DNA from: a bacterium
GTDB taxonomy: Bacteria; Patescibacteriota; Minisyncoccia; Phycocordibacterales; JAGLPS01
DNA: 63,326 nt
Assembly (NCBI GenBank): GCA_030690305.1
Contig: JAUYHB010000022.1
Span: forward strand, 1-63,326
Direction of reading: 5' to 3'
Positions 1 through 63,326 of this stretch are shown one piece after another. A model generated the notes under the pieces. That model was given only the letters and a program-made list of their open reading frames with translations. It searched no databases and had not been told where the DNA came from. How positions within the stretch are numbered: position 1 is the stretch's first letter; each line of letters starts with the position of its first letter. Both the position numbers and the translations under genes were made by a program.

Positions 1-1163
1 TTGACCCAGGAAACCATACTGCTGCGGGTTTTTTTTGCCCATTTGCTGACTCCGATTGACTCGTCGTTTTCCGAGTTAATACCGAGGAAACAGAGTCCGT
101 AGGCAACTGACCACATTGTGTCGAGGTTCTCACCCTCGGCCCCTTTTGACTGGAATACAGCGCGTTTAGAGGGCAATTTGAGGGCAATACGGGCGAAATC
201 CTCAATAGTACCGATGCCTGAGCCTCCTCCCGTAATAATGATGCCTGCCGGCAATAAACCGTTTCTTCCGATTTTTTTAAGGTGCGCCTCCACAAGTTCG
301 AACATGTCCGAAAGGCGGGCGCTGATTATATTTTCGAGTTCTTTCTGCGGGTACGTTGTTTTGGTAAGTGCTCCAAGTTTTATACTCTCTGCTTCTTCAA
401 GCGGGATACGCAAACCGAGGGCGATATCGTTTGTAATATCCGTCGAACCGATAGGAAACACTTCAAGCGAAATGGGAATGTTATTTTCAAAGACGACAAT
501 TGAAAGTGTTTCCGCCCCGATGTTTGCGAGAACGCACCCCGCGATTTTTTGAGTTTTTGAAAGTGTTACAAAACTTGCGGCAATGGGGGAAGCGTACGCG
601 TCAATGACTTCAATTCCCGCTTCCTCGATTCCTTCAATCAAGTCGTCGAGGTGGTGTTTAAGACACGTGACAAACAGAGTTCGCACTTCAAGCTTGCTCC
701 CTTTCATTCCAAACGGCCGTCCCAAGACGGGTTTGCCATCGATTTTGTATTGAAGGGGGATAGTATGAATAATGGTTCTATTTAAAGAAAGCGAGGTGGG
801 AATTTCACTTTCGCATACCTCGAGAGCCTTTGCCATATCAAGTTCGGTAACCGTTGAATCGGCGCGCGTAATAATGGTTCCTCCTTGAGAAATAAAACTT
901 GAAAGTCCTATACCGCCTACGGAAATAAAGGCGCGTTTGATGGGAATACCCGCCGCTTTTGACGCCTGGAGAATCGCTTGTTTGACGCTCCGCACCGTAT
1001 CACCCGTATTGATAATGTAACCGTGCCGAAGCCCTTTTGATTCGGCCATTCCTTTACCGATAATACGCGGAACATAATTTCCGTTTTTTTGAGTACCTTC
1101 GGTGATAATAACTTTCACCTGGTATGTTCCGATATCAATTCCTGTGACGATGTTTCTTGCCAT
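1..1163 (-). CDS. ftsA: Cell division protein FtsA; the C-terminal end runs off the left window edge
   Basis: Absent from the ORF track because it is open at nt 1. My translation from ATG 1163-1161 reads MARNIVTGIDIGTYQVKVII...IIITGGGSGIGTIEDFA...KWAKKTRSSMVSWV with no stop down to nt 2. It carries actin-like ATPase motifs (GIDIGT, ITGGGS). ORF 118..552(+) is its antisense shadow. Confidence 0.85.
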   Translation of the reverse strand, partial: MARNIVTGIDIGTYQVKVIITEGTQKNGNYVPRIIGKGMAESKGLRHGYIINTGDTVRSVKQAILQASKAAGIPIKRAFISVGGIGLSSFISQGGTIITRADSTVTELDMAKALEVCESEIPTSLSLNRTIIHTIPLQYKIDGKPVLGRPFGMKGSKLEVRTLFVTCLKHHLDDLIEGIEEAGIEVIDAYASPIAASFVTLSKTQKIAGCVLANIGAETLSIVVFENNIPISLEVFPIGSTDITNDIALGLRIPLEEAESIKLGALTKTTYPQKELENIISARLSDMFELVEAHLKKIGRNGLLPAGIIITGGGSGIGTIEDFARIALKLPSKRAVFQSKGAEGENLDTMWSVAYGLCFLGINSENDESIGVSKWAKKTRSSMVSWV

Positions 1164-1221
1164 TACTATAAAGAATGTTAAACCCTTTCTGTCGAAATAA
1201 ACAAAAAACGCTCGCAATATC

Positions 1222-1385
1222 TTTTTTCAGAACACGCATATTCGTCTGCTGACGAATTGCTCTGCTCCTTACAGGAGCTGTCCACTCATTGGATCTTTTC
1301 TAAGAAAAGCTCTCAATGAGTCTTGCAAAAGCTCCACGTGTTCGCTTTCTCACGGCCCGTCGACCTGTGCAAGATTCTGAAAAAA
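1222..1385 (-). ncRNA. Structured intergenic element R1 in the ybeY-ftsA spacer, carrying a copy of repeat module M2 (core 1264-1326)
   Basis: An 11-bp closing stem pairs TTTTTTCAGAA (1222-1232) with TTCTGAAAAAA (1375-1385). Inside, on the minus strand, lies gcaagACTCATTGagag-[hairpin]-atcCAATGAGTggacag-[GCTCC tgtaa GGAGC]. The same architecture occurs at 13000-13061 with different but still complementary hairpin stems. Confidence 0.45.
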
Positions 1386-1417
1386 TAATTGCTCGCTTCA
1401 ACTAGGGGAAGGAAAAT

Positions 1418-1813
1418 CTAAATCCGACGAACACCAAACCGCGCGAGTACCTTCCTTTCCTCTCTCTCCATTTTACTACCGTGCGCGTATCCTTTCAAAT
1501 GGAACAACGCGTGGATAAAGAGATATATTAAAAAATCATTCGGTTTCATCTTGTACGCGGCCGCTTCCGAAACGGCTTTCGACAGAACGATAAATATTTC
1601 TCCCGAAGAAGGTGACAGAGGAAACGAGAGTACGTTGGGGACATAATTCTTGCCGCGATACGTCCGATTGAGAGTCGCGCCTTTTTTTGGTCCCACAAAT
1701 ACGAGGCCCACGGAAAAATTTTTCCCCGCGACTGCATCTTTTATGCGAGAAAAAGGCAAGCGGGGAAGCTTGCTCTTAAGTGTGGTATGAAGGCTGAAGG
1801 AAGGCGTACGCAC
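1418..1813 (-). CDS. ybeY: rRNA maturation endoribonuclease YbeY
   Basis: 131 aa with the metal-binding motif HALFHLKGYAHG (H-x3-H-x5-H type). GTG start lies 4 nt after the rpsU stop. Confidence 0.85.
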   Translation of the reverse strand: MRTPSFSLHTTLKSKLPRLPFSRIKDAVAGKNFSVGLVFVGPKKGATLNRTYRGKNYVPNVLSFPLSPSSGEIFIVLSKAVSEAAAYKMKPNDFLIYLFIHALFHLKGYAHGSKMEREERKVLARFGVRRI

Positions 1814-1817
1814 GGGC

Positions 1818-2057
1818 TTATCTCCTTGTTTTGAGGACGATTTTTCCGAGTTTTACGAGTTCATCGATTTTTACCTTTTTGACGAGGCGCTTGAGAGTTT
1901 TTTTCTTGCGTACCATCGGGGACGCGGAACGGCTGTAATAGCGCTCTCCTCTCACTTTTCTTAGAACTCCGGAACCTTGAACACGCTTGGTAAAACGGCG
2001 GAGCAAGCTCAAGCCGTTCTCATTGCTGTTCTTTTCAACTTTTACGTTCATTGCCAT
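1818..2057 (-). CDS. rpsU: 30S ribosomal protein S21
   Basis: 79 aa and very basic: LLRRFTKRVQGSGVLRKVRGERYYSRSASPMVRKKK, typical of bS21. Confidence 0.9.
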   Translation of the reverse strand: MAMNVKVEKNSNENGLSLLRRFTKRVQGSGVLRKVRGERYYSRSASPMVRKKKTLKRLVKKVKIDELVKLGKIVLKTRR

Positions 2058-2093
2058 ATTGGTTCTCTATGCTAACACAAGGCCAACTTTGCT

Positions 2094-3308
2094 TCAAGCC
2101 TTTGAAATCGACTTAAGATGGGTAGGTAAAGAAGCAAATGCCACGGTGTCTTGAAAACGGGTTTTCGAATCTCTTACCAGCACGGTATTTTCAATGGCTT
2201 CTTTCTGGCCGAAGATAAGCAAATAGGGTGTTTTGGTATTCTCGGCGGTTGATGCCTGTCCGCTGAATTTGTCTTTTGTGAGCCCGTGCGAAACAAGAAT
2301 CTTCGAACGGCGGAGGGTTTCGATAACGGGTAAGCTTTTGAGTTTTGCATTATACCCGAGGTGGATGAAATAGAATTTCGGTTTCGGTAGTTTTTTTACT
2401 ACTGTCGCTCTCTGGTGTTTCCCTGCGCGTTTCCAAGAGAGGGTAATTCCCACAGCCGGTATTTCTTTCTTCAGACCGATTTTTCTTGACAAATGATTAT
2501 AACGATACCCGTGTCCCAAAACGAGGCGTTTTCCTTCTCTTTCCCCGCTTATGGAAAACGTCGTTTGCGACGCGTACTGCTTGCTTCCGACAAGGTGGTT
2601 GTCGATGGTATAGGGGATGCCGGAGCTTTCTATGAACTCAAGCACTTCTTTAAAATGCGCACGGCTCATGTCCGAAAGCGTTGAGAGGGGTTGGGGGGCG
2701 CCGACGACAAAACTTTCGAGTTTGGTATCCGTTGTCCGCAGAATTTCAAATATGTCCTTCTTGAATGCCTGACGGTACGGAGCGGGAAGTTCTTCGATAT
2801 GACGTCTGTAATAAGCGACGAGCTCTCGTTCCAGGCGGGAAAGGGATTCCCTGTCCCCGACGCTATTGATTGCAATTTCTATATTTTCAAAACCTTCCTC
2901 CGAAAGTATCGCGGTAGCAGTCTGAATAAGAAGCGCTTCGGCGACGCTTTTTGACGAGCCAATGACATCAAGTCCGCATTCGAAATTACTTCCTCGTCTG
3001 CGCCCGCTTCCGCGCATTGGTTTTTCATAATAAAAAAATACGTGTTGGGGAAAAGCGTCCATCTCTTCCATATACAAACGGAGCAAACGGGCTTTCTCTT
3101 GAAGTTCATACGCTTCCTCCTTGTCATCCTGTATTCCCGCGCTTTTTGCGACACCCCGTGCCCGTTTTCCATCTTCCGCGTTAATCGAGGGAGTTTCAAT
3201 GGGGCTGAATCCGTAATAAAAAGCAACCTCGCCCGGTTTTTCCACGGATGAAGCCAAGGCAATTTTCTTCAGCTCTTTTTCTTGCGGAGGTGGTACGTTT
3301 TTTTTCAT
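2094..3308 (-). CDS. hisS: Histidyl-tRNA synthetase-like class II aaRS with divergent catalytic motifs
   Basis: 404 aa. It has a class II core (GFSPIETPS, ...YYEKPMRGSGRRRGSNFECGLDVIG, ...GHGYRYNHL...IPAVGITLS) and a C-terminal anticodon-binding-like alpha/beta domain (KFYFIHLG...LLIFGQKEAIENTVLVRD). The motif 2 and motif 3 arginines appear substituted. Confidence 0.55.
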   Translation of the reverse strand: MKKNVPPPQEKELKKIALASSVEKPGEVAFYYGFSPIETPSINAEDGKRARGVAKSAGIQDDKEEAYELQEKARLLRLYMEEMDAFPQHVFFYYEKPMRGSGRRRGSNFECGLDVIGSSKSVAEALLIQTATAILSEEGFENIEIAINSVGDRESLSRLERELVAYYRRHIEELPAPYRQAFKKDIFEILRTTDTKLESFVVGAPQPLSTLSDMSRAHFKEVLEFIESSGIPYTIDNHLVGSKQYASQTTFSISGEREGKRLVLGHGYRYNHLSRKIGLKKEIPAVGITLSWKRAGKHQRATVVKKLPKPKFYFIHLGYNAKLKSLPVIETLRRSKILVSHGLTKDKFSGQASTAENTKTPYLLIFGQKEAIENTVLVRDSKTRFQDTVAFASLPTHLKSISKA

Positions 3309-3310
3309 GA

Positions 3311-3943
3311 CTAATAGGAATCGCTTGCGTCACCGGGTAAAAGGGAAACTTCTCCTACCGGGAGAAGGCGCACAAACGGCTTCCCGATGAAAAAGCTTCG
3401 TTTCAAAGGTCCCCATGTCCGCGAATCAAGACTTCCGGCCCGGTTGTCTCCCATTACAAAATATTCATCATCCGCCAAAGTAACAGTCATATAAGAAGAC
3501 TGGACATACTTAACGTACTCTTCGGAAAGTTCCAAACCTTCCGGATACGCGTCATTTTTTACCGTAACGTGTCCGTTCTGTATTTCTAGCGTTTCGCCGG
3601 GAAGTCCGATAATTCTTTTTATAAAGGCTTGGGAAGGGTTTTTAGGGTACTTGAAAATAAGAACCTCTCCGCGTTGCGGTTCCCCGAAGCGGTAACTGAT
3701 TTCATCGACAATAAGATAATCCCCGTTTTTAAATGTCGGGTCCATGGAGGCACCGCTTACCACGAATGGCTGAGCGATGAACATCCTGAAAGGAATAATG
3801 ATAAGAAGGGATAGGACCACAAAACTCACCAATTCCTTGATGGATTCTCCGATGCCGGACGGACGCTTTCCGTCCGTTTTTGCAGGCTCCGTATCGTTTG
3901 GGATGGAAGGTTCCATAAGAAGTTTTTCAATTGTAATACGCAT
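3311..3943 (-). CDS. lepB: Signal peptidase I
   Basis: N-terminal TM segment, catalytic boxes SGASMDPTF and GDYLIVDE, and GDNRAGSLDSR. Confidence 0.9.
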   Translation of the reverse strand: MRITIEKLLMEPSIPNDTEPAKTDGKRPSGIGESIKELVSFVVLSLLIIIPFRMFIAQPFVVSGASMDPTFKNGDYLIVDEISYRFGEPQRGEVLIFKYPKNPSQAFIKRIIGLPGETLEIQNGHVTVKNDAYPEGLELSEEYVKYVQSSYMTVTLADDEYFVMGDNRAGSLDSRTWGPLKRSFFIGKPFVRLLPVGEVSLLPGDASDSY

Positions 3944-3996
3944 TCCTTACTTGACGCAAGCAGATATGGTCATTACAATGACCGTATCTTTTTAGT

Positions 3997-4590
3997 ATGT
4001 ATATAATCGTTGGACTCGGAAATCCAGGCAGTGAATACGAAATGACCCGCCACAATACGGGCCGCATTGTCGTTGACGCTATTCGCAAGAAGGGTGATTT
4101 CTCCGAATGGAAGGAAGATAAGAAAAAAAAGGCGATGGTATCGGCAGGAAGTTTGTCCGGGGGGAAAGCAACACTTATTTTGCCGCAAACATTTATGAAC
4201 AAATCGGGAGAAAGTCTTAAAGGGCTTATTACAAGTAAGAAAAAAGCGGAAACGCTTGTTGTTGTGCACGATGACCTTGACCTTCCGCTTGGGACCTTGA
4301 AGATGTCTTTCAATCGCGGTTCTGGGGGACACAGGGGAGTGGAATCGATTATTCGCGCCATAAAAACGGAAACATTCATACGATTGCGTGTCGGCATTTC
4401 TCTTTCCGATTCAAAAGGACGCGCAAAAAAGCCCAATGGCGAAAAAGCGGTCAGTGATTTTATTCTTCACAAATTCAAAGACAGCGAACAAAAAATCCTC
4501 TCCAAAGTTTCCCGCAAAGCGGTGACCGTCGCCGAAACGTTACTTGCGGACGGCAGGGAAAGAGCAACCGAAATCTGCAATCAAAACTAA
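3997..4590 (+). CDS. pth: Peptidyl-tRNA hydrolase
   Basis: MYIIVGLGNPGSEYEMTRHNTG and VVVHDDLDLPLG, the canonical Pth motifs. Confidence 0.9.
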   Translation: MYIIVGLGNPGSEYEMTRHNTGRIVVDAIRKKGDFSEWKEDKKKKAMVSAGSLSGGKATLILPQTFMNKSGESLKGLITSKKKAETLVVVHDDLDLPLGTLKMSFNRGSGGHRGVESIIRAIKTETFIRLRVGISLSDSKGRAKKPNGEKAVSDFILHKFKDSEQKILSKVSRKAVTVAETLLADGRERATEICNQN

Positions 4591-4612
4591 AAACCGCCTT
4601 TCGGCGGTTTTT
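4589..4612. terminator. Bidirectional intrinsic terminator between convergent pth and rpsA
   Basis: AAAACCGCC-tttc-GGCGGTTTT, with A and T runs on both sides. Confidence 0.7.
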
Positions 4613-4640
4613 AGTTTTCTTAAGATATTTCCTATTCAGA

Positions 4641-5819
4641 TTATTCCGCGATATAGGAAAGCGCCATTTTTCTTTCTTTCGGGTCAAAGAGAGTAATCTT
4701 AAACGTGTATGACTTTCCAAGTTCAAGTTTTTCGCGCAATGTCGCTTCGTTTCCGAACTCCGAAATATGCACAAGACCGGCAATGCCTTCCTCGATTGAG
4801 GCAAGCGCCCCGTGCTTGTTGTATTTGATGATGACCCCTTTGACAACATCATCTTTTTTGTATTTCTTTTCTCCGGCTACCCAGGGGTTTTCCTTCAACG
4901 CTTTGATTGAAAGGGAAATTTTTCCGTCTTTGATTTCGATGATTTTTGCTTTTACTTTTTCACCGGGACGGTACAAGGCTTTGGGGTCTTCAACCAAAGA
5001 CCAGTCGATTTCCGAAATGTGTACGAGCCCTTCAAGTCCTTCCTGAATTTTGACGAATACACCAAAGTCAACGACACCGGTGATTTCTCCTTCGATTTCG
5101 TCACCGAGCGTGTATTTATCGATAATTTTCTCCTTGTTTTTCTGTTCGGGGTCTTTTTCCGAGAAGATAAGCTTACCTTCTTTCGGTGCCGCCGAAATGA
5201 TTGATACGGATAATTTTCCCCCGACAAATTTCTTCAGTTCCTCAAGAATTTTATCTTTATCTCCGTCGCTTACCCGCGGATAGTGTTCCGTTTTAAGCTG
5301 GGAAGCGGGCAGAAAACCCTGAATCCCTTGCCATTCAAGAATAAGACCTCCTTTGTTGGCATCCATTACCGAAAGCTCAAGCACGCTTTTGTTTTTGATA
5401 TGCGTTTCCGCCTCTCCCCAAATGAGCGCCTGTCTCGCTTCCTTGAGCGAGATTTCAATATAGCCGTCTTTGTTTGCAACCTCGACAACTTTTCCGGCGA
5501 CACGATCTCCGACATTTACTTTTTTGATAATGTCGCGCGCGCTGATGTATTCACGTCCGAATATAATTCCGGTACCGAATGGCACAAGATCAACGTACAC
5601 CGCGTCTTTGGTAATAGCGATTACCGGACCCTCAATCAGGTCACCTTCAAGCGGAGGGTTTTGGGTCGCGTTGAAAAAGCCCACCATAGGGGAATCTTTT
5701 TTCTTTTTTGATTCCTTTTCTTCTTTCTCGTCTCTTTCTTCTTTTACTTCTTCCGTTACTTCTAACTTCTCTTCCTGTTCTTTAATAGTCATTGTAATTG
5801 CACAAAGAAGGTTCGTCAT
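4641..5819 (-). CDS. rpsA: 30S ribosomal protein S1 (four S1 domains)
   Basis: Repeated S1/OB motifs (G.V..V....V.VDL....GI, HISE...). An acidic N-terminal extension is present. An alternative ATG at 5792 is possible. Confidence 0.85.
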   Translation of the reverse strand: MTNLLCAITMTIKEQEEKLEVTEEVKEERDEKEEKESKKKKDSPMVGFFNATQNPPLEGDLIEGPVIAITKDAVYVDLVPFGTGIIFGREYISARDIIKKVNVGDRVAGKVVEVANKDGYIEISLKEARQALIWGEAETHIKNKSVLELSVMDANKGGLILEWQGIQGFLPASQLKTEHYPRVSDGDKDKILEELKKFVGGKLSVSIISAAPKEGKLIFSEKDPEQKNKEKIIDKYTLGDEIEGEITGVVDFGVFVKIQEGLEGLVHISEIDWSLVEDPKALYRPGEKVKAKIIEIKDGKISLSIKALKENPWVAGEKKYKKDDVVKGVIIKYNKHGALASIEEGIAGLVHISEFGNEATLREKLELGKSYTFKITLFDPKERKMALSYIAE

Positions 5820-6050
5820 GTCAGAACATATCCATTATCCTGACGAGGTTATCTTCTCTGTTTTTAATAAAAGATGTACCATCTTTTGTTGCCGTCGCTA
5901 ACTCGGAAGTGCAAATATCAAAACATTTCCACTTCTCTCGTTGCGCTAGGCAATAAAAAGTCCTCCAAGAGGATTCCACGTATTATATAGCAAAAAATGG
6001 CCCTGTCCAGCCGTTCCGTTTTCCTGAAAGGTAGGTTATACTGAAGCGGC

Positions 6051-6680
6051 ATGATTATCACATATCACGGTTTGGAGGCTTTTAAGGCTCAATTTGGCGA
6101 TACTGTTCTCGCCTTTAATCCCGTTTCCAAGGATTCATCGGGCAAAGTCACCCGTTTTGGGGCGGATGTGGCTTTGGTAAGTCTTTGGGACAAAGACTTT
6201 AACGGGGTGGAAAATGTCACTTTCGGAGAAAAAATTCCTTTCGTTATTTCACAGCCCGGTGAGTATGATGTTAAGGGAGTTTTCATTCAGGGATTTCCGT
6301 CAAAATCTTCTTACGGGGGCAAAGAAAGAATCAACACGATATATTCCGTAATGTTTGAAGATATGCACCTGTGTTTTCTCGGAGCCATCAAAGACGCGCA
6401 AATAGCAAACGAAACTCTCGAAGCGCTTGAGGCCGTCGATATACTTTTTGTGCCTATCGGAGGAAACGGAACATTGGATGCGGCGCAAGCGTACCGACTC
6501 GCTGTTTCTCTCGAGCCAAAAATTATCATCCCGATGCACGACACTTCCGACGGTAAGGCGCTCAAGACTTTTCTTAAAGAAGGAGGGGAGGAATCACAAT
6601 CTCCCATTGATAAACTGACCATCAAGCGCAAAGACATTGAAGGGAAAAAAGGAGAGGTGTTTATCCTTTCCCCCCAATAA
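6051..6680 (+). CDS. Putative MBL-fold metal-dependent hydrolase
   Basis: 209 aa: MIITYHGLEAF...VLAFNP...DILFVPIGG...IIPMHD, resembling UPF0173/MBL-fold proteins. Confidence 0.5.
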   Translation: MIITYHGLEAFKAQFGDTVLAFNPVSKDSSGKVTRFGADVALVSLWDKDFNGVENVTFGEKIPFVISQPGEYDVKGVFIQGFPSKSSYGGKERINTIYSVMFEDMHLCFLGAIKDAQIANETLEALEAVDILFVPIGGNGTLDAAQAYRLAVSLEPKIIIPMHDTSDGKALKTFLKEGGEESQSPIDKLTIKRKDIEGKKGEVFILSPQ

Positions 6681-6732
6681 CTTTTTTCTCTGCCCGTCTA
6701 TCCGAGAACAGACGACCGGTAAAATTTCACCC

Positions 6733-7107
6733 ATGTTTAATTTTTTGGAAAAAATTCGACAGAAACCCGAACACGAAAGACATCACATTCTTATCGCAAG
6801 TTCCGTTATCATTACACTTCTTATTGTGTTTATCTGGGGTTCTCTGTTGTATGCGCGGTATCTCGGAACCTCACAGCAGAAAAAAACATTGCAGCACACC
6901 GCCTCCCCGTTTGAGGTTTTTTTCAAAGATCTCGGTGGACATTTTGAATCGTTTAAAAGCGGGTATAAAAGTGTGGAAGATATTATCTCCGATGTCTCTT
7001 TGGAGATAAACACGGAAAACTTTGCCGTCTCTTCTTCAACCGAAACTGCGGGGACGACAACACAATCGGAGAATTTACCCTTATCAAAAGAGGAACAAAA
7101 CCCTTAA
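6733..7107 (+). CDS. Small membrane-anchored hypothetical protein
   Basis: Internal ATG at 6733 of track ORF 6637..7107. One TM segment (ILIASSVIITLLIVFIWGSLLY). Confidence 0.4.
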   Translation: MFNFLEKIRQKPEHERHHILIASSVIITLLIVFIWGSLLYARYLGTSQQKKTLQHTASPFEVFFKDLGGHFESFKSGYKSVEDIISDVSLEINTENFAVSSSTETAGTTTQSENLPLSKEEQNP

Positions 7108-7123
7108 AAAATAGCCTAGAATA

Positions 7124-7132
7124 TGCTATAAT
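7124..7132 (+). promoter_or_regulatory. Extended -10 box TGCTATAAT upstream of gyrA
   Basis: TGCTATAAT lies 11 nt before ATG 7144 with no Shine-Dalgarno sequence between. Confidence 0.5.
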
Positions 7133-7143
7133 TAAAGATTAGT

Positions 7144-9612
7144 ATGGCTTCCGCGCAAGACAAAAACAAAGAGGAAAAGAGGCCCGAACAGGCCCTTGGT
7201 ATCGTCCCCAGAAACATAACGACTGAAATGAAAGAGTCGTATCTTGACTATGCGATGTCGGTTATTACCGCGCGCGCCCTTCCCGATGTCCGTGACGGGT
7301 TAAAGCCTGTTCAAAGACGCATTCTCTACTCGATGCACCACATGGGTCTTACCTCATCGGCCAAATTCAGAAAATCCGCTGTTGTTGTCGGAGACGTGTT
7401 GGGAAGTTACCACCCGCACGGAGATGCTTCGGTTTATGATGCCATGGTCAAAATGGCCCAAGATTTCGTCATGCGGTATCCGTTGGTTGCCGGACAGGGA
7501 AACTTTGGAAATATAGACGGTGATTCTGCCGCCGCCATGCGATATACCGAGGCAAAGATGTCCCGTCTTTCTATGGAGACGCTTCGGGACATTGAAAAAG
7601 AAACCGTCAATTTTCGTCCGAATTATGACGGTACGAAAAAAGAGCCGGAGGTGCTTCCGGCGGGAGTGCCCAATCTTTTGTTAAACGGAACGCTCGGTAT
7701 TGCCGTCGGTATGGCGACGAACATTCCGCCGCATAACCTCCGCGAAGTTATCGATGCCACCGCGTATCTTGTCGATAACACAGAAGCGACAACCGAGGAT
7801 TTGCTGCAATTCGTCAAAGGGCCCGACTTTCCGACGGGGGGAATTATTTTTAATGAAAAAGACATCCATCATGCCTACGCGACCGGCCGGGGCGGAGTTG
7901 TCACGAGAGGCGTTGCCGAAATAACGGAGTCTAAAGCGGATACATATCAGATAGTTATCAGTTCCATTCCGTATCGCGTCAACAAAGCCGACCTCATTAT
8001 GCGTATCGCAGACCTTGTACGGGAGAAAAAAATCGAGGGTATCAAAGCACTCCGCGACGAATCGGCCAAAGATATCCGTATCGTTATTGAACTCAAAAGC
8101 GGAAGCCAGCCGCAAAAGATTCTCAATTTTCTTTATAAACACACGCCGCTTGAGGACACATTCCACTTCAACCTCGTTGCGCTTGTTAACGGTGCGCCGC
8201 TCACGCTTTCTCTGAAGGCAATTCTCCAGGAATTTGTTTCCCATCGAATTAACGTTATTCGCCGAAGAACCGAGTACGACCTGAAGAAAGCCGAAGAGAA
8301 AGAGCATATTCTTCTCGGTCTCAAGAAAGCGCTTGACCATATTGACCAAATCATAAAACTCATCAAGGCCGCCAAGGATGTGGTTACCGCCCACGCGAAC
8401 TTGATGAAGGAATTCAAGTTCTCTGACAGGCAGGCGACCGCCATTCTTGAAATGAAGCTTCAGAAGCTCGCCGGCCTCGAACGAAAGAAGATTGAAGACG
8501 AACTGAAGGCGACACAAGATTTGATTGCCGAACTCAAGAGTATTTTGGGAAGCCCGAAAAGAATTCTTACCATCATTAAAAAAGAATTGTCCGATATTTC
8601 TGAAAGGTATGGCGATGAAAGAAAAACGCGGGTAATAAAATCCGGCGCGCGCATTATGGCGCCCGAGGACCTTATTCCCGATGAAGAAAATGCCCTTGTT
8701 TTGACCGCGGGCGGGTATATCAAACGGACCAATCCGGACGAATTTCGCCGCCAGAAAAGGGGAGGAGTCGGGGTTGTTGATCTTGATACCAAGGAAGAAG
8801 ATTTTGTTACGACATTTCTAAACGCATCAACGCACAGCGACCTTCTTTTCTTTACGGACCGGGGCAAAGCATACCAAATAAAGATGTACGATATTCCCGA
8901 AGGAAAACGCGCCACCAAAGGCAAATCAATTATGAATTTTCTGTCACTTGAAGCGGAAGAGCATGTTACCGCGGTGCTTCCGATGCCGAAATCCACAAAA
9001 GAAAGCGATGTGTCAATCCTCATGGTGACACAGAACGGAGAATCAAAACGCGTTGCGGCGAAAAGTTTTCATGATGTAAGGAGAAGTGGAATTATTGCCA
9101 TAAAACTCGCCCCAGGTGACCAGTTGATTTCAAGTTCGTTTGCGGCAAAAGGGGACACGGTCATTGTTGTAACCGCGCACGGACAGTCAATTCACTTCAA
9201 AGAGTCCGATATTCGGGAAATGGGAAGAAATGCCGGGGGGGTCCGATGTATCCGTCTGTCTAAGTCAGACAAAGTCATCGGCGCCCGGGTGGTCAAAAAA
9301 GAGGCTCAAACCCCGTCGCTTTTGGTACTGTCCGCAAACGGTTTTGGTAAGAAAACGTCTCTTAAAGAATATAAAATTCAAAAACGGGGTGGCTCGGGAA
9401 TTCGCACCGCAAAAGTGACGGCAAAAACAGGACCGATTATATCCGCCCGCATTGTCACCCCGGAAGAAGAAGAAATCGTCGCTATTTCCAAAAAAAGCCA
9501 GGTAATACGCGTTTCACTCAATGAAATTTCCACTCTCTCGCGCGGTACCCAAGGCGTACGCATTATGAAATTGCGTGAAGGGGACGCCATCGCTTCTTTG
9601 ATTTGTTTGTAA
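7144..9612 (+). CDS. gyrA: DNA gyrase subunit A
   Basis: 822 aa: [12 protein letters not shown], the active-site region AAMRYTE, and C-terminal beta-pinwheel repeats. Confidence 0.97.
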
Positions 9613-9673
9613 GCCCGTTCCCGCTTCTTTACTCCTCTGTTATAATTGAATGTGAGATAGTCTCACACTTTTT

Positions 9674-10201
9674 ATGTTTTCCGACCCGGAAAAAAATATT
9701 GAAGAGCTCGGCCTTATGCCCGGCATGCACGTTGCCGATATCGGCGCGGGTTCCGGTTTTTACAGCTTGTCCGCGGCAAAAGCGGTAGGAAACAATGGAA
9801 AAGTGTATGCCATTGATGTCCAGAAAGACTTGTTAAGCAGAATCAAGAATGAAGCACAGCGACAACACATAAAAAACCTTGAAGTGATATGGGGAAATGC
9901 CGAAGAACAGGGGGGAACCAAGTTAAGAGAAAGTTCCGTTGATGCGGCCATAGTCGCCAATCTTTTGTTTCAAATTAAAAACAAAGAAGGTCTAGTCAAA
10001 GAAATAAAACGCATTCTCAAGCCAAAAGGTCGCGTTCTTCTCGTAGACTGGCAGGACTCTTTCGCCGGTATGGGCCCGCAATCGGGAGACGTGGTGCTGC
10101 CTGATTCCTCAAAGGAACTTTTCGAAAAAGGTGGACTTATCTTTGAGCGCCGCATGGGAGCGGGAGCGCAACATTACGGATTTATTTTTTCAAAACCATG
10201 A
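9674..10201 (+). CDS. Class I SAM-dependent methyltransferase
   Basis: Motif I VADIGAGSGFYS and motif II VYAIDV. Confidence 0.7.
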   Translation: MFSDPEKNIEELGLMPGMHVADIGAGSGFYSLSAAKAVGNNGKVYAIDVQKDLLSRIKNEAQRQHIKNLEVIWGNAEEQGGTKLRESSVDAAIVANLLFQIKNKEGLVKEIKRILKPKGRVLLVDWQDSFAGMGPQSGDVVLPDSSKELFEKGGLIFERRMGAGAQHYGFIFSKP

Positions 10202-11493
10202 GCAAATTCCAACTTCTTATAATGTTCGTATTCGGGGCGTTTATCGTGCTCGGTGTCATTATCTTTTCTGCCTCGCGTGGCACATCGACAAAGCCTGAAA
10301 ATAAAGTGACGATTTGGGGGACATTGCCGCTTAGTGATTTCAATACGATGCTCAAGGAACACCCTGTGAGCGAAAATAAAGAATTCGCCATCACGTATGT
10401 CCAAAAGCGCTCTACCGAATTTGACCAGGCATTTATTGAAGCGCTTGCGGAAGGCAAAGGCCCCGACCTTGTCTTCTTGCCGCATGATTCCTTGTGGAAA
10501 CATCAAGGGAAACTGTTTCCCATTCCCTATAAGAGTTATTCCGAGCGCCTTTTCAAAGACACGTTTATAGAAGAGGGGGAGTTATACCTTTCTTCCAGTG
10601 GAATCATGGGATTGCCGATTCTTGTTGACCCATTGATGATGTATTGGAATCGCGACGTATTTTCAAATGCGGGCATTAGCCGACCGCCGGAATATTGGGA
10701 TGAAATGTTTACCCTCGCTCAGACGCTTACCAAAAAAGACGAGTCGTTCAATATCACCGAAAGTGCCGTAGCGCTTGGAGAATTCAGAAACATAGCCAAT
10801 GCCAAAGAAATCATAAGCGCGCTTATTACTCAGGCGGGAGGTCCGATTACACAGCGGACGGACAAAGGGGCGACAGTGGTATTAAATCAAAAACTTGACC
10901 AAACGATTGTTCCCGCGGAAGCGGCTATTAACTTCTATACCGAATTTTCAAACCCCATAAAATTGTTTTATTCCTGGAATCGTTCACTCCCGCGTTCGGA
11001 CAATTTCTTTACGGCGGGTGACCTTGGCATTTACTTTGGTTTTGCCAGTGAGTTGGACCAAATAAAAGCAAAGAATCCAAATATTAATTTTGACGTCGCT
11101 TTGTTCCCGCAATCGCGCGAAGGACAAAATAAAACAACATATGGCCGCGTGCAGGCGCTTTCCGTCGTGAAAAGCAGCCGTAACATCGCCGCGGCAGTTT
11201 CCATCGCGGCTATTCTTACCGACAAAGAACACAGCGCCGCATTGAGTACTATTGCGGGATTGCCCCCTGTACGCCGCGACCTGCTTTCAAAAGCTCCATC
11301 CGGCGACGCGTACAGCATTCTGTTTTATCAAAGCGCCCTCCGCGCCCGAGGCTGGCTCGACCCCGATAGCGTGGCGACAACGGCGATTTTCCAGAGCATG
11401 ATAGAATCAATTACGGCGGGGCGTTTGCGAACGAGTCAGGCGGTTTCCCGCGCCCATTCGGAAATGCAGGATTTATTTAACCAAACAAAATGA
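10198..11493 (+). CDS. Membrane-anchored extracellular solute-binding protein (ABC SBP family 1-like)
   Basis: 431 aa. N-terminal TM anchor, SBP-like length and composition (GKGPDLVFLPHD, YWNRDVF). No permease or ATPase gene is adjacent. Confidence 0.6.
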   Translation: MSKFQLLIMFVFGAFIVLGVIIFSASRGTSTKPENKVTIWGTLPLSDFNTMLKEHPVSENKEFAITYVQKRSTEFDQAFIEALAEGKGPDLVFLPHDSLWKHQGKLFPIPYKSYSERLFKDTFIEEGELYLSSSGIMGLPILVDPLMMYWNRDVFSNAGISRPPEYWDEMFTLAQTLTKKDESFNITESAVALGEFRNIANAKEIISALITQAGGPITQRTDKGATVVLNQKLDQTIVPAEAAINFYTEFSNPIKLFYSWNRSLPRSDNFFTAGDLGIYFGFASELDQIKAKNPNINFDVALFPQSREGQNKTTYGRVQALSVVKSSRNIAAAVSIAAILTDKEHSAALSTIAGLPPVRRDLLSKAPSGDAYSILFYQSALRARGWLDPDSVATTAIFQSMIESITAGRLRTSQAVSRAHSEMQDLFNQTK

Positions 11494-11852
11494 AACGCAC
11501 TCTTTTGGTAGTTGTTTTTTTTGCACTTCTCCCGATTCTGGTTTTTGCCCAAGGGGGCCTTATTCCTTGCGATGGGGTAGACACCAAATGTGGTTTTCCG
11601 CAACTCATTGAACTGGGTAATAACATCATTAACTTCCTGGTTATTGCTTCGATTCCGCTTGCTGTTATCAGTTTTATTTATGCCGGCTTTCTTTATCTTA
11701 CTGCGGGAGGTAACGAGGGGAAAATCAAACAGGCACACAGTATTTTCTGGAAAGTTTTGTGGGGCTTCATTATCATTCTCACCGCTTGGCTTATCGTTCA
11801 ACTTATTATTAACGCTTTCTTGGTGCCGGGTTATTCACTTCTTGAAAATTAA
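11490..11852 (+). CDS. T4SS-pilin-like (TrbC/VirB2-type) small membrane protein, paralog 1 of 6
   Basis: Signal peptide (ALLPILVFAQGG) plus two TM helices. The ATG overlaps the SBP stop (ATGA). Confidence 0.65.
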   Translation: MKRTLLVVVFFALLPILVFAQGGLIPCDGVDTKCGFPQLIELGNNIINFLVIASIPLAVISFIYAGFLYLTAGGNEGKIKQAHSIFWKVLWGFIIILTAWLIVQLIINAFLVPGYSLLEN

Positions 11853-11853
11853 T

Positions 11854-12213
11854 ATGAAACGATTTTTATTGTCTTTTTCTTTTCTGTCACTTCTTCCGTA
11901 TGTCGTACTTGCCCAAAGCGGCGGGGGAGGCGGAGGCACGATGCTTGAAAATCCTTTCAAAGGGGGAGCCGATTCGTTGGGTGATTTTGTTCAAATACTT
12001 GCAAACGACGTTGTAATGCCCCTCGGCGCGGTTGTTGTGGTGCTGTATATGATTTATTCCGGCTTTCTTTTTGTTGTGGCTCAAGGCAATCCTGCCAAAC
12101 TTGAGGAAGCAAAACGGGCTTTTCTGTATTCATGCATTGGTGCGATAGTTCTTCTTGGCGCGTGGACAATTGCCCAGGTTATTCAAAATACCATTGACCA
12201 AATCACTCAATAA
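11854..12213 (+). CDS. T4SS-pilin-like small membrane protein, paralog 2
   Basis: Internal ATG at 11854 of track ORF 11590..12213, 1 nt after the previous stop. MKRFLLSFSFLSLLPYVVLAQSGGGGGG signal peptide followed by two TM helices. Confidence 0.65.
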   Translation: MKRFLLSFSFLSLLPYVVLAQSGGGGGGTMLENPFKGGADSLGDFVQILANDVVMPLGAVVVVLYMIYSGFLFVVAQGNPAKLEEAKRAFLYSCIGAIVLLGAWTIAQVIQNTIDQITQ

Positions 12214-12215
12214 AT

Positions 12216-12560
12216 ATGACTCGATTATTTTTCTTACTTCTCGCTCTTATATCGCCCGTTTCTTCTTTTGGGCAATCTCCACTCGGTCCGGATAATTTCG
12301 ACGATGTGGTAAGTCTCCTTATCGGTATTATGGGTCTTTTATATCCGGCTCTTGTTGCATTGGCGCTTCTTGTTTTTTTCTGGGGCTTAGCGAAGTTTAT
12401 GTCCGGGGGCGGAAACGAGCAGTCGGTTGAGGACGGAAAGAAACTTATGCTCTGGGGCATCATCGGGTTGTTTGTATTGGTTTCCATGTGGGGAATCGTA
12501 CGCATTTTGGTTGACAGTTTCGGTTTTGACGGAGGATTTCCCCTTGCGCCTGAGTTTTAA
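12216..12560 (+). CDS. T4SS-pilin-like small membrane protein, paralog 3
   Basis: Signal peptide and the conserved core FFWGLAKFMSGGGNEQSVEDGKKLMLWGIIGLFVLVSMWGIV. Confidence 0.65.
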   Translation: MTRLFFLLLALISPVSSFGQSPLGPDNFDDVVSLLIGIMGLLYPALVALALLVFFWGLAKFMSGGGNEQSVEDGKKLMLWGIIGLFVLVSMWGIVRILVDSFGFDGGFPLAPEF

Positions 12561-12571
12561 CACATTCACTT

Positions 12572-12901
12572 ATGAAACATTTCAATATCACTTTGCCAAT
12601 AGCATTTTTCTCTCTTTTTCTGTTTCCTGTGGGAGCGTACGCCATAGACAACCTGCAGGACCTCATCTACCTTTCAGTCGGTCTCTTCAATAATATTATT
12701 TATGTCATATTCTCTTTTGCCCTTCTCATGTTTTTCTGGGGTTTGGCGAAATTTATTGCAAGCGCGGGGAACGATAAATCTATTGCCGACGGGAAACGCC
12801 TGATGTTGTGGGGCGTTATAGCTCTTTTTGTCATGGCTTCAGTGTGGGGTATTGTTGCCTTTCTTCAGGACAGCTTTGATATTACGGATCCCTACTTTTA
12901 A
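12572..12901 (+). CDS. T4SS-pilin-like small membrane protein, paralog 4
   Basis: Core FFWGLAKFIASAGNDKSIADGKRLMLWGVIALFVMASVWGIV. Confidence 0.65.
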   Translation: MKHFNITLPIAFFSLFLFPVGAYAIDNLQDLIYLSVGLFNNIIYVIFSFALLMFFWGLAKFIASAGNDKSIADGKRLMLWGVIALFVMASVWGIVAFLQDSFDITDPYF

Positions 12902-13312
12902 CTTTTATTACGACAAGCGAGGAGCGCGTGGACAATTCCGATTGTACACAGCGTCCGAGTCGAAGTCGTAACAAAGGTGAGAAGATCTGGGAAATCTTCG
13001 CAAGACTCATTGAGAGTCCGCCGTAGGCGGAATCCAATGAGTGGACAGAACCTGTAAGGTTTAATACCCCGCCCCTCTGGGGTGGGAGAGAGCGAGTCTT
13101 CGAGCACCAAATGGGTGCAGGGCTTGCCCCGCGGTTAATACCCTTTATTGTAGTTGCAGATTCATCCCCGCGGCAAGCCGCGAGGGTATTCTCTGCAACT
13201 ACAAGAGAGAGGTCGGCGGAGCCGACACTTCTACAACAAAGTTTGCCCTGTTGCCTCGCCCAATACCCCGTCCGCTCCGCGGTGGGGACGGGATGAGGAC
13301 AAACTTTATTTT
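12902..13312 (+). repeat. Composite structured repeat locus A: modules M1 (12928-12977), M2 (12978-13059), M3 (13060-13149), M4 hairpin (13150-13202), M5 (13203-13312)
   Basis: M1+M3 recur at 63186-63326 (reverse strand) without M2. The M2 core recurs at 1264-1326 (reverse strand). M4+M5 recur at 42947-43123 with M4 inverted. The locus is rich in GC hairpins and in a repeated AATACCCC motif. No conserved reading frame is present. Confidence 0.8.
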
Positions 13313-13456
13313 AAGCCGCAATAATCGTCTTAACCTTGACGTCGGCTGTCAACATATTTTCTTGTTTTTCCACATGGGTGCGATACAATGTATGTATCAA
13401 CTTTTTTATAAAAGTAAGGTCGTTATTTAGTTTATCCTTAATAACGTTTTCTAAAA

Positions 13457-13801
13457 ATGAAGAAAGCACTCGCCTTAACAGCGACAATCGCAGCTCCGGC
13501 ATTGGCATTCGCACAGTTGGGTAATGTCGAGGACATCATAAGCGCCATCGGCAGTATCGTTACCCTTCTTATTCCGATTGCCTTTTCTGCCGCTCTTCTC
13601 TTCTTCTTCTGGGGTTTGGCTCAGTACATTCTCTCAGCAGGAAATGAGGAAGCAAAAGCACAAGGTAGAAATATGATGATCTGGGGTATTGTCGCTCTCT
13701 TCGTTATGGCATCGGTCTGGGGTCTTGTCGCCTTTATAGGTGACGCTCTAGGAATCGACCAAAGCGGAGACATAGACGTTCCTGGAGTTCTTAACAACTA
13801 A
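13457..13801 (+). CDS. T4SS-pilin-like small membrane protein, paralog 5
   Basis: Signal peptide ALAFAQ and core FFFWGLAQYILSAGNEEAKAQGRNMMIWGIVALFVMASVWGLV. Confidence 0.65.
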   Translation: MKKALALTATIAAPALAFAQLGNVEDIISAIGSIVTLLIPIAFSAALLFFFWGLAQYILSAGNEEAKAQGRNMMIWGIVALFVMASVWGLVAFIGDALGIDQSGDIDVPGVLNN

Positions 13802-13824
13802 TACGTCGCTTACTTTTAGACTGT

Positions 13825-14082
13825 ATGTCCATTGGAGAGTTTCTCAATAAGGTAAGCGAAGCAATCGTTAACCCTCTGATACGTCTGATGTTTGCGGCCG
13901 CAACAATCGTGTTCGCGTGGGGCATCGTTCAGTTCATAAGCAGTGCACAGAGCGATGAAAAACGCGAAGAAGGAAAAAGAACGATGTTGTGGGGCATCAT
14001 TGGAATGTTTATCATGATATCGGTATACGGTATCGTCGCAGCCCTTCTCGGAACATTCGGAATCGATAGCGACTACTTCTAA
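13825..14082 (+). CDS. T4SS-pilin-like small membrane protein, paralog 6 (no obvious signal peptide)
   Basis: Core FAWGIVQFISSAQSDEKREEGKRTMLWGIIGMFIMISVYGIV. Confidence 0.6.
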   Translation: MSIGEFLNKVSEAIVNPLIRLMFAAATIVFAWGIVQFISSAQSDEKREEGKRTMLWGIIGMFIMISVYGIVAALLGTFGIDSDYF

Positions 14083-14102
14083 AGTAAACCAGTATAGAAC
14101 AC

Positions 14103-14134
14103 AAAATCCCTCCGTCTTAAGCGGAGGGATTTTT
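14103..14134 (+). terminator. Intrinsic terminator after the pilin-like array
   Basis: AAAATCCCTCCG-tcttaag-CGGAGGGATTTT. Confidence 0.7.
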
Positions 14135-14140
14135 GTAAAT

Positions 14141-14177
14141 AAAAAGCGGGAAAGATTTTTTTAATCTTTCCCGCTTT
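14141..14177 (-). terminator. Intrinsic terminator of the 14184..14918 gene
   Basis: AAAAAGCGGGAAAGATT-ttttt-AATCTTTCCCGCTTT, with a T-run on the minus strand. Confidence 0.65.
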
Positions 14178-14183
14178 GGTTTT

Positions 14184-14918
14184 CTACTGAGGGTTTTGAA
14201 TATTAAGTCGCACCTCAACATCCTCTTGTGTTGCGGATTGGAAGCGGACGGCATATGTCGGGCTGGGTATTGAGACATCGGTATCTTTTTCGATGCGATA
14301 TACCTCACCAGTATTAACCCTCATTACCTTAATTGGGTTTGGCCTTGATTCGAATTCCCATCGTGCTCCCCGAGGAATGTGAACAATTTCGCTCCACGTT
14401 TCCCGAGGTGCTATGACGGAGAATTCTCCCAGTCGGTACTGCACCTCCTCTTTGACAACTTTTTGTGGTTCTTTTTTCTTTTCGAAAAAGGCGTCCACAG
14501 ACTTTTGGTCCATTCCCAAAATATTAAGGAAAAGAACCACAAAGAGAAGAATCACGATGGAGATCTTCTTTTTGAAGTCGAAAAAGACAGAAAGAAGAAT
14601 ACCACCGATGCTTACAAACCAGAAGAGATTCCCGTTGGCAAACCACTTGTGCCATGTTGTGGGCGAAAGCCCCCAAACGATTCCATAGGCGACAATGAGA
14701 GCAATAAGGAACTGCCACGCATGCGCCGGGATCCAAGAGGGGATAACGTTTCTCCAATCCTTGAGCCGGTCCAGGATTGAGTAATCAACCTTCTCTCCCT
14801 TTGCTGCTTTCAATTTTGCTGTTTTTTTCTCTGTTTCCGGTTTGATTTTACTTAGGAGCCAGAGACCAGCTCCAGCGATTGCAGTAAAAATTACCGTTCC
14901 AACAAGTATTTTAAACAT
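14184..14918 (-). CDS. Multi-pass membrane protein with a C-terminal beta-rich soluble domain (hypothetical)
   Basis: Start moved to ATG 14918 (AAGGAGG, 9 nt, ATG); the track start at 14927 is a GTG abutting the SD. About 4 TM segments. Confidence 0.5.
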   Translation of the reverse strand: MFKILVGTVIFTAIAGAGLWLLSKIKPETEKKTAKLKAAKGEKVDYSILDRLKDWRNVIPSWIPAHAWQFLIALIVAYGIVWGLSPTTWHKWFANGNLFWFVSIGGILLSVFFDFKKKISIVILLFVVLFLNILGMDQKSVDAFFEKKKEPQKVVKEEVQYRLGEFSVIAPRETWSEIVHIPRGARWEFESRPNPIKVMRVNTGEVYRIEKDTDVSIPSPTYAVRFQSATQEDVEVRLNIQNPQ

Positions 14919-15007
14919 ATTAGCCACCCTCCTTTAAGATAGATTTTTTAAAGAACTGCTTTGAATTCCTAAGAACTATTATAGCATATTTTACAATTTA
15001 GTCAAAT

Positions 15008-15045
15008 AAAAAGCCGGTCACGAAATCGTGACCGGCTGGTTTTTC
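15008..15045 (-). terminator. Intrinsic terminator of the SPFH gene
   Basis: AAAAAGCCGGTCAC-gaaatc-GTGACCGGCT, with a T-run on the minus strand. Confidence 0.7.
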
Positions 15046-15046
15046 A

Positions 15047-16177
15047 CTATGTACTAACATCGTCTTTCTTTTTCTCTTTCTCCTTTTCAGTACCCTTTTT
15101 TTTCTTTTTGGGTTCAGTAGAAATCGGCAATAAGGTGGTGACACCTGTTTGTCCTCCACTATTTATTACCAAAGTACTAATCTCACTCTCTTGCCCCAGA
15201 TTTCTGGTGGCAAGGTCAGTTTTAAGAAGATCAACACCTCCCTCGTATTTGTCTGCTACTTCGAGGAGTTTTTTCAAACCCTCTGCCTCTCCTGTTCTTC
15301 TTAAGAGGGCCGCTTGTTGATCCCCCTCTGCATCTTTGATTTTTGCTTCCTTGTTAAGTCTGGCAATTTCGATTGCTTGCAGAGCTTTGGTAACATCTGC
15401 CTGTGAAGCGGAAGGTTCAAGTTCCACAAAGTTAACCTGGGAAATCTCCACTCCATAATTTTCTCTCAGGCTATTATTGATAGACGTTACCTTTTTTACC
15501 AGGTCGGCATCATTCCCCTCCTTGTCCTGAGATCGGAGTGTCTCGAAATCCACCGTACCGCAATAAGAGACAAGTGCTCCCTGTATTGCTGCGATTACAG
15601 GAGAGAACCATTGCCCTTTGAATACAAAGATGGGCTTGTAGGGAAATACAACTTGCAGTGTGACAATGATGGTTATGTTGATCTTGAAGTTTCCTTTAAG
15701 TTCAACGTCTATTGCCTCAACAGGGTAGGGGTATTTCCAGAACAACGAATTTACCTGTTCATCACGAGGGACTATTTTATACCCAACCTTTTCTTTGATG
15801 AATTTTTCCCAAATAAACTCATAGGAATACACCCGAGTTCTGGGGTAATCAATACCAACAAAGTAAATTCTTTTTTTGTCCAATCCCAGACGTCTACTTA
15901 ACCATCCAGGAATGCCCACATCATTCGGTGTTCCTTTTCCTTTCACGATTTCCGCTTCCATCCCTTCACCTTTAATGTAGTATCCGGGAATGTTGGCAAG
16001 AATTCGCTTAAGCGTATCGCCCTCGACGATAAATTTTATCTGACCTTCGGGCAATGTCGTGAAGTATATGTCTGCCCGCGCCAGAAAATAAACCGCGAGA
16101 GGAACAAATACAAAAACAACAAGCGAAAGCAGGGCTGCCGCTATCACAAACTGTCCCACAAAGATTAATATTTCCAT
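15047..16177 (-). CDS. SPFH/band-7 (stomatin/flotillin-like) membrane protein
   Basis: N-terminal TM, SPFH-type core and an Ala/Glu-rich coiled region (ALQAIEIARLNKEAKIKDAEGDQQAALLRRTGEAEG). Lys-rich tail. SD AAGGAGG precedes the ATG. Confidence 0.7.
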   Translation of the reverse strand: MEILIFVGQFVIAAALLSLVVFVFVPLAVYFLARADIYFTTLPEGQIKFIVEGDTLKRILANIPGYYIKGEGMEAEIVKGKGTPNDVGIPGWLSRRLGLDKKRIYFVGIDYPRTRVYSYEFIWEKFIKEKVGYKIVPRDEQVNSLFWKYPYPVEAIDVELKGNFKINITIIVTLQVVFPYKPIFVFKGQWFSPVIAAIQGALVSYCGTVDFETLRSQDKEGNDADLVKKVTSINNSLRENYGVEISQVNFVELEPSASQADVTKALQAIEIARLNKEAKIKDAEGDQQAALLRRTGEAEGLKKLLEVADKYEGGVDLLKTDLATRNLGQESEISTLVINSGGQTGVTTLLPISTEPKKKKKGTEKEKEKKKDDVST

Positions 16178-16289
16178 TTCTCTACCTCCTTTAAGGTTTA
16201 GAAAGACAATGTAAAAGAACTGCCTTTTAGCTTTTTCCTAATAAGGACAGTACCACTTTTTTGGTAAAAAGTCAATAGATAGAAAGATA

Positions 16290-16320
16290 AAATAAAGAGC
16301 CTCAATAGGGCTCTTTATTT
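16290..16320 (-). terminator. Terminator after tRNA-Leu(UAG)
   Basis: AAATAAAGAGCC-tcaata-GGCTCTTTATTT. Confidence 0.6.
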
Positions 16321-16321
16321 G

Positions 16322-16406
16322 TGGTGGGCAGAGGGAGACTTGAACTCCCATGGATTGCTCCGCTAGCTCCTAAGGCTAGTGCGTCTACCAATTCCGCCAT
16401 CTGCCC
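16322..16406 (-). tRNA. tRNA-Leu (anticodon UAG), CCA encoded
   Basis: Hand-folded cloverleaf: acceptor GGGCAGA/TCTGCCC, anticodon arm CTAGC-CTTAGGA-GCTAG, long variable arm, T arm GGGAG-TTCAAGT-CTCCC. Confidence 0.85.
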
Positions 16407-16614
16407 GATGATATTTACTAAATACAGGATTTTCGGCTTCTTCGTGTTGTCGCGCTCCGTCTCGGACTCGCTTGTGTGTCGTCACAGATAAATTTGCTGA
16501 CGCAAATTTTCTGCGACCCCGGCTCGTGGTTTTTGCCTTGAGCAAGGCTCAAACAAAAACATCACTGCGCCCCGGACAAGTTAAAAACTTTGCCTTGCAA
16601 ACTTTTTTAACTTG

Positions 16615-16687
16615 TCCGCCCAGCAGGATTCGAACCTGCGACCGTTTGCTTAAGAGGCAACTGCTCTACCAACTGAGCTATGGGCGG
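16615..16687 (-). tRNA. tRNA-Lys (anticodon CUU), no encoded CCA, unusual C1:G72 first pair
   Basis: CCGCCCA-TA-GCTCAGTTGGTAGAGC-A-GTTGC-CTCTTAA-GCAAA-CGGTC-GCAGG-TTCGAAT-CCTGC-TGGGCGG-A. Confidence 0.85.
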
Positions 16688-16788
16688 GAATATATCAATT
16701 TCAAACTTGCATCGTGGCTGTTATCTGCCAAAACAGCTATGGGCGGATAATTCAATACTGTAACAAAGTTTTTTGCGATTGACTAACT

Positions 16789-17913
16789 TTACCGAACCGA
16801 TTCATACGTTCCTTCCGTTTGATGTTTTCTGAATACAAACTGCCACAGTTGGTTATCCCGAACATGAAAAGTGGCAGCCGAACTCAAAAGGTAATATTTC
16901 CACATTCGATAGAATCTTTCTCCGTATTTTTCTTTAAGCGTAGGCCACGCGTTGTTGAACCGTTTAAACCACTCTCGTAATGTTGTTGCATAGTCCGGTC
17001 CGAAGTTTTGAAGGTCTTCCAGTATAAAATATGCCCGTGATGCTTTTTCTATCTGCGTAAGTTCGGGAAGCATGCAATTGGGAAAAATATATTTTTCAAA
17101 CCACGGATCTCCTCGCACCCCCGGAGCGTTTGTGCCGATTGTGTGTATAAGGAAAACCCCCTTGTCCTTAAGAAGGGACAATACCTTTTTGAAAAAAATA
17201 GGGAAATATTTGTATCCCACATTCTCAAACATTCCGACTGAAACTATTCTGTCGAATTCTCCGACAGTGTCTCGATAGTCCTCAATACGAATTTCAATAG
17301 GGAGGTCTTTCACACGTTCTCTCGCCATAGCCGCTTGCTCTTTAGATACCGTAATACCCACTCCTTTTATTCCATAATTTCGTGCCGCATATTCCAAAAG
17401 GCCACCCCAACCACACCCGATTTCAAGCAACTTCATTCCTTTTTTGAGTTTAAGTTTTTTGCATATAAGGTCGAGCTTGTCTTCTTGTGCCTTATCGAGA
17501 CTTTTTGCATTACGCCAATATCCGCACGAATAAATCATTCGCTTGTCGAGCATCTTTTCAAACATCTCATTTCCGAGATCATAATGTTTTTTAGCGCTTT
17601 CAAAAGCGCGTTTCTTCATTCCAATCACTCCAAAAAGACCGGCAATGTATTGCGAGGCTATGGATAATAACAGACGGGGGGAACGAATTATTTTGAGAGG
17701 AAGATTTGCTTTAAGAATTCTCCCGATAGTTTCTTCCAAATCATCCGATTCCCACCAGCCGTCCATATAAGACTCTCCAAGTCCGAGTGAACCGAAACGT
17801 ACTAGGCGGTCAAAGAACCCTTCATCTTTTACCCGCATATCCCATGGTTGAGAACCGTTTATTGTGAACTCTGCTTCACGTGCCAGTGCCTCCACAAACT
17901 CTTTTGAAGTCAT
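16789..17913 (-). CDS. cfa: Cyclopropane-fatty-acyl-phospholipid synthase family SAM methyltransferase
   Basis: 374 aa: LLEIGCGWGG, HYDLGNEMF, YWRMWKYYL; a typical CFA synthase/mycolic acid MTase fold. Confidence 0.85.
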   Translation of the reverse strand: MTSKEFVEALAREAEFTINGSQPWDMRVKDEGFFDRLVRFGSLGLGESYMDGWWESDDLEETIGRILKANLPLKIIRSPRLLLSIASQYIAGLFGVIGMKKRAFESAKKHYDLGNEMFEKMLDKRMIYSCGYWRNAKSLDKAQEDKLDLICKKLKLKKGMKLLEIGCGWGGLLEYAARNYGIKGVGITVSKEQAAMARERVKDLPIEIRIEDYRDTVGEFDRIVSVGMFENVGYKYFPIFFKKVLSLLKDKGVFLIHTIGTNAPGVRGDPWFEKYIFPNCMLPELTQIEKASRAYFILEDLQNFGPDYATTLREWFKRFNNAWPTLKEKYGERFYRMWKYYLLSSAATFHVRDNQLWQFVFRKHQTEGTYESVR

Positions 17914-17968
17914 ACTAGCGATTATTCCATGAAACAGGGGAGTATTTCAAGGGAAACTTATTTGTTCT

Positions 17969-18052
17969 TGGTGCCCGGGGCGAGAGTCGAACTCGCATGC
18001 CGTGAGGCAGAGGATTTTAAGTCCTCCGTGTATACCATTCCACCACCCGGGC
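17969..18052 (-). tRNA. tRNA-Leu (anticodon UAA), CCA encoded
   Basis: Acceptor GCCCGGG/CCCGGGC, anticodon arm GAGGA-CTTAAAA-TCCTC, long variable arm. Confidence 0.85.
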
Positions 18053-18068
18053 AAAACCTTTAAAAGGT

Positions 18069-18143
18069 TGGAGGCGTAGGGGGGAATCGAACCCCCGCAT
18101 GGCGGTTTTGCAGACCGCAGCGTTTCCACTTCGCCACTACGCC
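18069..18143 (-). tRNA. tRNA-Cys (anticodon GCA), CCA encoded
   Basis: GGCGTAG...GCGGT-CTGCAAA-ACCGC...GGGGG-TTCGATT-CCCCC-CTACGCC-T-CCA. Confidence 0.85.
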
Positions 18144-18458
18144 TTACACAAGTTCATCAATACGTTGTCGATTCTTCTCTCCTTTGTCGAGTGCAAATTC
18201 AAAAAAGGGAACTTTCCTGATTTTGATACGTTCAAGAACGTAATGTCTCAATTCTCCCGCTTTTCTTTTAAGAAAGTCAAGCGTTTCGGCTTCCAGTGCT
18301 TCCGGATACACACTTACAAAAACGATAGCCGTCTTAAGGTCGGGAGAAAGTCCCAGATTGGTAACTGTAACAATGGCCGAGTTTTCCAATGTACGTTGGA
18401 CGAAATCGGCGGCAAGCGCACGCATCGTGTCGTTTGCTTTTTCTACTCTGTGGCTCAT
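18144..18458 (-). CDS. rbfA: Ribosome-binding factor A
   Basis: 104 aa: VTVTNLGLSPDLKTAIVFVSV and LRHYVLERIKIRKVPFFEF. Overlaps the infB stop. Confidence 0.85.
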   Translation of the reverse strand: MSHRVEKANDTMRALAADFVQRTLENSAIVTVTNLGLSPDLKTAIVFVSVYPEALEAETLDFLKRKAGELRHYVLERIKIRKVPFFEFALDKGEKNRQRIDELV

Positions 18459-19954
18459 TTTTCGACAAAGATAACGGAATGCAATAAATCTCCGGTTGCA
18501 GGTTCGATTTTCGACTCAATGGTAATTCCACACTCTTCTCCTTCGGTGGCTTCACTTATTCTGTTTTTCAATTTTTGCATTTCACGTATTGAGCCGACCC
18601 CGATTTCCACTCCACGTCGAATAATCTTTACTTCGGTACCTGTCTTGATGGAACCTGTTTCCACCCGTCCCCCGACGATATATTTATTTTTCTCCGCACT
18701 GAATGTTTTAAGAACTTTCAATGTTCCTATGATTTCTTCCACGGTAATTTTCGGGGTTTTTTCTTTCAATACTTCTTCAATTCGTTCCAGAAGACCGTAA
18801 ATAACATCGAATGTTTCAACCGTAATTCCCGAACGTTCTGCAAGGTCCTTTGCCCCACTGTCGATTTTCGTGCGAAACCCAAACACAATGGCGTTCGGAT
18901 GGGAAATAGCAGACTTGATATCGCTTTCCGAAACGGCACCTATGCCCGCGCGGATAACTTTCATTTTTGCTCTTTCATTTTGGAGTACCTCGATTTTTTT
19001 CGTCAGCGCTTCCAAGGAGCCCGATGTGTCGGCCTCAATGATGACGGGGATAACAAAACGGAGGTCCTCACTCTCCTCTTTTTTGTTTTTAATTTCCACT
19101 TTATTTTGTCCTTCGGCATATTCCTGCGCTTCGTTTTTGGACAAAAAGGTTTTAAACAAAGCTCCGACGGGAGGAAGCGTGTTCCAGCCGATAATGCGCA
19201 CCGGAGAGGAAAAACTTGCCTTCTCAATTTTTTCTCCCTTGAAATTTTCCATAATACGCACGGGTGCATATGCTCCGTCAGATGCGACAAAAGATCCGCT
19301 TTCAAGAGTTCCATTTTTGATAACCAGCGTTGCTGTTGAGCCTTTGCGCGGGTCGAGTTCATTTTCAAGTACGATGCCTTCCGCGGGGATGGACGGGTTT
19401 CCCGTGAGTTCTTCAAGTTCCGCAACGAGGAATATCATGTCCAAAAGTTCCGGCACTCCCTGTCCGGTTTTACCGGAGATGGAAACAAAAGGAATCGTGC
19501 CTCCGAAGCCTTCCACGTACACTTCGTTTTCCGCAAGGCTCATCTTTGTTTTTTCAATGTCCGCTTCGGGCTTGTCCACTTTGTTGATGGCGACAATGAA
19601 GGGGATACCGGCTTCCTTGATTTCTTGATACGCTTCCTTTGTTTGCGGTTTAACTCCTTCTTCCGCCGCCACAACAAGCACCGCAATGTCGGCGATTGCC
19701 GCGCCCCGGGCTCGGAGTGCGGAAAAAGCTTCATGACCGGGTGTGTCAAGAAATGTTAACTGTTTTTTGATTCCTGTTGCGGTCGTGTATGTCGCTTCAT
19801 ACGCCGAAATGTGCTGAGTAATCCCGCCGCTTTCCTTTTCCGTGACGTTTGTTTTGCGTATGTAATCAAGCAGGGTCGATTTACCGTGGTCGATGTGACC
19901 CATGACGGCGATGACTGGTGTTCGCTCCGACAAATTGTTTATTTTCTTTTCCAT
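18455..19954 (-). CDS. infB: Translation initiation factor IF-2 (short form)
   Basis: G domain VIAVMGHIDHGKSTLLD, DTPGHEAF and NKVDK, followed by the C-terminal IF-2 domains. Confidence 0.92.
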   Translation of the reverse strand: MEKKINNLSERTPVIAVMGHIDHGKSTLLDYIRKTNVTEKESGGITQHISAYEATYTTATGIKKQLTFLDTPGHEAFSALRARGAAIADIAVLVVAAEEGVKPQTKEAYQEIKEAGIPFIVAINKVDKPEADIEKTKMSLAENEVYVEGFGGTIPFVSISGKTGQGVPELLDMIFLVAELEELTGNPSIPAEGIVLENELDPRKGSTATLVIKNGTLESGSFVASDGAYAPVRIMENFKGEKIEKASFSSPVRIIGWNTLPPVGALFKTFLSKNEAQEYAEGQNKVEIKNKKEESEDLRFVIPVIIEADTSGSLEALTKKIEVLQNERAKMKVIRAGIGAVSESDIKSAISHPNAIVFGFRTKIDSGAKDLAERSGITVETFDVIYGLLERIEEVLKEKTPKITVEEIIGTLKVLKTFSAEKNKYIVGGRVETGSIKTGTEVKIIRRGVEIGVGSIREMQKLKNRISEATEGEECGITIESKIEPATGDLLHSVIFVEK

Positions 19955-19956
19955 GA

Positions 19957-20427
19957 CTAGTGATTACTTACCGAATGTTTAGCCTTCTCCAGAACGTGTT
20001 TTTCCTCGTCGGTCAATTCATATTCCGACGAGAATTCTTTTATAGGTTTTGAAAAAACGCTTACCCGTTCACGCGAGTACAGACTTGATATGACGACGCC
20101 GTTTCCTTCTTCGTTTACGAATGCTGTCGCGAAACTCTGATTTCCTCCCGCACCTGTGCCCTTAAAAGGATTGAAACGTACCGTCTCCACGGCGCGCGTG
20201 CCTGTCTTCATCCTTTTTTCAAGATTTTCAAGGTGGGCCGAAGTTTCTTTCCGTGAACGGTCAAGGGATTTAATGGCGCTGTGAATATAATGCACCACTT
20301 CCTCGAAATCTTTCGCCTTTTGTCCTCCAAACACTCTCTGTATTCTTACTTCAAGGCGGATAATCCACCCTATAAGGATAACGATAATTCCTGCGGCAAT
20401 GTATAAAATTGTGTATATATCGGACAT
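19957..20427 (-). CDS. DUF4446-like membrane-anchored protein
   Basis: N-terminal TM, a coiled region, then RFNPFKGTGAGGNQSFATAFVNEEGNGVVISSLYSRE. Confidence 0.55.
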   Translation of the reverse strand: MSDIYTILYIAAGIIVILIGWIIRLEVRIQRVFGGQKAKDFEEVVHYIHSAIKSLDRSRKETSAHLENLEKRMKTGTRAVETVRFNPFKGTGAGGNQSFATAFVNEEGNGVVISSLYSRERVSVFSKPIKEFSSEYELTDEEKHVLEKAKHSVSNH

Positions 20428-20521
20428 TGTGGAGAAAGTGCGTAACGTTACGGATTATACAAGAAAGGGACCGAAACGCAAAACAATTGAAATTTGAAAC
20501 GGAAGTACGTAGAATGACGCC

Positions 20522-21697
20522 ATGCCAATTTTTCCCAAGAAAAAAAGAATATTCCTCGATTACGCGTCAACGACGCCCGTATTGCCCGAGATAGCAAAGG
20601 TCATGGCACCGTTTTTGCAGGAACAATTTGCGAATCCGTCCGCACTGTATAAGGAAGGTGTGGAGGCACGGGCCGCCGTCAGTGAAGCGCGTCTTGCAAT
20701 AGCCCGTACCCTCGGAGTCCGCAAAGATGAAATTGTTTTTACCGGTAGCGGTACCGAATCCATCAATCTCGCCATACTCGGGGTAGCGAACGCATACAAA
20801 GGTAAACGTCCTCCACACATCATCACGACAAAAATCGAGCATGCATCCGTGCGCAAAGCCGTTGAAGAGGTTGAGAGAATGGGAGGAAAAGTTACCGCTA
20901 TTTCTCCGAACGAAGAGGGAATGGTTTCCGCTACCGATGTGTTTGAGGCAATTACCGAAGACACTGTTCTTGTTTCCGTTATGTACGCAAACAATGAAAT
21001 AGGGACCATTCAGCCGATAAAAGAAATAGGAAGAACGATTCACGAATACAGGGAAGCACGCAAGAAAAAGTATCCATACTTCCATACCGACGCAAGCCAG
21101 GCGGCCAATTACCTTCCCGTTTCCCCGTCCCGATTTTATGCCGACCTTATGACACTTGATGCGACAAAAATGTACGGACCGAAAGGTGTCGGAATGTTGT
21201 ATGTGAAAGAGGGGACGCATATCACGCCTATTATCCACGGAGGCGGGCAGGAAAACGGATTGCGTTCAGGAACGGAAAACACGGGAGCGATTGTTGGCAT
21301 GGCCCGCGCGCTTCTCATCGCACAGACTGACCGGGAAAAAGAATTTGAACGGCTGAAAAATCTTCGCGATTATTGCATCTCACAAATTAAAAAATATTTT
21401 CCGAGCGCAACAATAAACGGCAGTGCGACGGAACGTCTTCCGAATAACGCAAATATATGTTTCCCCGGAATCGACTCGGAATTTGCCGTCATATCTTTGG
21501 ATGCCGAAGGAATTGCCGTATCCGCCGCGAGTTCATGCCGCACGCTTGCAGAAAGATCGTCTTCTTATGTAATTGAAGCGATAGGGAAGAAAGAATGCGC
21601 ATCATCAAGCCTGCGTTTTTCTTTCGGACGCTTTACGACAAAAGAAGAGGTGGATGCGTTACTCAAAGGCCTTGTACGGAGGATACGAAGCAATTGA
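20522..21697 (+). CDS. Cysteine desulfurase (class V aminotransferase, NifS/IscS-like)
   Basis: FLDYASTTP, HTDASQA, PLP-lysine context DATKMYGPKGVG, and a Cys loop SAASSCR. Confidence 0.85.
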   Translation: MPIFPKKKRIFLDYASTTPVLPEIAKVMAPFLQEQFANPSALYKEGVEARAAVSEARLAIARTLGVRKDEIVFTGSGTESINLAILGVANAYKGKRPPHIITTKIEHASVRKAVEEVERMGGKVTAISPNEEGMVSATDVFEAITEDTVLVSVMYANNEIGTIQPIKEIGRTIHEYREARKKKYPYFHTDASQAANYLPVSPSRFYADLMTLDATKMYGPKGVGMLYVKEGTHITPIIHGGGQENGLRSGTENTGAIVGMARALLIAQTDREKEFERLKNLRDYCISQIKKYFPSATINGSATERLPNNANICFPGIDSEFAVISLDAEGIAVSAASSCRTLAERSSSYVIEAIGKKECASSSLRFSFGRFTTKEEVDALLKGLVRRIRSN

Positions 21698-21728
21698 TTC
21701 TACGGCTTTTTTTGCTATCATTAAGCGC

Positions 21729-22571
21729 ATGGAAGATCTCAGCAAACAACAACTCATACTCCTTACACTTTTATTGAGTTTCGTCACGTCAATTGCTACG
21801 GGAATTATCACCGTCTCTTTGCTTAACGAGGCCCCGCAAGAAGTGACGCAGACAATAAACCGGGTAGTCGAAAAAACGATTGAACGCGTTGTTCCTGTAG
21901 AAATTCCCGGAACGTCCACAACGAAAGAAGTTGAGAAAATCACCGTCATAGTAAAAGAGGAGGACCTTGTCATCGATTCCGTGGAAAAGAACAGCAAAAG
22001 CATCGTGCGTCTCAAAAGAACCGTTGGCGAAGGAACGGATACGTTCCAAGGCTTTGGTCTTATAGTGAATTCAAACGGTCTTACCGTTTTTCCCGAAAAC
22101 GCTTTTGTTGAAGGAGGAACGTATCAAGGCGTGTTTTTTGATGGTGCGACAACCTCAATAAGTATTGCAAGTGCCGATACGAAAAACGATTTGGTCTATG
22201 TCCAACCTTCGGTCTTTTCTTCTGACCCGAAAAAACCGTACGCTTTTTTCCCGGTAACTCTTTCCAAGGCTGTGCCCAAACTTGCCCAGAGCGTCATCGT
22301 TCTTTCCGGTGTTGATACAACCTCAATCGCAACGGGCAGAATTTCAACGTTTGGTTTTACTGAAGTACCCGTGAAGGAAGGGGAGCCGAAAGCGAAAATT
22401 CTTTCTTCCATTAAAACGGACATTACTTCAAAAAACGAAGATCTCGGAAGTCCTCTTCTCAATTTGTCAGGAGAAGTAATGGGAATAAAAAGTGTTTTTA
22501 CCGAGAGTGTTTACCTGCCTTCCTCGGTCTTGAAAACAAGCCTTGCCACAAGTACACCTGCCGCGCAGTAA
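21729..22571 (+). CDS. Membrane-anchored trypsin/HtrA-like domain protein, probably catalytically inactive
   Basis: Internal ATG at 21729. One TM segment. Chymotrypsin-fold signatures are present (GFGLIVNSNGLTVF, DLVYVQ, DLGSPLLNLSGEVMGI), but His and Ser are not at the expected positions. Confidence 0.45.
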   Translation: MEDLSKQQLILLTLLLSFVTSIATGIITVSLLNEAPQEVTQTINRVVEKTIERVVPVEIPGTSTTKEVEKITVIVKEEDLVIDSVEKNSKSIVRLKRTVGEGTDTFQGFGLIVNSNGLTVFPENAFVEGGTYQGVFFDGATTSISIASADTKNDLVYVQPSVFSSDPKKPYAFFPVTLSKAVPKLAQSVIVLSGVDTTSIATGRISTFGFTEVPVKEGEPKAKILSSIKTDITSKNEDLGSPLLNLSGEVMGIKSVFTESVYLPSSVLKTSLATSTPAAQ

Positions 22572-22623
22572 AACGTTGACATACAGTTTTTATATTGTAT
22601 TGTGATAATACTTATTTTTACGT

Positions 22624-25314
22624 ATGCCGCCATTTAATCAATTTACAACCAAAGCCAAAGAAGCCATACGCAAGGCCCATGAACTTGCTATTGAGCGTGG
22701 GCAAAACCACGTAAATCCGCTTCATCTTCTTACCGCCCTCATTTTACAGGAAGAAAGCATGGTCACTTCCATACTCGACAAACTGGAGATTGATTCGGTG
22801 CTTCTTACCGATTCGCTTGTCGATTCCATAGACGGCCATGAATCACACGGAATGCTTTCTCCCTCATATCAGATTTATCTTACGCCGGAACTTGCCCAAA
22901 TTCTTGAAGGCAGCGTGAAGGTCGCGGGGAGTCTCGGAGATGATTTTGTTTCCACTGAACATTTGTTTATTACGTTTCTTGACGTTCCGGGCGCCGCGCG
23001 CGAACTTTTGTCCCGATTTAAAATCAACAAGCATGATGTTCTGAAAGTCATTGAAGAATTAAAAAACAGCAACGTAACGGATTTGCAACAGCCAAAACGA
23101 TTCAAATCTCTTGCCAAATACACGCGCAGTCTTACAAAACTTGCTTCGGAAAACAAACTCGATCCCGTGATTGGGCGTGAAAACGAAATCAATCGCATTA
23201 TCCAAATTCTTTCCCGTCGGACAAAAAACAATCCGATTCTTATCGGAGAGGCGGGTGTCGGGAAAACGGCTATTGTCGAAGGTCTTGCCACAAAAATGGT
23301 AACCGGAGATGTTCCCGAATCGCTTCGCGAAAAAGAGCTCGTGTCTCTTGATCTGGGACTGTTGGTCGCGGGAACGAAATACCGCGGTGAATTCGAAGAA
23401 CGATTGAAAAATATTTTGAAAGAAATCGAACGTTCCGAAGGTAAAATCGTTCTCTTTATCGATGAAATTCACACTATTGTCGGAGCAGGTTCGGCCGAGG
23501 GTTCCATTGACGCGTCCAACATGCTCAAACCTCCGCTTGCGCGCGGGGAGTTGCGCGCTATAGGGGCGACGACGCTCAAAGAATATCAAAAACACATTGA
23601 AAAGGATCCGGCCCTTACCCGCCGCTTCCAGCCTGTTTTTGTTTCCGAACCTTCCGTTGAAGATACCATTGCCATCCTGCGAGGCCTTAAGGAGCGCTAC
23701 GAGCTCTACCATGGTGTTCATATCACCGACGAAGCTATTCAGTCCGCAGTCAATTTAAGTTCCCGCTATATCACCGACCGTTTTCTTCCGGACAAGGCTG
23801 TTGACCTTATTGACGAGGCGTCTTCGTTTTTGAAAATTTCCCTTGAAAATATGCCACCCGTGCTTTCGGAAACCCATTCACGCATCACAAAATTGGAAAT
23901 TGAAAGAGAAGCTCTTAAAAAAGAAGCGTCCGAAACGAAAGGAAATACGAAAGCAAAATTGCGCATCAAGGAAATAGAAAAAGAAGTCGCCGATTTGCGC
24001 GAGCAAACATCCGAGCTTGAACTTAAATGGAAAAACGAAAAAGAAACGGTTACGGATATAAAAAGAATAAAAAAAGAACTCGATGTCCTGCGTATCGAAG
24101 GCTATAATGCCGAAGCCCAGTCCGATCTTACAAAAGCGGCGGAAATACGATATGGAAAAATCCCCGCGCTTGAGAAGGAACTTGAAACAAAAACACGAAG
24201 ACTCAAACGTCTTCAGATTTCCCGCCGTATTCTCAAAGAAGAAGTCACCGAATCCGATATTGCCGACATTGTTTCCCGATGGACGGGAGTCCCTGTTTCC
24301 CGAATGCTTGAAAGCGAAGCGCAGAAACTTTCCCGAATGGATGAAGAACTTGAAAAACGGGTTGTCGGTCAAACGGATGCCGTCAAACGGGTGTCAGACG
24401 CTATCAAGCGCGCCCGCGCCGGAATTTCGGACCCGCAACGCCCTATCGGTTCTTTTCTTTTCCTCGGTCCTACCGGTGTCGGGAAAACCGAGCTTACCAA
24501 AGCACTTGCCGAATTTCTCTTTGATGACGACAAGGCGCTCATTCGCGTCGATATGTCTGAATTCATGGAAAAACATTCCGTTTCAAAAATCATCGGTTCG
24601 CCTCCCGGTTATGTCGGCTATGATGAAGGCGGCGGGCTGACCGAAAAAATCCGTCACCGACCGTACTCTGTCGTTCTTTTCGATGAGATAGAAAAAGCTC
24701 ACCCTGAAGTGTTCAATATTTTGCTTCAAGTCTTGGATAATGGGACATTAACCGATGCCAAAGGACGAACGGTGAACTTCCGCAACGCCGTTATTATCCT
24801 CACCTCAAATATCGGTGCCCAGTATATCGATAAAATGGAAAAACTCGGTTTTGGAGGGCAGGGAGGTGATGCAGCGGTATACAACGACATCAAATCAAAA
24901 GTGATGGATGCACTCAAGGATTATTTCCGTCCTGAATTCTTAAACCGTCTTGATGACATCATCATTTTTGACATCTTGAACAGAGAAGCGGTTGCAAAGA
25001 TTGTAGAAATCCAAATAGACCAGATTACCGAACGTCTGTACCAAAAGGAAATTTCGCTCGCTATATCGCCTGAGGCCATGGAATTTATCGCAAAGGAAGG
25101 ATATAACCCGCAATACGGAGCGCGCCCTCTCAAGCGTTTGATTCAGACCAAAATCCTAAACCCAGTTGCTTCTTTGATTCTAAGTAAAGGAGTAATGAAG
25201 GGTGGAGTTGTATCGATAGGCTTTAAGAGCGGAGAATTTACTTTCGATATAAAAAAGGGAAGGAAGGGAAGTCTCATTGCTGAAAACATACTGACAACCG
25301 ACTCGGTTTCTTAA
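22624..25314 (+). CDS. clpB: ATP-dependent chaperone ClpB
   Basis: 896 aa: Clp N domain, two AAA+ modules ([13 protein letters not shown] and [16 protein letters not shown]) and a long coiled-coil middle domain. Confidence 0.93.
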
Positions 25315-25316
25315 AC

Positions 25317-25346
25317 AAAAACCCCTTGCGTAAAGCGGGGGTTTTT
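25317..25346 (+). terminator. clpB intrinsic terminator
   Basis: AAAAACCCCTTGCG-taaa-GCGGGGGTTTTT. Confidence 0.65.
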
Positions 25347-25355
25347 GTTCGAAGG

Positions 25356-25438
25356 TGGGCACGGAGAGACTTGAACTCTCAAGGACAAAGTCCATACGCT
25401 TCTGAGACGTACGCGTATACCAATTCCGCCACGTGCCC
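25356..25438 (-). tRNA. tRNA-Leu (anticodon CAG)
   Basis: Acceptor GGGCACG/CGTGCCC, anticodon arm TACGT-CTCAGAA-GCGTA, long variable arm, T arm GAGAG-TTCAAGT-CTCTC. Confidence 0.85.
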
Positions 25439-25508
25439 ATCTGGATTGTTTAGTTATACAACAATCTCCTTTACTTTTCTAATTTTTGCCTTTACATTTA
25501 TCTGTATC

Positions 25509-25591
25509 GCGCAGGTGGCGGAGTGGTCAATCGCACCTGACTGTAAATCAGGCGGCTTATGCCTACGGGGGTTCAAATCCCTCCCTGCGCA
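25509..25591 (+). tRNA. tRNA-Tyr (anticodon GUA)
   Basis: Acceptor GCGCAGG/CCTGCGC, anticodon arm CCTGA-CTGTAAA-TCAGG, long variable arm. Confidence 0.85.
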
Positions 25592-25594
25592 CAC

Positions 25595-25629
25595 GAAAAA
25601 ATGTCCAGCTTTGTGCTGGATTATTTTTT
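25595..25629 (+). terminator. Terminator after tRNA-Tyr
   Basis: AAAAAATGTCCAGC-tttgt-GCTGGATTATTTTTT. Confidence 0.65.
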
Positions 25630-25772
25630 GTTGTCACTTTCACAAAGTATGCTATTCTTTTTTCAGACCGTGAGGGGAGCGATTCCCTCCTTTACATATA
25701 TACGTTCTTTCACAAGAGAAACAAAAAAGATAGAAAAATCCCAAATATATCTTTGGAGAAAGGATTGAAGTA

Positions 25773-26942
25773 ATGGATAAAAACAAAGTTGAGGTTGAGG
25801 CGCCTTTGCCCAATGTCAAACTCAATCAGAAAGAGAATCGTGTCATCAGTTTTTTCAAATACGCGACGCTTCTTGATTGGGAGGATTGGACTTGGCAGAT
25901 GCGTAATCGTATTCAAGCTAAAGATAAGGGTGTTTTATCCAAGCTCATAAATCTGACACCTGAAGAAGAGAGGGGTATAGACGGGTGTAAAGACAAACTC
26001 ACTATGTCTATACCACCGTACTGGGCAAGTCTCATGGACCCCGAAGATCCGACATGCCCGATACGTCTTCAGACTATCCCGCAAGGCCTTGAACTTGAAG
26101 AAGCAAGTGATGAAATGAAGGACCCGTGCGGGGAGGACAAAAACATGCCTGTGTACGGACTTGTTCATCGCTACCCGGACCGAGTTTTGTTTTTGGTGAA
26201 TGAGATGTGTGCTATGTATTGCCGTTATTGCACACGCTCCAGGATGGTTGGAGATGGAAATCGGACGCTTCGGCCTGAGACATACGAGGCCGCGTATGAT
26301 TATATACGCTCCAACAAAAAAATCCGTGACGTATTAATCTCCGGAGGTGACCCCTTAACCCTTGGAGACAGGATGCTTGAGGAGATTATCAAAAACCTCA
26401 GGGCGATTCCTCATGTGGAATTCATACGCATCGGAAGCCGTGTTCCTGTAACTCTGCCGCAACGCGTCACCAATGACTTTGTCGCCATGCTAAAGCGCAA
26501 CGGCCCTATTTGGATGAGCATTCACTTCAATCATCCCAAAGAAGTGACCAAACGCGTAAAATTAGCCTGCGGTCTCTTGGCTGACAATGGTATCGTAATG
26601 GGAAGCCAAACGGTGTTACTCAAGGGAGTTAACGACAAGCCCTCAATCATGAAAAAACTTTTTCATGAACTTCTTCAGATACGGGTGCGTCCCTATTATA
26701 TTTATCAATGCGATCCGATATTGGGTTCGAAACATTTTAGAACCCCAGTATCCGTCGGAATAAATATAATGGAAAAATTACGCGGACACACGACTGGCTA
26801 TGCCGTTCCCACGTACGTCATAGACGGTCCGGGTGGTGGAGGCAAAATACCCATTGCTCCTCCCTACATTCTTTCCTACGAAAATGGAACAACAACTCTT
26901 CGTAACTATAACGGAGAGAAGTATGTTTACCATGATCCTTAA
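25773..26942 (+). CDS. KamA-family radical SAM aminomutase (lysine 2,3-aminomutase-like)
   Basis: CAMYCRYCTR (the CxxxCxxC cluster), ISGGDPL, and a KamA-like C-terminal region. Confidence 0.85.
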   Translation: MDKNKVEVEAPLPNVKLNQKENRVISFFKYATLLDWEDWTWQMRNRIQAKDKGVLSKLINLTPEEERGIDGCKDKLTMSIPPYWASLMDPEDPTCPIRLQTIPQGLELEEASDEMKDPCGEDKNMPVYGLVHRYPDRVLFLVNEMCAMYCRYCTRSRMVGDGNRTLRPETYEAAYDYIRSNKKIRDVLISGGDPLTLGDRMLEEIIKNLRAIPHVEFIRIGSRVPVTLPQRVTNDFVAMLKRNGPIWMSIHFNHPKEVTKRVKLACGLLADNGIVMGSQTVLLKGVNDKPSIMKKLFHELLQIRVRPYYIYQCDPILGSKHFRTPVSVGINIMEKLRGHTTGYAVPTYVIDGPGGGGKIPIAPPYILSYENGTTTLRNYNGEKYVYHDP

Positions 26943-26957
26943 CGGATCTTGTTTCTC

Positions 26958-26987
26958 AAAAGGGCAACCGCAACGGTTGCCCTTTTT
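26958..26987 (+). terminator. Terminator after the kamA-like gene
   Basis: AAAAGGGCAACCG-caa-CGGTTGCCCTTTTT. Confidence 0.7.
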
Positions 26988-27029
26988 GTTTGCTCCGATG
27001 CCGAAAACCCTGTATGATTAAGCCATATT

Positions 27030-27887
27030 ATGACCGGACCCAAGAAATACTGCTACTTTAACGGGAAAATTATTCCGTTTTCACAAGCAAAAATAAGTGT
27101 AGACGACTTAGGGGTGACGCGGGGCTATGGTGTGTTTGATGTTTCAAAATCATATGAAGATGGAAAAGTGTTTCTTCTTGATGCTCACGTAAACAGATTT
27201 TTCCATTCCGCGGAAACAATTGGCCTTCTGCCTCCGATGTCAAAAAAGACCCTTGCCCGCATTATACAGACGCTTCTAAAGAAAAATGGCGGAGGAGAAG
27301 CGCAAGTGCGTGTTGTGATGACGGGCGGGGCGCCCGTGGACGGATTACGGTTTAATAAAAAGAAACCAACCATATTTATTTTAATAGAACCCTTCATTCC
27401 TTTTCCGCATTCCGTATATAAAAACGGCACAAAACTGATGACCCACGAATTCCAGCGTGCTTTCCCGAGGGCCAAAACAACCAACTATATTACGGCGGTT
27501 TCCTTGCAGGAAGAGCGGGTTAAAACAAAAGCAATAGAGATACTTTTTGTTTCAAGGGGATTTGTGCGAGAGGCGAGCACAAGCAACGTTTTTATTGTCA
27601 AAGGAAATAATGTGATTACGCCCTACGAAGGTATTTTGCTCGGTATTACTCGCGATTTTGTATTAAAACTTGCAAAACCGCTTTATCACATTGAAGAAAG
27701 AAATATCCGAACCGAAGAACTGTTTTCCGCAGACGAAGTGTTTTTGACCGCGACCAATAAAGAGATTGTTCCTATTGTAAACATCGATGGTAAAAAAATA
27801 GGAAACGGCAAGGTGGGGAAAAACACAAAACAGCTGATGCACCTTTTCAGAGAAAAAACAGGACCCTCCTCGATTCAGTTATTGTAA
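27030..27887 (+). CDS. Class IV aminotransferase (branched-chain/D-amino-acid aminotransferase family)
   Basis: 285 aa: GVTRGYGVFD, AKTTNYI and EASTSNVFIVK motifs. Confidence 0.8.
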   Translation: MTGPKKYCYFNGKIIPFSQAKISVDDLGVTRGYGVFDVSKSYEDGKVFLLDAHVNRFFHSAETIGLLPPMSKKTLARIIQTLLKKNGGGEAQVRVVMTGGAPVDGLRFNKKKPTIFILIEPFIPFPHSVYKNGTKLMTHEFQRAFPRAKTTNYITAVSLQEERVKTKAIEILFVSRGFVREASTSNVFIVKGNNVITPYEGILLGITRDFVLKLAKPLYHIEERNIRTEELFSADEVFLTATNKEIVPIVNIDGKKIGNGKVGKNTKQLMHLFREKTGPSSIQLL

Positions 27888-27996
27888 GCAAAGCTTGCAA
27901 CGGCGGTGCTCGGCGATAAAGAATCCATAAATGTCTTCTTTACTCCTTGCTGGCCGTTGTAAGGTCGAAGTTTTTGCGATACTATCCCACAATATC

Positions 27997-28067
27997 GGGG
28001 GATTAGGTAAGTGGTATACCGGCGGTCTCCAAAACCGCATTCGGAGGTCCGATTCCTCCATCCCCCG
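27997..28067 (+). tRNA. tRNA-Trp (anticodon CCA)
   Basis: GGGGGAT-TA-GGTA-AGTGGTA-TACC-G-GCGGT-CTCCAAA-ACCGC-ATTC-GGAGG-TCCGATT-CCTCC-ATCCCCC-G. It ends 3 nt before the next ATG. Confidence 0.8.
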
Positions 28068-28070
28068 CCG

Positions 28071-28373
28071 ATGAAATACAACAAACTTGTGCGGGATAAT
28101 ATTCCCGAACATATCAAAAACAAAGGTGAAATGGCGCTTACCCACATTGCCGACGACAAGGAATATTGGCTGAAGCTTAAGGAAAAGTTATCGGAGGAAG
28201 TAAAAGAATTTTTCGGAAACGAGAGCATTGAAGAAATGGCGGATATTCTTGAGGTGATTGAGGCAATAAACACCTTTAAAGACTTCAACGGCAAAGAACT
28301 GTCCCAGGTGAAAGAGAAAAAAGCGGCAGAGAAAGGGAAATTCCAAAAAAGAATTATCCTTGATGAATCGTAA
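28071..28373 (+). CDS. MazG-like nucleoside triphosphate pyrophosphohydrolase (small all-alpha NTP-PPase)
   Basis: Internal ATG at 28071. MKYNKLVRDNIPEHI...EELADILEVIEAI-type motif. The 3' end overlaps convergent miaA by 20 nt. Confidence 0.6.
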   Translation: MKYNKLVRDNIPEHIKNKGEMALTHIADDKEYWLKLKEKLSEEVKEFFGNESIEEMADILEVIEAINTFKDFNGKELSQVKEKKAAEKGKFQKRIILDES

Positions 28374-29247
28374 AAAATTTTACTTCCTTCTCTATTTTCG
28401 CCAAGTCTGTGAGGGTAAACCATTTAATGCGCGTATCTTTCTTGAACCAGGTCTTTTGTCTTTTTGCATATTTTTTTATCTCGCTTTCAAGCCTGGTAAG
28501 CATTTCATTCTTTGAAAGTCTTTTCTGAAGATACAAAGCAATATATTTGTATTCCAGCCCAAATGACTCAAGCCGTTTAAAAGAAAGCCCGTGGGCACGC
28601 AAATGTTTTACTTCCTCAGCCATTCCTTGCCCCACGCGTTCCAATAATCGGGTACGGATCTTTTTTTGTAGTATGTTGTTGTCTGTAGAAATTCCTATCT
28701 GAAGCGCATCGAATTTTGCCTTCCTTTTTAACGTCGGTACATGCCCCAATTGCTTTGCAATCTCGATTGCCCGAATCAAACGACGGGCATTTTTTGTGTC
28801 TATTGTTCTGTACCTCTTTGGGTCAAGTTTCTTCAGAATCTCGCCCAATTGTGTTACCGATTTTTTCTCCAAGTTACGACGTAATTTTACATTTGGTTTT
28901 ACTTCGGGGAGAGACATATTATCTACTACCGCCTGGATATAAAACCCGGTCCCGCCGCACACAATCGGTAATTTTCCCTTTTTAATGATTTTATTTATCG
29001 TTTTTTCGGCAAGTTTTTTGTATTGAACAACAGTGAACGTTTTTTTGGGGGACGCAATGTCAAGAAGATGGTGGGGAATACCACCCATCTCTTTTTTTGT
29101 TATTTTCCCCGTTCCTATATCAAGCCCTTTGTATACCTGCCGTGAATCCGCGGAAATAATTTCTCCCTTGAATTTTTTTGCCAATTTGACGGCAAGTGCG
29201 CTTTTTCCCGAGGCGGTTGGCCCTAAAATGACAAGTATTTTTTCCAT
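28354..29247 (-). CDS. miaA: tRNA dimethylallyltransferase
   Basis: P-loop ILGPTASGKSALA, then SADSRQVYKGLDIGTGK. ATG at 29247 (the track start at 29250 is GTG). Confidence 0.9.
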   Translation of the reverse strand: MEKILVILGPTASGKSALAVKLAKKFKGEIISADSRQVYKGLDIGTGKITKKEMGGIPHHLLDIASPKKTFTVVQYKKLAEKTINKIIKKGKLPIVCGGTGFYIQAVVDNMSLPEVKPNVKLRRNLEKKSVTQLGEILKKLDPKRYRTIDTKNARRLIRAIEIAKQLGHVPTLKRKAKFDALQIGISTDNNILQKKIRTRLLERVGQGMAEEVKHLRAHGLSFKRLESFGLEYKYIALYLQKRLSKNEMLTRLESEIKKYAKRQKTWFKKDTRIKWFTLTDLAKIEKEVKFFTIHQG

Positions 29248-29277
29248 CACTTCACTCTAGAATAATCTCCAAATATT

Positions 29278-29286
29278 TGCTATCAT
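29278..29286 (+). promoter_or_regulatory. Extended -10 box TGCTATCAT for the 29293-29466 transcript
   Basis: Matches the recurring TGCTATAAT-type box of this genome. Confidence 0.4.
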
Positions 29287-29292
29287 CTCTCC

Positions 29293-29466
29293 TCAGGTCA
29301 CGCGAAGTGCCTGACACCTTCATAATTGAAGGTCTCTCCCGGCACGCAAAGTTTTTTCAGGTGCTTCAAAGGCTTAAGAGCCTGTAAGGTCTTTCGACTT
29401 CTCCCTTTTAGGAAAGTCGCCTAAGCCTTAAAGCCAGGGACTAGAACGTCCCTGGCTTTTTATTTT
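29293..29466 (+). ncRNA. Unclassified small-RNA candidate (about 175 nt)
   Basis: Bounded by the extended -10 box and a strong terminator (AAGCCAGGGAC-tagaac-GTCCCTGGCTTTTTATTTT). It contains no ATG or SD. Several hairpins are present: CCTTCA-taat-TGAAGG, GGCTTA...TAAGCC, CGACTT...AAGTCG. Confidence 0.45.
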
Positions 29467-29468
29467 GC

Positions 29469-29483
29469 ATGCGGGTAGGGAGA
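29469..29483 (-). repeat. Exact 15-nt duplicate of the tRNA-Gly 3' end
   Basis: ATGCGGGTAGGGAGA occurs at 29469-29483 and at 29638-29652. Both copies are preceded by a similar TTATTT context. Confidence 0.85.
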
Positions 29484-29563
29484 TATCTCACTTCTCGAAA
29501 ACCCACGGTTTTCCGACGGGCTGCGCCCTGCCTTCCTACACGGGAAACTCCCGTTTCCCGACC

Positions 29564-29586
29564 CCTTCCCAGTTCGATTCTCCCTA
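29564..29586 (+). repeat. Inverted partial copy of tRNA-Gly (anticodon-loop and T-arm pieces)
   Basis: AGTTCGATTCTCCCTA (29571-29586) is the exact reverse complement of 29645-29660. CCTTCCCA matches the anticodon loop. It cannot fold into a tRNA. Confidence 0.8.
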
Positions 29587-29638
29587 TGTAACTCGTAAAA
29601 ATAAAATACCCGGCATAAAGCCAAGTATTTTATTTCTA

Positions 29639-29709
29639 TGCGGGTAGGGAGAATCGAACTCCCGCCTCAACCTTGGGAAGGTCGCGTCCTACCACTAAAC
29701 CATACCCGC
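29639..29709 (-). tRNA. tRNA-Gly (anticodon CCC)
   Basis: GCGGGTA...CGACC-TTCCCAA-GGTTG-AGGC-GGGAG-TTCGATT-CTCCC-TACCCGC-A. Confidence 0.85.
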
Positions 29710-29753
29710 GCTAGATGAATCTTATCAGTTTTCTCACTTTTTCTTCAACAAAC

Positions 29754-29784
29754 AAAAAGCGTCAACAATGAAGTTGACGCTTTT
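29754..29784 (-). terminator. Terminator of the 29795..30223 gene
   Basis: AAAAAGCGTCAAC-aatgaa-GTTGACGCTTTT. Confidence 0.65.
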
Positions 29785-29794
29785 GGATTCAGCC

Positions 29795-30223
29795 CTATTT
29801 GAGGGCTTCGGGAAGATAGGGGAAAGAAAGAGTTCCTCTGGGCTTTGTAAGCACGCCTTTCGAAAAATCGATGCCGCTCCTAATGGCTTCAAGAAATTTT
29901 TCCTTGTATTTCTGCGCGTAATACACCGGTGCCTCTCCTTCTTTCCGCTTGATCCGCAGATTGCCGTAGAAAGGGCTGTTGCATGCGCCGTACTCAATCA
30001 GCGCTTCCAAGTCGCATGCTTTGTACCCGAGTTCCACGTACTGTCTTTCAAATAGTTCCCAGGTTTCAAAAATGCTGTTGAATTTTTTCAACATCTTTCC
30101 GAAATTTTCAGGCAGGTCCCCGACCTTGGAATAAATGTAACTTACCACTTCCCCAAATCTGCTTCCCGCCTTCAGGTAAAATTCCTCCACCTTTTCCTCC
30201 GTCAGTGACTCTAAAAATTTCAT
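29795..30223 (-). CDS. Hypothetical protein (142 aa)
   Basis: ATG preceded by AAGGAGGGGG. No recognisable motif. Flanked by tRNA-Gly and tRNA-Leu. Confidence 0.5.
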   Translation of the reverse strand: MKFLESLTEEKVEEFYLKAGSRFGEVVSYIYSKVGDLPENFGKMLKKFNSIFETWELFERQYVELGYKACDLEALIEYGACNSPFYGNLRIKRKEGEAPVYYAQKYKEKFLEAIRSGIDFSKGVLTKPRGTLSFPYLPEALK

Positions 30224-30414
30224 ATTCCCCCTCCTTTTTTAAGAACAAACCTATCCAACTTCTCTATTTAATAGAATAGCGCAAAACAAACTCCTGTCGA
30301 GTAAAAATCCCCGAAGGGATTATTATTTTTCGCGTCATACAACCCCGTATCAGGAAGATAGGAGCGAAGCGACGTAAGAAACCGCAGGTGTCTTAAGCGG
30401 GGGTCGGGGTTGTA

Positions 30415-30501
30415 TGGTGCCGAGGGAGGGACTTGAACCCTCATGATGTTGCCACCGCGGGATTTTGAGTCCCGTGCGTCTACCAATTCCGCCACCTCGG
30501 C
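30415..30501 (-). tRNA. tRNA-Leu (anticodon CAA), CCA encoded
   Basis: Acceptor GCCGAGG/CCTCGGC, anticodon arm CGGGA-CTCAAAA-TCCCG, long variable arm. Confidence 0.85.
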
Positions 30502-30586
30502 ATACTGGTATACGTTACTACAAAGGCGGTGCCCTTTCAATTCGAAAAGTAAACGGGGTATGTTAAAATAGGTTATTACTCCGACC

Positions 30587-31579
30587 ATGTCCAATTTCTA
30601 CAACGATTCAATTTTCTGGATTGAAACCGAAAAAATAAAACCAAACCCTTTCCAACCGAGGCGTGATTTCGATTCGGCTCAGCTGGAAAGTCTTGCCGAT
30701 TCGGTGCGCCAGTACGGAATTCTGCAGGCCCTTGTCGTGACGAGAAAGGAAGTGCCGATGGAGAACGGCGGATTGGCGGTTGAATACGAACTTATCGCCG
30801 GAGAACGCCGTCTTAGAGCGGCAAAGATCGCGGGACTCTCTTCGGTTCCGGCTCTTATCCGCACCGGAGAGGAAAGCGATTTGATGAAGCTTGAGATTGC
30901 CATCATAGAAAATATCCAGAGAGAAGACCTTAATCCAGTTGACCGCGCCCGCGCGTTCCAACGTCTTGTCGATGAATTCGGATTCAAGCATGGGCAGATA
31001 GGCAAGAAAGTCGGCAAAAGCCGAGCATATGTCACAAACACTATGCGTATTCTCTCTTTGCCCGTTGAGATTTTGGATGCATTGTCGGCGGGACAGATTT
31101 CGGAAGGACACACACGCCCCTTGATGATGCTTGAAGACAGGCCGGAAGAACAGACCACCCTCTTTAAGGAAATCATGTATAAAAAAATGTCGGTCCGGGA
31201 AGCTGAAGCAATTTCACGTAAAATCGCCTTTGACCGCATTCGAAACAAGGAATATATTCCCGACCCTGAACTTATGGAATTGGAAGGGAAATTGGCCGAG
31301 TCTCTCGGAACTCGTGTTTCAATCGAGCGCAAAGAAACGGGGGGAAAAATTCTTATCGATTTCTTCTCAAACGAGGACTTGAAAACCATTCTTGATCTTA
31401 TCAACTCAAGCTCGACGAAACGTCCAAACGAAATGCTCAATCGCCATATTGCTTCTTTGGAAAATAAAAACAAGGAAGAGGTTTCCGGTGATTCCGTTGC
31501 CGATACGCCGCTTGATGACCGTTCTTCGGAGGAGAAAGGCGACGAAGACCTTTACTCGATAAAAAACTTTACCGTTTAG
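30587..31579 (+). CDS. parB: Chromosome partitioning protein ParB/Spo0J
   Basis: ParB box LIAGERRLRAAK, an HTH region, and an acidic C-terminal tail. No parA gene is adjacent. Confidence 0.9.
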   Translation: MSNFYNDSIFWIETEKIKPNPFQPRRDFDSAQLESLADSVRQYGILQALVVTRKEVPMENGGLAVEYELIAGERRLRAAKIAGLSSVPALIRTGEESDLMKLEIAIIENIQREDLNPVDRARAFQRLVDEFGFKHGQIGKKVGKSRAYVTNTMRILSLPVEILDALSAGQISEGHTRPLMMLEDRPEEQTTLFKEIMYKKMSVREAEAISRKIAFDRIRNKEYIPDPELMELEGKLAESLGTRVSIERKETGGKILIDFFSNEDLKTILDLINSSSTKRPNEMLNRHIASLENKNKEEVSGDSVADTPLDDRSSEEKGDEDLYSIKNFTV

Positions 31580-33131
31580 GGATTTTTTGTTCCGCTTTTT
31601 CTAATACCGTTTTAATGTGTCTGCGGGCAAGGCTTGTTTTGACAACCTCAAGCCATTTTTGTGTCGGCACGCTTGAAGGTTTAACGATAACCTCGACGAT
31701 GTCGCCGTTTTTAAGAGACGAGTCGAATGAAACGAGTTTTCCGTTCACTTTGGCTCCCGCCATATGGTCTCCGATGTCCGAGTGAATGCTGTATGCGAAA
31801 TCAATGGGTGTTGAATATATCGGCAAATCAACAACGTCTCCTTTTGGGGTAAAGACGAAAATACGTTCATCAAAAAAATCCGCCTTAAGATTGTCGATAT
31901 AGTCCTCCTTTTCCGTTGCAAGAGCGGATTGGTATTCGGCGAGTTCCTTTATCCATGTCGGGATATCCGTCGCTTTTTCGCTTGATACAAAAGTCTCCCC
32001 GGCTGGCCCTTTTTCTTTCTTAAATAGGCGGGGAAGTAGTTTTGTAATCCAGGCAAACCACGCGAAAGCCGGATTCTCCCCTCCGCTGCTTTTTCCGAAT
32101 TCTCCTTTATACGTGAGATGCGAAGCGATTCCATATTCCGATTCTTTGTGCATCTCTTCGGTTTTTATATGAACATCGATTATCGCTCCATCGCCGGTAA
32201 AAATCGTGGTATGTATCGCACGGTATCCGTTTGGTTTTGGGAAAGCGATGTAGTCTTTGATTCGTCCCGGAAGTGGCCGCCATGTCGCGTGAATGGTGCC
32301 GAGCACTTTGTAGCAGTCTTCAATCGTTGGAACGATAATGCGTATGGCAAGCACATCGTAAATTTTTTCTATGTTTTTTTCCTTCCGCACGTATTTTTTA
32401 TACAAACTGAAAATACTCTTGATGCGATAATCGGTTTTGATTTTCGTGAGTCCCGATTTGGCAAGCGCTTTGACGATTGATTTATGAAATTTCTCAAGCC
32501 GCTGGGCATCTTCTTTCTTCCTTCCTTTTAAAATCGCCTCGATTTCCTTGTATTCCTTCGGGTGCACATAAGGAAACGAAAGATTTTCAAGCTCGCGTTG
32601 TAGTTTTCTGATGCCGAGGCGATAGGCGATAGGGGCGTAAATCTGCAGGGTTTCTTCCGCAATGCGGATTCTTTTGTGTTCGGGAACGTGCTGAAGCGTT
32701 TCCATATTATGCAATCGGTCGGCGAGTTTGATGATAAGTACCCGCACATCTTGAGACATTGCCACGAACAATTTCCTCAAACTTTCGTTATGCCGTTTGC
32801 TTCCGTGATAACGGATTTTCCCGAGCTTGGTAACGCCCTCAACAAGAAAAAGGATGTCTTTCCCGAATTGTTTTTCTATTTCCGATGCAGGAGCATTGCC
32901 GTCTTCCAAGACGTCGTGCAAAAGACCGGCGGCTATCGTTGTCGGTCCCATCCCGAGTTGAGCGAGGTTTCTCGCGGTTTCCGTCGTGTGGGTGAAGTAG
33001 GGCTCTCCCGAAAATCGTTTTTGATTTGCATGCACTTTTTCCGAAAAATGATATGCCCGTGCAACAAGGTCGGACTCCTCTTTCGAGGGTACAATTTTCA
33101 TTGCACTTACGATTTCGGCAAGGGTAGCCAT
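31569..33131 (-). CDS. rel: Bifunctional (p)ppGpp synthetase/hydrolase (RelA/SpoT homolog)
   Basis: HD hydrolase domain (LLHDVLEDG), synthetase domain (YRAIHTTI) and a TGS domain (GDIVEVI). Confidence 0.9.
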   Translation of the reverse strand: MATLAEIVSAMKIVPSKEESDLVARAYHFSEKVHANQKRFSGEPYFTHTTETARNLAQLGMGPTTIAAGLLHDVLEDGNAPASEIEKQFGKDILFLVEGVTKLGKIRYHGSKRHNESLRKLFVAMSQDVRVLIIKLADRLHNMETLQHVPEHKRIRIAEETLQIYAPIAYRLGIRKLQRELENLSFPYVHPKEYKEIEAILKGRKKEDAQRLEKFHKSIVKALAKSGLTKIKTDYRIKSIFSLYKKYVRKEKNIEKIYDVLAIRIIVPTIEDCYKVLGTIHATWRPLPGRIKDYIAFPKPNGYRAIHTTIFTGDGAIIDVHIKTEEMHKESEYGIASHLTYKGEFGKSSGGENPAFAWFAWITKLLPRLFKKEKGPAGETFVSSEKATDIPTWIKELAEYQSALATEKEDYIDNLKADFFDERIFVFTPKGDVVDLPIYSTPIDFAYSIHSDIGDHMAGAKVNGKLVSFDSSLKNGDIVEVIVKPSSVPTQKWLEVVKTSLARRHIKTVLEKAEQKIPKR

Positions 33132-33167
33132 TGCCTTTTATTCTACGCAAAAGCGTTTGATACGCAA

Positions 33168-35339
33168 TTAGCCTGTTTTTTCCGCAAGCTTATGCGGATT
33201 ATGGTTTGGACAATTTTTATCACTGCATCGTTCCGGTATCGTTTTTGTACCTTCCATCATCAATGAGCTGCATAGGGGGCACGTGGTGCCTGTCGGTTTC
33301 GCCTTTATGGCGTATTTGCACCTGGGGTAGTTACTGCAACTGTAAAACGCGCCGAAGCGTCCGCGCCGTTCCATCATTTCTCCTTCTTTGCATGTCGGGC
33401 ATTTGATTCCTGTCGTTGGACGTACCTGATTTGGATCGTCTTTAATAAAACGGCATTTGGGATATCTGCTGCAGGCAATAAAACGTCCGTACTTTCCCTC
33501 GCGTTCAACAAGTTTTCCCTTTTGGCAGTCCGGGCATATCTCGCCGGTTTCTTTTGCCGCTTCAACAACCGAACCATCCATGGTGCGCGCCCCTTTGCAG
33601 TCCGGAAACTTTTCGCAACTTAAAAATTTTCCTCCACGGCCGAGTTTAATCACCATTGCGCTTCCGCACACGGGACATCGCATACTTTTATCCGCTTCTC
33701 CGAGGGTTGTGATTTTTTCGCTGTTTTTTGATTTTTCTTTTACTTCTTTTGAAAATGGCCTGTAGAATGTTTTGAGTGTTTTTTCATACTCGCTCTCACC
33801 TTTGGCAATACTGTCGAGTTGGTCCTCCATTTCCGCGGTAAACGTGTCGCTGATATAATGCGCAAAATTCTTTTCCAAAAACTCACTCACCACTTCTCCG
33901 GTATCGGTCGGTTTAAGCATGCGTCCTTCCTTTGTGGTGTACCCGCGGTCAATCAGGGTTTTGATGGTGGAAGCATACGTCGACGGGCGTCCGATACCTC
34001 GCTTCTCAAGTTCTTTGACGAGTCCGGCTTCCGAATAGCGGAAGGGAGGTAACGTTTCTTTTTGTTCGTTACGCATTTCCGTCAAACTGAGATTTTCTCC
34101 TTTGGAAACTTTCGGCAATTCCACTTCTTCCCCACGTGCCCGCGTGTCGGCTTTAAACCACCCGTCAAAAGTGATATGCGAACCTGTTGTGGCGAATTCC
34201 GGGATATTCTCAATGGCAACGCTGATTTTTGTTCGGAGCATAACAGCGGGCTTCATCTGGGAAGCGACCGCCCGTTGCCAGATAAGCCGGTACACCGCTT
34301 TCTCCGCATCGTTTCCCCCCGCGATTTCTTTTGAAAAGTTAGTCGGGCGGATGGCCTCGTGCGCTTCCTGAGCATTTTTACTTGTCGTTTTATACGTTTG
34401 GGAAAGATGATAATTTTCTCCGTACTTTTCTTTTATTGTTGCGGCAATCTGACTTTGAGCCGAGGTGCTTAAAGCGGTGCTGTCCGTTCTCATGTATGTG
34501 ATGAGACCGGCTTCATACAGTTTTTGCGCAAGGGACATTGTGCGCGACGGAGCAAGTCCCAGGCGGCTGCTTGCGGCCTGCTGAAGGGTTGAGGTGATGA
34601 AGGGTGCACGGGCGGGCCGTTTGACCTCGGTTTCCTTGATATCTGCAACCATCCACGCGGATTTTTTCCCGACTTCCAGAATTCGCTCGGTCTCTTTTTT
34701 ATCGGTGGGTTCTTCGGCGCATGTGAGCGTGAACGCTTGACCTTTCTGCGTCGTCACATCGGCGTAAAGTATCCAATATGTATGAGGCTGAAAGGCGCGA
34801 ATTTCCCGTTCACGTTCGGCAAGGATGCGTAAAGCGGGGGACTGCACGCGTCCGGCGGACAAACCGTAACGTACTTTTTTCCAAATAAGTCCCGAAAGGT
34901 CGTAGCCGACAAGACGGTCAAGCACGCGCCGCGCTTCCTGGGCTTCCTTAAGATTCATGTCGATTGGGCGCGGATGTTTAAGTGCGTCTTCGACGGCTTC
35001 TCTTGTGATTTCATGAAAAACGATTCGTTTGGGGTTTTTAAGACCGGCTGCCTCCTTCACGTGCCAGGCGATCGCTTCTCCTTCGCGGTCGGGGTCCGTT
35101 GCCAAATACACTTCGTCTGATTTTTTTGCAAGGGCTTTTATTTCCTGAATAATCTTTTCTTTCCCGTGTGGAATCTCATAATGGGGAATAAACCCATTCT
35201 CGATATCAATGGCTTTTTTTGCCGACTTTGGAAGGTCGCGCACATGTCCTACGGACGCCGTTACTTTAAAACTGTCGTCCAGATATTTTGAAATCGTTTT
35301 TGCCTTTGCAGGAGACTCGACGATCAGTAATTTTTTCAT
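33168..35339 (-). CDS. topA: DNA topoisomerase I
   Basis: TOPRIM domain (LLIVESPAKAKTI, ATDPDREGE), active-site region (GLITYMRTDS) and several C-terminal CxxC zinc ribbons. Confidence 0.95.
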   Translation of the reverse strand: MKKLLIVESPAKAKTISKYLDDSFKVTASVGHVRDLPKSAKKAIDIENGFIPHYEIPHGKEKIIQEIKALAKKSDEVYLATDPDREGEAIAWHVKEAAGLKNPKRIVFHEITREAVEDALKHPRPIDMNLKEAQEARRVLDRLVGYDLSGLIWKKVRYGLSAGRVQSPALRILAEREREIRAFQPHTYWILYADVTTQKGQAFTLTCAEEPTDKKETERILEVGKKSAWMVADIKETEVKRPARAPFITSTLQQAASSRLGLAPSRTMSLAQKLYEAGLITYMRTDSTALSTSAQSQIAATIKEKYGENYHLSQTYKTTSKNAQEAHEAIRPTNFSKEIAGGNDAEKAVYRLIWQRAVASQMKPAVMLRTKISVAIENIPEFATTGSHITFDGWFKADTRARGEEVELPKVSKGENLSLTEMRNEQKETLPPFRYSEAGLVKELEKRGIGRPSTYASTIKTLIDRGYTTKEGRMLKPTDTGEVVSEFLEKNFAHYISDTFTAEMEDQLDSIAKGESEYEKTLKTFYRPFSKEVKEKSKNSEKITTLGEADKSMRCPVCGSAMVIKLGRGGKFLSCEKFPDCKGARTMDGSVVEAAKETGEICPDCQKGKLVEREGKYGRFIACSRYPKCRFIKDDPNQVRPTTGIKCPTCKEGEMMERRGRFGAFYSCSNYPRCKYAIKAKPTGTTCPLCSSLMMEGTKTIPERCSDKNCPNHNPHKLAEKTG

Positions 35340-35478
35340 AATGTAAAGGGATTGAACCTTTGTTGTCGTCCCTCGTTCGGGAATAAAAAAGTTTTTTCAT
35401 TCCCCTCACTCGCTAGACAATAACCCCATTAGTACTACAAAGAATTTTTTTTTGCAAATTAGAACATCTGCCGCTCTT

Positions 35479-36333
35479 TCATTTCAAACGGATTTCGCCG
35501 AGTGTTTCTTCAATGAGTCCTTTGATTTCAAGCATGGATAAAATCGCCTGTGCACGGCTTGTCCCCATTTTGCTTTTCCGTATCAAGTCATCCCGTCCAA
35601 GCGGTTCCCGAAGCAGTGCGATAATGGTTTTTTCTTCCGCCGAACAATCGTCATAATTTTTTTCTTTGCTGATTTCTTCTTTGAAACCAAGCGCCTCGCG
35701 CAAATCCGCCCCGCACGTAACGGGCGTAGCTCCCAGGCGGATTAAAAGGTGCGGTCCGGTTGAATTTGCCGAAAATATTGAACCGGGAACGGTGAAAACA
35801 TCTCTATTATATTCGGAAGCCAACCGCGCCGTGATAAGCGTTCCGGATTTCTTTTCCGCCTCAATGACAAGTACGGCATGGCTTATACCTGCCATGATTC
35901 TATTGCGTTGAGGAAACGACCATACGGTCGCCTTGAAATCATCCTCGAATTCCGAAAGAAGCGCCCCTCCGGAAGAAAGGATTTCTTTTGCAAGTGCGCG
36001 ATGAATACCGGGATACAAGACCGAATCCCCGAGTCCTGACCCGGGAACGGCGACGGTGGGGAGTCGTGCGGAAAGCGCCGCTTTATGGGCGATTGAATCG
36101 ATGCCCAAGGCAAGGCCGGAGACCACAGTCACGGATAACCCCCTCAGTCCTTCAATCAATTCTTCGCATACCGATTTTCCGTACGGGGTGTATTTACGGG
36201 CGCCCACAACGCACAGGTATTTTTCGGTCGAAGGAAAAGTGCCCCGCAGGTGCAATTTCTTCGGAGGGTCGGTGATTTCCTTCAAAAGCGGAGGAAATTC
36301 CTTGGGAGTAAGAATAATGGAGGGAAATAGCAT
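35479..36333 (-). CDS. dprA: DNA-processing protein DprA
   Basis: Rossmann-like DprA core (VVSGLALGIDSIAHKAAL, GTLITA) and a C-terminal wHTH. ATG 36333 is preferred over the GTG at 36375, which would abut the serS start. Confidence 0.85.
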   Translation of the reverse strand: MLFPSIILTPKEFPPLLKEITDPPKKLHLRGTFPSTEKYLCVVGARKYTPYGKSVCEELIEGLRGLSVTVVSGLALGIDSIAHKAALSARLPTVAVPGSGLGDSVLYPGIHRALAKEILSSGGALLSEFEDDFKATVWSFPQRNRIMAGISHAVLVIEAEKKSGTLITARLASEYNRDVFTVPGSIFSANSTGPHLLIRLGATPVTCGADLREALGFKEEISKEKNYDDCSAEEKTIIALLREPLGRDDLIRKSKMGTSRAQAILSMLEIKGLIEETLGEIRLK

Positions 36334-36377
36334 TTTTGTTTTGCTCTCTATATAATATGTAATACTACCAGACACCT

Positions 36378-37646
36378 ATGCTTGATATAAAATTCATTCG
36401 CGACAACAAAGGCCTGATTGCCGCAGGCGCGCTCAAAAAACACATCGATTTTGATGTGGAAGCCCTTCTTGCGGCCGATGACAAGCGCCGGGAGCTTTTA
36501 AAAGATGTCGAGGAGAAACGAAGCCAGCAAAATGCTTTTAATTCAAAAATAACGGGAGCGAAAGACCCGGAAGAACGCCAAAAATATATAGACGCGATGA
36601 AAATTCTCAAAGCGGCGCTTGAAGGGGAAGAGAAAAAACTCAAGGATGTGATGAAAGACTGGCAGCACCTGATGCTCTCCGTTCCGAATATTCCCGATAT
36701 TTCCGTTCCCGAGGGCGAAAGCGACAAGGACAACAGGGAAGTGAGAACGTGGGGGGAAAAACCGAAATTTTCTTTCACGCCGAAAAGCCACATTGAACTT
36801 ATGGAAGCGCTTGATTTGGTTGATACGAAAAAAGGTTCCGAAATCGCTGGCTTCCGCGGATATTATTTGAAAGGGGACGGAGCGCTTCTTTCCTTCGCGC
36901 TCTGGCAATTCACGCTTGAACTTCTGACCGGCAAAGGATTTCGTCCGATGATCGTGCCGTCGCTTCTGCGCAAGGAAGCCTTTCTCGGAACGGGATATTT
37001 GCCGCAAGGGGAAGAAGACTTATACAAAACCCAGGACGAAACATATCTTGCCGGCACTGGAGAAGTTGCTGCCATGGGTTACTTCATGGATACGGTGTTT
37101 GATAAAAAAGATTTACCCATAAAAATCGCTGCATTTTCTCCGTGTTTCCGAAGGGAAGCGGGCGCGCACGGAAAAGATACCGCCGGAATCTATCGCTTGC
37201 ACGAATTTTTCAAACTTGAACAAGTCATACTGTGCGAAGCGAACCACGAAACATCGGTTATATTTCACGAAGAAATTTTGGCGAACGCGGAATCTCTTAT
37301 GCAGTCTCTCGGTCTTCCGTATCGTGTTGTCGCAAACTGTGGAGGCGACTTGGGACTGGGACAAGTAAAAAAATACGATATAGAAAGTTGGAGGCCGTCT
37401 CTTTCTTTGTACGGCGAAACTCATTCGGCCTCATATTTTCATGATTTCCAATCCCGCCGTCTCAACATCAAATACAAAGACGCCGACGGGAAAACAAATT
37501 TTGTTCACTCGCTTAACAATACCGCGGTGGCCACACCACGCATTCTCATCAGCTTGTTGGAAAACAATCAACAGGAAGACGGAACCGTCAGCATCCCCGA
37601 ACCGTTGAGAAAGTATATGGGTGGCCGGGAGTACATCGGAAAATAA
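36378..37646 (+). CDS. serS: Seryl-tRNA synthetase
   Basis: N-terminal coiled-coil arm and class II motifs (FRREAG, GLGQVKKYDIE, SLNNTAVATPR). Confidence 0.95.
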   Translation: MLDIKFIRDNKGLIAAGALKKHIDFDVEALLAADDKRRELLKDVEEKRSQQNAFNSKITGAKDPEERQKYIDAMKILKAALEGEEKKLKDVMKDWQHLMLSVPNIPDISVPEGESDKDNREVRTWGEKPKFSFTPKSHIELMEALDLVDTKKGSEIAGFRGYYLKGDGALLSFALWQFTLELLTGKGFRPMIVPSLLRKEAFLGTGYLPQGEEDLYKTQDETYLAGTGEVAAMGYFMDTVFDKKDLPIKIAAFSPCFRREAGAHGKDTAGIYRLHEFFKLEQVILCEANHETSVIFHEEILANAESLMQSLGLPYRVVANCGGDLGLGQVKKYDIESWRPSLSLYGETHSASYFHDFQSRRLNIKYKDADGKTNFVHSLNNTAVATPRILISLLENNQQEDGTVSIPEPLRKYMGGREYIGK

Positions 37647-37653
37647 AACGACC

Positions 37654-38463
37654 ATGTTCAAACGACGGGCGCTGCACTCGGTTCGCCGGGCGCAGAAAAG
37701 AAAAAAAGAACTGACAGCCAGGGTGCTCTTTATCGTTTTTCTTGTTGCGGCGATTTCCGCTTCCACTGTTTTTATTTTACGAAACGATTTTTTTCTTCTT
37801 CGCACGGTGACTTTTGAAGGCAATACGGTAACGACCGATGAGGAACTGACACGTGCCGTGTTTGAGAGTCTGAAGGGAACATATATAAGATTTATTCCGC
37901 AACAAAACGTACTTCTGTATCCCAAAGAAAAAATAGAGCCGTATCTGCTTTCCGCATTTCCGCGCCTTGAGCGTGTGTCCGTCCGTTTGTCGGGAACAGA
38001 CTCGCTTGCGATTACACTCGCTGAGCGCGCGCCATCCGCCATGTGGTGCGGGGAAAGCAAAACAAATTCTGTGCCATGTTACTTTGTCGACAAGTGGGGT
38101 TTCATATTTTCCATTGCGCCGGAGTTTTCTTCTTCGGACGTGTATGTCAAATATTACGGGGCGGTTTCCGAAAGTCCTCTCGGGCAAACGTTTCTTCCGG
38201 ATTCCTTTTCCCGCGTCGATTCCTTCGTCCAGTCCCTGCGGCAGATAAACCTTTCTCCGGTCACGTGCTCAATCGACGAAAAGGGCGATGGGGTTATCGC
38301 TTTGGAAAATAAAAGCGAATTGTTATTCAACCCATCGGAGGATTTGTCTGTGACATTTGAAAACCTGACGTCGTTCCTGCGGGAGAATCAAAAAGAATTT
38401 TCGCAAAAACCGTTTACCTACATTGATCTTCGGTTCGGAAACAAGATTTTTTATAAGCCCTGA
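37654..38463 (+). CDS. FtsQ/DivIB-like cell division protein (TM + POTRA)
   Basis: ATG 37654. One TM segment, then a POTRA-like stretch LLRTVTFEGNTVTTDEEL. Confidence 0.55.
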   Translation: MFKRRALHSVRRAQKRKKELTARVLFIVFLVAAISASTVFILRNDFFLLRTVTFEGNTVTTDEELTRAVFESLKGTYIRFIPQQNVLLYPKEKIEPYLLSAFPRLERVSVRLSGTDSLAITLAERAPSAMWCGESKTNSVPCYFVDKWGFIFSIAPEFSSSDVYVKYYGAVSESPLGQTFLPDSFSRVDSFVQSLRQINLSPVTCSIDEKGDGVIALENKSELLFNPSEDLSVTFENLTSFLRENQKEFSQKPFTYIDLRFGNKIFYKP

Positions 38464-38508
38464 CAATTAACACAGGAAGCTTTGTAGACGAGGTATAATA
38501 AAAGTACT

Positions 38509-38895
38509 GTGCGTACCTTACTCGCATTTATTCCCCAATACCTTTTGTGGCATTACACCCGTGCCCTGCGGGAAATGTTTTCGGTGTTCGGGAACTTCAT
38601 GTGGTTTCTCTACAACTATTTTTCCATTCCGCTTCTTGTAAAGACGTTTCTCTCTCCTTTTGAGCGTCTTGGGGAAGAATACAAAAAAGGTCTCAATATC
38701 GAAGCAATGCTCGGTACGTTCGTTATCAATACGATTATGCGTCTTGTCGGAGTGATAATGCGGGCTCTCGTCATTGTTGGAGGACTTTTCGCCCTGGTGC
38801 TGCTTTCCGCCGTATATGTGGGCGCATTTGCCTTGTGGCTTGCCATGCCGTTTCTGGTGCCGTTTCTTTTGATAGCCGGTTTTGTCGGGATATAG
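38509..38895 (+). CDS. Small multi-pass membrane protein
   Basis: GTG start 9 nt after TATAAT (38494-38499). 3-4 TM helices. Its stop lies 3 nt before the next ATG. Confidence 0.45.
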   Translation: MRTLLAFIPQYLLWHYTRALREMFSVFGNFMWFLYNYFSIPLLVKTFLSPFERLGEEYKKGLNIEAMLGTFVINTIMRLVGVIMRALVIVGGLFALVLLSAVYVGAFALWLAMPFLVPFLLIAGFVGI

Positions 38896-38898
38896 GAT

Positions 38899-41298
38899 AT
38901 GACATGGAAACAATTACAACAGAATACGCGTCCGTTTTATCCCGCGATTTTTATTGAGGAAATTTTTCCGAAAACTATTCGCACGTTTACGGTAATTATT
39001 TCTTCCATTGCTGTTCTTTTTCTTGTTTTTTCTTTTGCATTCGGTCTTAACTCTTCCGATGACACCGCGCTGCAGTCCATTTTTATTTTTCTTGCTATTT
39101 TTCTTCTCTCTTTCATGCTCCACGCGTTTTGTTTTTCATATACGCTTCGTGAATTCGGAACCGTGCTTCCCGAACGGGGAATTACTCCGGAGCGACTTTC
39201 CGTGTCATATGACGTCGCTTCGGTTGTGTATAAAACAAATCAGCATGATGTAACACGAGGATTCCTTTCTTCTCCCTGCGGTAGGGAAATAATGTCTCGC
39301 CTCGGTGTAGCCCCGCATGACGTATCGATGTTTCTTAAAACACGCTCATCGCACGTAGGGGGTATGGAACTTTCTTTCACCGACGCGGTAAGGCTAAGTG
39401 AATACGCGCGAGTTCTGTATTCCTCCGACCCCGATTTTTCCCGATTTCTTTTTTCAAAAAACATTCAAGAAAACGAATTTGTCGGCGCGGCCGCGTGGGT
39501 GGGACATATTCACGAACTTGTCCGAAGGCGGCAGCGTTGGTGGGGCAAAGAACATCTCGGGCGCATCAAGGGCATCGGTAAAGATTGGTCATACGGTAAA
39601 ACGTATGCGCTTGACCGATACGCGCGTGGAGTGGCTCCCGTATCGGGAAACGAATCCCGTTACGGTGAAGAAATAAAGGCACTTGAAACCATTCTCTCGC
39701 GTTCTCAGGAAGCGAATGCTTTGCTTATCGGTGAAGAGGGTATGGGGAAAATGGAAGTTGTCGGCTTGCTTGAAGGAAGACTTGAAAACAAAACCGTTTT
39801 TCCTCCTCTTGAACATAAGCGCATGGTCATACTCGACACCGGGGCTTTGATCGCGGTCAATGGAGACAAGGCGAGCTTTGAAGGAGAAATAATTAAAATT
39901 TTTCGCCAATCGGTTAAAGCGGGCAACATCATTCTTGTCATTCCCGACTTTCCTTCTTTTATTAAAAACGCGATTTCCCTGGGAAGTGATGCCATTGCTT
40001 TGATGGACCCGTACATTGCGTCTCCGGACATTCAAGTCATCGCCCTTTCCGGACTGTCTCAATTTCACCAAGTGGTTGAACGTGACAGCCGCATCTCCCG
40101 CCGATTTGAAACGATTCTCGTGAAAGAAAGCAGTGGCGCGGGTATCGTGCGGCTTCTCGAAGAAAAAATCATTGAGGTGGAAAAAGAAGAAAAAATCGGT
40201 TTTACATACCAGGCCCTTTCCACGCTCGTGCGGGGCGTTGAGCGATACATAACGGATGGCATTCTCTCGGAAAAAGCACTCGACCTTCTGTATGAAATAG
40301 TTCCGACGGTCAAACGCTCCGGAAAAAAAGTCGTTGAAGAAAAAGACGTACTTGCCCTCATTGAAGAAAAGACGGGAATCCCGACGGGAGAAATCGGCAT
40401 TAAAGAACGTGAGCACCTCAAAAAATTGGAAACCCTTCTTCATAAGCGCATTGTGGGCCAGGACATCGCGGTCTCTGCCGTCTCTTCCGCAATGAAGCGT
40501 GCCCGTTCGGGCATCATCAATCCCGACAGACCAACGGGCTCGTTTCTGTTCCTCGGTCCCACTGGTGTTGGTAAAACGGAAACCGCCAAGGCACTTGCCG
40601 AAGTCTTTTTCGGCGATGAAAACAAAATGACGCGTCTTGATATGTCCGAATACAACGGGGGGGACGCGCTCGACAAACTTATCGGTTCGTTCACGACGGG
40701 AACCGCGGGCGTTCTTTCATCCCTGATTCGAGAACGGCCGTACGGCGTGCTTTTGCTTGATGAGTTTGAAAAAGCCCACAACGAAGTGCACGATTTGTTT
40801 CTGCAAATTCTTGATGAGGGAATGTTTTCCGACATGTTTGGCAAGCGGATAAACGCAAGAAATCTTATCATTATCGCGACCTCAAATGCCGGTAGCGATA
40901 TTATTTGGAATTTGATGAAAGAAGGGAAGCGTCTTGTGGACGAAAAGGATTCGATTATCGACACGCTTATCCAAAACAAATTGTTCCGTCCCGAACTCCT
41001 CAACCGCTTTGACGCCATTGTTTTGTTCCATCCGCTTGAACGGGAACATTTGGAAAAAATCGGCGGGCTCATGCTTCAAAAGTTACGCAAGCGTTTGTAC
41101 GAACAGGGAATAGACCTTGTCATTACTCCGATTCTCATCGATTACCTTGTGCAAAAAGGAAGCGACCCGAAATTCGGAGCACGGCCTCTCAACCGTGCCA
41201 TGCAGGAAAAAATAGAAAAAGTCATTGCTGAAAAAATGATAGCGGGCACATTGCCGCCCGGCTCGAAGATTGAATTGACCGAGCAAGACCTCCTCTAA
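38899..41298 (+). CDS. Membrane-anchored Clp/Hsp100-family AAA+ protein (degenerate D1, intact D2)
   Basis: Two N-terminal TM helices. D1 has Walker A GEEGMGKM and lacks the DE Walker B (VIPDF). D2 is canonical ([33 protein letters not shown]). Confidence 0.8.
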   Translation: MTWKQLQQNTRPFYPAIFIEEIFPKTIRTFTVIISSIAVLFLVFSFAFGLNSSDDTALQSIFIFLAIFLLSFMLHAFCFSYTLREFGTVLPERGITPERLSVSYDVASVVYKTNQHDVTRGFLSSPCGREIMSRLGVAPHDVSMFLKTRSSHVGGMELSFTDAVRLSEYARVLYSSDPDFSRFLFSKNIQENEFVGAAAWVGHIHELVRRRQRWWGKEHLGRIKGIGKDWSYGKTYALDRYARGVAPVSGNESRYGEEIKALETILSRSQEANALLIGEEGMGKMEVVGLLEGRLENKTVFPPLEHKRMVILDTGALIAVNGDKASFEGEIIKIFRQSVKAGNIILVIPDFPSFIKNAISLGSDAIALMDPYIASPDIQVIALSGLSQFHQVVERDSRISRRFETILVKESSGAGIVRLLEEKIIEVEKEEKIGFTYQALSTLVRGVERYITDGILSEKALDLLYEIVPTVKRSGKKVVEEKDVLALIEEKTGIPTGEIGIKEREHLKKLETLLHKRIVGQDIAVSAVSSAMKRARSGIINPDRPTGSFLFLGPTGVGKTETAKALAEVFFGDENKMTRLDMSEYNGGDALDKLIGSFTTGTAGVLSSLIRERPYGVLLLDEFEKAHNEVHDLFLQILDEGMFSDMFGKRINARNLIIIATSNAGSDIIWNLMKEGKRLVDEKDSIIDTLIQNKLFRPELLNRFDAIVLFHPLEREHLEKIGGLMLQKLRKRLYEQGIDLVITPILIDYLVQKGSDPKFGARPLNRAMQEKIEKVIAEKMIAGTLPPGSKIELTEQDLL

Positions 41299-41304
41299 AA
41301 AACC

Positions 41305-41333
41305 TTGCTTTAAGCACCTTTTTGTGTTATAAA
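41305..41333 (+). promoter_or_regulatory. Sigma70-type promoter of 41379..41906
   Basis: TTGCTT, 17 nt spacer, TATAAA, with TGt immediately upstream of the -10. Confidence 0.55.
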
Positions 41334-41378
41334 GCGAGACAGATTTTTGTTTTTGAAAACCACATCAAGGAGGGAAAT

Positions 41379-41906
41379 ATGTCCTACATGAGAAACATTT
41401 TGGAAAGAGCACCCGTAGTCAGACGCGGTGGAAAGGTTAAAAGTTTTGGGAAATTTCTTAAAGTGGTACAGATGTCCTGGAGCTTCATGCGTTTTGGTAA
41501 AGAGGAAACAATGAAAGGGGCTAAACTTGCCCGCGCGTTGTGCGACTTGGAGATCGACCCTTTCACCGAAAGGTCTGTCGACAATTACAGGCACATACGA
41601 ATCGTCAACCTCTTTTCGAAACTGCGCGATGCCGGCGTCATTAAATACTGGCAACCTTCATACGAGGTCAAATCAACGGTGTACCCAGACAGGTTTACGC
41701 GGGTGGGTGAATTCTCCGCCTTTGTGGAGAAAATAAAACCCCGTCTGCCTGGTGCGAAGTTTGTTGTAGAAGAAGTCCGGATGGGGGATTTGACCGTCAT
41801 TCAATTATTTTTCGTAGCGTATGGAAGCAAGAAATTTTGCCTCGAAGCATGCGAAGAATTGAAAGAACTCAGGCAGGTGCTTGAGTCAAAAAAAGTGGAA
41901 CTTTAA
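41379..41906 (+). CDS. Hypothetical protein, paralog pair member 1 (175 aa)
   Basis: ATG preceded by AAGGAGGG. Its C-terminal block LPGAKFVVEEVRMGDLTVIQLFFVAYGSKKFCLEACEE aligns with LPKAKFLIETLEMFGTPLTSLLLIAQGDKKFYLHVFEE of the next gene. Confidence 0.6.
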   Translation: MSYMRNILERAPVVRRGGKVKSFGKFLKVVQMSWSFMRFGKEETMKGAKLARALCDLEIDPFTERSVDNYRHIRIVNLFSKLRDAGVIKYWQPSYEVKSTVYPDRFTRVGEFSAFVEKIKPRLPGAKFVVEEVRMGDLTVIQLFFVAYGSKKFCLEACEELKELRQVLESKKVEL

Positions 41907-41916
41907 TGTCTGTTAC

Positions 41917-41950
41917 AAAACCCCGTCAGCCTAAGGCTAACGGGGTTTTT
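41917..41950 (+). terminator. Intrinsic terminator
   Basis: AAAACCCCGTCAGCC-taa-GGCTAACGGGGTTTT. Confidence 0.75.
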
Positions 41951-41970
41951 CTTTTGTAAAAATTTTTTTG

Positions 41971-41979
41971 TGCTATAAA
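41971..41979 (+). promoter_or_regulatory. Extended -10 box TGCTATAAA of 42021..42557
   Basis: TGCTATAAA, followed by SD AAAGGAGGGG and the ATG. Confidence 0.5.
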
Positions 41980-42020
41980 TAGGGGAGAAACGACGTTCTT
42001 TACAATGAAAGGAGGGGATT

Positions 42021-42557
42021 ATGTCTCATCCGAAAGACCTGTTGGAAAGAAAGTGTCTTTCCGAGTACTGCCAGACGGTGCATGGCTATGCGAAAGTGAA
42101 AGAAGGTGTAAAGATTTTTTTCCACCTGCTTTTCTTTGGACCCCGAGCTGTTTCCGATGGTGTCGAGCTTGTCCGCGGACTCACCGATTTAAAAGTGCAC
42201 ATACTGACGTTTGAGTCGGTGGAAAAATACAAAGAGGCGCTCATTGAAAATTTTTTCGATGGCGCGAAAACGCTTGACTTATACGCGGAGCACAAGTATC
42301 CGCAGCCGGAAGAGACGTTCAGTCGCATTGAAGACATGATATGCGACTATTTTCCCGAACCTCTCAAGACGATAAGAACATCCCTTCCGAAAGCAAAATT
42401 TCTTATTGAAACACTTGAAATGTTCGGTACCCCGCTCACCAGTCTTCTTCTCATCGCTCAGGGCGATAAAAAGTTTTATCTTCATGTTTTTGAAGAGGAA
42501 CTCATGGTTCAGAGAGTGGTAAGCCGTGCTTCCGGTCATATTGCCCCGTCTTTTTAG
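42021..42557 (+). CDS. Hypothetical protein, paralog pair member 2 (178 aa)
   Basis: Strong SD. Shares its C-terminal block with 41379..41906. Confidence 0.6.
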   Translation: MSHPKDLLERKCLSEYCQTVHGYAKVKEGVKIFFHLLFFGPRAVSDGVELVRGLTDLKVHILTFESVEKYKEALIENFFDGAKTLDLYAEHKYPQPEETFSRIEDMICDYFPEPLKTIRTSLPKAKFLIETLEMFGTPLTSLLLIAQGDKKFYLHVFEEELMVQRVVSRASGHIAPSF

Positions 42558-42575
42558 GAAGGCGGGGTTTTTTAT
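42543..42575 (+). terminator. Intrinsic terminator
   Basis: CCCCG-tctttttaggaagg-CGGGGTTTTTT. Confidence 0.6.
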
Positions 42576-42607
42576 ATTAAGGAATTCTATCTTTTCTTTT
42601 CGTTTTC

Positions 42608-42635
42608 TTGACATAATTTTAGGGTATGCTATAAT
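42608..42635 (+). promoter_or_regulatory. Near-consensus sigma70 promoter
   Basis: TTGACA (42608-42613), 16 nt spacer, TATAAT (42630-42635), with TGc extended -10. Confidence 0.7.
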
Positions 42636-42688
42636 TAATGTTGTAAAGCTCTTTGCAACCCACTTTTCAGGAAAGGAGGCTCAACTCC

Positions 42689-42748
42689 ATGGCGAAAGTC
42701 AATCGCGCGAAAAAGCGTAACCGAAAGAAACCATTGACCCGATCGTGA
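42689..42748 (+). CDS. Candidate 19-aa Lys/Arg-rich micropeptide MAKVNRAKKRNRKKPLTRS
   Basis: AGGAGG (42674-42679), 9 nt, ATG. Below the ORF-track size cutoff. It lies at the 5' end of a promoter-to-terminator unit. Confidence 0.3.
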   Translation: MAKVNRAKKRNRKKPLTRS

Positions 42749-42882
42749 TCGCGTCCCGGCCAGCTCCCAAGCAATAGTGCTTGGGAGTAATCTTCCAGAC
42801 GAAAGGTCGTCTATGCCATTCTTCTGACGCAAAAAGTTGGAACTTCTTTTCCTCTCAATATAAGTTAAGGGGAAGCCACGGA

Positions 42883-42918
42883 GGGCCTGTCTCATTTTTT
42901 GAGACAGGCCCTATTTTT
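42883..42918 (+). terminator. Intrinsic terminator of the 42642-42918 transcript
   Basis: GGGCCTGTCTC-atttttt-GAGACAGGCCC followed by TATTTTT. Confidence 0.8.
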
Positions 42919-42946
42919 ATACTTCGGAACTTATTGTAATGTTATT

Positions 42947-43123
42947 GTGATTGCGGAGAATACCCCGACGGCTTGCCGCGGGGATGAATCCGCAAGTAGA
43001 AAATGTATCGGCGGAGCCGACACATCTACAACAAAGTCTACCCCGATGCCTCGCCTAATACCCCGCCGAGGTACTCCGAGGGAACAGTTTACTGCGGGGA
43101 TAAGACGAGGCTAAACTTTATCT
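42947..43123 (+). repeat. Structured repeat locus B: M4 hairpin in inverted orientation (42947-42999) plus M5 (43008-43123)
   Basis: The M4 interior GAATACCCCGACGGCTTGCCGCGGGGATGAA is the reverse complement of the locus A interior, with 3 differences. M5 shares TCGGCGGAGCCGACAC.TCTACAACAAAGT...GCCTCGCC.AATACCCCG...AAACTTTAT with 13213-13310. Confidence 0.8.
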
Positions 43124-43125
43124 CA

Positions 43126-44208
43126 ATGAATCAAGGATTTTGGAAAAAACTAAAAAAGCCGATAATGGTGCTCGCACCTATGGCCGATGTTACGGACGCG
43201 GCGTTTCGCCGCATCATTGCCAAATACGGCAAACCCCCCGTAATGTGGACGGAATTTGTTTCTGCTGACGGGTTGTTTTTGGGCGGGAAAGACGCGCTTC
43301 TCCAAGACCTCGCATTTACCAAAGCGGAAAAACCCATTGTCGCGCAATTTTTTACCGCCAAACCCGACATGATGAAGAAAGCGGCGCAGCTTGCAGTCAA
43401 ACTCGGTTTTGACGGTATTGATATTAATATGGGATGCCCGGACAGAAGCATTGAAAAGCAAGGCGCGGGCGCGGCTCTTATGAAAACTCCCGCGCTCGCG
43501 CGGGAGGTTCTTCGTGCCGCAATAGAGGGGGCAGGGAAATTACCTGTGTCCGTCAAAACCCGCATCGGCTATAAAATAAACGAACTTGAAACTTGGCTTC
43601 CGGAACTGCTTGCAGAATCTCCCGCCATGATAACTATCCATGCCCGCACACGGAAAGAAATGTCCGACGTGCCCGCGCATTGGGATTCGGTTAAGCGCGC
43701 TGTTGAAATCCGCGATAGTCTAAAAAGCGAAACGCTTATTTTCGGAAACGGGGACGTTCTTGATATTGCCGATGCCAAGGAAAAGGCAAAAGAGGCGGGA
43801 GCGGACGGAGTAATGCTCGGACGCGCTATTTTTGGAAATCCGTGGCTCTTCGCACCTTTGCATAAAGGTGCGAAGAGCCCTGAGCCCCTCGGTGCTGAGT
43901 CTCAGGACGAAGCGCAAAGTCGAAGGGCAGGTGAATCCCTCGATAAGACTCGGGACGAAATCGGCGCTTTATACAAACCGTCGATTTCGGAAAAACTGAC
44001 GGTGATGGTGGAGCACACCAAACTGTTTGAAAAATTGTTCAAAGGCAAAAAGAATTTCGCCATAATGAAAAAACACTATAAAGCCTATGCTCACGGCTTT
44101 GAGGGAGCAAAGGAGCTACGTATGCGGCTTATGGAAGCGAAGGACGCGAAAGAAGTGGAAAAAGTCACAAAACACTACCTTAAAACTGGGGCAATGCTTT
44201 CTATATAA
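43126..44208 (+). CDS. dus: tRNA-dihydrouridine synthase
   Basis: MVLAPMADVTDAAFRR, GFDGIDINMGCP and TIHARTR. Start set at ATG 43126, because the track extension from 43003 reads through repeat module M5. Confidence 0.85.
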   Translation: MNQGFWKKLKKPIMVLAPMADVTDAAFRRIIAKYGKPPVMWTEFVSADGLFLGGKDALLQDLAFTKAEKPIVAQFFTAKPDMMKKAAQLAVKLGFDGIDINMGCPDRSIEKQGAGAALMKTPALAREVLRAAIEGAGKLPVSVKTRIGYKINELETWLPELLAESPAMITIHARTRKEMSDVPAHWDSVKRAVEIRDSLKSETLIFGNGDVLDIADAKEKAKEAGADGVMLGRAIFGNPWLFAPLHKGAKSPEPLGAESQDEAQSRRAGESLDKTRDEIGALYKPSISEKLTVMVEHTKLFEKLFKGKKNFAIMKKHYKAYAHGFEGAKELRMRLMEAKDAKEVEKVTKHYLKTGAMLSI

Positions 44209-44211
44209 ACC

Positions 44212-44240
44212 TTGACATATCCCTTTTTTGTATGTATAAA
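44212..44240 (+). promoter_or_regulatory. Sigma70-type promoter of 44289..44669
   Basis: TTGACA, 17 nt spacer, TATAAA. Confidence 0.65.
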
Positions 44241-44288
44241 GTAAGAAGGAGTGTACTTTTTAAAAATCACAGAAGAAAGGAGCGGGAT

Positions 44289-44669
44289 ATGCCGGGAGTT
44301 TTTCCAAAAGAAAATGTACCCGTCGGACAAAGACGATGGATATGTCCGTTATGTGGCAGTATCATATTGCTTCCTCAAGGCTACGACGGCCTTGTGAAGT
44401 TTGGCTGTTGCGAAAAGGTTTTCGATATTCGACCCGCGTATGTCCACCCGAGGCCGCTGAGACTTACCGCCCGGGATTGCGTATGCGGGAAAACTATCTT
44501 TACCCTCTCACGGCATTCCGGTTTCATCAAAACGAAATGTTGCGGAAGAATTTTTTTAATCCGTCCCGACGACTCGGCACTTTTGTCCGGGGAAAGTATT
44601 CCGAAAGGGGAGGAACTTTTAGACCTTAAGAAATTCACGTATCATCGTGTTGTGCCCGCCGCAGTATGA
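44289..44669 (+). CDS. Tandem zinc-ribbon-like hypothetical protein (126 aa)
   Basis: SD AAAGGAG. Internal duplication: CPLCGS-x16-CCEKVFDIRP and CVCGK-x16-CCGRIFLIRP. Confidence 0.55.
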   Translation: MPGVFPKENVPVGQRRWICPLCGSIILLPQGYDGLVKFGCCEKVFDIRPAYVHPRPLRLTARDCVCGKTIFTLSRHSGFIKTKCCGRIFLIRPDDSALLSGESIPKGEELLDLKKFTYHRVVPAAV

Positions 44670-44692
44670 AAATACTGCGGCGTGTTTTTTTT
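44657..44692 (+). terminator. Intrinsic terminator (copy 1 of a duplicated terminator)
   Basis: CGCCGCAGTA-tgaaaa-TACTGCGGCG followed by a T-run. The gene's stop codon lies in the loop. Confidence 0.8.
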
Positions 44693-44719
44693 GACATCCT
44701 TGGTTTTTTGTACTATTAT
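44691..44719 (+). promoter_or_regulatory. Sigma70-type promoter of 44774..45049
   Basis: TTGACA, 17 nt spacer, TATTAT. Confidence 0.65.
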
Positions 44720-44773
44720 TGCCTTTAAGCCACGGATAATGTTCTTTGTATAAAACGGAAAGGAGGTAACCCT

Positions 44774-45049
44774 ATGTTCCGAAAAATGTTGGCTGTGCTT
44801 GTGCTCATATGCGCCGTCATGCTTTTCGGCCTTGCTCCGCCTGTGTTTGCAGGTGGCGGATGGGGTGGACACCACAGAGGACACCGCTCCTCGGGTATTT
44901 CTCTGGACTTCAAAGTTGTCCTTGAGTCCAAAGGTGACCACGGACGTCATTACCGCCATCATCGTCACCACAGGTACGTGAAGTATCGGCCGTACCCTCG
45001 TCATGGGCCGATAATTGTCATCGTACGAGATGGACGATACGGTTACTAA
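44774..45049 (+). CDS. Secreted His/Arg/Gly/Tyr-rich small protein (91 aa)
   Basis: SD AAAGGAGG. Signal peptide MFRKMLAVLVLICAVMLFGLAPPVFAGG, then GWGGHHRGHRSSG...GDHGRHYRHHRHHRYVKYRPYPRHG. Confidence 0.55.
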   Translation: MFRKMLAVLVLICAVMLFGLAPPVFAGGGWGGHHRGHRSSGISLDFKVVLESKGDHGRHYRHHRHHRYVKYRPYPRHGPIIVIVRDGRYGY

Positions 45050-45074
45050 TAATTCTCCGGGATCAAGTTGTACC

Positions 45075-45110
45075 CGCCGCAGTATGAAAATACTGCGGCG
45101 TTTTTTCTTT
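45075..45110 (+). terminator. Intrinsic terminator (copy 2 of the duplicated terminator)
   Basis: 45068-45101 matches 44649-44683 except for a single mismatch. Confidence 0.8.
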
Positions 45111-45119
45111 TTTAAATCT

Positions 45120-45128
45120 TGTTATACT
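45120..45128 (+). promoter_or_regulatory. Extended -10 box TGTTATACT of dnaX
   Basis: Ends 7 nt before ATG 45136. No SD. Confidence 0.45.
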
Positions 45129-45135
45129 ACCTGTA

Positions 45136-46173
45136 ATGTCGCATACCGTTTTATACCGCAAATATAGGCCGCAAAAGTTTCCTGACGTCATTGGACAGGA
45201 CCATATTGTCAAAGTGCTGGAAGGCTCGGCTAGAGAGGGGAATATCTCCCACGCATATCTTTTTTCGGGTTCGCGCGGCACGGGCAAAACATCCGTGGCC
45301 CGTATTTTTGCGGATGCGATTGGATGCAAAGGAAATGATTTATATGAAATAGATGCCGCGTCAAACCGCGGAATCGACGATATCCGCCAAATCCGCGAAT
45401 CGGTTCTCGGAATGCCATTTGAATCGAAATTTAAAGTCTATATAGTCGACGAAGTCCACATGCTCACCAAAGAAGCCTTCAATGCGCTTCTGAAAACTTT
45501 GGAAGAGCCGCCGGCATACGTTGTTTTTATTCTCGCCACGACGGAAATGGATAAGTTGCCGGAAACTGTCGTATCCAGATGCCAGACATTTCAATTCAAA
45601 AAGCCCAATCAGCAAATTCTCAAGAAAATGATTTTGGATGTGGCAAAAGGGGAGAAGTTTGCCCTTGAACCGTCTTCCGCGGACTTGATTGCAATGCTTG
45701 GCGACGGCTCATTCCGCGACGCGCTCGGAATTTTGGAAAAAGTCATCGTCTCGTCTTCGGACAAAAAAATATCCGTCAAAGAAGTGGAATTGGTGACGGG
45801 CGCCCCGAAAACTGCTCTTATCAATGATTTCATAACGAGTATTGTTGAAAAGGATATGAAGAAGGGGCTGACAGCCGTGCGGGAAGGGGCGGAAAATAAC
45901 ATTGACCCGAAAGTATTTTTAAAACTCGTGCTCCGTTCCGTGCGCTATGTACTGCTTCTGCGCTATGCTCCCGAAATGGAGCAAGATATTGCAGGAGAAG
46001 TATCCGACGAGACGTTTGAGTTCCTAAAAAAGCTCTCGGGGAATAAAGATGCCAACATATCGGGAGAGACTTTGCGTACCCTTTTGACGGCGTATTCCGA
46101 AGCGGGGAAGACAGCGATTCCCGAATTACCACTTGAGCTTGCGTTAGTCAAAATAATCGGGCAAGCTGGATAA
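45136..46173 (+). CDS. dnaX: DNA polymerase III subunit gamma/tau (short form)
   Basis: HAYLFSGSRGTGKTS, YIVDEVHML and SRCQTFQF. Confidence 0.9.
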   Translation: MSHTVLYRKYRPQKFPDVIGQDHIVKVLEGSAREGNISHAYLFSGSRGTGKTSVARIFADAIGCKGNDLYEIDAASNRGIDDIRQIRESVLGMPFESKFKVYIVDEVHMLTKEAFNALLKTLEEPPAYVVFILATTEMDKLPETVVSRCQTFQFKKPNQQILKKMILDVAKGEKFALEPSSADLIAMLGDGSFRDALGILEKVIVSSSDKKISVKEVELVTGAPKTALINDFITSIVEKDMKKGLTAVREGAENNIDPKVFLKLVLRSVRYVLLLRYAPEMEQDIAGEVSDETFEFLKKLSGNKDANISGETLRTLLTAYSEAGKTAIPELPLELALVKIIGQAG

Positions 46174-46176
46174 TAT

Positions 46177-46247
46177 TGCCGGATCGTCTAATGGTAGGAC
46201 ATGGGCCTTTGAAGCCTAGTATCTTGGTTCGAATCCAAGTCCGGCAG
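46177..46247 (+). tRNA. tRNA-Gln (anticodon UUG)
   Basis: TGCCGGA...TGGGC-CTTTGAA-GCCTA...TTGGT-TCGAATC-CAAGT-CCGGCA-G. Confidence 0.8.
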
Positions 46248-46321
46248 TCAATAAGATTTTTTTCCAGTAAAAACTCGATAATAATCATTAAAAAAAAGGT
46301 ATCAAATGCTACCCTGTTTTG

Positions 46322-46330
46322 TGCTATAGT
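46322..46330 (+). promoter_or_regulatory. Extended -10 box TGCTATAGT upstream of the AIPR gene
   Basis: Same box type as other promoters in the window. Confidence 0.4.
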
Positions 46331-46346
46331 TTTGGTGCATTTGCGA

Positions 46347-46362
46347 TTCCAAGTACGGCAGT
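46347..46362 (+). repeat. Partial duplicate of the tRNA-Gln 3' end
   Basis: TTCCAAGTACGGCAGT versus ATCCAAGTCCGGCAGT (46233-46248): 14 of 16 identical. Confidence 0.7.
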
Positions 46363-46363
46363 T

Positions 46364-46380
46364 CCGAAAACTGATAAACA
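46364..46380 (+). repeat. Left copy of the island-border motif CCGAAA..T.AT.AACA
   Basis: CCGAAAACTGATAAACA versus CCGAAAGTTATCAACA at 50245-50260. Same orientation, 13 of 17 aligned positions match. Confidence 0.45.
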
Positions 46381-46387
46381 GTGAATT

Positions 46388-48082
46388 ATGACATCAATAT
46401 TAGAAAATTTTATAAAAGCAATCAGTGATAAATACAAAATTTCGTTAAACGAAGCTTTTGAAATTTTGTCCATGTTCTCCATATTAGGCCGTCCTTTGGA
46501 TGAGATATATAAGGAATATTGGGTGGCAGGTACGAATGACGGCGGTATCGATGGTATTTACATAGATGAAGATACGGGGAATGTACATATCTTTCAATCA
46601 AAAAATTCAAAACAACTTAAACAAAAAGATATTCAAAAATTTAAAAGCGACTACAAAAATTTTTTCGAATCTGGAAACACATCTAATATTGAAATTAACG
46701 AAAAAATTCAGGCTTTTATTGATGAGATAAAAGATTTTGGTGAGAAAGGGAGAATCCTAAAACCTATTCTTTATTTCTGTTACTCAGGAGAAAATACTGA
46801 TCCCCCAAATGCAAAAATATTTAAAAAATTCGCTAAGCTAGTGGGTAATCCTCCTTTTTTTATTAAGGATTCAGTATTACTTATAGAAAATTTAAAATCT
46901 TTGCAGGGAATACAAAGATCTTCAATAGTTGAGTTTTCCTTCCACCCAGTCTCAAGTGAAATATACCCTGGGGAACAAGCAATTTTCTCGTTCTACACTC
47001 AACAAATTAAAGCCGCAAATTTCCGAATAAGTGCTATTGAACTCTGTAAGTTAATTGATGAAGAAAAAAGTAAAAATGGTACCATAGACACGTTATTCTC
47101 TGAAAATATCAGAGGTTATCTAAAGGTAAATAAGACCAACAAAAAAATACTTGAAACACTTCTTGATTCATCTAAAAGAAGTTTCTTCCCTTTTTTGAAT
47201 AATGGTCTTACTTTTATTTGTGAAAATATGCAAATTCCAGCTCAACCGCAGGTAAACATTTTTCTTCTAAGTGTGAAAAATCCATTAATTGTTAATGGGC
47301 AACAAACTGCTCGCATGATTTACAAAATTTACACAGAGAAAGGGGAGAAAACACTTGATAAAGTTTATCTAACAGTTCGGGCTTATGAAACTAAGGAGAA
47401 TCGTCTCATAGACATGATTACTGAAGCGACAAATACTCAAACCACAATCAACTTTCGTGATCAAATGAGTAACAAGCACTTTAATCATTGGGCTCGTATA
47501 ATGTTTGCCTCTAAAAAAGTAACCTATATAGCAAAACGCGGAGAGATACTTAACCCTAATCCTTTGGAGGGGGAATTGTCTGAATCAGTAGCAAATGACA
47601 CTGTTCTTAAGTTTTGGTATGCGACCTATCATGAAGATCCTCACACTGCAAAAACTTCAAAATCTCGTGTTCTAGAATCAATTTTTCTTGCGACAAAAGA
47701 AGAAAACCCCTCTTTAGCAAAGCTATTTTCTGGAAATCCAAATTCTCCTGTCTACTCCCAGCTTTATAATGCGTATCAAATTTACAAGTTAGTATTAGAG
47801 AAAAGGAAAATCATTGAAAGTAAAAAACAAACTGACTTGGAATACATATTTCATGCTGATGAATTAATCTGCTACGGAATATATAAAAAATTACAAAAAA
47901 AGAAAAAATTAAAAAATCTTTCAAGTATAAATATTGAATCTTTATACGAAGAAGTTCGGTCAATAATTAATGAAGTTGTTAAAGAAGAAAAAGTTAACCT
48001 CGGGGAGGTATATGCACATTCAAAATATTTTAAAAGTGAAGGAATACTTGAGGATTATAAGTTAAAAGCAGGAATAAAATAA
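46388..48082 (+). CDS. AIPR-family abortive-infection protein with an N-terminal Mrr-like nuclease motif
   Basis: 564 aa and very AT-rich. GTNDGGIDGIYIDEDTGNVHIFQSKNSK (D...QxK nuclease-like), followed by NNGLTFICEN and IVNGQQTARMIYK, typical of AIPR proteins. Confidence 0.7.
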   Translation: MTSILENFIKAISDKYKISLNEAFEILSMFSILGRPLDEIYKEYWVAGTNDGGIDGIYIDEDTGNVHIFQSKNSKQLKQKDIQKFKSDYKNFFESGNTSNIEINEKIQAFIDEIKDFGEKGRILKPILYFCYSGENTDPPNAKIFKKFAKLVGNPPFFIKDSVLLIENLKSLQGIQRSSIVEFSFHPVSSEIYPGEQAIFSFYTQQIKAANFRISAIELCKLIDEEKSKNGTIDTLFSENIRGYLKVNKTNKKILETLLDSSKRSFFPFLNNGLTFICENMQIPAQPQVNIFLLSVKNPLIVNGQQTARMIYKIYTEKGEKTLDKVYLTVRAYETKENRLIDMITEATNTQTTINFRDQMSNKHFNHWARIMFASKKVTYIAKRGEILNPNPLEGELSESVANDTVLKFWYATYHEDPHTAKTSKSRVLESIFLATKEENPSLAKLFSGNPNSPVYSQLYNAYQIYKLVLEKRKIIESKKQTDLEYIFHADELICYGIYKKLQKKKKLKNLSSINIESLYEEVRSIINEVVKEEKVNLGEVYAHSKYFKSEGILEDYKLKAGIK

Positions 48083-48123
48083 AGAACCTTCTGTATTTTT
48101 TAAAAATTTTTATATAAACCTAC

Positions 48124-48753
48124 ATGATACCGAAAAAGAAAATTAATCTAAGTGGAGAGAGTATTTTTAAAGACCTAGCAAAAGAATTAATACCGCATAG
48201 AGAGAAACCTATTGGGTCCATGCTTTTCATTGTAGAAGGTACTCAATTAGAGCCTCGTGTAGGAATACGTTATCCTGGTAGAAAACTCAGGCGAAGAACT
48301 GAAATAAAAAGAGCTAATAAAAGTACCGTTCTTTGGGCTAATCTCCTAGATTTTGAAGTTATTCCCTTTGAAAATGGGCAACCAGGAACATCAATACAAT
48401 TCACATATACAAATTTACTTAAAGACTTCGAGGATTATAAAAAGAAAGACAATGAATTTTGGGATATGATTTTGGAACTTCATAGACGCAATCAAATTAC
48501 TAAAATTCCCCCAAATCTTGGAGGAATTGAACCAAAGTTGTTTTTAGAGATGCTTAAGTGGATGTGGATACAGGAAGATGTTAACTATAAACTATCGCAT
48601 AGCGATGTAGGGTCCCCATTAAAGTATAGACTAGAAACTAGAAGCCAAAAGCCAACAGGGAAAGGCGCAGGAAGAGACAAATTTTTTGCAGCGCTAATTT
48701 TAGTCAAAGAAGGTCATTTTTCTGCTGGAGAAATCAAAAAAATTATACCTTAA
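48124..48753 (+). CDS. Hypothetical protein (209 aa), island-specific
   Basis: No motif I can name. Weak D/E...E-x-K-like patch WIQEDVNYK. The 3' end overlaps the convergent LexA-MTase gene by 11 nt. Confidence 0.55.
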   Translation: MIPKKKINLSGESIFKDLAKELIPHREKPIGSMLFIVEGTQLEPRVGIRYPGRKLRRRTEIKRANKSTVLWANLLDFEVIPFENGQPGTSIQFTYTNLLKDFEDYKKKDNEFWDMILELHRRNQITKIPPNLGGIEPKLFLEMLKWMWIQEDVNYKLSHSDVGSPLKYRLETRSQKPTGKGAGRDKFFAALILVKEGHFSAGEIKKIIP

Positions 48754-50209
48754 AAAAGTCATACGATTGTCTTTTTCCCATTACTAACTTATGCTCAGGG
48801 GCAATCTCTCCATTTGTTAGTCTTTTGTTTATAATATCGCAATATTTTTTATCAATTTCTGCAGATATAAACTGACGATTTAAATTTCTACACACATCTA
48901 TTTCTGCACCACTACCTCCGAAGAGCGTAAAAACTACGTCTTTTGGTTTTGTTGATGCTTTAATCAACATCCCTGTTAGTTTTTGAGGAATTTGGCAGGC
49001 ATGATATGTTTTTTCCTTGCTTACATTTTTAACAAGGTTGAATTCAAACCAAGAGTAGGGCATCCTACCTTTTGAACCATTTGCTAGATTTTGTTGAATC
49101 CTTTTGTCTGTTGGATTTTTGTATGGTAGTGCAACCCCATCTTTAAAAAATTTATTATTAACATTTTTTCTTACATGTAAAATACTTCTATGGGCTGTAG
49201 TAAATCTCTTAGGCGTATGTCCAACATTTGTGTTGTAAACCCAAACATATTCATGGATATTTGGGAAATATGAATCTAGATATTTAACACGAAGATGTGC
49301 ATTCTGCTGTGGATAATTCATCATAAAAAGATTACCGTCTTCTTTAAGCACACGCATTGATTCCTTGGCAAGTTCTATATACCAGTTTATGTAATCTTCG
49401 AATTTTTTTGTGTAATTATTTTTACCGTATTTAATTCCAACGTTGTAATCAGGATCTCCAAAAATCATATCCACGCTGTTATCTGGTAGATCTTTCAAAA
49501 CATGCATTACATCACCGTTGTAAACTCTGTTTAAATAATCGGACATCTTATCTTTTCGTTGAACATTTTTCTTTACAGGCAAAATAAAAGTTTGAGACGT
49601 TTTCTTTATTTCATTTGTTTTTACTACATCAAGTAAAATACCTTGTACAGTTAACTGCTGGTCATTTTTAATTATTATTGGCTGATAATTTTTGTTTGCT
49701 GGTTGTAATCTAATCTGCCCCTTTTCTTTGTAGAAAGTTTTAAGTGTTGCTTCATTTCCATTAAGCAGTGCAACTACCTTGTCTCCATTTTCAGCAACAT
49801 TTTGTTTTTTTATCAGAATCGTATCTCCGTTATTTATTCCTTCATCAATCATACTGTCACCTTGTACTCGGAGGGCATATAATTCACCTGATTTTGAGAT
49901 TTTATTTTTTGGTATTGCAATATTTTCTTTTTCTTCTTCAAAAATATGTATAGGTTCTCCAGCTGATATTGTCCCAAGAAGGGGAATGCTAACCATTGCT
50001 TGCGAAGACGTAATTTCAACCCCACGAATTTTATTCTTCTCTTTTTTAAGATATCCACCCTCTCTTAATTCTTCAAGGTGTTGGTGAATAGTTGATACAG
50101 CCAGGTTAAGGTGCTTAGCAATTTCTTTAATTGAAGGTGAAAATCCTTTTTGTTGATTATAAAAATCTAAAAAATCTAAAAGTTGTTTTTTACGAGGAGT
50201 AAGTCCCAT
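48743..50209 (-). CDS. Fusion protein: full-length LexA repressor (wHTH + S24 autopeptidase) joined to a beta-class N6-adenine/N4-cytosine DNA methyltransferase
   Basis: LexA part: LTPRKKQLLDFL...SIKEIAKHL (wHTH), cleavage site ISAGEPI, catalytic GDSM, and Lys in EATLKTFY. MTase part: motif IV FGDPDYNVG upstream, motif I TLFGGSGAE near the C-terminus (beta order). ATG 50209 preferred; the track start at 50218 is TTG. Confidence 0.8.
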   Translation of the reverse strand: MGLTPRKKQLLDFLDFYNQQKGFSPSIKEIAKHLNLAVSTIHQHLEELREGGYLKKEKNKIRGVEITSSQAMVSIPLLGTISAGEPIHIFEEEKENIAIPKNKISKSGELYALRVQGDSMIDEGINNGDTILIKKQNVAENGDKVVALLNGNEATLKTFYKEKGQIRLQPANKNYQPIIIKNDQQLTVQGILLDVVKTNEIKKTSQTFILPVKKNVQRKDKMSDYLNRVYNGDVMHVLKDLPDNSVDMIFGDPDYNVGIKYGKNNYTKKFEDYINWYIELAKESMRVLKEDGNLFMMNYPQQNAHLRVKYLDSYFPNIHEYVWVYNTNVGHTPKRFTTAHRSILHVRKNVNNKFFKDGVALPYKNPTDKRIQQNLANGSKGRMPYSWFEFNLVKNVSKEKTYHACQIPQKLTGMLIKASTKPKDVVFTLFGGSGAEIDVCRNLNRQFISAEIDKKYCDIINKRLTNGEIAPEHKLVMGKRQSYDFFKV

Positions 50210-50217
50210 GTAATACA

Positions 50218-50260
50218 ATTATATCTAAATAGACCGAAAATAAACCGAAAGTTATCAACA
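50218..50260 (-). promoter_or_regulatory. LexA-MTase promoter region with tandem direct repeats
   Basis: Minus strand reads TGTTGATAAC-TTTCGGTTTAT-TTTCGGTCTAT-ttaga-TATAAT, then 8 nt, then ATG. The 11-mer TTTCGGT(T/C)TAT is repeated in tandem across the -35/spacer. Confidence 0.45.
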
Positions 50261-50363
50261 TTCAGTCATTTTGCACTAAAATAAAGTCCCACAAAATCCT
50301 CCCCTTGCTTTTTAGGACATAAAAGTGCACACTTATCAATAGCTATACTAATTAACACTATAT

Positions 50364-50918
50364 ATGGGAAATTTTGACCGTGGCGGGGGAGGCCGCTTTG
50401 GCGGGGATAGAGGAGGCAGGGGATTCGGCGGAAGAGATTCCGGCGGAGGAAGAAGCTGGGGAGGAGGAAAGCCATGGGACAAACAGGTTACCATGCACCA
50501 AGCTGTCTGCAGTAATTGCGGAAACAAGTGCGAAGTGCCTTTTAAGCCGAACGGCTCCAAGCCCGTGCTCTGCAATGACTGTTTTTCAAAGGCCAAAGCA
50601 GGAGGCGCTCCCGGAGGCAATTTTTCTCCAAGGAGAGATTCCAGGGATGGAGGTGGTTCAAGAGATTCCGGTTTTGCACCCTCTTATACGCCCTCATATC
50701 AGCCTTCTCAACCTCAAGGGGGAGACAAGAGAATCGATGACCTTAAAAGGCAATTGGATGTCGTAAACAGCAAGCTCGACACTTTGATTAAGGGAATGGA
50801 GAAAGCGGCTCTTGCCGAAATGTCCCTCGAAGAGAAAAAAACAACTCTCAAAAAATTGGTGAAAAAAGCTACTGCACCAAAAAAGACTGAGACAAAGACC
50901 GAGACAAAAAAGAAATAA
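50364..50918 (+). CDS. RGG-rich zinc-ribbon protein with a coiled-coil and Lys-rich tail
   Basis: GGGGRFGGDRGGRGFGGRDSGGGRSWGGG, then CSNCGNKCEVPFKPNGSKPVLCNDC (CxxC-x17-CxxC), then a coiled region and a KKTETKTETKKK tail. Confidence 0.6.
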   Translation: MGNFDRGGGGRFGGDRGGRGFGGRDSGGGRSWGGGKPWDKQVTMHQAVCSNCGNKCEVPFKPNGSKPVLCNDCFSKAKAGGAPGGNFSPRRDSRDGGGSRDSGFAPSYTPSYQPSQPQGGDKRIDDLKRQLDVVNSKLDTLIKGMEKAALAEMSLEEKKTTLKKLVKKATAPKKTETKTETKKK

Positions 50919-50946
50919 AAAAACGCCTCACTATGAGGCGTTTTTT
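50918..50946 (+). terminator. Intrinsic terminator
   Basis: AAAAAACGCCTCA-cta-TGAGGCGTTTTTT. Confidence 0.8.
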
Positions 50947-50954
50947 GTTACAAT
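50946..50954 (+). promoter_or_regulatory. Extended -10 box TGTTACAAT
   Basis: Ends 6 nt before ATG 50961. Confidence 0.45.
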
Positions 50955-50960
50955 ATAGTT

Positions 50961-51503
50961 ATGTTCATGGCTTTCTACTCAAAGCATAAACTCGTTCTGG
51001 GGCTTGTTTTTGCTTTCATACTCCTACTCGGAACCATTCTTTCCTTTGGTTTATCAAAAAATAACGAAATTGCCTGCACGACGGAAGCGAAACTGTGCCC
51101 CGACGGCTCTGCTGTCGGAAGAACAGGACCTCTATGCGAATTTGCAAAGTGCCCCGGGGGAGGCAACGGTGGAACTGTCGGGGAATTTTGGGGCAATATT
51201 CTCGGCAACGTTCTCCTTGGTCCGACATGTCCCGTCATGATGGATCCTCCCGACCCCCGATGCGCCGATAGGCCCTATCAAACCCAACTTGTTCTTACGA
51301 CCGTCGATCAATTACGCGTAATCAAGGAGTTCAGTTCCGACAAAGACGGCAAATTCAACATTGAAGTGCCGCCGGGAGAATACATAATTCGTTCCGCCGC
51401 GGCGGCAAACATCCTTCCATACTGCGCCTCAAACAATACGATTAAAGTGAATGCAAATACGTCCGTCGAGGTAACTGTCGGTTGTGATACCGGGATTAGA
51501 TAA
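50961..51503 (+). CDS. Membrane-anchored/secreted hypothetical protein with a carboxypeptidase-regulatory-like beta domain
   Basis: One TM segment. Contains SSDKDGKFNIEVPPGEYIIRS. Confidence 0.45.
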   Translation: MFMAFYSKHKLVLGLVFAFILLLGTILSFGLSKNNEIACTTEAKLCPDGSAVGRTGPLCEFAKCPGGGNGGTVGEFWGNILGNVLLGPTCPVMMDPPDPRCADRPYQTQLVLTTVDQLRVIKEFSSDKDGKFNIEVPPGEYIIRSAAAANILPYCASNNTIKVNANTSVEVTVGCDTGIR

Positions 51504-51601
51504 GTGGTTTTTTTATGTAGGATTTTTCTTGACGCATAAGGTTTTTTCTCGTATTCTAAGAAATGCCTCGGCCGCGAGGCGTTTTGTTTTATATAAAAAT
51601 T

Positions 51602-53425
51602 ATGGAAATTCGCAACATCGCAATTATCGCCCACGTTGACCACGGTAAAACGACACTTACCGACGCTTTGATGCGTCAAACAGGCGCCGCTGTCGAAGGG
51701 GTTTCAATGGACTCAAATGACCTTGAACTTGAGCGCGGAATTACCATATACGCCAAAAACGCGGCTATTTTCTATCCTTCTGCAGACTCGGGACGCCCCG
51801 TAACAAAAATAAATATTGTAGATACCCCCGGCCATGCCGACTTCGGCTCGGAAGTGGAGCGCGTCTTGCGTTCCATCGATTCCGTGCTTTTGGTTGTGGA
51901 TGCCCAGGAAGGCCCGATGCCCCAAACCCGCTTTGTTCTCAAAAAATCTCTTGAGCTCGGTATTAAACCGATTGTCGTCATAAACAAAATTGATAAACAG
52001 GCGGCAAACCCGGCGCGCTGTGAGGAGCAAGTGCTCGAACTTTTTCTTGAACTCGGTGCCACGCATGAACAGGCGAGTTTCCCCGTCGTCTATGCCATCG
52101 GCCGCGAGGGTGTCGCTAAACTCAAACTCGAAGATGAAGCGAAAGACCTCACACCTCTTCTGGAAACTATTCTCAAATACGTCGCCCCCGCGTCAAACGC
52201 TTCTTCAGAGGCGTCGCTCATGCTTCAGCCATTCAATTTGGGGTATGACAATTTCATGGGCCGTCTTGCTGTCGCGCGCGTGTATGAAGGGACGGTGTTA
52301 CCCGGACAGAGTGTGTTTGTAAAAAAGCCCAATGGCGAAACACGAACGGGAAAAATCACAAAAATTTTCACATTCAACGGATTGCAAAGAATCGATGCAG
52401 ACAAAGCGACGGCGGGGGATATCGCCCTTGTCGCCGGCCTTCCCGACATCGATATCGGAGAAACGGTAACCGACAACGAAGCGGCAACACCACTGCCCGC
52501 CATTGCCGTTGACGAACCGACCATCAAACTTAATTTTCTCGTCAACAATTCTCCGTTCGGAGGACGCGACGGGAAATTCGTCACATCGCGCCAGATACGC
52601 GAACGCCTGGAACTTGAACTTGAAGTAAATGTCGGCTTGCGTGTTGATTTTTCTTCAACCGACAGTTTTTCCGTATCGGGACGCGGGGAATTGCACGTTG
52701 CCATTCTGCTTGAAAATATGCGCCGTGAAGGATATGAACTTCAGGTTTCCCAGCCGCAGGCGATTATCCGCGAAGAAAACGGAGTTAGGCTTGAACCGTT
52801 TGAAGAAGTAATTGTTGATACGCCGGCCGAATACCAGGGCATTGTCATAGAACGCCTGAGCATGCGTGGTTTTATACTGAAAAATATGCTCGCGCACGGA
52901 CACGGAGACGCAACACGCCTGTTTTTTGAAGGTCCGACACGCGGACTTTTGGGATACCGAAACCAGTTTGTTATAGACACAAAGGGTGAGGGAATTCTCT
53001 CCTCCCGTTTTGTCGGTTTCAATCCGTATGCCGGAGAAATCAGAAAACGAATCGTCGGCTCGATGACTTCTATGGCGACGGGCAAAGCCCTCGGTTTTTC
53101 TTTGTGGAATTTGCAGGAACGCGGAGTACTTTACATCGGCCCGTCGGCGGAAGTGTATGAAGGAATGGTTATCGGCAATACCACGAAAGGGGAGGAACTT
53201 TTCGTAAACCCGACCAAAGGAAAAAATCTCACCAATGTTCGCGCGGCAGGAACGGATGAAGCTATCAATCTTGTGCCTCCGTTTACACTTTCTATTGAAC
53301 GTGGACTTGAAATAATGTCGGAAGATGAATATCTGGAAATCACTCCCAAGAACGTACGCTTGCGCAAACAACTTTTGACTGACCTTGACCGTTCGCGCGC
53401 CCGCCGAAAAGACGGCACACTCTAA
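51602..53425 (+). CDS. typA: Translational GTPase TypA/BipA
   Basis: MEIRNIAIIAHVDHGKTTLTD, DTPGHADF and NKIDK, with EF-G-like domains. Confidence 0.93.
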   Translation: MEIRNIAIIAHVDHGKTTLTDALMRQTGAAVEGVSMDSNDLELERGITIYAKNAAIFYPSADSGRPVTKINIVDTPGHADFGSEVERVLRSIDSVLLVVDAQEGPMPQTRFVLKKSLELGIKPIVVINKIDKQAANPARCEEQVLELFLELGATHEQASFPVVYAIGREGVAKLKLEDEAKDLTPLLETILKYVAPASNASSEASLMLQPFNLGYDNFMGRLAVARVYEGTVLPGQSVFVKKPNGETRTGKITKIFTFNGLQRIDADKATAGDIALVAGLPDIDIGETVTDNEAATPLPAIAVDEPTIKLNFLVNNSPFGGRDGKFVTSRQIRERLELELEVNVGLRVDFSSTDSFSVSGRGELHVAILLENMRREGYELQVSQPQAIIREENGVRLEPFEEVIVDTPAEYQGIVIERLSMRGFILKNMLAHGHGDATRLFFEGPTRGLLGYRNQFVIDTKGEGILSSRFVGFNPYAGEIRKRIVGSMTSMATGKALGFSLWNLQERGVLYIGPSAEVYEGMVIGNTTKGEELFVNPTKGKNLTNVRAAGTDEAINLVPPFTLSIERGLEIMSEDEYLEITPKNVRLRKQLLTDLDRSRARRKDGTL

Positions 53426-53454
53426 AACGTCTTTATTTGCTAGAATATATAGGT

Positions 53455-53565
53455 ATGCGCGACTTTTTTAACTTACAGAAAAATGGAGCAGTGCTTGCCA
53501 TCATATTTTTTATCGTACTTGGCGTTGCAATAGGGCTGGTGGCATATTGGCAATTAAGCGAATAG
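53455..53565 (+). CDS. Possible 36-aa single-TM micropeptide
   Basis: MRDFFNLQKNGAVLAIIFFIVLGVAIGLVAYWQLSE. Below the ORF-track cutoff. No clear SD. Confidence 0.25.
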   Translation: MRDFFNLQKNGAVLAIIFFIVLGVAIGLVAYWQLSE

Positions 53566-53652
53566 AATCCCGACCCCGCGGAAGACCGAATGGCCTAACT
53601 CTCGAACTCTAAACATTTTTTTTAAAAAAAAGTAACGCGGGTTTCTTTTCGT

Positions 53653-53661
53653 TGCTATAAT
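53653..53661 (+). promoter_or_regulatory. Extended -10 box TGCTATAAT of the phosphorylase gene
   Basis: Ends 7 nt before ATG 53669. Confidence 0.5.
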
Positions 53662-53668
53662 AAAACGA

Positions 53669-55318
53669 ATGAAGCATGGACCGTGTGTCGCCTATTTCTC
53701 GATGGAAGTTGCGTTTGCAACTCATATGCCCAACTATGCGGGGGGCTTAGGTATTCTTGCCGCGGACACGATAATGTCGGCGGCCGACATGGGAACAAAC
53801 GTTGTCGGCATTTCTCTTCTGTATCACCAACATGACAATCCCGAATACATGTTTCGCGGAGAGCGTTATCTGACGCGCCGCACGGAAACCGTTGAGGTGG
53901 AAATCGAAGGAAGGAAAGTAAAAATCGCCATATGGCAAAAAGAAATCATCGGGCGGAGCGGAGCTGTCGTGCCGATTTTTTTCTTGAGTTCGTATCTTCC
54001 TGAAAACGAGAAATGGGACCGCGACCTTACCAAGCATTTATACGCCACCGACCGCTACACGCGTCTCGGGCAGGAAGTCATATTGGGCGTTGGCGGAGTG
54101 CGCGCTCTTGAAGCGCTCGGATACGACAAAGTTCACACGTACCATTTAAACGAAGGACACGCGGCATTCGCCACCTTCGAGTTATTGCGCAGGCATAATT
54201 ACAATGAAAAGAAAGTGCGTTCGCTTGTGACATTCACGACGCACACGCCGATTCCGGCCGGACACGATTATTTCGATTACGGACTTGCGGGGAATGTTTT
54301 GCGGGAGATGATGCCGTTAAACATACGGGACTTTGCGGGGCAGGACGCTCTCGGCATGACGCAACTTGCGATGCATTTGTCCAAAAGCACGAACAGCGTT
54401 TCCAGGCGCCACCAAAAAGTCTGCGAAGAAATGTTCCTGGGAAAGAAAATCGCAAATGTTACCAACGGCATTTACGCGCCGCGCTGGGCGGGGGACTTCA
54501 TGACCGAATTGTTCAACGCGCATTTGCCGGGCTGGGATGAAAATCCCGACGAGTTCAAAGAGGCCGTAAAAAAATTACCCTCGCGCGCGCTTCGCGACAC
54601 GAAGATATTCGAGAAAAACGAATTGACGAATTGGATTAATTTCAACAAAACATTTTTCTCGGTTACGAATATTTCACGGGACGACTTTCTGAAAAACGAC
54701 ACGCTTACCATAGGATTCGCGAGGCGTTTCGTTCCGTACAAACGGCCCGACCTTATTTTCAAAGACCTCGACCGTTTGGGAAATCTTTCCCGCAACACGG
54801 TTCAACTTGTATTTGCCAACCGTTGTCACCCCGACGATTTTTATTGCAATGACCTGCGGGCAAAACTCAACGGGTATGGAGAAAAATTGCGCGGCAAAGT
54901 CAAAATCGTTCTTATTCCCGATTACGACATTAAAATTGCCAAAAAGCTCGTGGCAGGATGCGATATCTGGCTCAATACCCCGGTATCACCCCTTGAAGCA
55001 AGTGGCACAAGCGGCATGAAAGCGGCCCTCAATGGGGCGTTAAACGTCTCTACGCGCGATGGCTGGTGGCTCGAGGGATTGGAGAAGGAACCCCTAAGCG
55101 GTTGGGGATTCGGAGGGAAAGAAAGTTTTCCGAACGAACAGGCGCGTGATGAAGCGGAGGGGAAAGAACTTATGGAGGCCCTTGAAGAGGCGGCAAACTG
55201 TTATTATAAAACTCCCGACAAATGGGTTGAACGGATGAAGCACGCTATTACACTTACGGAATTTTTCAATACAAGCCGGCTTGTTAAGGAATACTCGAAA
55301 AATATTTGGAACAGATAA
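53669..55318 (+). CDS. glgP: Alpha-glucan (glycogen/maltodextrin) phosphorylase, GT35 short form
   Basis: YAGGLGILAAD, HLNEGHAAF, and the PLP site EASGTSGMKAALNG. Confidence 0.85.
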   Translation: MKHGPCVAYFSMEVAFATHMPNYAGGLGILAADTIMSAADMGTNVVGISLLYHQHDNPEYMFRGERYLTRRTETVEVEIEGRKVKIAIWQKEIIGRSGAVVPIFFLSSYLPENEKWDRDLTKHLYATDRYTRLGQEVILGVGGVRALEALGYDKVHTYHLNEGHAAFATFELLRRHNYNEKKVRSLVTFTTHTPIPAGHDYFDYGLAGNVLREMMPLNIRDFAGQDALGMTQLAMHLSKSTNSVSRRHQKVCEEMFLGKKIANVTNGIYAPRWAGDFMTELFNAHLPGWDENPDEFKEAVKKLPSRALRDTKIFEKNELTNWINFNKTFFSVTNISRDDFLKNDTLTIGFARRFVPYKRPDLIFKDLDRLGNLSRNTVQLVFANRCHPDDFYCNDLRAKLNGYGEKLRGKVKIVLIPDYDIKIAKKLVAGCDIWLNTPVSPLEASGTSGMKAALNGALNVSTRDGWWLEGLEKEPLSGWGFGGKESFPNEQARDEAEGKELMEALEEAANCYYKTPDKWVERMKHAITLTEFFNTSRLVKEYSKNIWNR

Positions 55319-55327
55319 ACATATAAT

Positions 55328-56101
55328 ATGGAACGCCTGAAAAAACTAATCATCTTCGATTTGGACGGCACGCTCGCCCAAAGCAAGATGCTGCCGGACG
55401 GGGAAATGACGGCGATTCTCTGTGACCTGCTTATGAAAACAAATGTTGCCGTAATATCGGGAGCTTCTTTCAAACAATTCAAGGACCAGTTTCTCACCAC
55501 GTTGTTGATGTGCGCCGAAGCGCTTTCCCGACTGTATATAATGCCGGCGAACGGAAGCAGTCTGTATCAGTCCGGACAAGGCGGTTGGAAATCCGTATAC
55601 GAAGAATTACTTCCGAAAGAAGACAGGATAAAAATCAAGCAAGCGATTGAGCAGGCGATCGCCACTGCCGGTATTCCTTTGCCGCAGCGGGTACACGGAG
55701 AGTTGATTGAAGACCGGGGAAGTCAGGTTACATATTCCGCGTGCGGACAAGACGCTCCGCTTGAAGTGAAAAGCGTGTGGGACCCCGACCATGCCAAACG
55801 CCAGAGAATAAAAAAAATACTCGTGTCTCTCCTTCCCGATTTTGAAGTCCGCATTGCCGGCACAACGTCGATTGACGTGACAAAAAAGGGAATTGATAAA
55901 GCATATGGCATCAGAAAAATCGGCGAACACCTCAACATCCCCATAGACGAAATGCTATTCGTGGGCGACGCGGTGTTCCCCGGAGGAAACGATTATTCCG
56001 CGAAAGAGCTTGGTGTGGAAACGATTCAGGTATCGGGCCCGGATGAAACAAAAAAAATTATCGATGATTTGCTGAGAAAGCACGTCAATGAATCGCACTA
56101 G
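55328..56101 (+). CDS. HAD-IIB family hydrolase/phosphomutase-like
   Basis: IIFDLDGTLAQS, VISGASF and FVGDAVFPGGNDY. Confidence 0.7.
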   Translation: MERLKKLIIFDLDGTLAQSKMLPDGEMTAILCDLLMKTNVAVISGASFKQFKDQFLTTLLMCAEALSRLYIMPANGSSLYQSGQGGWKSVYEELLPKEDRIKIKQAIEQAIATAGIPLPQRVHGELIEDRGSQVTYSACGQDAPLEVKSVWDPDHAKRQRIKKILVSLLPDFEVRIAGTTSIDVTKKGIDKAYGIRKIGEHLNIPIDEMLFVGDAVFPGGNDYSAKELGVETIQVSGPDETKKIIDDLLRKHVNESH

Positions 56102-56921
56102 CACATCTTTTCCCGCGCTCCTTCTCGGTTTGTTTTTCTTTTGTTACTCCATTTCCGGATTTTATTACATTGCCGTTTTTTCCAAACCCGTGCGACCGTT
56201 TCCGGACGAAAGCATTGTCATTGAGAAAAAAGAAAAGGAAATTGCCGTTCCCAAAACCGTGGCGGATATTGTAACCCCCGAAAGGGAAGTACAAACATAT
56301 ATTCCGCCCGCACCGTCGGCTTCTCCTCCTTCCTTGTCGCAGGTAGCATATCCGAAACCCTCACCCGAACCCGCGCCGACTCCATTGCCGACGGAAATCT
56401 CGGTTAGTGCCAATGTCACATATTCAACGTCAACTATTTACTATGACATTTATGGACTGACCGAAAACGAATTGCGCGCGGAGATGAGCGCCAAAGGACC
56501 GTCATATTCGGACGGTAAACGATATGACGGATTCACTTCCCGTTATTACACCTGGAAATATTTTCCCGCATGGGACGGGAAAAACTGTTATCCGAACGAG
56601 GTGTATGTGACCGTGGGAATAAAAATGACGCTTCCTCAATGGATGTGGTATATAAACGGAGGGGAATCTCTTAAAACAAAATGGACGAATTACATGAACG
56701 TTTTGATTTATCATGAGAGCGGGCATGTGGATATCAATATCAGAGGCGCGGACGATTTATACCAAAGGCTTATTAATGCGGGTCCATACCCGAATTGCGG
56801 GCAATTGGATACCGCACTGCACCAGATTGCAAACACTTTTTATAACGATATCGGAATTCAAAATGAAGCCTATGACGCTATAACGAACCACGGGGAAACC
56901 CAAGGCGCCGTGTTTCCCTGA
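56088..56921 (+). CDS. Putative secreted zinc metallopeptidase (HExxH)
   Basis: TM anchor, Pro-rich linker, and LIYHESGHVDI (HExxH). Confidence 0.5.
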   Translation: MNRTSTSFPALLLGLFFFCYSISGFYYIAVFSKPVRPFPDESIVIEKKEKEIAVPKTVADIVTPEREVQTYIPPAPSASPPSLSQVAYPKPSPEPAPTPLPTEISVSANVTYSTSTIYYDIYGLTENELRAEMSAKGPSYSDGKRYDGFTSRYYTWKYFPAWDGKNCYPNEVYVTVGIKMTLPQWMWYINGGESLKTKWTNYMNVLIYHESGHVDINIRGADDLYQRLINAGPYPNCGQLDTALHQIANTFYNDIGIQNEAYDAITNHGETQGAVFP

Positions 56922-56939
56922 ATCTGATATTATTTGGGT

Positions 56940-57077
56940 ATGAAAAATAAAGACTGGTATTTGGGTTTCTTGGGCTTTCTGGGGTTTCTGGGCATGCCCG
57001 GACTTTTAACTCAAGACTGGATGGACGCCCTATGGCTTTTATGGTTTACCTGGTTTCTTTACTTTCTCAAAAAATAA
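56940..57077 (+). CDS. Possible 45-aa membrane micropeptide
   Basis: MKNKDWYLGFLGFLGFLGMPGLLTQDWMDALWLLWFTWFLYFLKK. Below the ORF-track cutoff. Confidence 0.3.
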   Translation: MKNKDWYLGFLGFLGFLGMPGLLTQDWMDALWLLWFTWFLYFLKK

Positions 57078-57100
57078 AGAAAAGCGGCCCAGTTACAAAG

Positions 57101-57145
57101 TTTTAGGCCTTTATATTTTGAAAAAAGGCCTAAAAGTGTTATAAT
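57101..57145 (+). promoter_or_regulatory. Promoter of the macAB-like operon with a flanking inverted repeat
   Basis: TTGAAA (57118-57123), 16 nt spacer, TATAAT (57140-57145), with a TGt extension. The inverted repeat TTTTAGGCCTTT/AAAGGCCTAAAA brackets the -35. Confidence 0.5.
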
Positions 57146-57154
57146 GAGGGGTAT

Positions 57155-58708
57155 ATGAAGAAAAAAATTCCTGCCTGGGTCAAAAAACCTATTTTCTATA
57201 TCCCCATTGCGATTGTTGTTATTATCGGCGCGATTATCATATTTTCAAGTGGGCAAAAACCTTCTACGACCGTTACCGCTAAAGCCGAAATCAAAAATCT
57301 CGAGCAGATTGTGAGTGTGACCGGAAATGTAAAACCCGCTTCTTTTGTAAATCTTGCTTTTGAAAGAGGCGGACGCGTGAGAAATATATACGCCGAGGTG
57401 AGCACGGAAGTATTTGCCGGACAAGTGCTTGTCACTCTGGAAAACGCCGATCTTGCCGCACAACTCGACCAGGCAAATGCGGGTGTAAAGGCCCAAGAAG
57501 CGAAACTCGCGCAATTGAAAGCGGGGGGTTCGCCGGAGAACATCGCAATCGCGAAAGTAGAGCTTCAGAATGCGAAAGACTCTCTTGAAGATGCCAAAAA
57601 AACAGCTTTTGATACGTTGGGCGAAGCTCTAACAACAATAGATGATGCTGTACGCAATAAGGCCGACGGTTTTTTCAGTAATCCGGAATCCACTTCACCT
57701 CATTTCAATTTGACCGTTGATTCAAATCTGAAGCTCAAAGTTGAGGCGGAACGAATCGCCGTGCAGCCTGTCTTGAATGAGAAAAACGGTTTTCCGACAT
57801 CAATGAGCGGTTTTGATTTTGATTTCCATTTCTCCAAAGCAAAAAGCAACTTAAGTGTGGTCAAAGTCCTTCTCGATGACCTTGCCGCGGCAGTAAACTC
57901 TCTTTCTGCGAATTCTTCTTTGAGTCAAACCACCATTGACTCTTACAAGTCGACTGTCTCAACCGCCCGTGCGACAATCGCCGGCCAAATCTCCGATGTG
58001 ACAACAGCCGAGAAATCCATCCGAAGCGCGCAAGCGACCGTAACCCTCGAGGAATCACAGTTGATGCTTGCACAGAATCCTGCCCGAACGGAAGAAATTC
58101 AGACACAGGAAGCGCTTGTGGAAGAAGCAAAGGCGAGCGCCGCAAATGCTCTTGCCCAACTTTCAAAAACAGTGCTTAGGTCTCCGATTAGCGGTGTTAT
58201 TACCAAGAAAAACATTGAAGTGGGAGAAATTATTTCCGCAAACAGCGCCGTCATGTCGGTTATTTCTTCCGACAGATTCGAAGTTGAAGCCAATGTTCCC
58301 GAAGCCGATATCGCGAAAGTTGCCGTTGGAAACGAAGCGACGGTTACACTTGACGCGTATGGAAGGGATTCGGTTTTCAAAACACAGGTTGTTGCCGTTG
58401 ATCCCGCCGAGACCGTCATTGAGGGAGTTTCGACCTATAAAATTACGCTTCAATTTATTGAAGAAGATGAACGAGTGCGTTCCGGAATGACCGCTAACAT
58501 AGATGTTGTAACGGGTCGCCGTGAAAATGTCCTAACGGTTCCCCAACGCGCGGTCATCCGTTCAAACGGCAATAGAATTGTCCGCGTTAAAATAGGCGAA
58601 ATCATTGAAGAAAGAAAAGTTGAAACGGGCTTAAGCGGATACGACGGTTCGATTGAAATACTTTCCGGTATCAAGGAGGGCGAGGAGGTCGTTGTCTTTG
58701 AACAGTGA
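57155..58708 (+). CDS. HlyD/MacA-family efflux adaptor protein
   Basis: N-terminal TM, a long coiled-coil hairpin, and barrel-sandwich/beta-barrel motifs (LRSPISGVITKKNIEVGE). Confidence 0.8.
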   Translation: MKKKIPAWVKKPIFYIPIAIVVIIGAIIIFSSGQKPSTTVTAKAEIKNLEQIVSVTGNVKPASFVNLAFERGGRVRNIYAEVSTEVFAGQVLVTLENADLAAQLDQANAGVKAQEAKLAQLKAGGSPENIAIAKVELQNAKDSLEDAKKTAFDTLGEALTTIDDAVRNKADGFFSNPESTSPHFNLTVDSNLKLKVEAERIAVQPVLNEKNGFPTSMSGFDFDFHFSKAKSNLSVVKVLLDDLAAAVNSLSANSSLSQTTIDSYKSTVSTARATIAGQISDVTTAEKSIRSAQATVTLEESQLMLAQNPARTEEIQTQEALVEEAKASAANALAQLSKTVLRSPISGVITKKNIEVGEIISANSAVMSVISSDRFEVEANVPEADIAKVAVGNEATVTLDAYGRDSVFKTQVVAVDPAETVIEGVSTYKITLQFIEEDERVRSGMTANIDVVTGRRENVLTVPQRAVIRSNGNRIVRVKIGEIIEERKVETGLSGYDGSIEILSGIKEGEEVVVFEQ

Positions 58709-58709
58709 T

Positions 58710-59423
58710 ATGCCGCTTCTTGAAGTAGAAAACATTACGAAGGAATATGACGACGGGACGAAAGCGCTTCAAGGTGTTTCTTTTTCCATAAATAAAGGAG
58801 ACTTTGTGGCCATTATGGGTCCGTCAGGCTCCGGTAAATCAACGCTTCTTCACATTCTCGGTTTTCTCGACCAGCACACGAAAGGCGTATTTCGTTTTGA
58901 CGGGAAGACGGCGGAGGATTTTTCTCCTACGGAAATTGCGCATGTGCGAAACAAAAAAATGGGATTTATATTTCAAGCGTTTAACCTTTTGTCCCGCACA
59001 AGTGTTTTGGAAAACGTCAAACTGCCTCTTGTGTATTCAAGTGTGAAAGACGAAACGGTGCGGGAGGAAATGGCGTTAAAAGCGATAGAATCTGTCGGAT
59101 TGACACATCGTGTTCACCACCTCTCCTCACAGTTGTCCGGCGGGGAAAAACAACGTGTCGCCATTGCCCGCGCTCTTGTGAACAATCCCGATATTATTTT
59201 TGCCGATGAACCGACGGGAAACCTGGACTCAAAGTCTGGACAGATGGTTATGGAAATAATCCAGCGTTTAAACGAAGAGAAGGGGCATACGGTTATTTTG
59301 ATTACTCACGAAACATACACAGCCGAGCACGCTCAACGCATTATAAAAGTTTTTGACGGAAAAATAGAAAGCGACACCAAAGTGCTGAATCGACACCGTG
59401 CGGAAGAACACTTCACCAAATAA
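58710..59423 (+). CDS. ABC transporter ATP-binding protein (MacB/LolD type)
   Basis: GPSGSGKSTL, LSGGEKQRVAIARAL and IIFADEPTGNLD. Confidence 0.9.
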   Translation: MPLLEVENITKEYDDGTKALQGVSFSINKGDFVAIMGPSGSGKSTLLHILGFLDQHTKGVFRFDGKTAEDFSPTEIAHVRNKKMGFIFQAFNLLSRTSVLENVKLPLVYSSVKDETVREEMALKAIESVGLTHRVHHLSSQLSGGEKQRVAIARALVNNPDIIFADEPTGNLDSKSGQMVMEIIQRLNEEKGHTVILITHETYTAEHAQRIIKVFDGKIESDTKVLNRHRAEEHFTK

Positions 59424-59424
59424 C

Positions 59425-60669
59425 ATGACACTTACAGACAGCTTTAAAACCGCGCTCACAGGACTCAGGACGAATAAATCCCGTTCGATTTTAACGACCC
59501 TGGGAATCGTCATCGGTATTTCCTCAATTATTTTGATGATGTCTATCGGCCAGGGAGCGGAAGGACTCATTTTGGGTGAAATCAGCGGACTTGGGGCGGA
59601 AACGATTGTCATACGTCCGGGAAAAGAGCCGAGTGGTCCGAGTGACTTCGCGGAACTGCTTTTTTCGAACTCCCTCAAAAAACGCGACCTTGAATCGCTT
59701 TTAAAGAAAAGCAATGTCCCTTTGCTTGTTGAGGCGGTACCGGCCATGATTGTTCCCGGAACCGTATCCTACGAAGGCGAAACATACCGTGCCACGGTAT
59801 TCGGTTCGGATGTAAACTTTTTTGCAAAAACATTCAATGTGTATCCCGACAGGGGCGGCACGTTCAGCGAGGACGACATTCGGGAGAATGCAAGCGTCGT
59901 TGTCATCGGTTCGAAAGTTGCCGAGGAATTGTTCGGTGCTTCGGACCCTCTCGGAGAATTTATAAAAATCAAAGACAGAAAGTTCAGGGTGGTTGGTATT
60001 TTCCCGAAAAAAGGGCAGGTCTCTTTTTTCAATTTTGACGAAATGGTGATTATGCCGTATACGACCGCACAGGTGTATGTTCTCGGCATTGACCATTATC
60101 ACGAAATTATTACCAGGGCCGAGCGTCCGGAAGACGTCGACAGGACCGTACACGATATCGAACTGACATTGCGTGAGAATCACAACATCACCAATCCGAA
60201 GGATGACGATTTCTATATACAAACTCAGCAGGGAGCCGTAGACCAGATAAAAACCATTATCGGCGCGCTGACGGCGTTCCTTTCATCAGTTGTCGCAATT
60301 GCGCTTGTTGTCGGGGGCATTGGGGTGATGAACATCATGCTTGTTTCCGTTACGGAACGCACGCGCGAAATCGGTTTGCGCAAGGCAATAGGGGCAACGG
60401 AGCGCGACATTCTTCTCCAATTTTTGTTTGAGGCGGTTATTCTTACCGCTGTCGGAGGAATAGTGGGCATCCTGCTCGGTGCCAGCCTGTCTTTCATCGC
60501 TTCCATTATTCTCACGACCGTTGTCCAACTCAACTGGCATTTCACTTTCCCGGTCTTTGCGGCAGTCTTGGGCTTCAGTGTATCCGCGGTGGTGGGTCTT
60601 GTGTTTGGAATTTATCCGGCAAAACAGGCGGCAGCCAAGAGTCCGATAGAGGCTTTGCGATACGAATAG
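59425..60669 (+). CDS. ABC transporter permease (MacB/FtsX type)
   Basis: MacB periplasmic domain plus a C-terminal FtsX 3-TM module (ERTREIGLRKAIGA). Confidence 0.88.
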   Translation: MTLTDSFKTALTGLRTNKSRSILTTLGIVIGISSIILMMSIGQGAEGLILGEISGLGAETIVIRPGKEPSGPSDFAELLFSNSLKKRDLESLLKKSNVPLLVEAVPAMIVPGTVSYEGETYRATVFGSDVNFFAKTFNVYPDRGGTFSEDDIRENASVVVIGSKVAEELFGASDPLGEFIKIKDRKFRVVGIFPKKGQVSFFNFDEMVIMPYTTAQVYVLGIDHYHEIITRAERPEDVDRTVHDIELTLRENHNITNPKDDDFYIQTQQGAVDQIKTIIGALTAFLSSVVAIALVVGGIGVMNIMLVSVTERTREIGLRKAIGATERDILLQFLFEAVILTAVGGIVGILLGASLSFIASIILTTVVQLNWHFTFPVFAAVLGFSVSAVVGLVFGIYPAKQAAAKSPIEALRYE

Positions 60670-60782
60670 TTTTTTTGGCATTCTGGATATAGAGATAACC
60701 GAAAAAGACGAAACGGGGTCGGCAAGGCTCCGTTTTCCTTTGTGGTACAATGAAGGCAATTAAAGGTTAATTTCAAATTACC

Positions 60783-61016
60783 ATGATGTACTGGGGATAT
60801 GGATATGACCAGATGGGATGGGGGGCTTTTCACGGACTCTTTATGTTCTTCTTTTGGTTTTTGGTCATAGCTTTTTTTGTTCTTCTCATTAAAAAACTGA
60901 GCGGTTCCAACCGCGGAGCGGGGGAAAATAAAGCGCTAGGGATTCTCCAGGAACGATATGCCCGAGGAGAAATAGGCAAGCAGGAATTTGAAGAAAAGAA
61001 GAAAGACTTGATGTAA
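60783..61016 (+). CDS. SHOCT-domain small membrane protein
   Basis: One TM segment, then LQERYARGEIGKQEFEEKKKDL. Confidence 0.65.
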   Translation: MMYWGYGYDQMGWGAFHGLFMFFFWFLVIAFFVLLIKKLSGSNRGAGENKALGILQERYARGEIGKQEFEEKKKDLM

Positions 61017-61019
61017 TCA

Positions 61020-61451
61020 ATGAAGCGTCTTACCCCATTTGCCATTACGTTTTTCGTCCTCCTTCTTGTGGCGGCATTTGTGATTCTTAAGGCATTTAAT
61101 TTCAGGACGGAAAATCCGCCCAAGACCGACACGGTTAAAACGGAATTGAAAACAGGGCTAAATCAGAAAGTCGACGGCTGGAAGATTTCCATTACGCCGA
61201 TTTCCATCATTGAAGACAGCCGCTGCCCGGTGGATGTTACCTGCATACAGGCGGGAACGACGCGTGTGCTTGCAAAAATTACCGTTGAAACCGGAGAAAA
61301 GGAATATGTTTTGCCTCTCGACGTTCCTGTTTCCGTCGATTCCCGGATGGTGACACTTATCAGAGTAACTCCCGCGCCTCGTTCCCAGTATCAGATTTTG
61401 GCAACGGAATACCGTTTTACTTTCCAAGTTTCGGAAAAAGGCGAATTTTAA
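61020..61451 (+). CDS. Membrane-anchored hypothetical protein
   Basis: N-terminal TM and a beta-rich domain with EDSRCPVDVTCIQAG. Confidence 0.45.
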   Translation: MKRLTPFAITFFVLLLVAAFVILKAFNFRTENPPKTDTVKTELKTGLNQKVDGWKISITPISIIEDSRCPVDVTCIQAGTTRVLAKITVETGEKEYVLPLDVPVSVDSRMVTLIRVTPAPRSQYQILATEYRFTFQVSEKGEF

Positions 61452-61467
61452 CGTGTGCGTATGTGAT

Positions 61468-62427
61468 ATGGCATTTTGGACAAATCTCGATAAATCGATT
61501 TTTTTCTTTTTCCATAACCTCTCGGGAAAATCCGTGATTGCCGACGGCTTGATTGTTTTTCTCGGAGAATATTTTATTTACGTTGTCGGAATTATTTTTG
61601 TTTGGGTGGCGTTTCTTGATTTCAGAAAAATCGGATTTGAACCGATTGTCGATTATGCCGTCGCGGTGATTGCGGCCCTTACGGCGAAACTGGTTGTCGG
61701 GTGGGGAATCGAATCCTTTTATTACAATAGCCGTCCGTTTGTGGAACTTTCCCTCCCGCACCTCCTTACCGATTTTTCATATTCGTTTCCTTCGGGACAC
61801 ACGATTTTTATATTCGCTCTTGCGACAAGCGTATTCTTTTTTAATCGAAAATTTTCTTATTTTCTTTTCGCTTCGGGACTTCTGATAGGGCTTTCCCGTG
61901 TCGCGGGTGCCGTCCATTACCCTTCCGATATCGCAGGCGGAATGATTCTGGGAACCGTGGTTGGGCTGCTTGTCCATGGTATCTGGTATCTGTTATTTGT
62001 CCGGGCGTCTGACAGGGAGAATGTAAAAGAGAACGTAAAAACAGTATCGTTTGTTTTCCTTTTATCCTTCGCCCTTAACTTTATTTGGGAACACGCGCAT
62101 TCGGTTTTGTATATTCATTACCAAGGAGGGGAAATCACGGATTTTGTTTTATTCCGCGCCGCGATCACGGACGCGTTGATGCTCTCCGTCCTTGCAATTC
62201 CTTTTTTATGTAGTACATTTCTACGGAGTCGGTTGTGGCTCTCGGTTCCCGTCGGTATCGCACTTGCCGTTAGTATCGAGTGGAATGCCTTGCAGGCCGG
62301 TTGGTGGGCATACCACGTTGCCATGCCGATTATTCCGCTTCTCGGTACCGGTCTTACCCCGACCCTCCAGCTTGGTCTTACCGGTTACGTCGCGTATCGA
62401 TTTTTTATTAAAAAGCAAAATATATAA
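61468..62427 (+). CDS. PAP2-family phosphatase fused to an extra C-terminal multi-TM domain
   Basis: PAP2 motifs SFPSGHT and GAVHYPSDIAGG, then about 140 aa of additional TM helices. ATG 61468 (the track start at 61453 is GTG). Confidence 0.7.
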   Translation: MAFWTNLDKSIFFFFHNLSGKSVIADGLIVFLGEYFIYVVGIIFVWVAFLDFRKIGFEPIVDYAVAVIAALTAKLVVGWGIESFYYNSRPFVELSLPHLLTDFSYSFPSGHTIFIFALATSVFFFNRKFSYFLFASGLLIGLSRVAGAVHYPSDIAGGMILGTVVGLLVHGIWYLLFVRASDRENVKENVKTVSFVFLLSFALNFIWEHAHSVLYIHYQGGEITDFVLFRAAITDALMLSVLAIPFLCSTFLRSRLWLSVPVGIALAVSIEWNALQAGWWAYHVAMPIIPLLGTGLTPTLQLGLTGYVAYRFFIKKQNI

Positions 62428-62442
62428 AAACTTAATTCCAAT

Positions 62443-63174
62443 ATGATTTTTAGTATCGCGGCCGCAACCTTTTTTCTCACTCTTGTCGGAGGATTCTTTT
62501 CCTTGCATTTCAAAGACAGACTGCACCTCGTCCTTGGATTTAGCGCGGGCGCCGTTATTGGCGTGGCATTTTTTGATTTAATTCCGGAGTCAATGGAAAT
62601 CGGAAAAGAATTTTTTTCGGAAAGCACCATAGCGGTTTTCATGGCGCTTGGTTTTCTTTTGTATCTTGTGTTAGACCGAATGTTATTTTTTCATTCTCAT
62701 GGCACTGATGAACACGATACGCACGTTCACGCCGTTTCCGGGAGGGGAATTCTTGGAGCGGCAAGCCTCGCTTTTCACAGTTTTCTTGACGGGTTTGCAG
62801 TTGGTGTCGCTTTCCAGATTTCCACCGCGGTTGGCGCCGTGGTTACTATCGCGGTTCTTGCCCACGGTTTTTCCGACGGCATCAATACGGTTAACATGAT
62901 TCTCAAAAGCGGGGGAAGTGCCAGAACCGCTTTTAAATGGCTTTTACTCGACGCGGTTGCCCCCGTTACGGGAATATTGTCCACGCTTTTCTTCACATTG
63001 CCGGAAAAGTCACTCGGAGTTATCCTCGCTTTATTTTCCGGTTCCTTTTTGTACATAGGAGCAAGCGAACTGATCCCGGAAAGTCACCATGCCCACCCGC
63101 GTCTTTTTACGACCGCTATGACTGTATTGGGCGCGGGGGTCCTGTTTGTAATTATCCAAGTGGCGGGCCTGTAA
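62443..63174 (+). CDS. ZIP-family divalent metal transporter
   Basis: HSFLDGFAVG and LAHGFSDG motifs, with a His-rich loop HSHGTDEHDTHVH. Confidence 0.85.
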   Translation: MIFSIAAATFFLTLVGGFFSLHFKDRLHLVLGFSAGAVIGVAFFDLIPESMEIGKEFFSESTIAVFMALGFLLYLVLDRMLFFHSHGTDEHDTHVHAVSGRGILGAASLAFHSFLDGFAVGVAFQISTAVGAVVTIAVLAHGFSDGINTVNMILKSGGSARTAFKWLLLDAVAPVTGILSTLFFTLPEKSLGVILALFSGSFLYIGASELIPESHHAHPRLFTTAMTVLGAGVLFVIIQVAGL

Positions 63175-63185
63175 AATTGTTTTGG

Positions 63186-63326
63186 AATAAAGGGTATTAA
63201 CCGCAGGGCAAGCCCTGCACCCATTTGGTGCTCGAAGACTCGCTCTCTCCCGCCCCAGAGGGGCGGGGTATTAAATCCTTTGTTACGACTTCGACTCGGA
63301 CGCTGTGTACAATCGGAATTGTCCAC
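63186..63326 (-). repeat. Structured repeat locus C: M1 + M3 without M2, truncated by the window end
   Basis: Its reverse complement matches 12928-12977 and then 13060-13149 almost base for base. A single A replaces the 82-nt M2 block. Confidence 0.85.

Follow-up and report, generated by a model that had tools for sequence, protein, structure and literature searches.

The spacer between two pilin-like genes of a Patescibacteria genome probably consists of two tandem gene-less IS200/IS605 derivatives and a nested folded module

Pilin-like genes 4 and 5, both small PF18895 'T4SS_pilin' paralogues, are separated by a hairpin-dense spacer, which raises the question of what this DNA is and how it came to lie there. 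We addressed the question in the window, that is, the whole 63,326-nt stretch of DNA that was analysed, which comes from a genome of the Patescibacteria (CPR) type. The initial annotation had placed the feature, 410 nt in length, at 12902–13312 and described it as five modules. Its natural borders are 12910 and 13310, and between them the region resolves into two tandem non-coding elements, the first of which harbors a nested insert, M2. The features of the spacer (locus A) and of its copies elsewhere in the window (loci B, C, and D) are listed below.

12902–12909, plus strand: left flank CTTTTATT with the putative target/cleavage motif TTATT, directly 3' of the stop codon of pilin-like gene 4 (12899–12901).
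12910–13149, plus strand: element 1, non-coding, with an M1-type left end and carrying M2; begins ACGACAAGCGAGGAGCGCG and ends GGTTAATACCCTTTATT.
12910–12977, plus strand: M1, the left-end module of element 1; 100% identical to 63277–63326 (minus strand).
12978–13061, plus strand: M2, a nested three-helix junction; covariance-model match of 88.7 bits, E = 1.8e-24; absent from the locus D copy.
13056–13149, plus strand: M3, the right part of element 1; 97% identical to 63186–63280 (minus strand).
13150–13310, plus strand: element 2 (M4+M5), non-coding, directly behind the terminal TTTATT of element 1; ends in ...GGACAAACTTTATT.
13150–13202, minus strand: M4, the left-end hairpin unit of element 2; inverted with respect to the locus C copy and to M5.
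13213–13227, plus strand: small central hairpin of element 2, TCGGC-gga-GCCGA; exactly kept in locus C at 43008–43023.
13234–13310, plus strand: M5, the right end of element 2; terminal TTTATT at 13305–13310.
42947–43122, plus strand: locus C, a copy of element 2 with both hairpins direct, between a terminator-like hairpin and the dus start codon (43126).
63186–63326, minus strand: locus D, a copy of element 1 without M2; convergent with a ZIP transporter gene and cut by the window end.
1258–1365, minus strand: locus B, a solitary M2 between ybeY and an ftsA-like gene, on the same strand as both; 90 bits, E = 7.5e-25.

The recurrence of the modules, as claimed initially, is borne out by a BLASTN self-search of the window, which recovered every listed repeat and located the modules at three further loci with identities of 78–100%. 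Specifically, 12928–12977 aligns with 63326–63277 at 100% up to the window end, 13056–13149 with 63280–63186 at 97%, 12997–13059 with 1329–1267 at 78%, 13213–13270 with 43008–43065 at 90%, and 13148–13204 with 43001–42945 at 84%. The copies reported at 63186–63326 and 1264–1326 exist and lie on the minus strand. The M4+M5 copy at locus C exists as well, with M4 inverted relative to M5 when loci A and C are compared; element 2 and this second copy (42947–43122) are 84–90% identical. At locus D, M1 and M3 are contiguous on the minus strand, and M2 is the extra 78–84 nt between them in locus A. All hairpins named in the initial annotation are present in the region. The motif AATACCCC, said to occur three times, has only two exact occurrences on the plus strand of the region (13063 and 13262), and two further instances read AATACCCT, one at 13137 on the plus strand and the other on the minus strand within M4.

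The predicted fold of the region has an energy of -179 kcal/mol on the plus strand, as compared with -134 ± 6.5 for shuffled sequences (z = -6.9), and the minus strand gives a z of -7.7. An NCBI assembly and two Logan contigs of the same species have ends at 12929, 13068, and 13219 of the window, and all three positions are module borders. These breaks lend independent support to multi-copy repeats. The ORFs overlapping the region are all short (51–70 aa), and a consensus scan of the elements for terminator or promoter signals stayed at the background level. With Rfam 15 at gathering thresholds, tRNAs were the only matches in the whole window; at E ≤ 10, the stretch 12880–13460 gave three chance-level matches, none of them credible, and no SSU match. 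Accordingly, no known Rfam family matches the region or M2.

We then inspected the individual modules. Element 1 is preceded by CTTTTATT and has the terminal sequence CCCTTTATT. Its left-end module M1 has the consensus (N)CGAC..AGCGAG..GAGCG-hairpin-CCGAG.CGAAG, and M1-homologous left ends are present in groundwater metagenome contigs. M1 also bears two striking matches to the 3' end of 16S rRNA, TTGTACACA.CG.CCG and GAAGTCGTAACAA. The former lies within a stretch conserved among M1 relatives, the latter is complementary to the 5' end of the present copy itself and is missing from the relatives, and the resemblance to a 16S rRNA fragment is probably due to chance. M2 in locus A is composed, in this order, of (G)GUGAG, hp1, CGCAAG, ACUCAUUG, AGAG, hp2, AUC, CAAUGAGU, GGACAG, and hp3, and the final 6 nt of hp3 (13056–13061) overlap the start of M3. 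M3 contains AATA-CCCCGCCCC-tct-GGGGTGGG, a GC-rich stem with GCACC-aaatg-GGTGC, a GGG-CUUG-CCC hairpin, and the end TTAATACCCTTTATT. In element 2, M4 when read on the minus strand has an 11-bp outer stem, GTAGTTGCAGA/TCTGCAACTAC, around GAATA-CCC(T)CGCGG-CUUG-CCGCGGGG-ATGAA. M5 has a long stem (CAAAGTTTG.CC / GG.CAAACTTT) around AATA-CCCCGTCC..GGGGACGGG-ATGAGG, and the element terminates in AAACTTTATT. The locus C copy is preceded by GTTATT and ends in AAACTTTATC, three bases before the dus start codon.

Following the suggestion in the initial annotation that a Y1 transposase of the IS200 or RAYT type be sought proved fruitful, as the hairpin of the modules is the end hairpin of Y1_Tnp-bearing elements of the IS200 group. 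This hairpin, AATA-CCCCG.CGG-CUUG-CCG.CGGGG, is matched at 24 of 24 positions by AATACCCCGACGGCTTGCCGCGGG in locus C, while the M4 core of locus A, which is inverted, keeps 21 of the 24 positions of this IS200 right-end pattern. Scanning of metagenomes for the M4 core AATACCCCGNCGGCTTGCCRCGGG yielded 88 loci, many at contig ends, where the hairpin occurs in many different short non-coding units of one shared plan. The left end of the plan is TTATT, 7–15 nt, and AATA-hairpin-ATGAA; the right end is AATA-hairpin, a linker, and TTTATT. All fetched DNA was screened by phmmer/tblastn with an IS200 TnpA sequence as the query, and one ORF was matched (positions 1551–1982 of metagenome locus L112). 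It encodes a Y1_Tnp protein (PF01797) of 143 aa with a Pfam E-value of 1.8e-35. Its stop codon overlaps AATA-CCCCGTCGGCTTGCCGCGGGG-TTC-TTTATT, such that the 24-nt pattern AATACCCCGNCGGCTTGCCRCGGG lies directly 3' of the stop and is followed by TTC-TTTATT. Five further contigs open with the last 28–29 residues of TnpA, the same hairpin, and TTTTATT, and then continue into unrelated flanks, which indicates a multi-copy insertion sequence. The associated TnpA proteins are 142–143 aa long and belong to the IS200 group; they have thousands of homologues, and complete IS200 copies, including those of Legionella, carry a CCCCG(C/T)GG-CUUG-CC(G/A)CGG(GG) hairpin at both ends. Judged by eye from their neighbours, the tnpA-bearing copies look non-Patescibacteria or proteobacterial (an E. 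coli-like LysRS in L072 and a FabF-like gene in L112).

Within the 63-kb window, tblastn with TnpA found no Y1 transposase gene, and Pfam found no transposase or integrase among ten ORFs taken from the vicinity of the loci and from the low-GC island of the window. Clustering of the ORFs in 39 M2 loci and the 88 hairpin loci returned only housekeeping genes or shared gene order, and no recurrent neighbour gene. Two other kinds of element were considered and rejected. A TnpB/IscB guide RNA is contradicted by the lack of a recurrent nuclease-like ORF cluster near M2 or the hairpins and by the position of M2, which is not fixed relative to the right end. A group I or II intron or IStron is contradicted by the lack of omega-G and of GUGYG...AY, the small size of the units, and the intergenic location of most copies.

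Elements 1 and 2 both begin right after TTATT and end in TTTATT. The locus C copy fits this scheme, as do about 20 metagenome elements and the composites of the JAGLOS01 and CAYPRS01 MAGs, with TTATT immediately before the element and TT(T)ATT as its end. At least 25 independent insertions of related elements start immediately 3' of TTATT. Among 77 distinct hairpin copies, 51 have TTAT[TC] within 45 nt 3' of the hairpin, as compared with 10 of 77 in a control window, and the motif mostly ends 10–11 or 25–29 nt past the 24-nt hairpin pattern. Scanning the window for AATA, hairpin, and TTTAT[TC] returned only the M5 right end in locus A and 43057–43122, and at both sites the end motif begins 17 nt past the hairpin foot. 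AATA is invariant and is the Watson-Crick complement of TATT in every copy. Terminal inverted repeats are absent from both elements, as ACGACAAGCG.../...ACCCTTTATT and GTAGTTGCAG.../...AACTTTATT are not mutual reverse complements. Locus C and many relatives have two direct AATA-hairpins, and in locus A the left one, M4, is inverted.

The same architecture is found outside the window. That of element 2 recurs in L053/L064/L118, L060/L116, and L107/L111. Relatives of the left end of element 1 are joined to a canonical right end in L104/L106/L110, L045/L048/L051/L065, and L120, and also in the JAGLOS01 and CAYPRS01 composites; the M3-type right end is shared by L120 and the JAGLOS01 composites. 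The JAGLOS01 and CAYPRS01 composites have the fixed ends (T)TTATT, then AGCGACGTAGAGCGAGCG ... GGGGTTTAATACCTGTTATT. The number of M2 copies between these ends is zero, one, or two, and an M4-like hairpin is also present. A scan for canonical AATA-hairpin-TTATT right ends in the M2-bearing MAG loci found none.

Taken together, these features make it probable that the spacer consists of two tandem gene-less IS200/IS605 derivatives, PATE-like and related to REPs, with M2 nested in the first. Gene-less IS200/IS605 derivatives (PATEs) are a known class (PMC10055086; PMC3119063). In IS608, TnpA binds subterminal hairpins, and the end hairpin has an extrahelical T. Cleavage takes place 19 nt upstream of the left hairpin and 10 nt downstream of the right one, at sites that are read through base pairing with the tetranucleotide on the 5' side of the hairpin foot, and insertion occurs 3' of a target tetranucleotide (PMC3201880). 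By analogy, a Y1 (HUH) transposase encoded elsewhere would have moved each unit of the spacer in the form of single-stranded DNA. It would bind the GC-rich hairpins, which have a CUUG loop and a single bulged base, and the AATA just 5' of the hairpin foot would act as a guide by pairing with the TATT of the cleavage/target site. Such pairing would make an element insert 3' of TTATT and end in a TTTATT of its own. With the TTATT target restored in this way at the right end of the first element, a second one could have inserted immediately behind it, which would account for the head-to-tail pair in locus A. Trans-mobilisation within this genome is suggested mainly by the 97–100% identity of the A and D copies. 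In locus A, M4 has been inverted between its 11-bp inverted-repeat arms, and this copy of element 2 may be dead and no longer mobile. Two features of element 1 argue against the IS200 reading: M1 is unlike an IS200 left end, and the right end has AATACC directly before TTTATT instead of the arrangement AATA-hairpin-linker-TTTATT. The lack of a Y1 transposase gene in the window and the non-Patescibacteria look of the tnpA-bearing contigs also count against it.

The element in locus L039 bears on the insertion process. When it is excised along with one TTATT, the two parts of a nucleotidyltransferase gene remnant come back into one frame. At 68 aa the restored ORF is too short for an intact gene, and the case supports insertion and not splicing. 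One TTATT was present before the insertion, and the sequence is equally compatible with a 5-bp duplication of TTATT. A duplication made by another type of enzyme would give the same sequence picture, and the presence of TTATT on both sides of each element is what DDE-type MITEs duplicating this pentanucleotide would leave. Alternatively, the elements could be leftovers of tRNA-targeting integrative elements, considering that the M2-bearing inserts of L019 and L036 are bounded by direct repeats, 14–19 nt long, of tRNA 3' ends. We regard either origin as very improbable. Neither element has terminal inverted repeats at its ends, the end hairpin agrees with that of insertion sequences encoding a Y1 transposase, the neighbourhoods of the copies show no recurrent integrase or DDE transposase, and none of loci A–D is beside a tRNA gene.

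The mosaic of hairpin building blocks had been likened at first to REP/BIME elements, which would be served by a domesticated RAYT and would not be mobile IS200 derivatives. The kind of element was recognised properly, in that the end hairpin is that of IS200-group elements with a Y1_Tnp gene, and M4 does behave as a single invertible hairpin unit; moreover, the TnpA homologue P0009 is labelled 'REP-associated tyrosine transposase' by its source. The assignment to the REP/BIME class itself is improbable. The GTAG at the start of M4, taken as a REP sign, is present only in the locus A copy and is replaced by GTGA in locus C and by CAAC, GGAG, or TTCA in relatives, and the conserved tag is AATA. 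The units are 110–240 nt long with distinct ends, unlike alternating pairs of 20–40 nt palindromes, and the proteins found are the IS200-group TnpA of multi-copy insertion sequences. We prefer the PATE-like, IS200/IS605-derived class because the units of 160–240 nt have defined ends with TTATT and TTTATT, and direct hairpins in relatives.

M2 is a different matter. It occurs in only two of the 80 searched metagenome loci that have the hairpin, which indicates that hairpin and M2 are independent modules. Between the two copies in the window (loci A and B), hp2 and hp3 show compensatory changes. When one genome per species was scanned for ACTCATTGAGAG-N8-30-ATCCAATGAGTGG, 39 loci were found, most of them in entries titled as Patescibacteria lineages (Kaiser-, Taylor-, Paceibacterota, Parcubacteria, and 'Saccharibacteria'-labelled), with at least five pattern matches in one MAG. 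Zero matches were obtained in viral contigs, and a phage origin of M2 was rejected on this ground. The covariance model R1, which was built from the 39 loci, identified 53 M2 copies in those loci, the window, and one metagenome locus. Their consensus is (G)GUGAG, hp1, CGCAAGAC, P2, AGAG, hp2, AUC, P2', GUG(G/U)ACAG, and hp3 (NNNCU-GUA-AGNNN), often with an outer closing helix. Some copies are diverged, with the long helix itself covarying. The junction strands are invariant across many lineages.

We then measured covariation on 51 distinct M2 sequences in an alignment that was fitted to the model. Paired cells amount to 96.8%, in comparison with 78.4% after shuffling and at most 51.7% when the partner is slid. 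Double-sided changes are found in 23 of 26 pairs (11.9 after shuffling and at most 10 with the partner slid), and the covariation score is 0.485 (0.136 and at most 0.121, respectively). None of 500 shuffles reached the observed values. G-U and A-C cells number 18 and 17, so there is no wobble excess and the count does not fix the strand; an early impression of strand from the wobble pairs of a few copies was lost on counting. The M2 fold is real, and it may be read as RNA or as single-stranded DNA.

M2 occurs in every type of intergenic context. Of 40 loci, about 11 have M2 less than 300 nt from a tRNA gene, the two being mostly on one strand, and M2 is found in 16S-tRNA(Ile) spacers, inside a partial copy of the 5' half of tRNA(Ile); in the window, none of loci A–D adjoins a tRNA gene. 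Genomes with the gene order of the window carry M2 at other intergenic sites, which is a sign of mobility, for example, just 3' of gyrA (L006) and between two genes that overlap at window positions 6637–6680 (L042). M2 is present or absent at four otherwise identical sites, which are as follows.

Locus A versus locus D of the window.
L084 versus L049/L052.
Pseudo-tRNA(Ile) versus intact tRNA(Ile) in L005.
L014 versus L025.

The 5' border is sharp in all four pairs (...GG or AG, then TGAG). At the 3' junction, 1–3 nt differ at three of the four sites; the junction in L084 is within a run of G, which leaves its exact position ambiguous. M2 is a folded unit in its own right, spread across the Patescibacteria and gained or lost independently.

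These data also bear on the proposal that M2, if not the entire composite, is a functional structured ncRNA transcribed with its neighbours and acting, for instance, as a scaffold for proteins, a ribozyme, or a small RNA released by processing. The repeats would then be gene copies and not selfish DNA. The strong covariation, the invariant junction strands, and the same-strand tendency near tRNA genes and in rRNA spacers speak for it, and between co-directional genes M2 is sense 21 versus 6 times by a hand tally of copies that are partly non-independent. On the other hand, six copies are antisense to both neighbours, the wobble excess expected of RNA is missing, M2 comes and goes at otherwise identical sites and is rare among the hairpin loci, and nothing in Rfam covers it in the M2-bearing loci, relaxed filters included. 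Furthermore, the modules other than M2 show transposon-end features and not conserved RNA cores. We therefore consider the ncRNA explanation unlikely. The notion of an uncharacterised structured RNA family, raised in the initial annotation, could apply to M2 only, by virtue of its covariation and lack of an Rfam match, and is weakened there by the even G-U count. A tentative proposal, somewhat doubtful in our judgement, is that M2 is an undescribed Patescibacteria-wide functional nucleic-acid element, either a structured RNA or a miniature mobile element folding as single-stranded DNA. If the RNA version were true, M2 would be an abundant RNA produced from rRNA/tRNA operons and highly expressed genes, and a new ribozyme or protein- or tRNA-binding RNA; if the DNA version were true, it would be a new miniature mobile element that nests within IS200-type elements and tRNA genes. 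In the literature on Patescibacteria repeats and RNA motifs, we found no description of these elements.

The repeats also appear at an alternative junction. In the NCBI contig JAXMJZ010000002.1, the ZIP gene of locus D is joined via an M2-containing copy of element 1 to pilin-like gene 4 of locus A. The M3 of this copy is a hybrid, in which the base near the right end is that of locus D and the base in the hairpin is that of locus A, as would be expected from a crossover between the inverted A and D copies 50 kb apart. The join is either a real inversion variant or an assembly chimera through the repeat. As to the pilin array, the spacer without the inserts would be about 155 nt, which suggests that the array was already interrupted at this point; the AT-rich stretch 13311–13456 is probably the native upstream region of gene 5. 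The elements may affect expression of the pilin genes.

Apart from M2, which is the novel part, the composite is probably selfish DNA of an ordinary, known kind, in a phylum that has been little studied. For annotation, such spacers of Patescibacteria can be recognised as IS200/IS605-type miniature elements by the AATA-hairpin, the TTATT ends, and the CUUG loop. The repeats fragment assemblies at module borders, which is relevant to the curation of MAGs of small genomes. On the PATE-like reading, reduced bacteria that depend on a host would still have, or would have had until recently, single-strand transposition activity, and the end hairpin in common with IS200 of proteobacterial-looking contigs and Legionella hints at cross-phylum spread. 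For RNA and transposon specialists, M2 is a motif supported by covariation, and the covariance model R1 can be used for wider searches.

Variable internal modules between fixed end modules are also characteristic of the BOX elements of Streptococcus pneumoniae, the NIMEs of Neisseria, and the Rickettsia palindromic elements, which likewise have high predicted structure and occasionally insert into genes or RNA genes. Their sequences and presumed mobilising enzymes differ from those of the window elements. REP/BIME elements with RAYT (PMC2817692, PMC3333891, PMC3479197, PMC8266576) resemble the window elements as intergenic, IS200-end-related hairpin mosaics served by a Y1 enzyme, with a conserved tetranucleotide beside the hairpin foot. 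The tag of the window elements is AATA and not GTAG/CGTC, their units are larger and have distinct ends, and the hairpin orientation is direct and not alternating. Like the IS200 group and IS608, the window elements have subterminal GC-rich hairpins with a bulged base on one strand and lack terminal inverted repeats. They sit 3' of a short specific motif, which is matched by one at their right end, and the four bases that precede the hairpin foot on the 5' side are complementary to the cleavage site. In addition, the CUUG-loop hairpin is identical to that of tnpA-bearing IS200-group copies. The window elements differ in that they lack tnpA, their motif is TTATT and not the TTAC/TCAA of IS608, the left end of element 1 is unrelated to that of IS200, and in locus A element 2 has an inverted left hairpin. 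Unlike the PATEs of Haloquadratum (PMC3119063) and Geobacillus stearothermophilus (PMC10055086), which often have a TnpB guide RNA, the window elements show no tnpB- or omega-RNA-like feature and form tandem and nested mosaics with the unrelated M2. They share with these PATEs the nature of short, non-coding, multi-copy units that have ends of the IS200/IS605 type and are presumed to be mobilised in trans.

Another assembly of the same species contains a hybrid copy of element 1, the first repeat element (12910-13149) of the spacer in the pilin-like array. Set against window 12902-13149 and 63175-63326, this copy (GCA_034375565.1, JAXMJZ010000002.1; L145:10733-10991) links the ZIP transporter gene of locus D, where an element 1 copy lacking M2 lies, to pilin-like gene 4 of locus A. 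The join is either an inversion of 50 kb between the two repeats, which lie in inverted orientation, or an artefact of chimeric assembly.

The array itself (11490-14082) consists of six co-directional PF18895 pilin-like paralogues. Genes 1-4 are tightly spaced, with overlaps or gaps of at most 11 nt, and genes 5-6 follow after a 555-nt spacer. A related array in another locus, L007, has M2, the nested three-helix-junction module of element 1, downstream on the opposite strand. In the region 43003-43128, the mechanically called ORF (43003-44208) begins within the repeat element; dus itself most likely starts at the ATG at position 43126, 3 bases past the end of the element.

Between 46000 and 50300 the GC content is 32-36%, against ca. 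46% elsewhere in the window. This stretch is likely a foreign defence island, and the features in or next to it are as follows.

46176-46249, tRNA-Gln, adjoining the island
46388-48082, AIPR abortive-infection-type protein, in the island
48743-50218, minus strand, LexA/S24 peptidase fused to N6/N4 DNA methylase, in the island

M1, the left-end module of element 1, holds TTGTACACAgCGtCCG and GAAGTCGTAACAAaGGT (12941-12979), which are similar to the two strands that form the base of helix 44 in 16S rRNA, the helix itself being absent. As M1 relatives lack the second match, GAAGTCGTAACAAaGGT, the likeness is probably due to chance.

M2-bearing inserts also lie downstream of tRNA genes. After them, the 3' end of the tRNA in question recurs as a direct repeat of 14-19 nt (L019:7380-7740 and L036:5560-5999); in L007:7300-7760 an inverted copy of that 3' end comes before the insert. 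This arrangement resembles the att-site duplication that site-specific integration produces, but the inserts measure no more than ca. 200-330 nt. In two genomes (L005:2950-3190 and L011:240-525), the 5' half of tRNA(Ile) is partly duplicated within the 16S-tRNA(Ile) spacer. The duplicate reaches the anticodon loop in L005, and M2 is inserted between its D arm and anticodon stem. The L005 16S rRNA gene is broken beside the decoding-site sequence by a ca. 900-nt insertion (620-1520), whose ORF appears LAGLIDADG-like by eye.

The motif GAGC-(G/A)AA-GCGAA recurs at hairpin tips of several unrelated modules, including the tips of the second M2 hairpin and the loops of modules beside M2. Within the motif lies GCGAAGC, a sequence that folds into a highly stable DNA mini-hairpin. 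Examples are listed below.

L014:2100-2560, GAGC-(G/A)AA-GCGAA
L025:3760-3900, GAGC-(G/A)AA-GCGAA
L028:4190-4230, GAGC-(G/A)AA-GCGAA

Palindromes of the form ATTCCCGC-N-GCGGGAAT adjoin M2 in several Patescibacteria MAGs, at the following positions.

L004:5380-5470, palindromes
L013:6790-6830, palindromes
L016:1850-2060, palindromes
L034:700-800, palindromes

They are a further repeat family within the M2-bearing mosaics and are similar to the Neisseria dRS3 consensus, ATTCCC-N8-GGGAAT.

Follow-up and report, generated by a model that had tools for sequence, protein, structure and literature searches.

A LexA-methyltransferase fusion in a candidate Type II restriction-modification pair from a low-GC island of a patescibacterial genome

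In the window, i.e., the whole stretch of 63,326 nt of patescibacterial DNA analysed here, an AT-rich island beside a tRNA gene carries a gene of the AIPR family, an uncharacterised gene of 209 codons and, convergent to the latter, a DNA methyltransferase (MTase) gene that includes a whole LexA repressor. Do these three genes form one defence system, and what does a LexA repressor do on a modification enzyme? One has to keep in mind that a Type II restriction enzyme harms its own cell whenever methylation lags behind, which makes the balance of restriction and modification a central issue for such systems. This balance is known to be kept by C proteins, by MTases that bear a small repressor domain and by antisense RNAs, damage-triggered proteolysis being known for Type I systems only. 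With a self-cleaving LexA placed on an MTase, together with a fast-diversifying operator, the control of a Type II system would also respond to DNA damage.

A low-GC segment beside tRNA-Gln

The original prediction placed an AT-rich island directly after tRNA-Gln, and the base composition bears this out. GC content is 0.322 in the island against 0.462 in the rest of the window (z = −10, i.e., 10 sd below 256 windows of the same size); in 500-nt windows, it falls from about 0.47 to 0.27–0.36 over about 46250–50250, the drop starting directly after the tRNA, and it is back at 0.49 at the RGG gene, where normal composition had been said to resume. GC3 is 0.23–0.26 in the three island genes and 0.47–0.52 in the flanking genes, and our recount for the AIPR ORF gives the same 12 G+C in its first 60 nt. 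As also described originally, the island holds exactly three substantial ORFs (46388–48082 on the + strand, 48124–48753 on the + strand and 48743–50218 on the − strand), with no integrase among the ORFs listed. Its features are as follows:

46176–46249, + strand: tRNA-Gln (anticodon TTG; ARAGORN), left border of the low-GC island
46347–46362, + strand: partial copy of the tRNA-Gln 3′ end (14/16 nt; TTCCAAGTACGGCAGT versus ATCCAAGTCCGGCAGT)
46388–48082, + strand: AIPR/AbiU-like protein, 564 aa (Pfam, PADLOC, PHROG)
48124–48753, + strand: ORF2, 209 aa, putative restriction enzyme (Type II) from an uncharacterised family
48743–50209, − strand: LexA-MTase fusion gene, 488 aa (ATG start at 50209; TTG at 50218 in the ORF listing)

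These data support an island that is a compositionally foreign segment made up of defence genes. The copy of the tRNA-Gln end, single, partial and 98 bp downstream of the tRNA, hints weakly at a possible integration scar, as at least two such matches were obtained in 9 of 100 shuffles. A search for att sites found no tRNA-end repeat on the right side, and the island lacks the usual marks of a tRNA-targeted genomic island, there being neither an integrase nor a flanking pair of direct repeats. The comparison with an empty site yielded no such site, the other assemblies of the organism all breaking at the island. A generic scan of the island for sigma-70 promoters and terminators gave nothing above chance.

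The AIPR assignment was confirmed by profile searches: Pfam AIPR (PF10592) matches with an E-value of 2.5e-37 and 129.7 bits (cut-off 25), PADLOC AbiU with 8.8e-42 and PHROG “Abi alpha-like” with 9.5e-38; a match to Mrr_cat over residues 46–89 is weak (E 0.054). The protein resembles the AbiU/AIPR family along its whole length (the AbiU match spans residues 2–552 of 564), but it is only 22–30% identical to its plasmid-borne relatives annotated “AIPR family protein”.

Could the three genes nevertheless be a single three-component system? All three are equally low in GC; AIPR and ORF2 are on the same strand, with 41 bp from the stop codon of the former to the latter and no terminator predicted between them, so that they may be co-transcribed here; and Pfam describes AIPR proteins as frequent in restriction-modification (R-M) operons. 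However, AIPR is found in none of the 159 related loci that we inspected (79 centred on the MTase and 80 on ORF2), where a C-protein gene or unrelated genes stand instead, and the protein fits a single-gene AbiU model over its full length. The neighbourhood analysis, thus, largely refutes a three-component system, which we hold to be highly improbable. Of the horizontally acquired defence module proposed at first, the foreign composition and the defence genes stand, whereas the trio as a unit does not. From its profile matches and neighbourhoods, the AIPR/AbiU gene appears to be an independent single-gene defence candidate, located by chance beside an R-M pair in this genome, and the conserved core is most probably a Type II R-M pair made of ORF2 and the LexA-MTase.

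ORF2 and its convergent partner

ORF2 had been taken for an orphan, but it accompanies the MTase as an obligate convergent partner: the MTase gene is convergent and adjacent to it in 72 of the 74 evaluable ORF2-centred loci, while no MTase lies within the 350–740 bp downstream of ORF2 in L146 and L158. In the window, the two genes overlap at their 3′ ends by 11 bp. Of 86 loci, about 37 (about 40%) have a C-protein-like HTH_3 gene 1–8 bp upstream of ORF2, matching the PADLOC Control_protein and HTH_3 profiles and preceded by paired palindromic boxes resembling C-boxes; the window's system is without a C gene. Orthologues of the MTase also exist in a stand-alone form that lacks LexA, paired either with c5, a remote homologue of ORF2 (hhalign E 3.4e-5), or with a member of the PADLOC REase_II family (6.5e-18). 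Because of the linkage to the MTase, the C gene and the restriction-enzyme or ORF2-like partners of the orthologous MTases, ORF2 is very probably a restriction endonuclease, a conclusion drawn from gene context.

The protein itself has no match in Pfam, PADLOC, NCBIfam or PHROG, nor in the PDB by sequence search, and a profile search against 1.84 billion representatives recovered only 44 clusters, all of the same family. Its AlphaFold model is confident (pLDDT 84), and Foldseek returned nothing significant for it (best PDB E 1.6, best BFVD E 0.03). No nuclease motif or fold was detected; reading E38 and D76-x-E78 as a PD-(D/E)XK site would be speculation. An unrelated family, c3, holds the convergent position of ORF2 in 13 loci, in our reading the customary exchange of restriction enzymes among related systems; homology between c1 and c3 was not significant. 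ORF2 and c3 would then be two candidate restriction-enzyme families that have no annotation so far.

The ORF2/MTase pair is probably mobile, since its GC content is below that of its flanks in all 14 long loci. As for its recognition site, palindrome avoidance gives GATC as the top candidate (observed/expected 0.28 in the window and 0.06–0.36 in other hosts, with no avoidance in L046); this is suggestive, but not specific to the LexA-MTase system.

The LexA-MTase fusion and its promoter

The features of the fusion and its promoter, all on the − strand, are the following:

50252–50260, − strand: degenerate DnaA-box-like motif TGTTGATAA (consensus TGTGGATAA = TTATCCACA)
50234–50250, − strand: putative LexA-domain operator TTTCGG-N5-TTTCGG, a direct repeat (period 11 bp) over the −35 and the spacer
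50218–50223, − strand: −10 hexamer TATAAT, 8 nt before ATG 50209
50021–50206, − strand: LexA winged-helix DNA-binding domain, residues 5–66 in TTG numbering (PF01726 LexA_DNA_bind, 1.2e-12), recognition helix S42-T-I-H-Q46-H
49958–49963, − strand: predicted LexA autocleavage site Ala86-Gly87, aligned with solved LexA structures
49634–49984, − strand: Peptidase S24 (LexA C-terminal) domain (PF00717, 7.2e-33)
49853–49855 and 49739–49741, − strand: Ser122 and Lys160 of the S24 dyad
48779–49546, − strand: beta-class N6/N4 DNA methyltransferase domain, from about residue 225 (PF01555 N6_N4_Mtase, 9.6e-35)

The fusion most likely starts at ATG 50209 (MGLTPRKK) and not at TTG 50218, because its homologues begin with MLT... 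and the TTG falls within the −10 hexamer. That a methyltransferase here carries a whole LexA was recognised correctly: besides the domain matches listed above, the TIGR00498 lexA model scores 173 bits (cut-off 110.95), residues 4–201 align to solved LexA structures, e.g., 3k2z and 1jhh, and PADLOC MTase_II (PDLC03337) matches with an E-value of 4.9e-120. The MTase motifs come in the order IV (DPDY), then I (FGGSG), both being invariant in the fusions; DPDY is a variant of the canonical DPPY. All 25 fusions compared retain Ala86-Gly87, Ser122 and Lys160 unchanged, although their DNA-binding domains are widely diverged, and the LexA part is apparently cleavage-competent.

At 90% identity, full-length fusions fall into more than 120 protein clusters; the system is common in Patescibacteria, with dozens of species-level genomes. 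The original prediction did not recognise the architecture as described, and we likewise found no prior description of a LexA-MTase fusion in the literature searchable here. In NCBI, they bear the name “transcriptional repressor LexA”, a label that will mislead reconstructions of SOS regulons in genomes of candidate phyla. Five loci (L032, L036, L082, L083, and L116) carry the DNA-binding domain alone on the MTase, without S24, and their promoter layout is unchanged; L036, for example, retains the arrangement of box, repeat and −10.

Does the fusion have an operator of its own? A perfect TTTCGG-N5-TTTCGG occurs once in the 63 kb, at the promoter of the fusion gene itself, and sites with two mismatches are at chance level. 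Among 34 orthologous promoters, 27 have a direct repeat of period 11, an arrangement seen in 1.4% of shuffles, and repeats at other offsets are not enriched. Moreover, the repeat unit covaries with residue 46 of the recognition helix in 34/34 loci: the unit is TTTCTA or TTTCGA where this residue is F or Y (14/14) and CGG, CAG or CGC where it is Q, E, D or K (20/20), with a Fisher p of 7e-10 that ignores kinship, the two classes being interleaved on the MTase tree. Operator specificity differs among close relatives, and from the covariation one can read which helix residue of a LexA-type winged helix goes with which DNA unit (Q/E with CGG; F/Y with CTA or CGA), i.e., a specificity code. In L024 and L027, the repeat reads exactly GTTC-N7-GTTC. 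Position and covariation together point to a putative cognate operator in the fusion's own promoter.

The −10 hexamer lies 8 nt from the ATG, which implies a leaderless or near-leaderless mRNA; the same layout is seen in L001, L002, L003, L004, L034, and L046. The sequence TTATCCACA, identical to a DnaA box, adjoins the operator repeat and is perfect in 26 of the 34 orthologous promoters, its density being 5.7 per kb in these promoters versus 0.09 per kb locus-wide. We considered and rejected a generic promoter element, as the box is rare elsewhere and absent from stand-alone MTase loci, as well as a target of the MTase, for the same two reasons and for its lack of a palindrome. Neither recA nor any other SOS gene is present in the window or the related loci, and there is no second lexA elsewhere in the 63-kb window. 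A wider LexA regulon within the window was rejected in view of the missing second operator, recA and lexA, and the variable operators argue against a chromosomal SOS regulon under the fusion.

Possible roles of the fusion and known systems

We consider it probable that the island holds two independent modules, an AbiU/AIPR-type single-gene system (46388–48082) and a convergent Type II R-M pair (48124–50260) whose LexA-MTase would repress itself and could be cleaved upon DNA damage. Its domain composition, conserved catalytic residues, gene linkage and operator-helix covariation are established; we infer the nuclease activity of ORF2, repression, RecA-dependent cleavage, DnaA binding and the direction of the physiological effect. 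ORF2 would be the restriction endonuclease, and a dimer of the LexA module would bind the private operator TTTCGG-N5-TTTCGG over the −35 and the spacer, so that the MTase would repress its own synthesis in the manner of the SsoII/Ecl18kI-type dual-function repressors. Upon DNA damage, activated RecA would trigger self-cleavage at Ala86-Gly87, which would part the S24-MTase body from its DNA-binding domain. Repression of the promoter would then be lifted, with a higher MTase output and more convergent transcription into the restriction gene, and the risk of self-restriction would fall while unmodified repair DNA is around, resulting in a Type II counterpart of restriction alleviation. The invariance of the catalytic residues of LexA makes such a link with DNA damage plausible. 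The DnaA-box-identical site next to the operator would probably provide a second input, derived from the host.

A broader version of this reading is possible, though less likely than not: the LexA-MTase may be a two-input governor, responding to RecA-triggered cleavage and to DnaA at the adjacent box, and its DNA-binding domain/operator cassettes may shuffle between MTase lineages, limiting cross-regulation. If so, the RecA-triggered input would be the first counterpart of restriction alleviation at the level of Type II transcription, the DnaA input would tie protective methylation to replication status, and the diversifying cassettes would keep co-resident or incoming systems apart, as incompatibility groups of C proteins do. 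Since Patescibacteria are reported to depend largely on R-M, not CRISPR, the LexA-MTase could even be a principal means of safe restriction in them.

Other roles for the LexA part have to be weighed. Cleavage could equally cause a loss of MTase instead of an increase, and the same parts could, thus, serve abortive infection or post-segregational killing: damage would lead to LexA-type cleavage and degradation of the S24-MTase fragment, methylation would lapse and the stable restriction enzyme would kill the cell. LexA fragments are degraded by ClpXP or Lon, and cleaved E. coli LexA carries a VAA degron, which the predicted end of the fragment here, ...I-(A/S)-A, would resemble. The invariance of the cleavage residues and the Abi-type neighbour (AIPR) in this genome fit such a suicide switch, and an R-M system out of balance is known to trigger the SOS response and cell death (PMC3874152). 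However, cleavage would also derepress the promoter and raise synthesis, a suicide switch has to assume an unstable MTase fragment, the linkage to AIPR is not conserved, and the existence of variants devoid of S24 indicates that the system works without a switch; we, thus, find it rather unlikely. Those same variants, which keep the promoter layout, suggest that autoregulation is the core function, and with no recA near any locus, S24 might be a mere dimerisation module in an SsoII-like autoregulator blind to DNA damage. This too is unlikely, as dimerisation alone would need none of the cleavage-site and dyad residues, which are invariant in all 25 fusions despite their diverged DNA-binding domains.

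A different proposal would take the fusion for the master regulator of the host SOS response, i.e., its sole LexA, to which an orphan epigenetic MTase has been appended, ORF2 being an unrelated accessory protein. The NCBI label, the TIGR00498 equivalog score above cut-off and the lack of another lexA within the 63-kb window are in its favour, yet we deem it very unlikely: the gene belongs to an AT-rich island of foreign composition and has a GC content below its flanks in 14/14 genomes, its linkage to ORF2 or c3 is strict, its only perfect operator in the 63 kb is its own, a LexA-free version of the MTase is found in ordinary R-M pairs, and a shift in operator specificity between close relatives would be intolerable for a regulator of a whole regulon.

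How does the favoured system, a self-repressing and damage-cleavable R-M pair, compare with known ones? With Type I restriction alleviation after DNA damage, in which ClpXP degrades HsdR (PMC12707154), it would share the logic of less restriction or more protection when repair creates unmodified sites. In Type I alleviation, a host protease breaks down the restriction subunit after translation, whereas the mechanism proposed here would act on transcription, a repressor domain within the MTase cleaving itself; the same review mentions no Type II equivalent. The fusion resembles LexA (TIGR00498) by its full-length match, Ala-Gly site, Ser/Lys dyad and winged helix, and its operator has the 11-bp-period direct-repeat geometry of the LexA box of Alphaproteobacteria, GTTC-N7-GTTC (PMC3323433). 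It differs from LexA in being joined to an enzyme on a mobile R-M module, in an operator specificity that varies among close relatives and in a regulon limited to its own promoter, as far as the 63-kb window goes.

Convergent R-M systems with C proteins (Esp1396I, PvuII-type C.R operons) also come close, as about 40% of the orthologous systems combine an HTH_3 gene, two palindromic boxes and a convergent MTase gene. In contrast to them, control of the MTase seems to be built into the MTase itself, not delegated to C, and the window's system appears to have lost the C gene altogether. Cross-talk among related C proteins is known (PMC12707154), and the diversifying DNA-binding domain/operator cassettes may play an equivalent part here.

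The closest parallel is with M.SsoII, M.Ecl18kI and M.EcoRII, MTases that recognise, through an N-terminal DNA-binding domain, an operator in their own promoter region and thereby repress their own synthesis (PMC3978073, PMC2760811, PMC12707154); the fusion shares the N-terminal domain and, judging from position and covariation, the operator in its own promoter. SsoII-type enzymes are C5-cytosine MTases with a small HTH region (about 70 aa), palindromic operators and divergent gene pairs, whereas the LexA-MTase is of the beta class (N6/N4) and has a whole LexA with its autoprotease, a direct-repeat operator and convergent overlapping genes. No cleavable linker between repressor and enzyme has been described for the SsoII type, unlike what the LexA-MTase appears to possess. 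On the best reading, the LexA-MTase would add a new variant to the dual-function MTase repressors.

Composition and gene content of the island

Base composition drops sharply right after the tRNA-Gln gene, from a GC of about 0.47 to 0.27–0.36 in 500-nt windows across about 46250–50250, and is back to 0.49 at the RGG gene. Taken as a whole, the island (46250–50363) has a GC of 0.322 versus 0.462 in the remaining window, i.e., 10 standard deviations under 256 windows of the same size, whose minimum is 0.428; GC3 is 0.23–0.26 in its three genes versus 0.47–0.52 in the flanking dnaX-like, RGG, and BipA genes. The compositional break described in the original prediction is thus real, and its count of 12 G+C for the opening 60 nt of the AIPR ORF was reproduced. 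The ORF listing likewise bore out the three genes and the missing integrase, as the island holds three substantial ORFs and no integrase among them. The segment reads as follows:

46176–46249, tRNA-Gln(ttg), called by ARAGORN
46388–48082, + strand, ORF1, AIPR gene
48124–48753, + strand, ORF2
ending at 48743, − strand, ORF3, LexA-methyltransferase (MTase) fusion gene
50364–50918, RGG gene, host-like in composition; its 184-aa product carries an RGG/glycine-rich tract at the N-terminus, and a zf_Tbcl_2 zinc-finger match is listed for its orthologues in the related loci L160 and L164

The sole insertion trace found is a weak 14/16 copy of the tRNA-Gln 3' end at 46347–46362. No empty site of the island was found in other assemblies of the same organism, because every one of them breaks at or inside it. 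In independent assemblies (L161, GCA_034375565.1 contig 14; L160, contig 2; L162 and L164, SRR13727534), the breakpoints lie at the tRNA-Gln, inside the AIPR gene, or just beyond the fusion gene. Such breaks are consistent with an island that varies, or is present in some strains and absent from others, across the populations sampled.

The AIPR assignment of ORF1 was upheld by HMM search (PF10592, 2.5e-37), and the PADLOC AbiU model matches residues 2–552 at 8.8e-42; on these matches, ORF1 is a full-length member of the AbiU/AIPR family, with only 22–30% identity to annotated plasmid AIPR proteins. It ends 41 bp upstream of the ORF2 start, and the two genes may be co-transcribed in the window. 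The idea that AIPR, ORF2, and the LexA-MTase form one three-gene module had to be abandoned: AIPR lies beside the fusion or MTase in 0 of 79 MTase-centred loci and beside ORF2 homologues in none of 80 ORF2-centred metagenome loci. AIPR shares the composition of the island. Elsewhere, it is unlinked to the restriction-modification (R-M) system, and two modules within a small defence island are, therefore, the best description of the segment.

ORF2 and its methyltransferase partner

We fetched 79 loci from species-representative genomes with the fusion alignment and grouped their neighbouring ORFs by clustering. About 36 carry the fusion and about 43 the MTase part only, at 60–70% identity, the latter in Armatimonadota, Anaerolineae, Ignavibacteria, and other phyla. 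Downstream of the fusion gene, there is always a convergent gene from one of two unrelated families, either c1, the ORF2 family (~210 aa, 22 loci), or c3 (~280–310 aa, 13 loci: L002–L007, L010, L012, L013, L015, L018, L031, and L033). An example of the latter is:

L012:4456–5292, c3 gene, convergent, just downstream of the fusion gene

Family c3 has no match in Pfam or PADLOC and no detectable relationship to ORF2; it carries an invariant LALNEDVKxHTLG motif and presumably serves this MTase family as a restriction enzyme in place of ORF2. Stand-alone MTases have a same-strand upstream gene, which is c2 in 22 loci (DUF6996+DUF6997, with a 6.5e-18 match to a PADLOC model for Type II restriction enzymes) or c5 in four, a remote ORF2 homologue (hhalign E 3.4e-5, 109 columns) that has the motifs RYP(G/V), DF(E/K)V, and LKW..ED.(N)Y in common with it.

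In the reverse test, 80 metagenome loci were centred on ORF2 homologues, 74 of them with enough sequence to judge. An MTase is convergent and immediately downstream in 72/74, with gaps of −19 to +89 bp and one exception, and the LexA fusion is carried in 53 of the 55 loci reaching far enough; what survives of the proposed trio is, therefore, the adjacency of ORF2 and LexA-MTase, AIPR never being present. At L146 and L158, no MTase was detectable in the 350–740 bp downstream of the ORF2 homologue; these copies could be solitary, decayed, or paired with a divergent partner.

In ~37 of 86 loci, a gene for a ~73-aa HTH_3 protein matching the PADLOC “Control_protein” models precedes ORF2 at a gap of 1–8 bp. 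Two palindromes lie upstream of this C gene, e.g., AATCCCA-TTT-TGGGATT followed by a weaker one or, in another lineage, the C-box-like pair ATTCCAATTTGGCAT plus ATTCTATTATGGAAT; such pairs were found in the 110 nt before the C start (e.g., L008, L011, L093, and L131–L134), and as a sequence pattern this is the classic C-box layout. Decayed C-gene remnants are seen upstream of ORF2 in L001, L014, L092, and L120, and the C gene is missing in the window. Judged by gene arrangement, ORF2 and the MTase display Type II R-M anatomy, a C.R operon convergent on M, and this anatomy (convergent MTase, C gene, C-boxes) makes ORF2 very probably a restriction endonuclease.

The ~230 relatives of ORF2 are all called “hypothetical”. 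No match was obtained in Pfam, PADLOC, NCBIfam, or PHROGs, nor any hit in a PDB sequence search, and only 44 clusters, all of ~200 aa or fragments, came back when 1.84 billion representative proteins were searched with a profile. The AlphaFold model, built with 30 homologues, is confident (pLDDT 83.9, pTM 0.84); it has no significant neighbour among PDB structures (best E 1.6) or predicted structures of viral proteins, where an uncharacterised phage protein comes closest (E 0.03). One has to keep in mind that fast-evolving families without detectable relatives are usual among Type II restriction enzymes, so this lack of matches is neutral to the assignment. We conjecture that the invariant acidic residues E38, D76-x-E78, and E151-D152 could form a nuclease site.

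Within the host sequence of the window (1–46249 and 50364–63326), no palindrome is avoided more strongly than GATC (50 observed vs. 179 expected, z −9.6), and CCGG is avoided as well (211 vs. 341), which suggests that the host has been under pressure from restriction systems of GATC/CCGG specificity. GATC is also the most avoided in the pooled flanks of the loci, with O/E values of 0.36 (c1), 0.34 (c3), and 0.06 (c5) that have no control set beside them. Avoidance of GATC is widespread, and L046, a host bearing the system, has none. The MTase is predicted to produce m6A or m4C within a short palindromic recognition site, for which GATC would be the leading candidate.

The fusion protein and its promoter

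That ORF3 is a DNA methyltransferase carrying a whole LexA, as first proposed, is upheld by its matches to LexA_DNA_bind (1.2e-12), Peptidase_S24 (7.2e-33), N6_N4_Mtase (9.6e-35), and TIGR00498 lexA (173 bits, cut-off 110.95); among PADLOC models, PDLC03337 (Type II MTase) recognises it at 4.9e-120. A large protein database holds more than 120 full-length clusters of relatives (66–98% identity), mostly from Patescibacteria and all with the identical set of three Pfam domains, under the source names “transcriptional repressor LexA” or “site-specific DNA-methyltransferase”. Homologues P0001, P0019, P0036, P0049, and P0055 (480–490 aa) of the window protein (48743–50218) are publicly called just “transcriptional repressor LexA”, a label that gives no hint of the MTase half and could lead reconstructions of SOS regulons astray in genomes of candidate phyla.

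Across 25 aligned fusions, the predicted cleavage site (Ala86-Gly87) as well as Ser122 and Lys160 (numbered from TTG 50218) are invariant, and the DNA-binding domain is the most variable portion. Residues 4–201 can be aligned to solved LexA structures, and the LexA part looks functional, with a putative operator of its own. Translation most likely starts at ATG 50209 (MGLTPRKK) rather than TTG 50218, since homologues open with MLT... and the TTG falls within a −10 hexamer, TATAAT (50223–50218). The ATG being only 8 nt past this −10, the mRNA is predicted to be leaderless or near-leaderless.

When the upstream 130 nt of 34 fusion genes were aligned, two elements emerged, which in the window correspond to the last two of the following sites:

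49308–49316, − strand, perfect TTATCCACA, the only perfect copy in the 63-kb window; it falls within the MTase coding sequence, at the codons for the conserved N-Y-P-Q motif
50234–50250, putative operator, direct repeat TTTCGGTTTATTTTCGG (TTTCGG-N5-TTTCGG)
50252–50260, TGTTGATAA, degenerate copy of TGTGGATAAC

The element nearer the gene is a tandem direct repeat with an 11-bp period, over the −35/spacer and adjoining or overlapping the −10. A run of at least 7 identical bases at offset 11 occurs in 27/34 promoters versus 1.4% of shuffled sequences, and at offsets 8–10 and 12–14 in 0 or 1 locus. The unit varies between loci (TTTCGG, GCTCGG, GTTCGG, CTTCGG, TGTCGG, CTACGG, TTTCGC, TTTCGA, TTTCTA), both copies always in concert, and follows the residue after the conserved His of recognition helix 3: F/Y goes with TTTCTA or TTTCGA (14/14) and Q/E/D/K with CGG, CAG, or CGC (20/20; Fisher p 7e-10, not corrected for phylogeny), with a finer trend of H-E-H with CGGG and H-Q-H with CGGT. 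These classes are interleaved on the MTase tree, the closest MTase relative being of the opposite class at 15/31 loci, so the DNA-binding domain and the putative operator would travel together as one cassette. In the window, the perfect repeat is present in a single copy, and matches with 2 mismatches are at chance level.

The other element, TGTGGATAAC, is the reverse complement of TTATCCACA, the consensus DnaA box. Its orientation varies, and it is located upstream of the repeat at a distance of 5–20 bp; it is perfect in 26/34 promoters, L001 and L046 among them (5.7 per kb vs. 0.09 per kb locus-wide). Stand-alone MTases have none nearby (0.017 per kb), and the element tends to be missing where the −35 is a consensus TTGACx. 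The copy inside the MTase coding sequence is probably a coincidence, as most other loci do not conserve it at the DNA level. We also considered TGTGGATAAC as a general promoter element and rejected this, the coding-sequence copy being the window's only other one.

In some variants without S24 (L032, L036, L082/083, and L116; MTase ORFs of 360–399 aa), the winged helix alone is joined to the MTase, and in L036 the order of box, TTTCGGG repeat, −10, and ATG is unchanged. The core function, thus, appears to be autoregulation, with the protease as a losable add-on.

Proposed regulation and comparison with known systems

From the observed parts, their conservation, the gene linkage, and the covariation of helix and operator, we infer the key functional steps as follows. 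The fusion, dimerised via its S24 domain, would bind the direct repeat and repress its own promoter, keeping the MTase in homeostasis. Upon DNA damage, RecA-stimulated self-cleavage at Ala86-Gly87 would release the DNA-binding domain, open the promoter, and raise MTase output. As the 3' ends of the fusion gene and ORF2 overlap by 11 bp and no terminator is predicted between the two, increased transcription of M would also extend into the R gene. Overall, the chromosome would be protected while repair makes unmodified sites; since self-restriction itself induces SOS (PMC3874152), a cleavable fusion would act as a negative-feedback safety valve against it.

The main rival explanation puts the same parts to the opposite use: cleavage would be followed by loss of the MTase, and the restriction enzyme would kill the cell. 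A weaker one sees S24 as a dimerisation module only. Another weaker reading makes the fusion the SOS regulator of the host; it sits poorly with a gene located in a foreign island, with an R-M pair whose GC is below the flanks in 14/14 long loci, with an operator specificity that differs among close relatives, and with the lack of a second operator within the window. Protective derepression is a specific and directly testable hypothesis for a widespread system, bearing on both R-M regulation and the SOS response.

We found no description of a LexA-MTase fusion in the literature; a 2025 review of R-M biology (270,000 characters), which treats MTase-repressor fusions and restriction alleviation, mentions neither LexA, DnaA, nor Patescibacteria (PMC12707154). 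The self-repression proposed here is of the same kind as in the “dual-function MTase repressors” SsoII, Ecl18kI, and EcoRII, which achieve MTase homeostasis in this way (PMC2760811, PMC3978073, PMC12707154), and the protective logic is that of restriction alleviation, for which the mechanism known to date is proteolysis by ClpXP of the restriction subunits of Type I systems (PMC12707154). The repeat is similar in geometry to the GTTC-N7-GTTC LexA box documented for Alphaproteobacteria (PMC3323433), and two loci read exactly so. We file the system among the Type II R-M systems that have a dual-function MTase repressor; its new features would be a complete, presumably self-cleaving LexA as repressor module, a putative direct-repeat operator diversifying along with the recognition helix, and a DnaA-box-identical site adjoining that candidate operator.

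Follow-up and report, generated by a model that had tools for sequence, protein, structure and literature searches.

The gene at 48743..50209 (-) of the window (the whole 63,326-nt stretch of DNA analysed) was confirmed by sequence analysis to encode a complete LexA repressor and a beta-class DNA methyltransferase (MTase) in one polypeptide. We consider it probable that this 488-aa protein is a LexA-type regulatory MTase that would repress its own gene, be derepressed by RecA-triggered self-cleavage and serve in a restriction-modification cassette. Regulatory MTases themselves are already known and, on our best reading, the novelty lies in the whole LexA that takes the place of their short helix-turn-helix (HTH). 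A central question about restriction-modification systems is what keeps them from killing the cell that carries them, and in Patescibacteria, with their reduced genomes and scarcity of CRISPR, such systems are regarded as the chief defence against viruses.

Architecture and recurrence of the LexA-MTase fusion

The uninterrupted ORF spans 48743..50218 (-) and would give 491 aa if started at a TTG; the ATG at 50209, from which the 488-aa product is read, agrees with the N-termini of the homologues. Three Pfam domains were found in this single frame, LexA_DNA_bind (PF01726; aa 2-63, 47.6 bits), Peptidase_S24 (aa 76-192, 113 bits) and N6_N4_Mtase (PF01555; aa 246-462, 121 bits), and aa 2-198 scored 172.5 bits against the NCBIfam LexA equivalog TIGR00498, above its cutoff of 110.95. 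The winged HTH domain (aa 1-63; 50021..50209 (-)), delimited by Pfam and by alignment to LexA structures, could be aligned to the LexA of E. coli and of T. maritima and, of all parts of the protein, varied most in the family alignment; its recognition helix, VSTIHQHLEEL, carries Q47 where E. coli LexA has E45. The S24 domain (49634..49984 (-)) was assigned from Pfam, structure alignment and residue conservation. HMMER alignment to structures equated A83-G84, S119 and K157 with A84-G85, S119 and K156 of E. coli LexA, and the mutant entries 1JHH and 3JSO (S119A, K156A) bear out the aligned catalytic columns. The predicted autocleavage site lies between the Ala83 and Gly84 codons of ISAGEP (49958..49963 (-)), and the predicted catalytic residues are Ser119 in GDSM (49853-49855 (-)) and Lys157 in EATLKTFY (49739-49741 (-)). 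The fusion shares with canonical LexA (1JHH, 3JSO, 3K2Z) the winged HTH, the Ala-Gly site, the Ser-Lys dyad and a full-length alignment, but has about 290 further C-terminal residues, which form the DNA MTase.

A linker that is poorly conserved in the family alignment and always in frame (aa 193-225; 49535..49633 (-)) leads into the MTase domain (aa 226-477; 48779..49534 (-)), which was recognised by Pfam, by the PADLOC MTase_II model PDLC03337 (398 bits, 255/264 positions) and by relatives in the PDB that include CcrM, M.MboIIA and M.RsrI. Motif IV, GDPDYNVG (DPDY at aa 252-255; 49445-49456 (-)), precedes motif I, LFGGSG (FGGSG at aa 430-434; 48908-48922 (-)), the permuted order of a beta-class MTase. 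These domain matches and this motif order uphold the original prediction of a complete LexA fused to such an enzyme, and every motif that it quoted was found. The IV-then-I order and the N6_N4_Mtase match are shared with other beta-class MTases (CcrM, YhdJ, M.MboIIA, M.RsrI, 8URK), from which the subfamily of the fusion differs in a fixed GDPDY(N/G)VG and LFGGSG. Its motif IV reads DPDY and not the canonical (D/N/S)PP(Y/F). Since DPDY, like LFGGSG, is invariant throughout the subfamily, stand-alone homologues included, motif IV should be regarded as a variant and not as decay. That DPDY is a fixed trait of this MTase subfamily had escaped the first reading of the sequence.

The three-domain architecture was present in more than 120 sequence clusters, and our family sample consisted of the best 120 clusters from a search of 5.8 billion proteins. 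These 120 clusters showed 66-98% identity and came from independent contigs; all three domains were recorded in 119 of them, the other being a 445-aa member without an HTH match. A full-length fusion was also found in about 20 GTDB species genomes. It had been feared that the fusion might be a sequencing or assembly artefact, or a frameshift, that joins two separate genes. This explanation can be dismissed as virtually inconceivable, given that the same Peptidase_S24 and N6_N4_Mtase architecture recurs in frame across the best 120 clusters and in dozens of independent assemblies, with a linker that varies and yet is always open. The case for a cleavable repressor had been made to depend on the conservation of the cleavage site and catalytic dyad in homologues, and they are indeed conserved: A in 119/120, G in 120/120, S in 120/120 and K in 119/120 members of the family, and each of the four in 41/41 diverse fusions, values comparable to those of 84 canonical LexA proteins.

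When the LexA module was searched separately against 1.84 billion representatives, its nearest relatives were mostly proteins of 390-841 aa with the module at the N-terminus. LexA_DNA_bind and S24 were both found in 52/52 scanned relatives, and the C-terminal parts of these proteins belonged to N6_N4_Mtase (31), Eco57I (6), D12 (5), N6_Mtase (4), C5 DNA_methylase (3) and MmeI_Mtase (3). Judged by these domain matches, the module is joined to at least six DNA MTase families, that is, at least five besides the N6/N4 one. Its identity to canonical LexA does not exceed about 45%, compared with 46-58% to other fusions. Among the named sources of fusions, nearly all belong to the Patescibacteria. 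One of them is Saccharibacteria TM7i, whose complete genome (CP075337.1) encodes a LexA joined to a C5 MTase, at 2977-4530 of locus L246, and beside it a partner of the NgoFVII type. That the fusion design is a widespread Patescibacteria theme across several MTase classes had not been noticed from the single sequence, and no account of LexA-MTase fusions turned up in full-text searches of the literature. Some relatives depart from the common pattern: two lack S24 (L029 and L026), one has Ala-Val at the cleavage site (L192), and in another locus (L025) LexA and the MTase are separate genes. The existence of these variants indicates that at least some of the function does not require cleavage.

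Promoter, predicted operator and DnaA-box-like element

A -10 hexamer, TATAAT, was read from the sequence at 50218..50223 (-), 8 nt ahead of the ATG; a simple sigma-70 scan had missed it for want of a good -35. The same short spacing between -10 and start was seen at many homologous loci. With the hexamer so close to the start codon, the mRNA of the fusion is probably leaderless or nearly so, as is the lambda cI mRNA transcribed from PRM. Immediately upstream lies the predicted operator, a pair of direct repeats, TTTCGGTTTAT and TTTCGGTCTAT, with an 11-bp period (50229..50250 (-); cores at 50244-50250 and 50233-50239). The full operator has one exact match in the window, at the promoter of the fusion gene itself. 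The period was 11 in all 32 loci with a detected repeat, in a scan that allowed 9-13 bp.

The sequence of the repeat core varied together with the recognition helix. Loci with Q, E or D at the residue equivalent to E45 had ..CGG.. cores (22 loci), those with F, Y or H had ..CTA cores (12 loci), and nine loci found from the DNA pattern alone all encoded Q or E. In the independent C5 family, E or Q went with TCGG or TCGT (30 loci) and H or Y with TCTA or TCGA (10 loci), and no locus deviated. Overall, the covariation held in 74/74 scored loci, a count in which the loci are not phylogenetically independent events. This agreement argues that the LexA domain binds the repeats of its own promoter, and it favours the binding of the N-terminal domain to 50218-50260 that had been predicted. 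As expected for a regulatory MTase, 11-bp-phased repeats forming a predicted operator overlap the promoter. The family offers a natural set of matched operator and helix variants (Q/E/D with TCGG, F/Y/H with TCTA), which lends itself to the study of direct-repeat recognition by LexA and to the construction of orthogonal switches inducible by DNA damage.

Next to the repeats is a DnaA-box-like 11-mer conserved across loci, TGTTGATAACT in the window (50250..50260 (-)) and TGTGGATAACT in the family consensus. In 273 kb of related loci, 21 of the 22 exact TGTGGATAAC sites were at LexA-type promoters. As a sequence match, the family consensus agrees with the DnaA box 9-mer TTATCCACA at 9/9 positions and the window copy at 8/9. 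A second box-like element with one half-site (TGTTTATCAGTTTTCGG) lies at 46364..46380 (-), at the other end of the island and 8 nt from the start of the AbiU gene described below. Two copies of the box plus half-site pattern are present in the window where 0.01 would be expected, the pattern having been defined after both sites were seen. The wider claim that the whole island would be derepressed fared less well than that of autoregulation. The full operator occurs just once, at the gene's own promoter; the other proposed site, 46340-46387, holds only a box-like element and a lone half-site, and no fusion operator was found before the partner or C genes of related cassettes.

Several other roles were considered for these elements and rejected. 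The exact TTATCCACA match inside the gene, at 49308-49316, falls in the codons for NYPQQ and is erased by synonymous changes in homologues, and is therefore a coincidence. The conserved box is unlikely to be the MTase target, since D12 and C5 fusions have it upstream as well; nor is it a -35 element, for it is separated from the -10 by anything between 28 and 40 nt and occurs in either orientation. A replication origin built of iterons and a DnaA box was likewise discarded: there are two repeats only, they overlap a promoter and covary with the downstream HTH, and there is no Rep gene.

The score above the LexA equivalog threshold and the GenBank annotation 'transcriptional repressor LexA' would fit a fusion that is the master SOS repressor of the cell's repair genes and carries the MTase as cargo. 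We regard this as very improbable. The operator occurs in the 63 kb only at the fusion's own promoter, the low-GC island around the gene is foreign, in one genome two fusions separated by 8 kb have distinct operators, Patescibacteria have canonical LexA genes of 204 aa, and in a rough tree the fusion modules are placed apart from canonical LexA. Neither recA nor a second lexA was found within the 63 kb, a result that counts against our own preferred reading, and no repair gene is nearby. At the single usable promoter of a canonical Patescibacteria LexA (L190), no clear box or repeats were seen.

A closer competitor holds that the LexA module is a borrowed dimeric autorepressor that has replaced a C protein, its S24 part serving for dimerisation and perhaps for slow turnover, with no role for RecA or SOS. 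The relatives that lack S24 or have the Ala-Val site do keep the box-plus-repeat promoter, and an HTH suffices in known regulatory MTases (PMC12707154, PMC2760811). Pure dimerisation, however, needs neither a catalytic dyad nor a scissile bond, and Ala-Gly, Ser and Lys are as invariant over the 120 plus 41 fusions as in canonical LexA. On this balance we judge a module without damage sensing rather unlikely, and prefer the cleavable autorepressor.

The convergent partner gene and the genomic island

The fusion gene is best explained, from its gene context and domain content, as the M gene of a putative mobile Type II restriction-modification cassette, a point that the first reading had missed. 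Its 3' end is overlapped by 11 nt by a convergent gene (48124..48753 (+)) encoding a 209-aa protein of a family, here called A, that was always found tail-to-tail with the fusion. A convergent ORF overlapped the 3' end of the fusion in 22/22 full-length cassettes with readable downstream DNA and in 57/60 C5-fusion loci with enough downstream DNA. In related fusions this partner slot contains recognisable nucleases (HNH, Endonuclease_7/His-Me and RE_NgoFVII_C). Sibling cassettes contain a C-protein-like HTH_3 gene directly upstream of the partner gene, and this gene and a palindromic C-box precede both partner families; the cassette of the window has no C gene. The second partner family is a 274-aa protein unrelated to family A (8% probability in a profile-profile comparison), and both families occur beside MTases that share at least 85% identity.

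The 209-aa partner had no match in Pfam, NCBIfam or PADLOC, and searches of the PDB with the partner proteins, by sequence and by profile, gave none. Confident AlphaFold models of the 209-aa and 274-aa proteins showed no nuclease-fold match (two compared with the PDB, one with BFVD), and the presumed role of the 209-aa partner as a restriction endonuclease therefore rests on its position and on analogy. The fold of the partner appears to be new. These negative results leave some room for a gene pair that is not a restriction-modification system, in which an orphan, damage-regulated epigenetic MTase would sit beside an unrelated accessory ORF, and the association of unrelated partner families with these closely related MTases and the heterogeneous neighbours of stand-alone homologues in other phyla point the same way. 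The recognisable nucleases in the partner slot of related fusions, the C gene and C-box before both partner families, the 398-bit match to a Type II MTase model and the location of the cassette in a low-GC island beside an Abi gene all weigh against an orphan enzyme, which we consider improbable, and we retain the restriction-modification cassette as the better account. Palindrome avoidance, analysed for the MTase target, revealed only a general avoidance of GATC that is not attributable to the fusion MTase.

The island extends from about 46.25 to 50.3 kb, has a GC content of 0.31-0.36 against 0.44-0.54 in its flanks, and is bordered on the left by tRNA-Gln(TTG) (46176..46249 (+)), the 3' end of which is copied at 17/20 positions at 46343-46362. 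Besides the cassette, it contains an AIPR/AbiU abortive-infection-type gene (46388..48082 (+); Pfam AIPR 130 bits, PADLOC AbiU 142 bits), which ends 41 nt before the partner gene and is absent from the other cassettes examined. A prophage origin was rejected: no phage genes were found near the fusion, and the fusion occurs on no viral contig.

Proposed control circuit and its relation to known systems

In the circuit that we propose, the S24 domain would hold the protein as a dimer whose two winged HTH domains would occupy the direct repeats over the promoter, and the MTase would thereby repress its own gene, the role played by the short N-terminal HTH in regulatory MTases of the M.SsoII/M.Ecl18kI type. 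Because the M and R genes converge and overlap, strong transcription of M in the early phase would oppose expression of R, and autorepression would later relax this opposition, giving the 'methylase first' order that a newly arrived cassette needs. RecA filaments, arising from DNA damage that may include double-strand breaks made by self-restriction of under-methylated DNA, would induce the S24 module to cut Ala83-Gly84. The cut would part the DNA-binding domain from the dimerising part, derepress the promoter and yield more MTase, a built-in damage-sensing feedback with an effect comparable to restriction alleviation. Depending on the fate of the S24-MTase fragment, the net effect of cleavage on methylation could even be negative. 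The constant DnaA-box-like element might tie the promoter to a further factor, possibly DnaA. There are precedents for direct-repeat LexA motifs in several phyla, Patescibacteria included (PMC7739468), and unbalanced restriction-modification activity is established to induce SOS (PMC3874152).

Regulatory MTases such as M.SsoII, M.Ecl18kI, M.EcoRII and M.MspI (PMC3978073, PMC2760811, PMC12707154) likewise have a DNA-binding domain N-terminal to the MTase. Their fused part is an HTH of about 70 aa, whereas here it is a LexA of about 200 aa with S24 and a cleavage site, found on at least six MTase families, and its predicted operator consists of two direct repeats with an 11-bp period. Their genes are divergent or face-to-face, whereas here they are convergent and overlapping; unlike the M.SsoII/M.Ecl18kI type, in which R and M share an intergenic operator and the binding of M also raises R, the two genes lie tail-to-tail with the 11-nt overlap. 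A 2025 review of regulatory MTases (PMC12707154) never mentions LexA. Compared with canonical LexA, the fusion differs in an operator seen at its own promoter only and in its residence in a mobile defence island. C-protein systems (C.PvuII, C.AhdI, C.BclI) address the same problem, the delay of restriction relative to methylation in a new cell, and sibling cassettes of the fusion family do contain a C-like gene and C-box before the partner, but in the window cassette the control of M sits in the M polypeptide itself. The ClpXP-dependent alleviation of Type I systems (PMC11109961) has the proposed outcome in common, an easing of restriction pressure on the host chromosome upon damage or unmodified sites; there it is reached by proteolysis of the restriction subunit, whereas the fusion would derepress MTase transcription by LexA self-cleavage. 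S24 repressors of the phage CI/LexA-like type couple the promoter of a mobile element to RecA by autocleavage, as proposed for the fusion, but the module of the fusion scores as LexA proper and has no phage genes nearby.

If the proposed circuit is correct, the fusion would be the first element to connect the control of a Type II restriction-modification system directly with the damage signal given by RecA. It would also be a third design beside the controls already known (C proteins, regulatory MTases with a short HTH, and promoter methylation and antisense RNA). More tentatively, and with appreciable doubt about the whole, it is possible that in Patescibacteria the usual controllers have been replaced by a cleavable LexA-methylase fusion, shuffled over at least six MTase families and at least two operator/helix specificity classes with core variants. 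Their main antiviral immunity would then respond directly to DNA damage, the fusion acting by itself as a sensor of autoimmunity, with methylation going up and restriction down through convergent transcription when RecA filaments report chromosome breaks, and the conserved DnaA box would couple the methylase to the initiation of replication. The LexA-C5-MTase member in the complete TM7i genome makes the hypothesis testable in a real host if the strain is in culture. GenBank names these fusion proteins just 'transcriptional repressor LexA', and this naming would mislead the reconstruction of SOS regulons in these phyla.

Fusion of LexA to a beta-class methyltransferase

The uninterrupted ORF at 48743..50218 on the minus strand encodes, from the ATG at 50209, a 488-aa product whose N-terminus (MGLTPRKKQ...) agrees with that of its homologues. 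Pfam placed LexA_DNA_bind (aa 2-63), Peptidase_S24 (aa 76-192) and N6_N4_Mtase (aa 246-462) in this protein, all far above threshold, and its score with the NCBI LexA equivalog model, 172.5 bits, exceeded the cutoff of 110.95. When solved LexA structures were aligned to it with HMMER, the columns of the catalytic residues being fixed by the mutant entries 1JHH (S119A) and 3JSO (K156A), A83-G84, S119 and K157 fell on A84-G85, S119 and K156 of E. coli LexA. At the sequence level no LexA test failed; functionally, the protein differs from canonical LexA in not standing alone and has at most a possible SOS regulon. In the methyltransferase (MTase) part, whose nearest solved relatives are the beta-class 8URK, CcrM, M.MboIIA and M.RsrI, motif IV (GDPDYNVG) departs from the canonical form and precedes motif I (LFGGSG). 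Both DPDY and LFGGSG are also found in MTase-only homologues of 260-300 aa from Chloroflexota and Proteobacteria, which lack the LexA part and are 55-66% identical, and are therefore traits of the subfamily rather than decay.

All the features of the original prediction, a complete LexA repressor in one polypeptide with a beta-class MTase, were present where it had placed them. The suspicion of an assembly or frameshift artefact was dispelled by the best 120 clusters of a 5.8-billion-protein search, which derive from many independent assemblies and all have the same three-domain architecture (66-98% identity); sequence comparison thus settles the architecture. Where a source is named, it is almost always one of the Patescibacteria (Falkow-, Yanofsky-, Woese- and Kerfeldbacteria, Parcubacteria). 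Elusimicrobia, Gammaproteobacteria and Omnitrophica are the recorded labels of a few carrier MAGs, possibly through mis-binning. About 20 full-length copies were found in GTDB species genomes. Across 36 aligned sequences, identity was about 85-90% in the MTase domain, the HTH region was the most variable, and a variable linker of 30 residues was always in frame. Public databases label the fusion proteins 'transcriptional repressor LexA' or 'site-specific DNA-methyltransferase'; a full-text literature search found no description of LexA-MTase fusions, and the word LexA is absent from a 2025 restriction-modification review of 270,000 characters (PMC12707154).

With aa 1-200 of the fusion protein as query, a search of 1.84 billion cluster representatives ranked some 55 matches first, mostly proteins of 390-841 aa with the module at residues 1-200; canonical LexA (about 200 aa) did not come up until scores had fallen below about 170 bits, and its identity was no more than 45%. 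LexA_DNA_bind and S24 were present in 52 of the 52 long or intermediate matches scanned, joined to C-terminal parts of the N6_N4_Mtase (31), Eco57I-type (6), D12 (5), N6_Mtase (4), C5 DNA_methylase (3) and MmeI_Mtase (3) kinds. A rough, quick neighbour-joining tree without support values set 40 of the 42 fusion modules and 6 short proteins apart from 78 short and 2 long ones. In GTDB species the LexA-C5-MTase family numbers at least 57 full-length members, one of them in the complete genome of Saccharibacteria TM7i. One exceptional locus (L025, 5818-7409) has separate adjacent LexA-like and MTase genes.

Promoter and operator of the fusion genes

The fusion genes share an upstream plan consisting of an 11-mer (TGTGGATAACT), two direct repeats and a -10 hexamer. 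In the window, these are the box TGTTGATAACT (50250-50260), the repeats TTTCGGTTTAT and TTTCGGTCTAT (50229-50250) and TATAAT (50218-50223), ahead of the ATG at 50209; the full two-repeat operator occurs once in the 63 kb, where neither recA nor a second lexA was found. The repeats are 7-11 nt long and, in a search allowing periods of 9-13, had a period of 11 bp in all 32 loci with a detected repeat. Since the -10 often lies 6-9 nt before the ATG and no Shine-Dalgarno sequence was found at the fusion start, in the window (50210-50223) and many related loci alike, the fusion mRNA is probably leaderless or nearly so.

The repeat core varies by locus and tracks the recognition-helix residue aligned with E. 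coli LexA E45, which we take to be a base-contacting residue. Counted as loci, not as independent evolutionary events, a first set of 34 paired Q, E or D with a ..CGG.. core (22) and F, Y or H with a ..CTA core (12), with no exception. Nine of the 34 were found by a TTTCGG-containing DNA pattern alone, and all nine encode fusions with Q or E (eight HQH/HEH, one SQH), six of them complete and of the N6_N4 or D12 type. Again by locus, the independent C5-MTase family combined E/Q with TCGG (27) or TCGT (3) and H/Y with TCTA (8) or TCGA (2), also with no exception. These comparisons settle the covariation and, because it recurs in different protein contexts, give good evidence that the winged HTH would bind the repeats at its own promoter. 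The helix types are scattered across MTase classes, indicating that the modules have been shuffled. LexA motifs in direct-repeat form have emerged on several occasions, in Patescibacteria as well (PMC7739468).

A single Patescibacteria contig (L061) carries two fusions 8 kb apart, N6_N4 (10001-11452) and D12 (18616-20157), each with a TGTGGATAAC box, its own convergent partner and its own core (GCTCGGG and CTTCGGGT). The TM7i genome (CP075337.1; L246, 2940-5777) encodes a LexA-C5 cytosine MTase fusion with a 416-aa convergent partner, preceded by two TTTTCGTATA repeats of period 10 that overlap the -10, the ATG lying 6 nt past the latter; this strain, presumably in culture, would in that case be a possible experimental model. 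On a Curtissbacteria contig (L140, 2758-3735), a full promoter with box and TTTCGGT repeats precedes a DUF2806 gene with no LexA fusion, and might be either an operator left orphaned or else a second target.

Reverse-complemented, the TGTGGATAA element matches the DnaA-box consensus TTATCCACA exactly. Of the 22 exact TGTGGATAAC sites in 273 kb of loci from Patescibacteria, 21 lay at LexA-type promoters, and no box enrichment was found elsewhere in the window. It precedes N6_N4, D12 and C5 MTase fusions alike, is flipped in four loci and stands at varying distances from the -10. Its placement, orientation and spread over MTase classes argue against a -35 element, an MTase target or a part of the variable operator, and make it look like a putative binding site for a constant factor, DnaA being the obvious candidate by sequence identity. 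An exact DnaA-box 9-mer occurs just once in the window (49308-49316, plus strand), inside the MTase gene in NYPQQ codons; synonymous changes remove it in homologues, hence we considered it coincidental.

The convergent partner gene and the predicted regulation

Facing the fusion gene tail-to-tail is a 209-aa ORF on the plus strand (48124-48753), and the two share 11 nt at the fusion 3' end. Comparison of loci settled this cassette organisation, as all full-length related cassettes whose downstream DNA was readable had a convergent ORF overlapping the fusion 3' end by 4-41 nt. These ORFs fall into family A (about 209 aa, that of the window) or family B (about 274 aa; e.g. L061 11449-12273, minus strand), whose sole common part is a 50-residue helix of borderline significance. 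The 209-aa protein has 230 homologues and the 274-aa protein 253, all 'hypothetical proteins', and neither family matched Pfam or PADLOC. Their AlphaFold models were confident (pLDDT 84 and 87; pTM 0.84 and 0.89) and had no significant match in the PDB; the same was true of family A in BFVD, where it gave only a marginal match to an uncharacterised Streptomyces phage protein. Both families may represent new restriction-endonuclease folds.

Given no family or fold match, we infer a nuclease role from the surroundings. Firstly, among related fusions the convergent slot is taken by an HNH protein, by an Endonuclease_7/His-Me protein and, in the TM7i cassette, by a protein bearing the DNA-binding domain of the NgoFVII restriction enzyme. 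Secondly, at least 7 sibling cassettes of families A and B (L010, L012, L013, L014, L016, L019, L027) have, immediately before the partner gene and overlapping its start, an XRE/HTH_3 gene of 73-86 aa that resembles C.AhdI and C.BclI. It is preceded by a perfect, C-box-like palindrome, TAATCCCATTTTGGGATTA, and the two have the predicted make-up of a classic C-protein/C-box arrangement; the window's cassette is without this controller-like gene. Thirdly, the PADLOC Type II MTase model gave 398 bits for the fusion MTase. Finally, a convergent ORF ends within a few bases of the fusion stop in 57 of the 60 C5-family loci with enough downstream DNA.

Among known kinds of protein, regulatory MTases that carry an N-terminal HTH come closest, and the short-HTH enzymes M.SsoII and M.Ecl18kI repress their own promoter (PMC3978073, PMC2760811, PMC12707154). 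Whereas these have the HTH only, the fusion contains a whole LexA with its autopeptidase; it also differs in its direct-repeat operator, convergent genes and constant DnaA-box-like element, and in a module shared by many MTase classes within one superphylum. The fusion protein would dimerise via S24 and repress its own promoter. As the methylase gene (M) and the partner gene (R) overlap tail-to-tail, unrepressed M transcription would work against expression of R soon after transfer, an effect that would ease with time; EcoRI is a known example of convergent-promoter and antisense control (PMC3874152). We regard this part of the reading, an autorepressor within a restriction-modification system, as very likely.

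RecA filaments could then trigger cleavage at A83-G84, among them those arising from cuts that an imbalanced restriction-modification system makes in the host chromosome, which are known to induce SOS (PMC3874152). Cleavage would uncouple the DNA-binding domain from the dimer, M would be derepressed and methylation would catch up. The proposed effect resembles restriction alleviation (PMC11109961), but would be transcriptional and act within one polypeptide. The family keeps the cleavage-site and catalytic residues almost invariably (A 119/120, G 120/120, S 120/120, K 119/120), and the cleavage site and the dyad are each present in 41 of 41 diverse fusions and in 84 of 84 canonical-length LexA proteins, so that in the fusions both are conserved as well as in canonical LexA. 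Such near-invariance speaks against the main competing explanation, which keeps autorepression and M/R opposition and gives cleavage no physiological role, and which would more readily accommodate two variants with the HTH alone joined to the MTase, without S24 (L029 5998-7080; L026 5920-7077), and a third with Ala-Val at the predicted cleavage site (L192 3001-4428). We hold damage sensing as a tentative proposal, and lean moderately towards the whole reading, an autorepressing restriction-modification methylase with damage sensing.

Genomic setting of the cassette

The fusion gene lies in a 4-kb low-GC island (46176-50300; GC 0.31-0.36 vs 0.44-0.54 in the flanks) directly downstream of tRNA-Gln. 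Three genes of the island are of defence type (AbiU/AIPR, the partner ORF and the fusion gene), and no integrase was found in it. A sibling contig with a 98% identical fusion and the same right flank ends right after the M gene, whose C-terminus differs, which suggests a different partner in that genome.

The other end of the island has a second box-like element with one half-site (TGTTTATCAGTTTTCGG), at 46364-46380 on the minus strand and 8 nt away from the start of AbiU/AIPR. Immediately beside it (46343-46362) lies a copy of the 3' end of tRNA-Gln that matches at 17 of 20 positions. The pattern of box and half-site, defined after the fact, occurs 2 times in the window vs 0.01 expected. The site might be the scar left by an older cassette; a recombination site and a weak operator are other possibilities.

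Outside the island, GATC was strongly avoided in the window (50 observed vs about 179 expected under a Markov model) and similarly in other carrier loci; CCGG and GGCC were depleted too. No link between GATC avoidance and the fusion MTase could be made; these depletions hint at other restriction-modification pressures on the genome.
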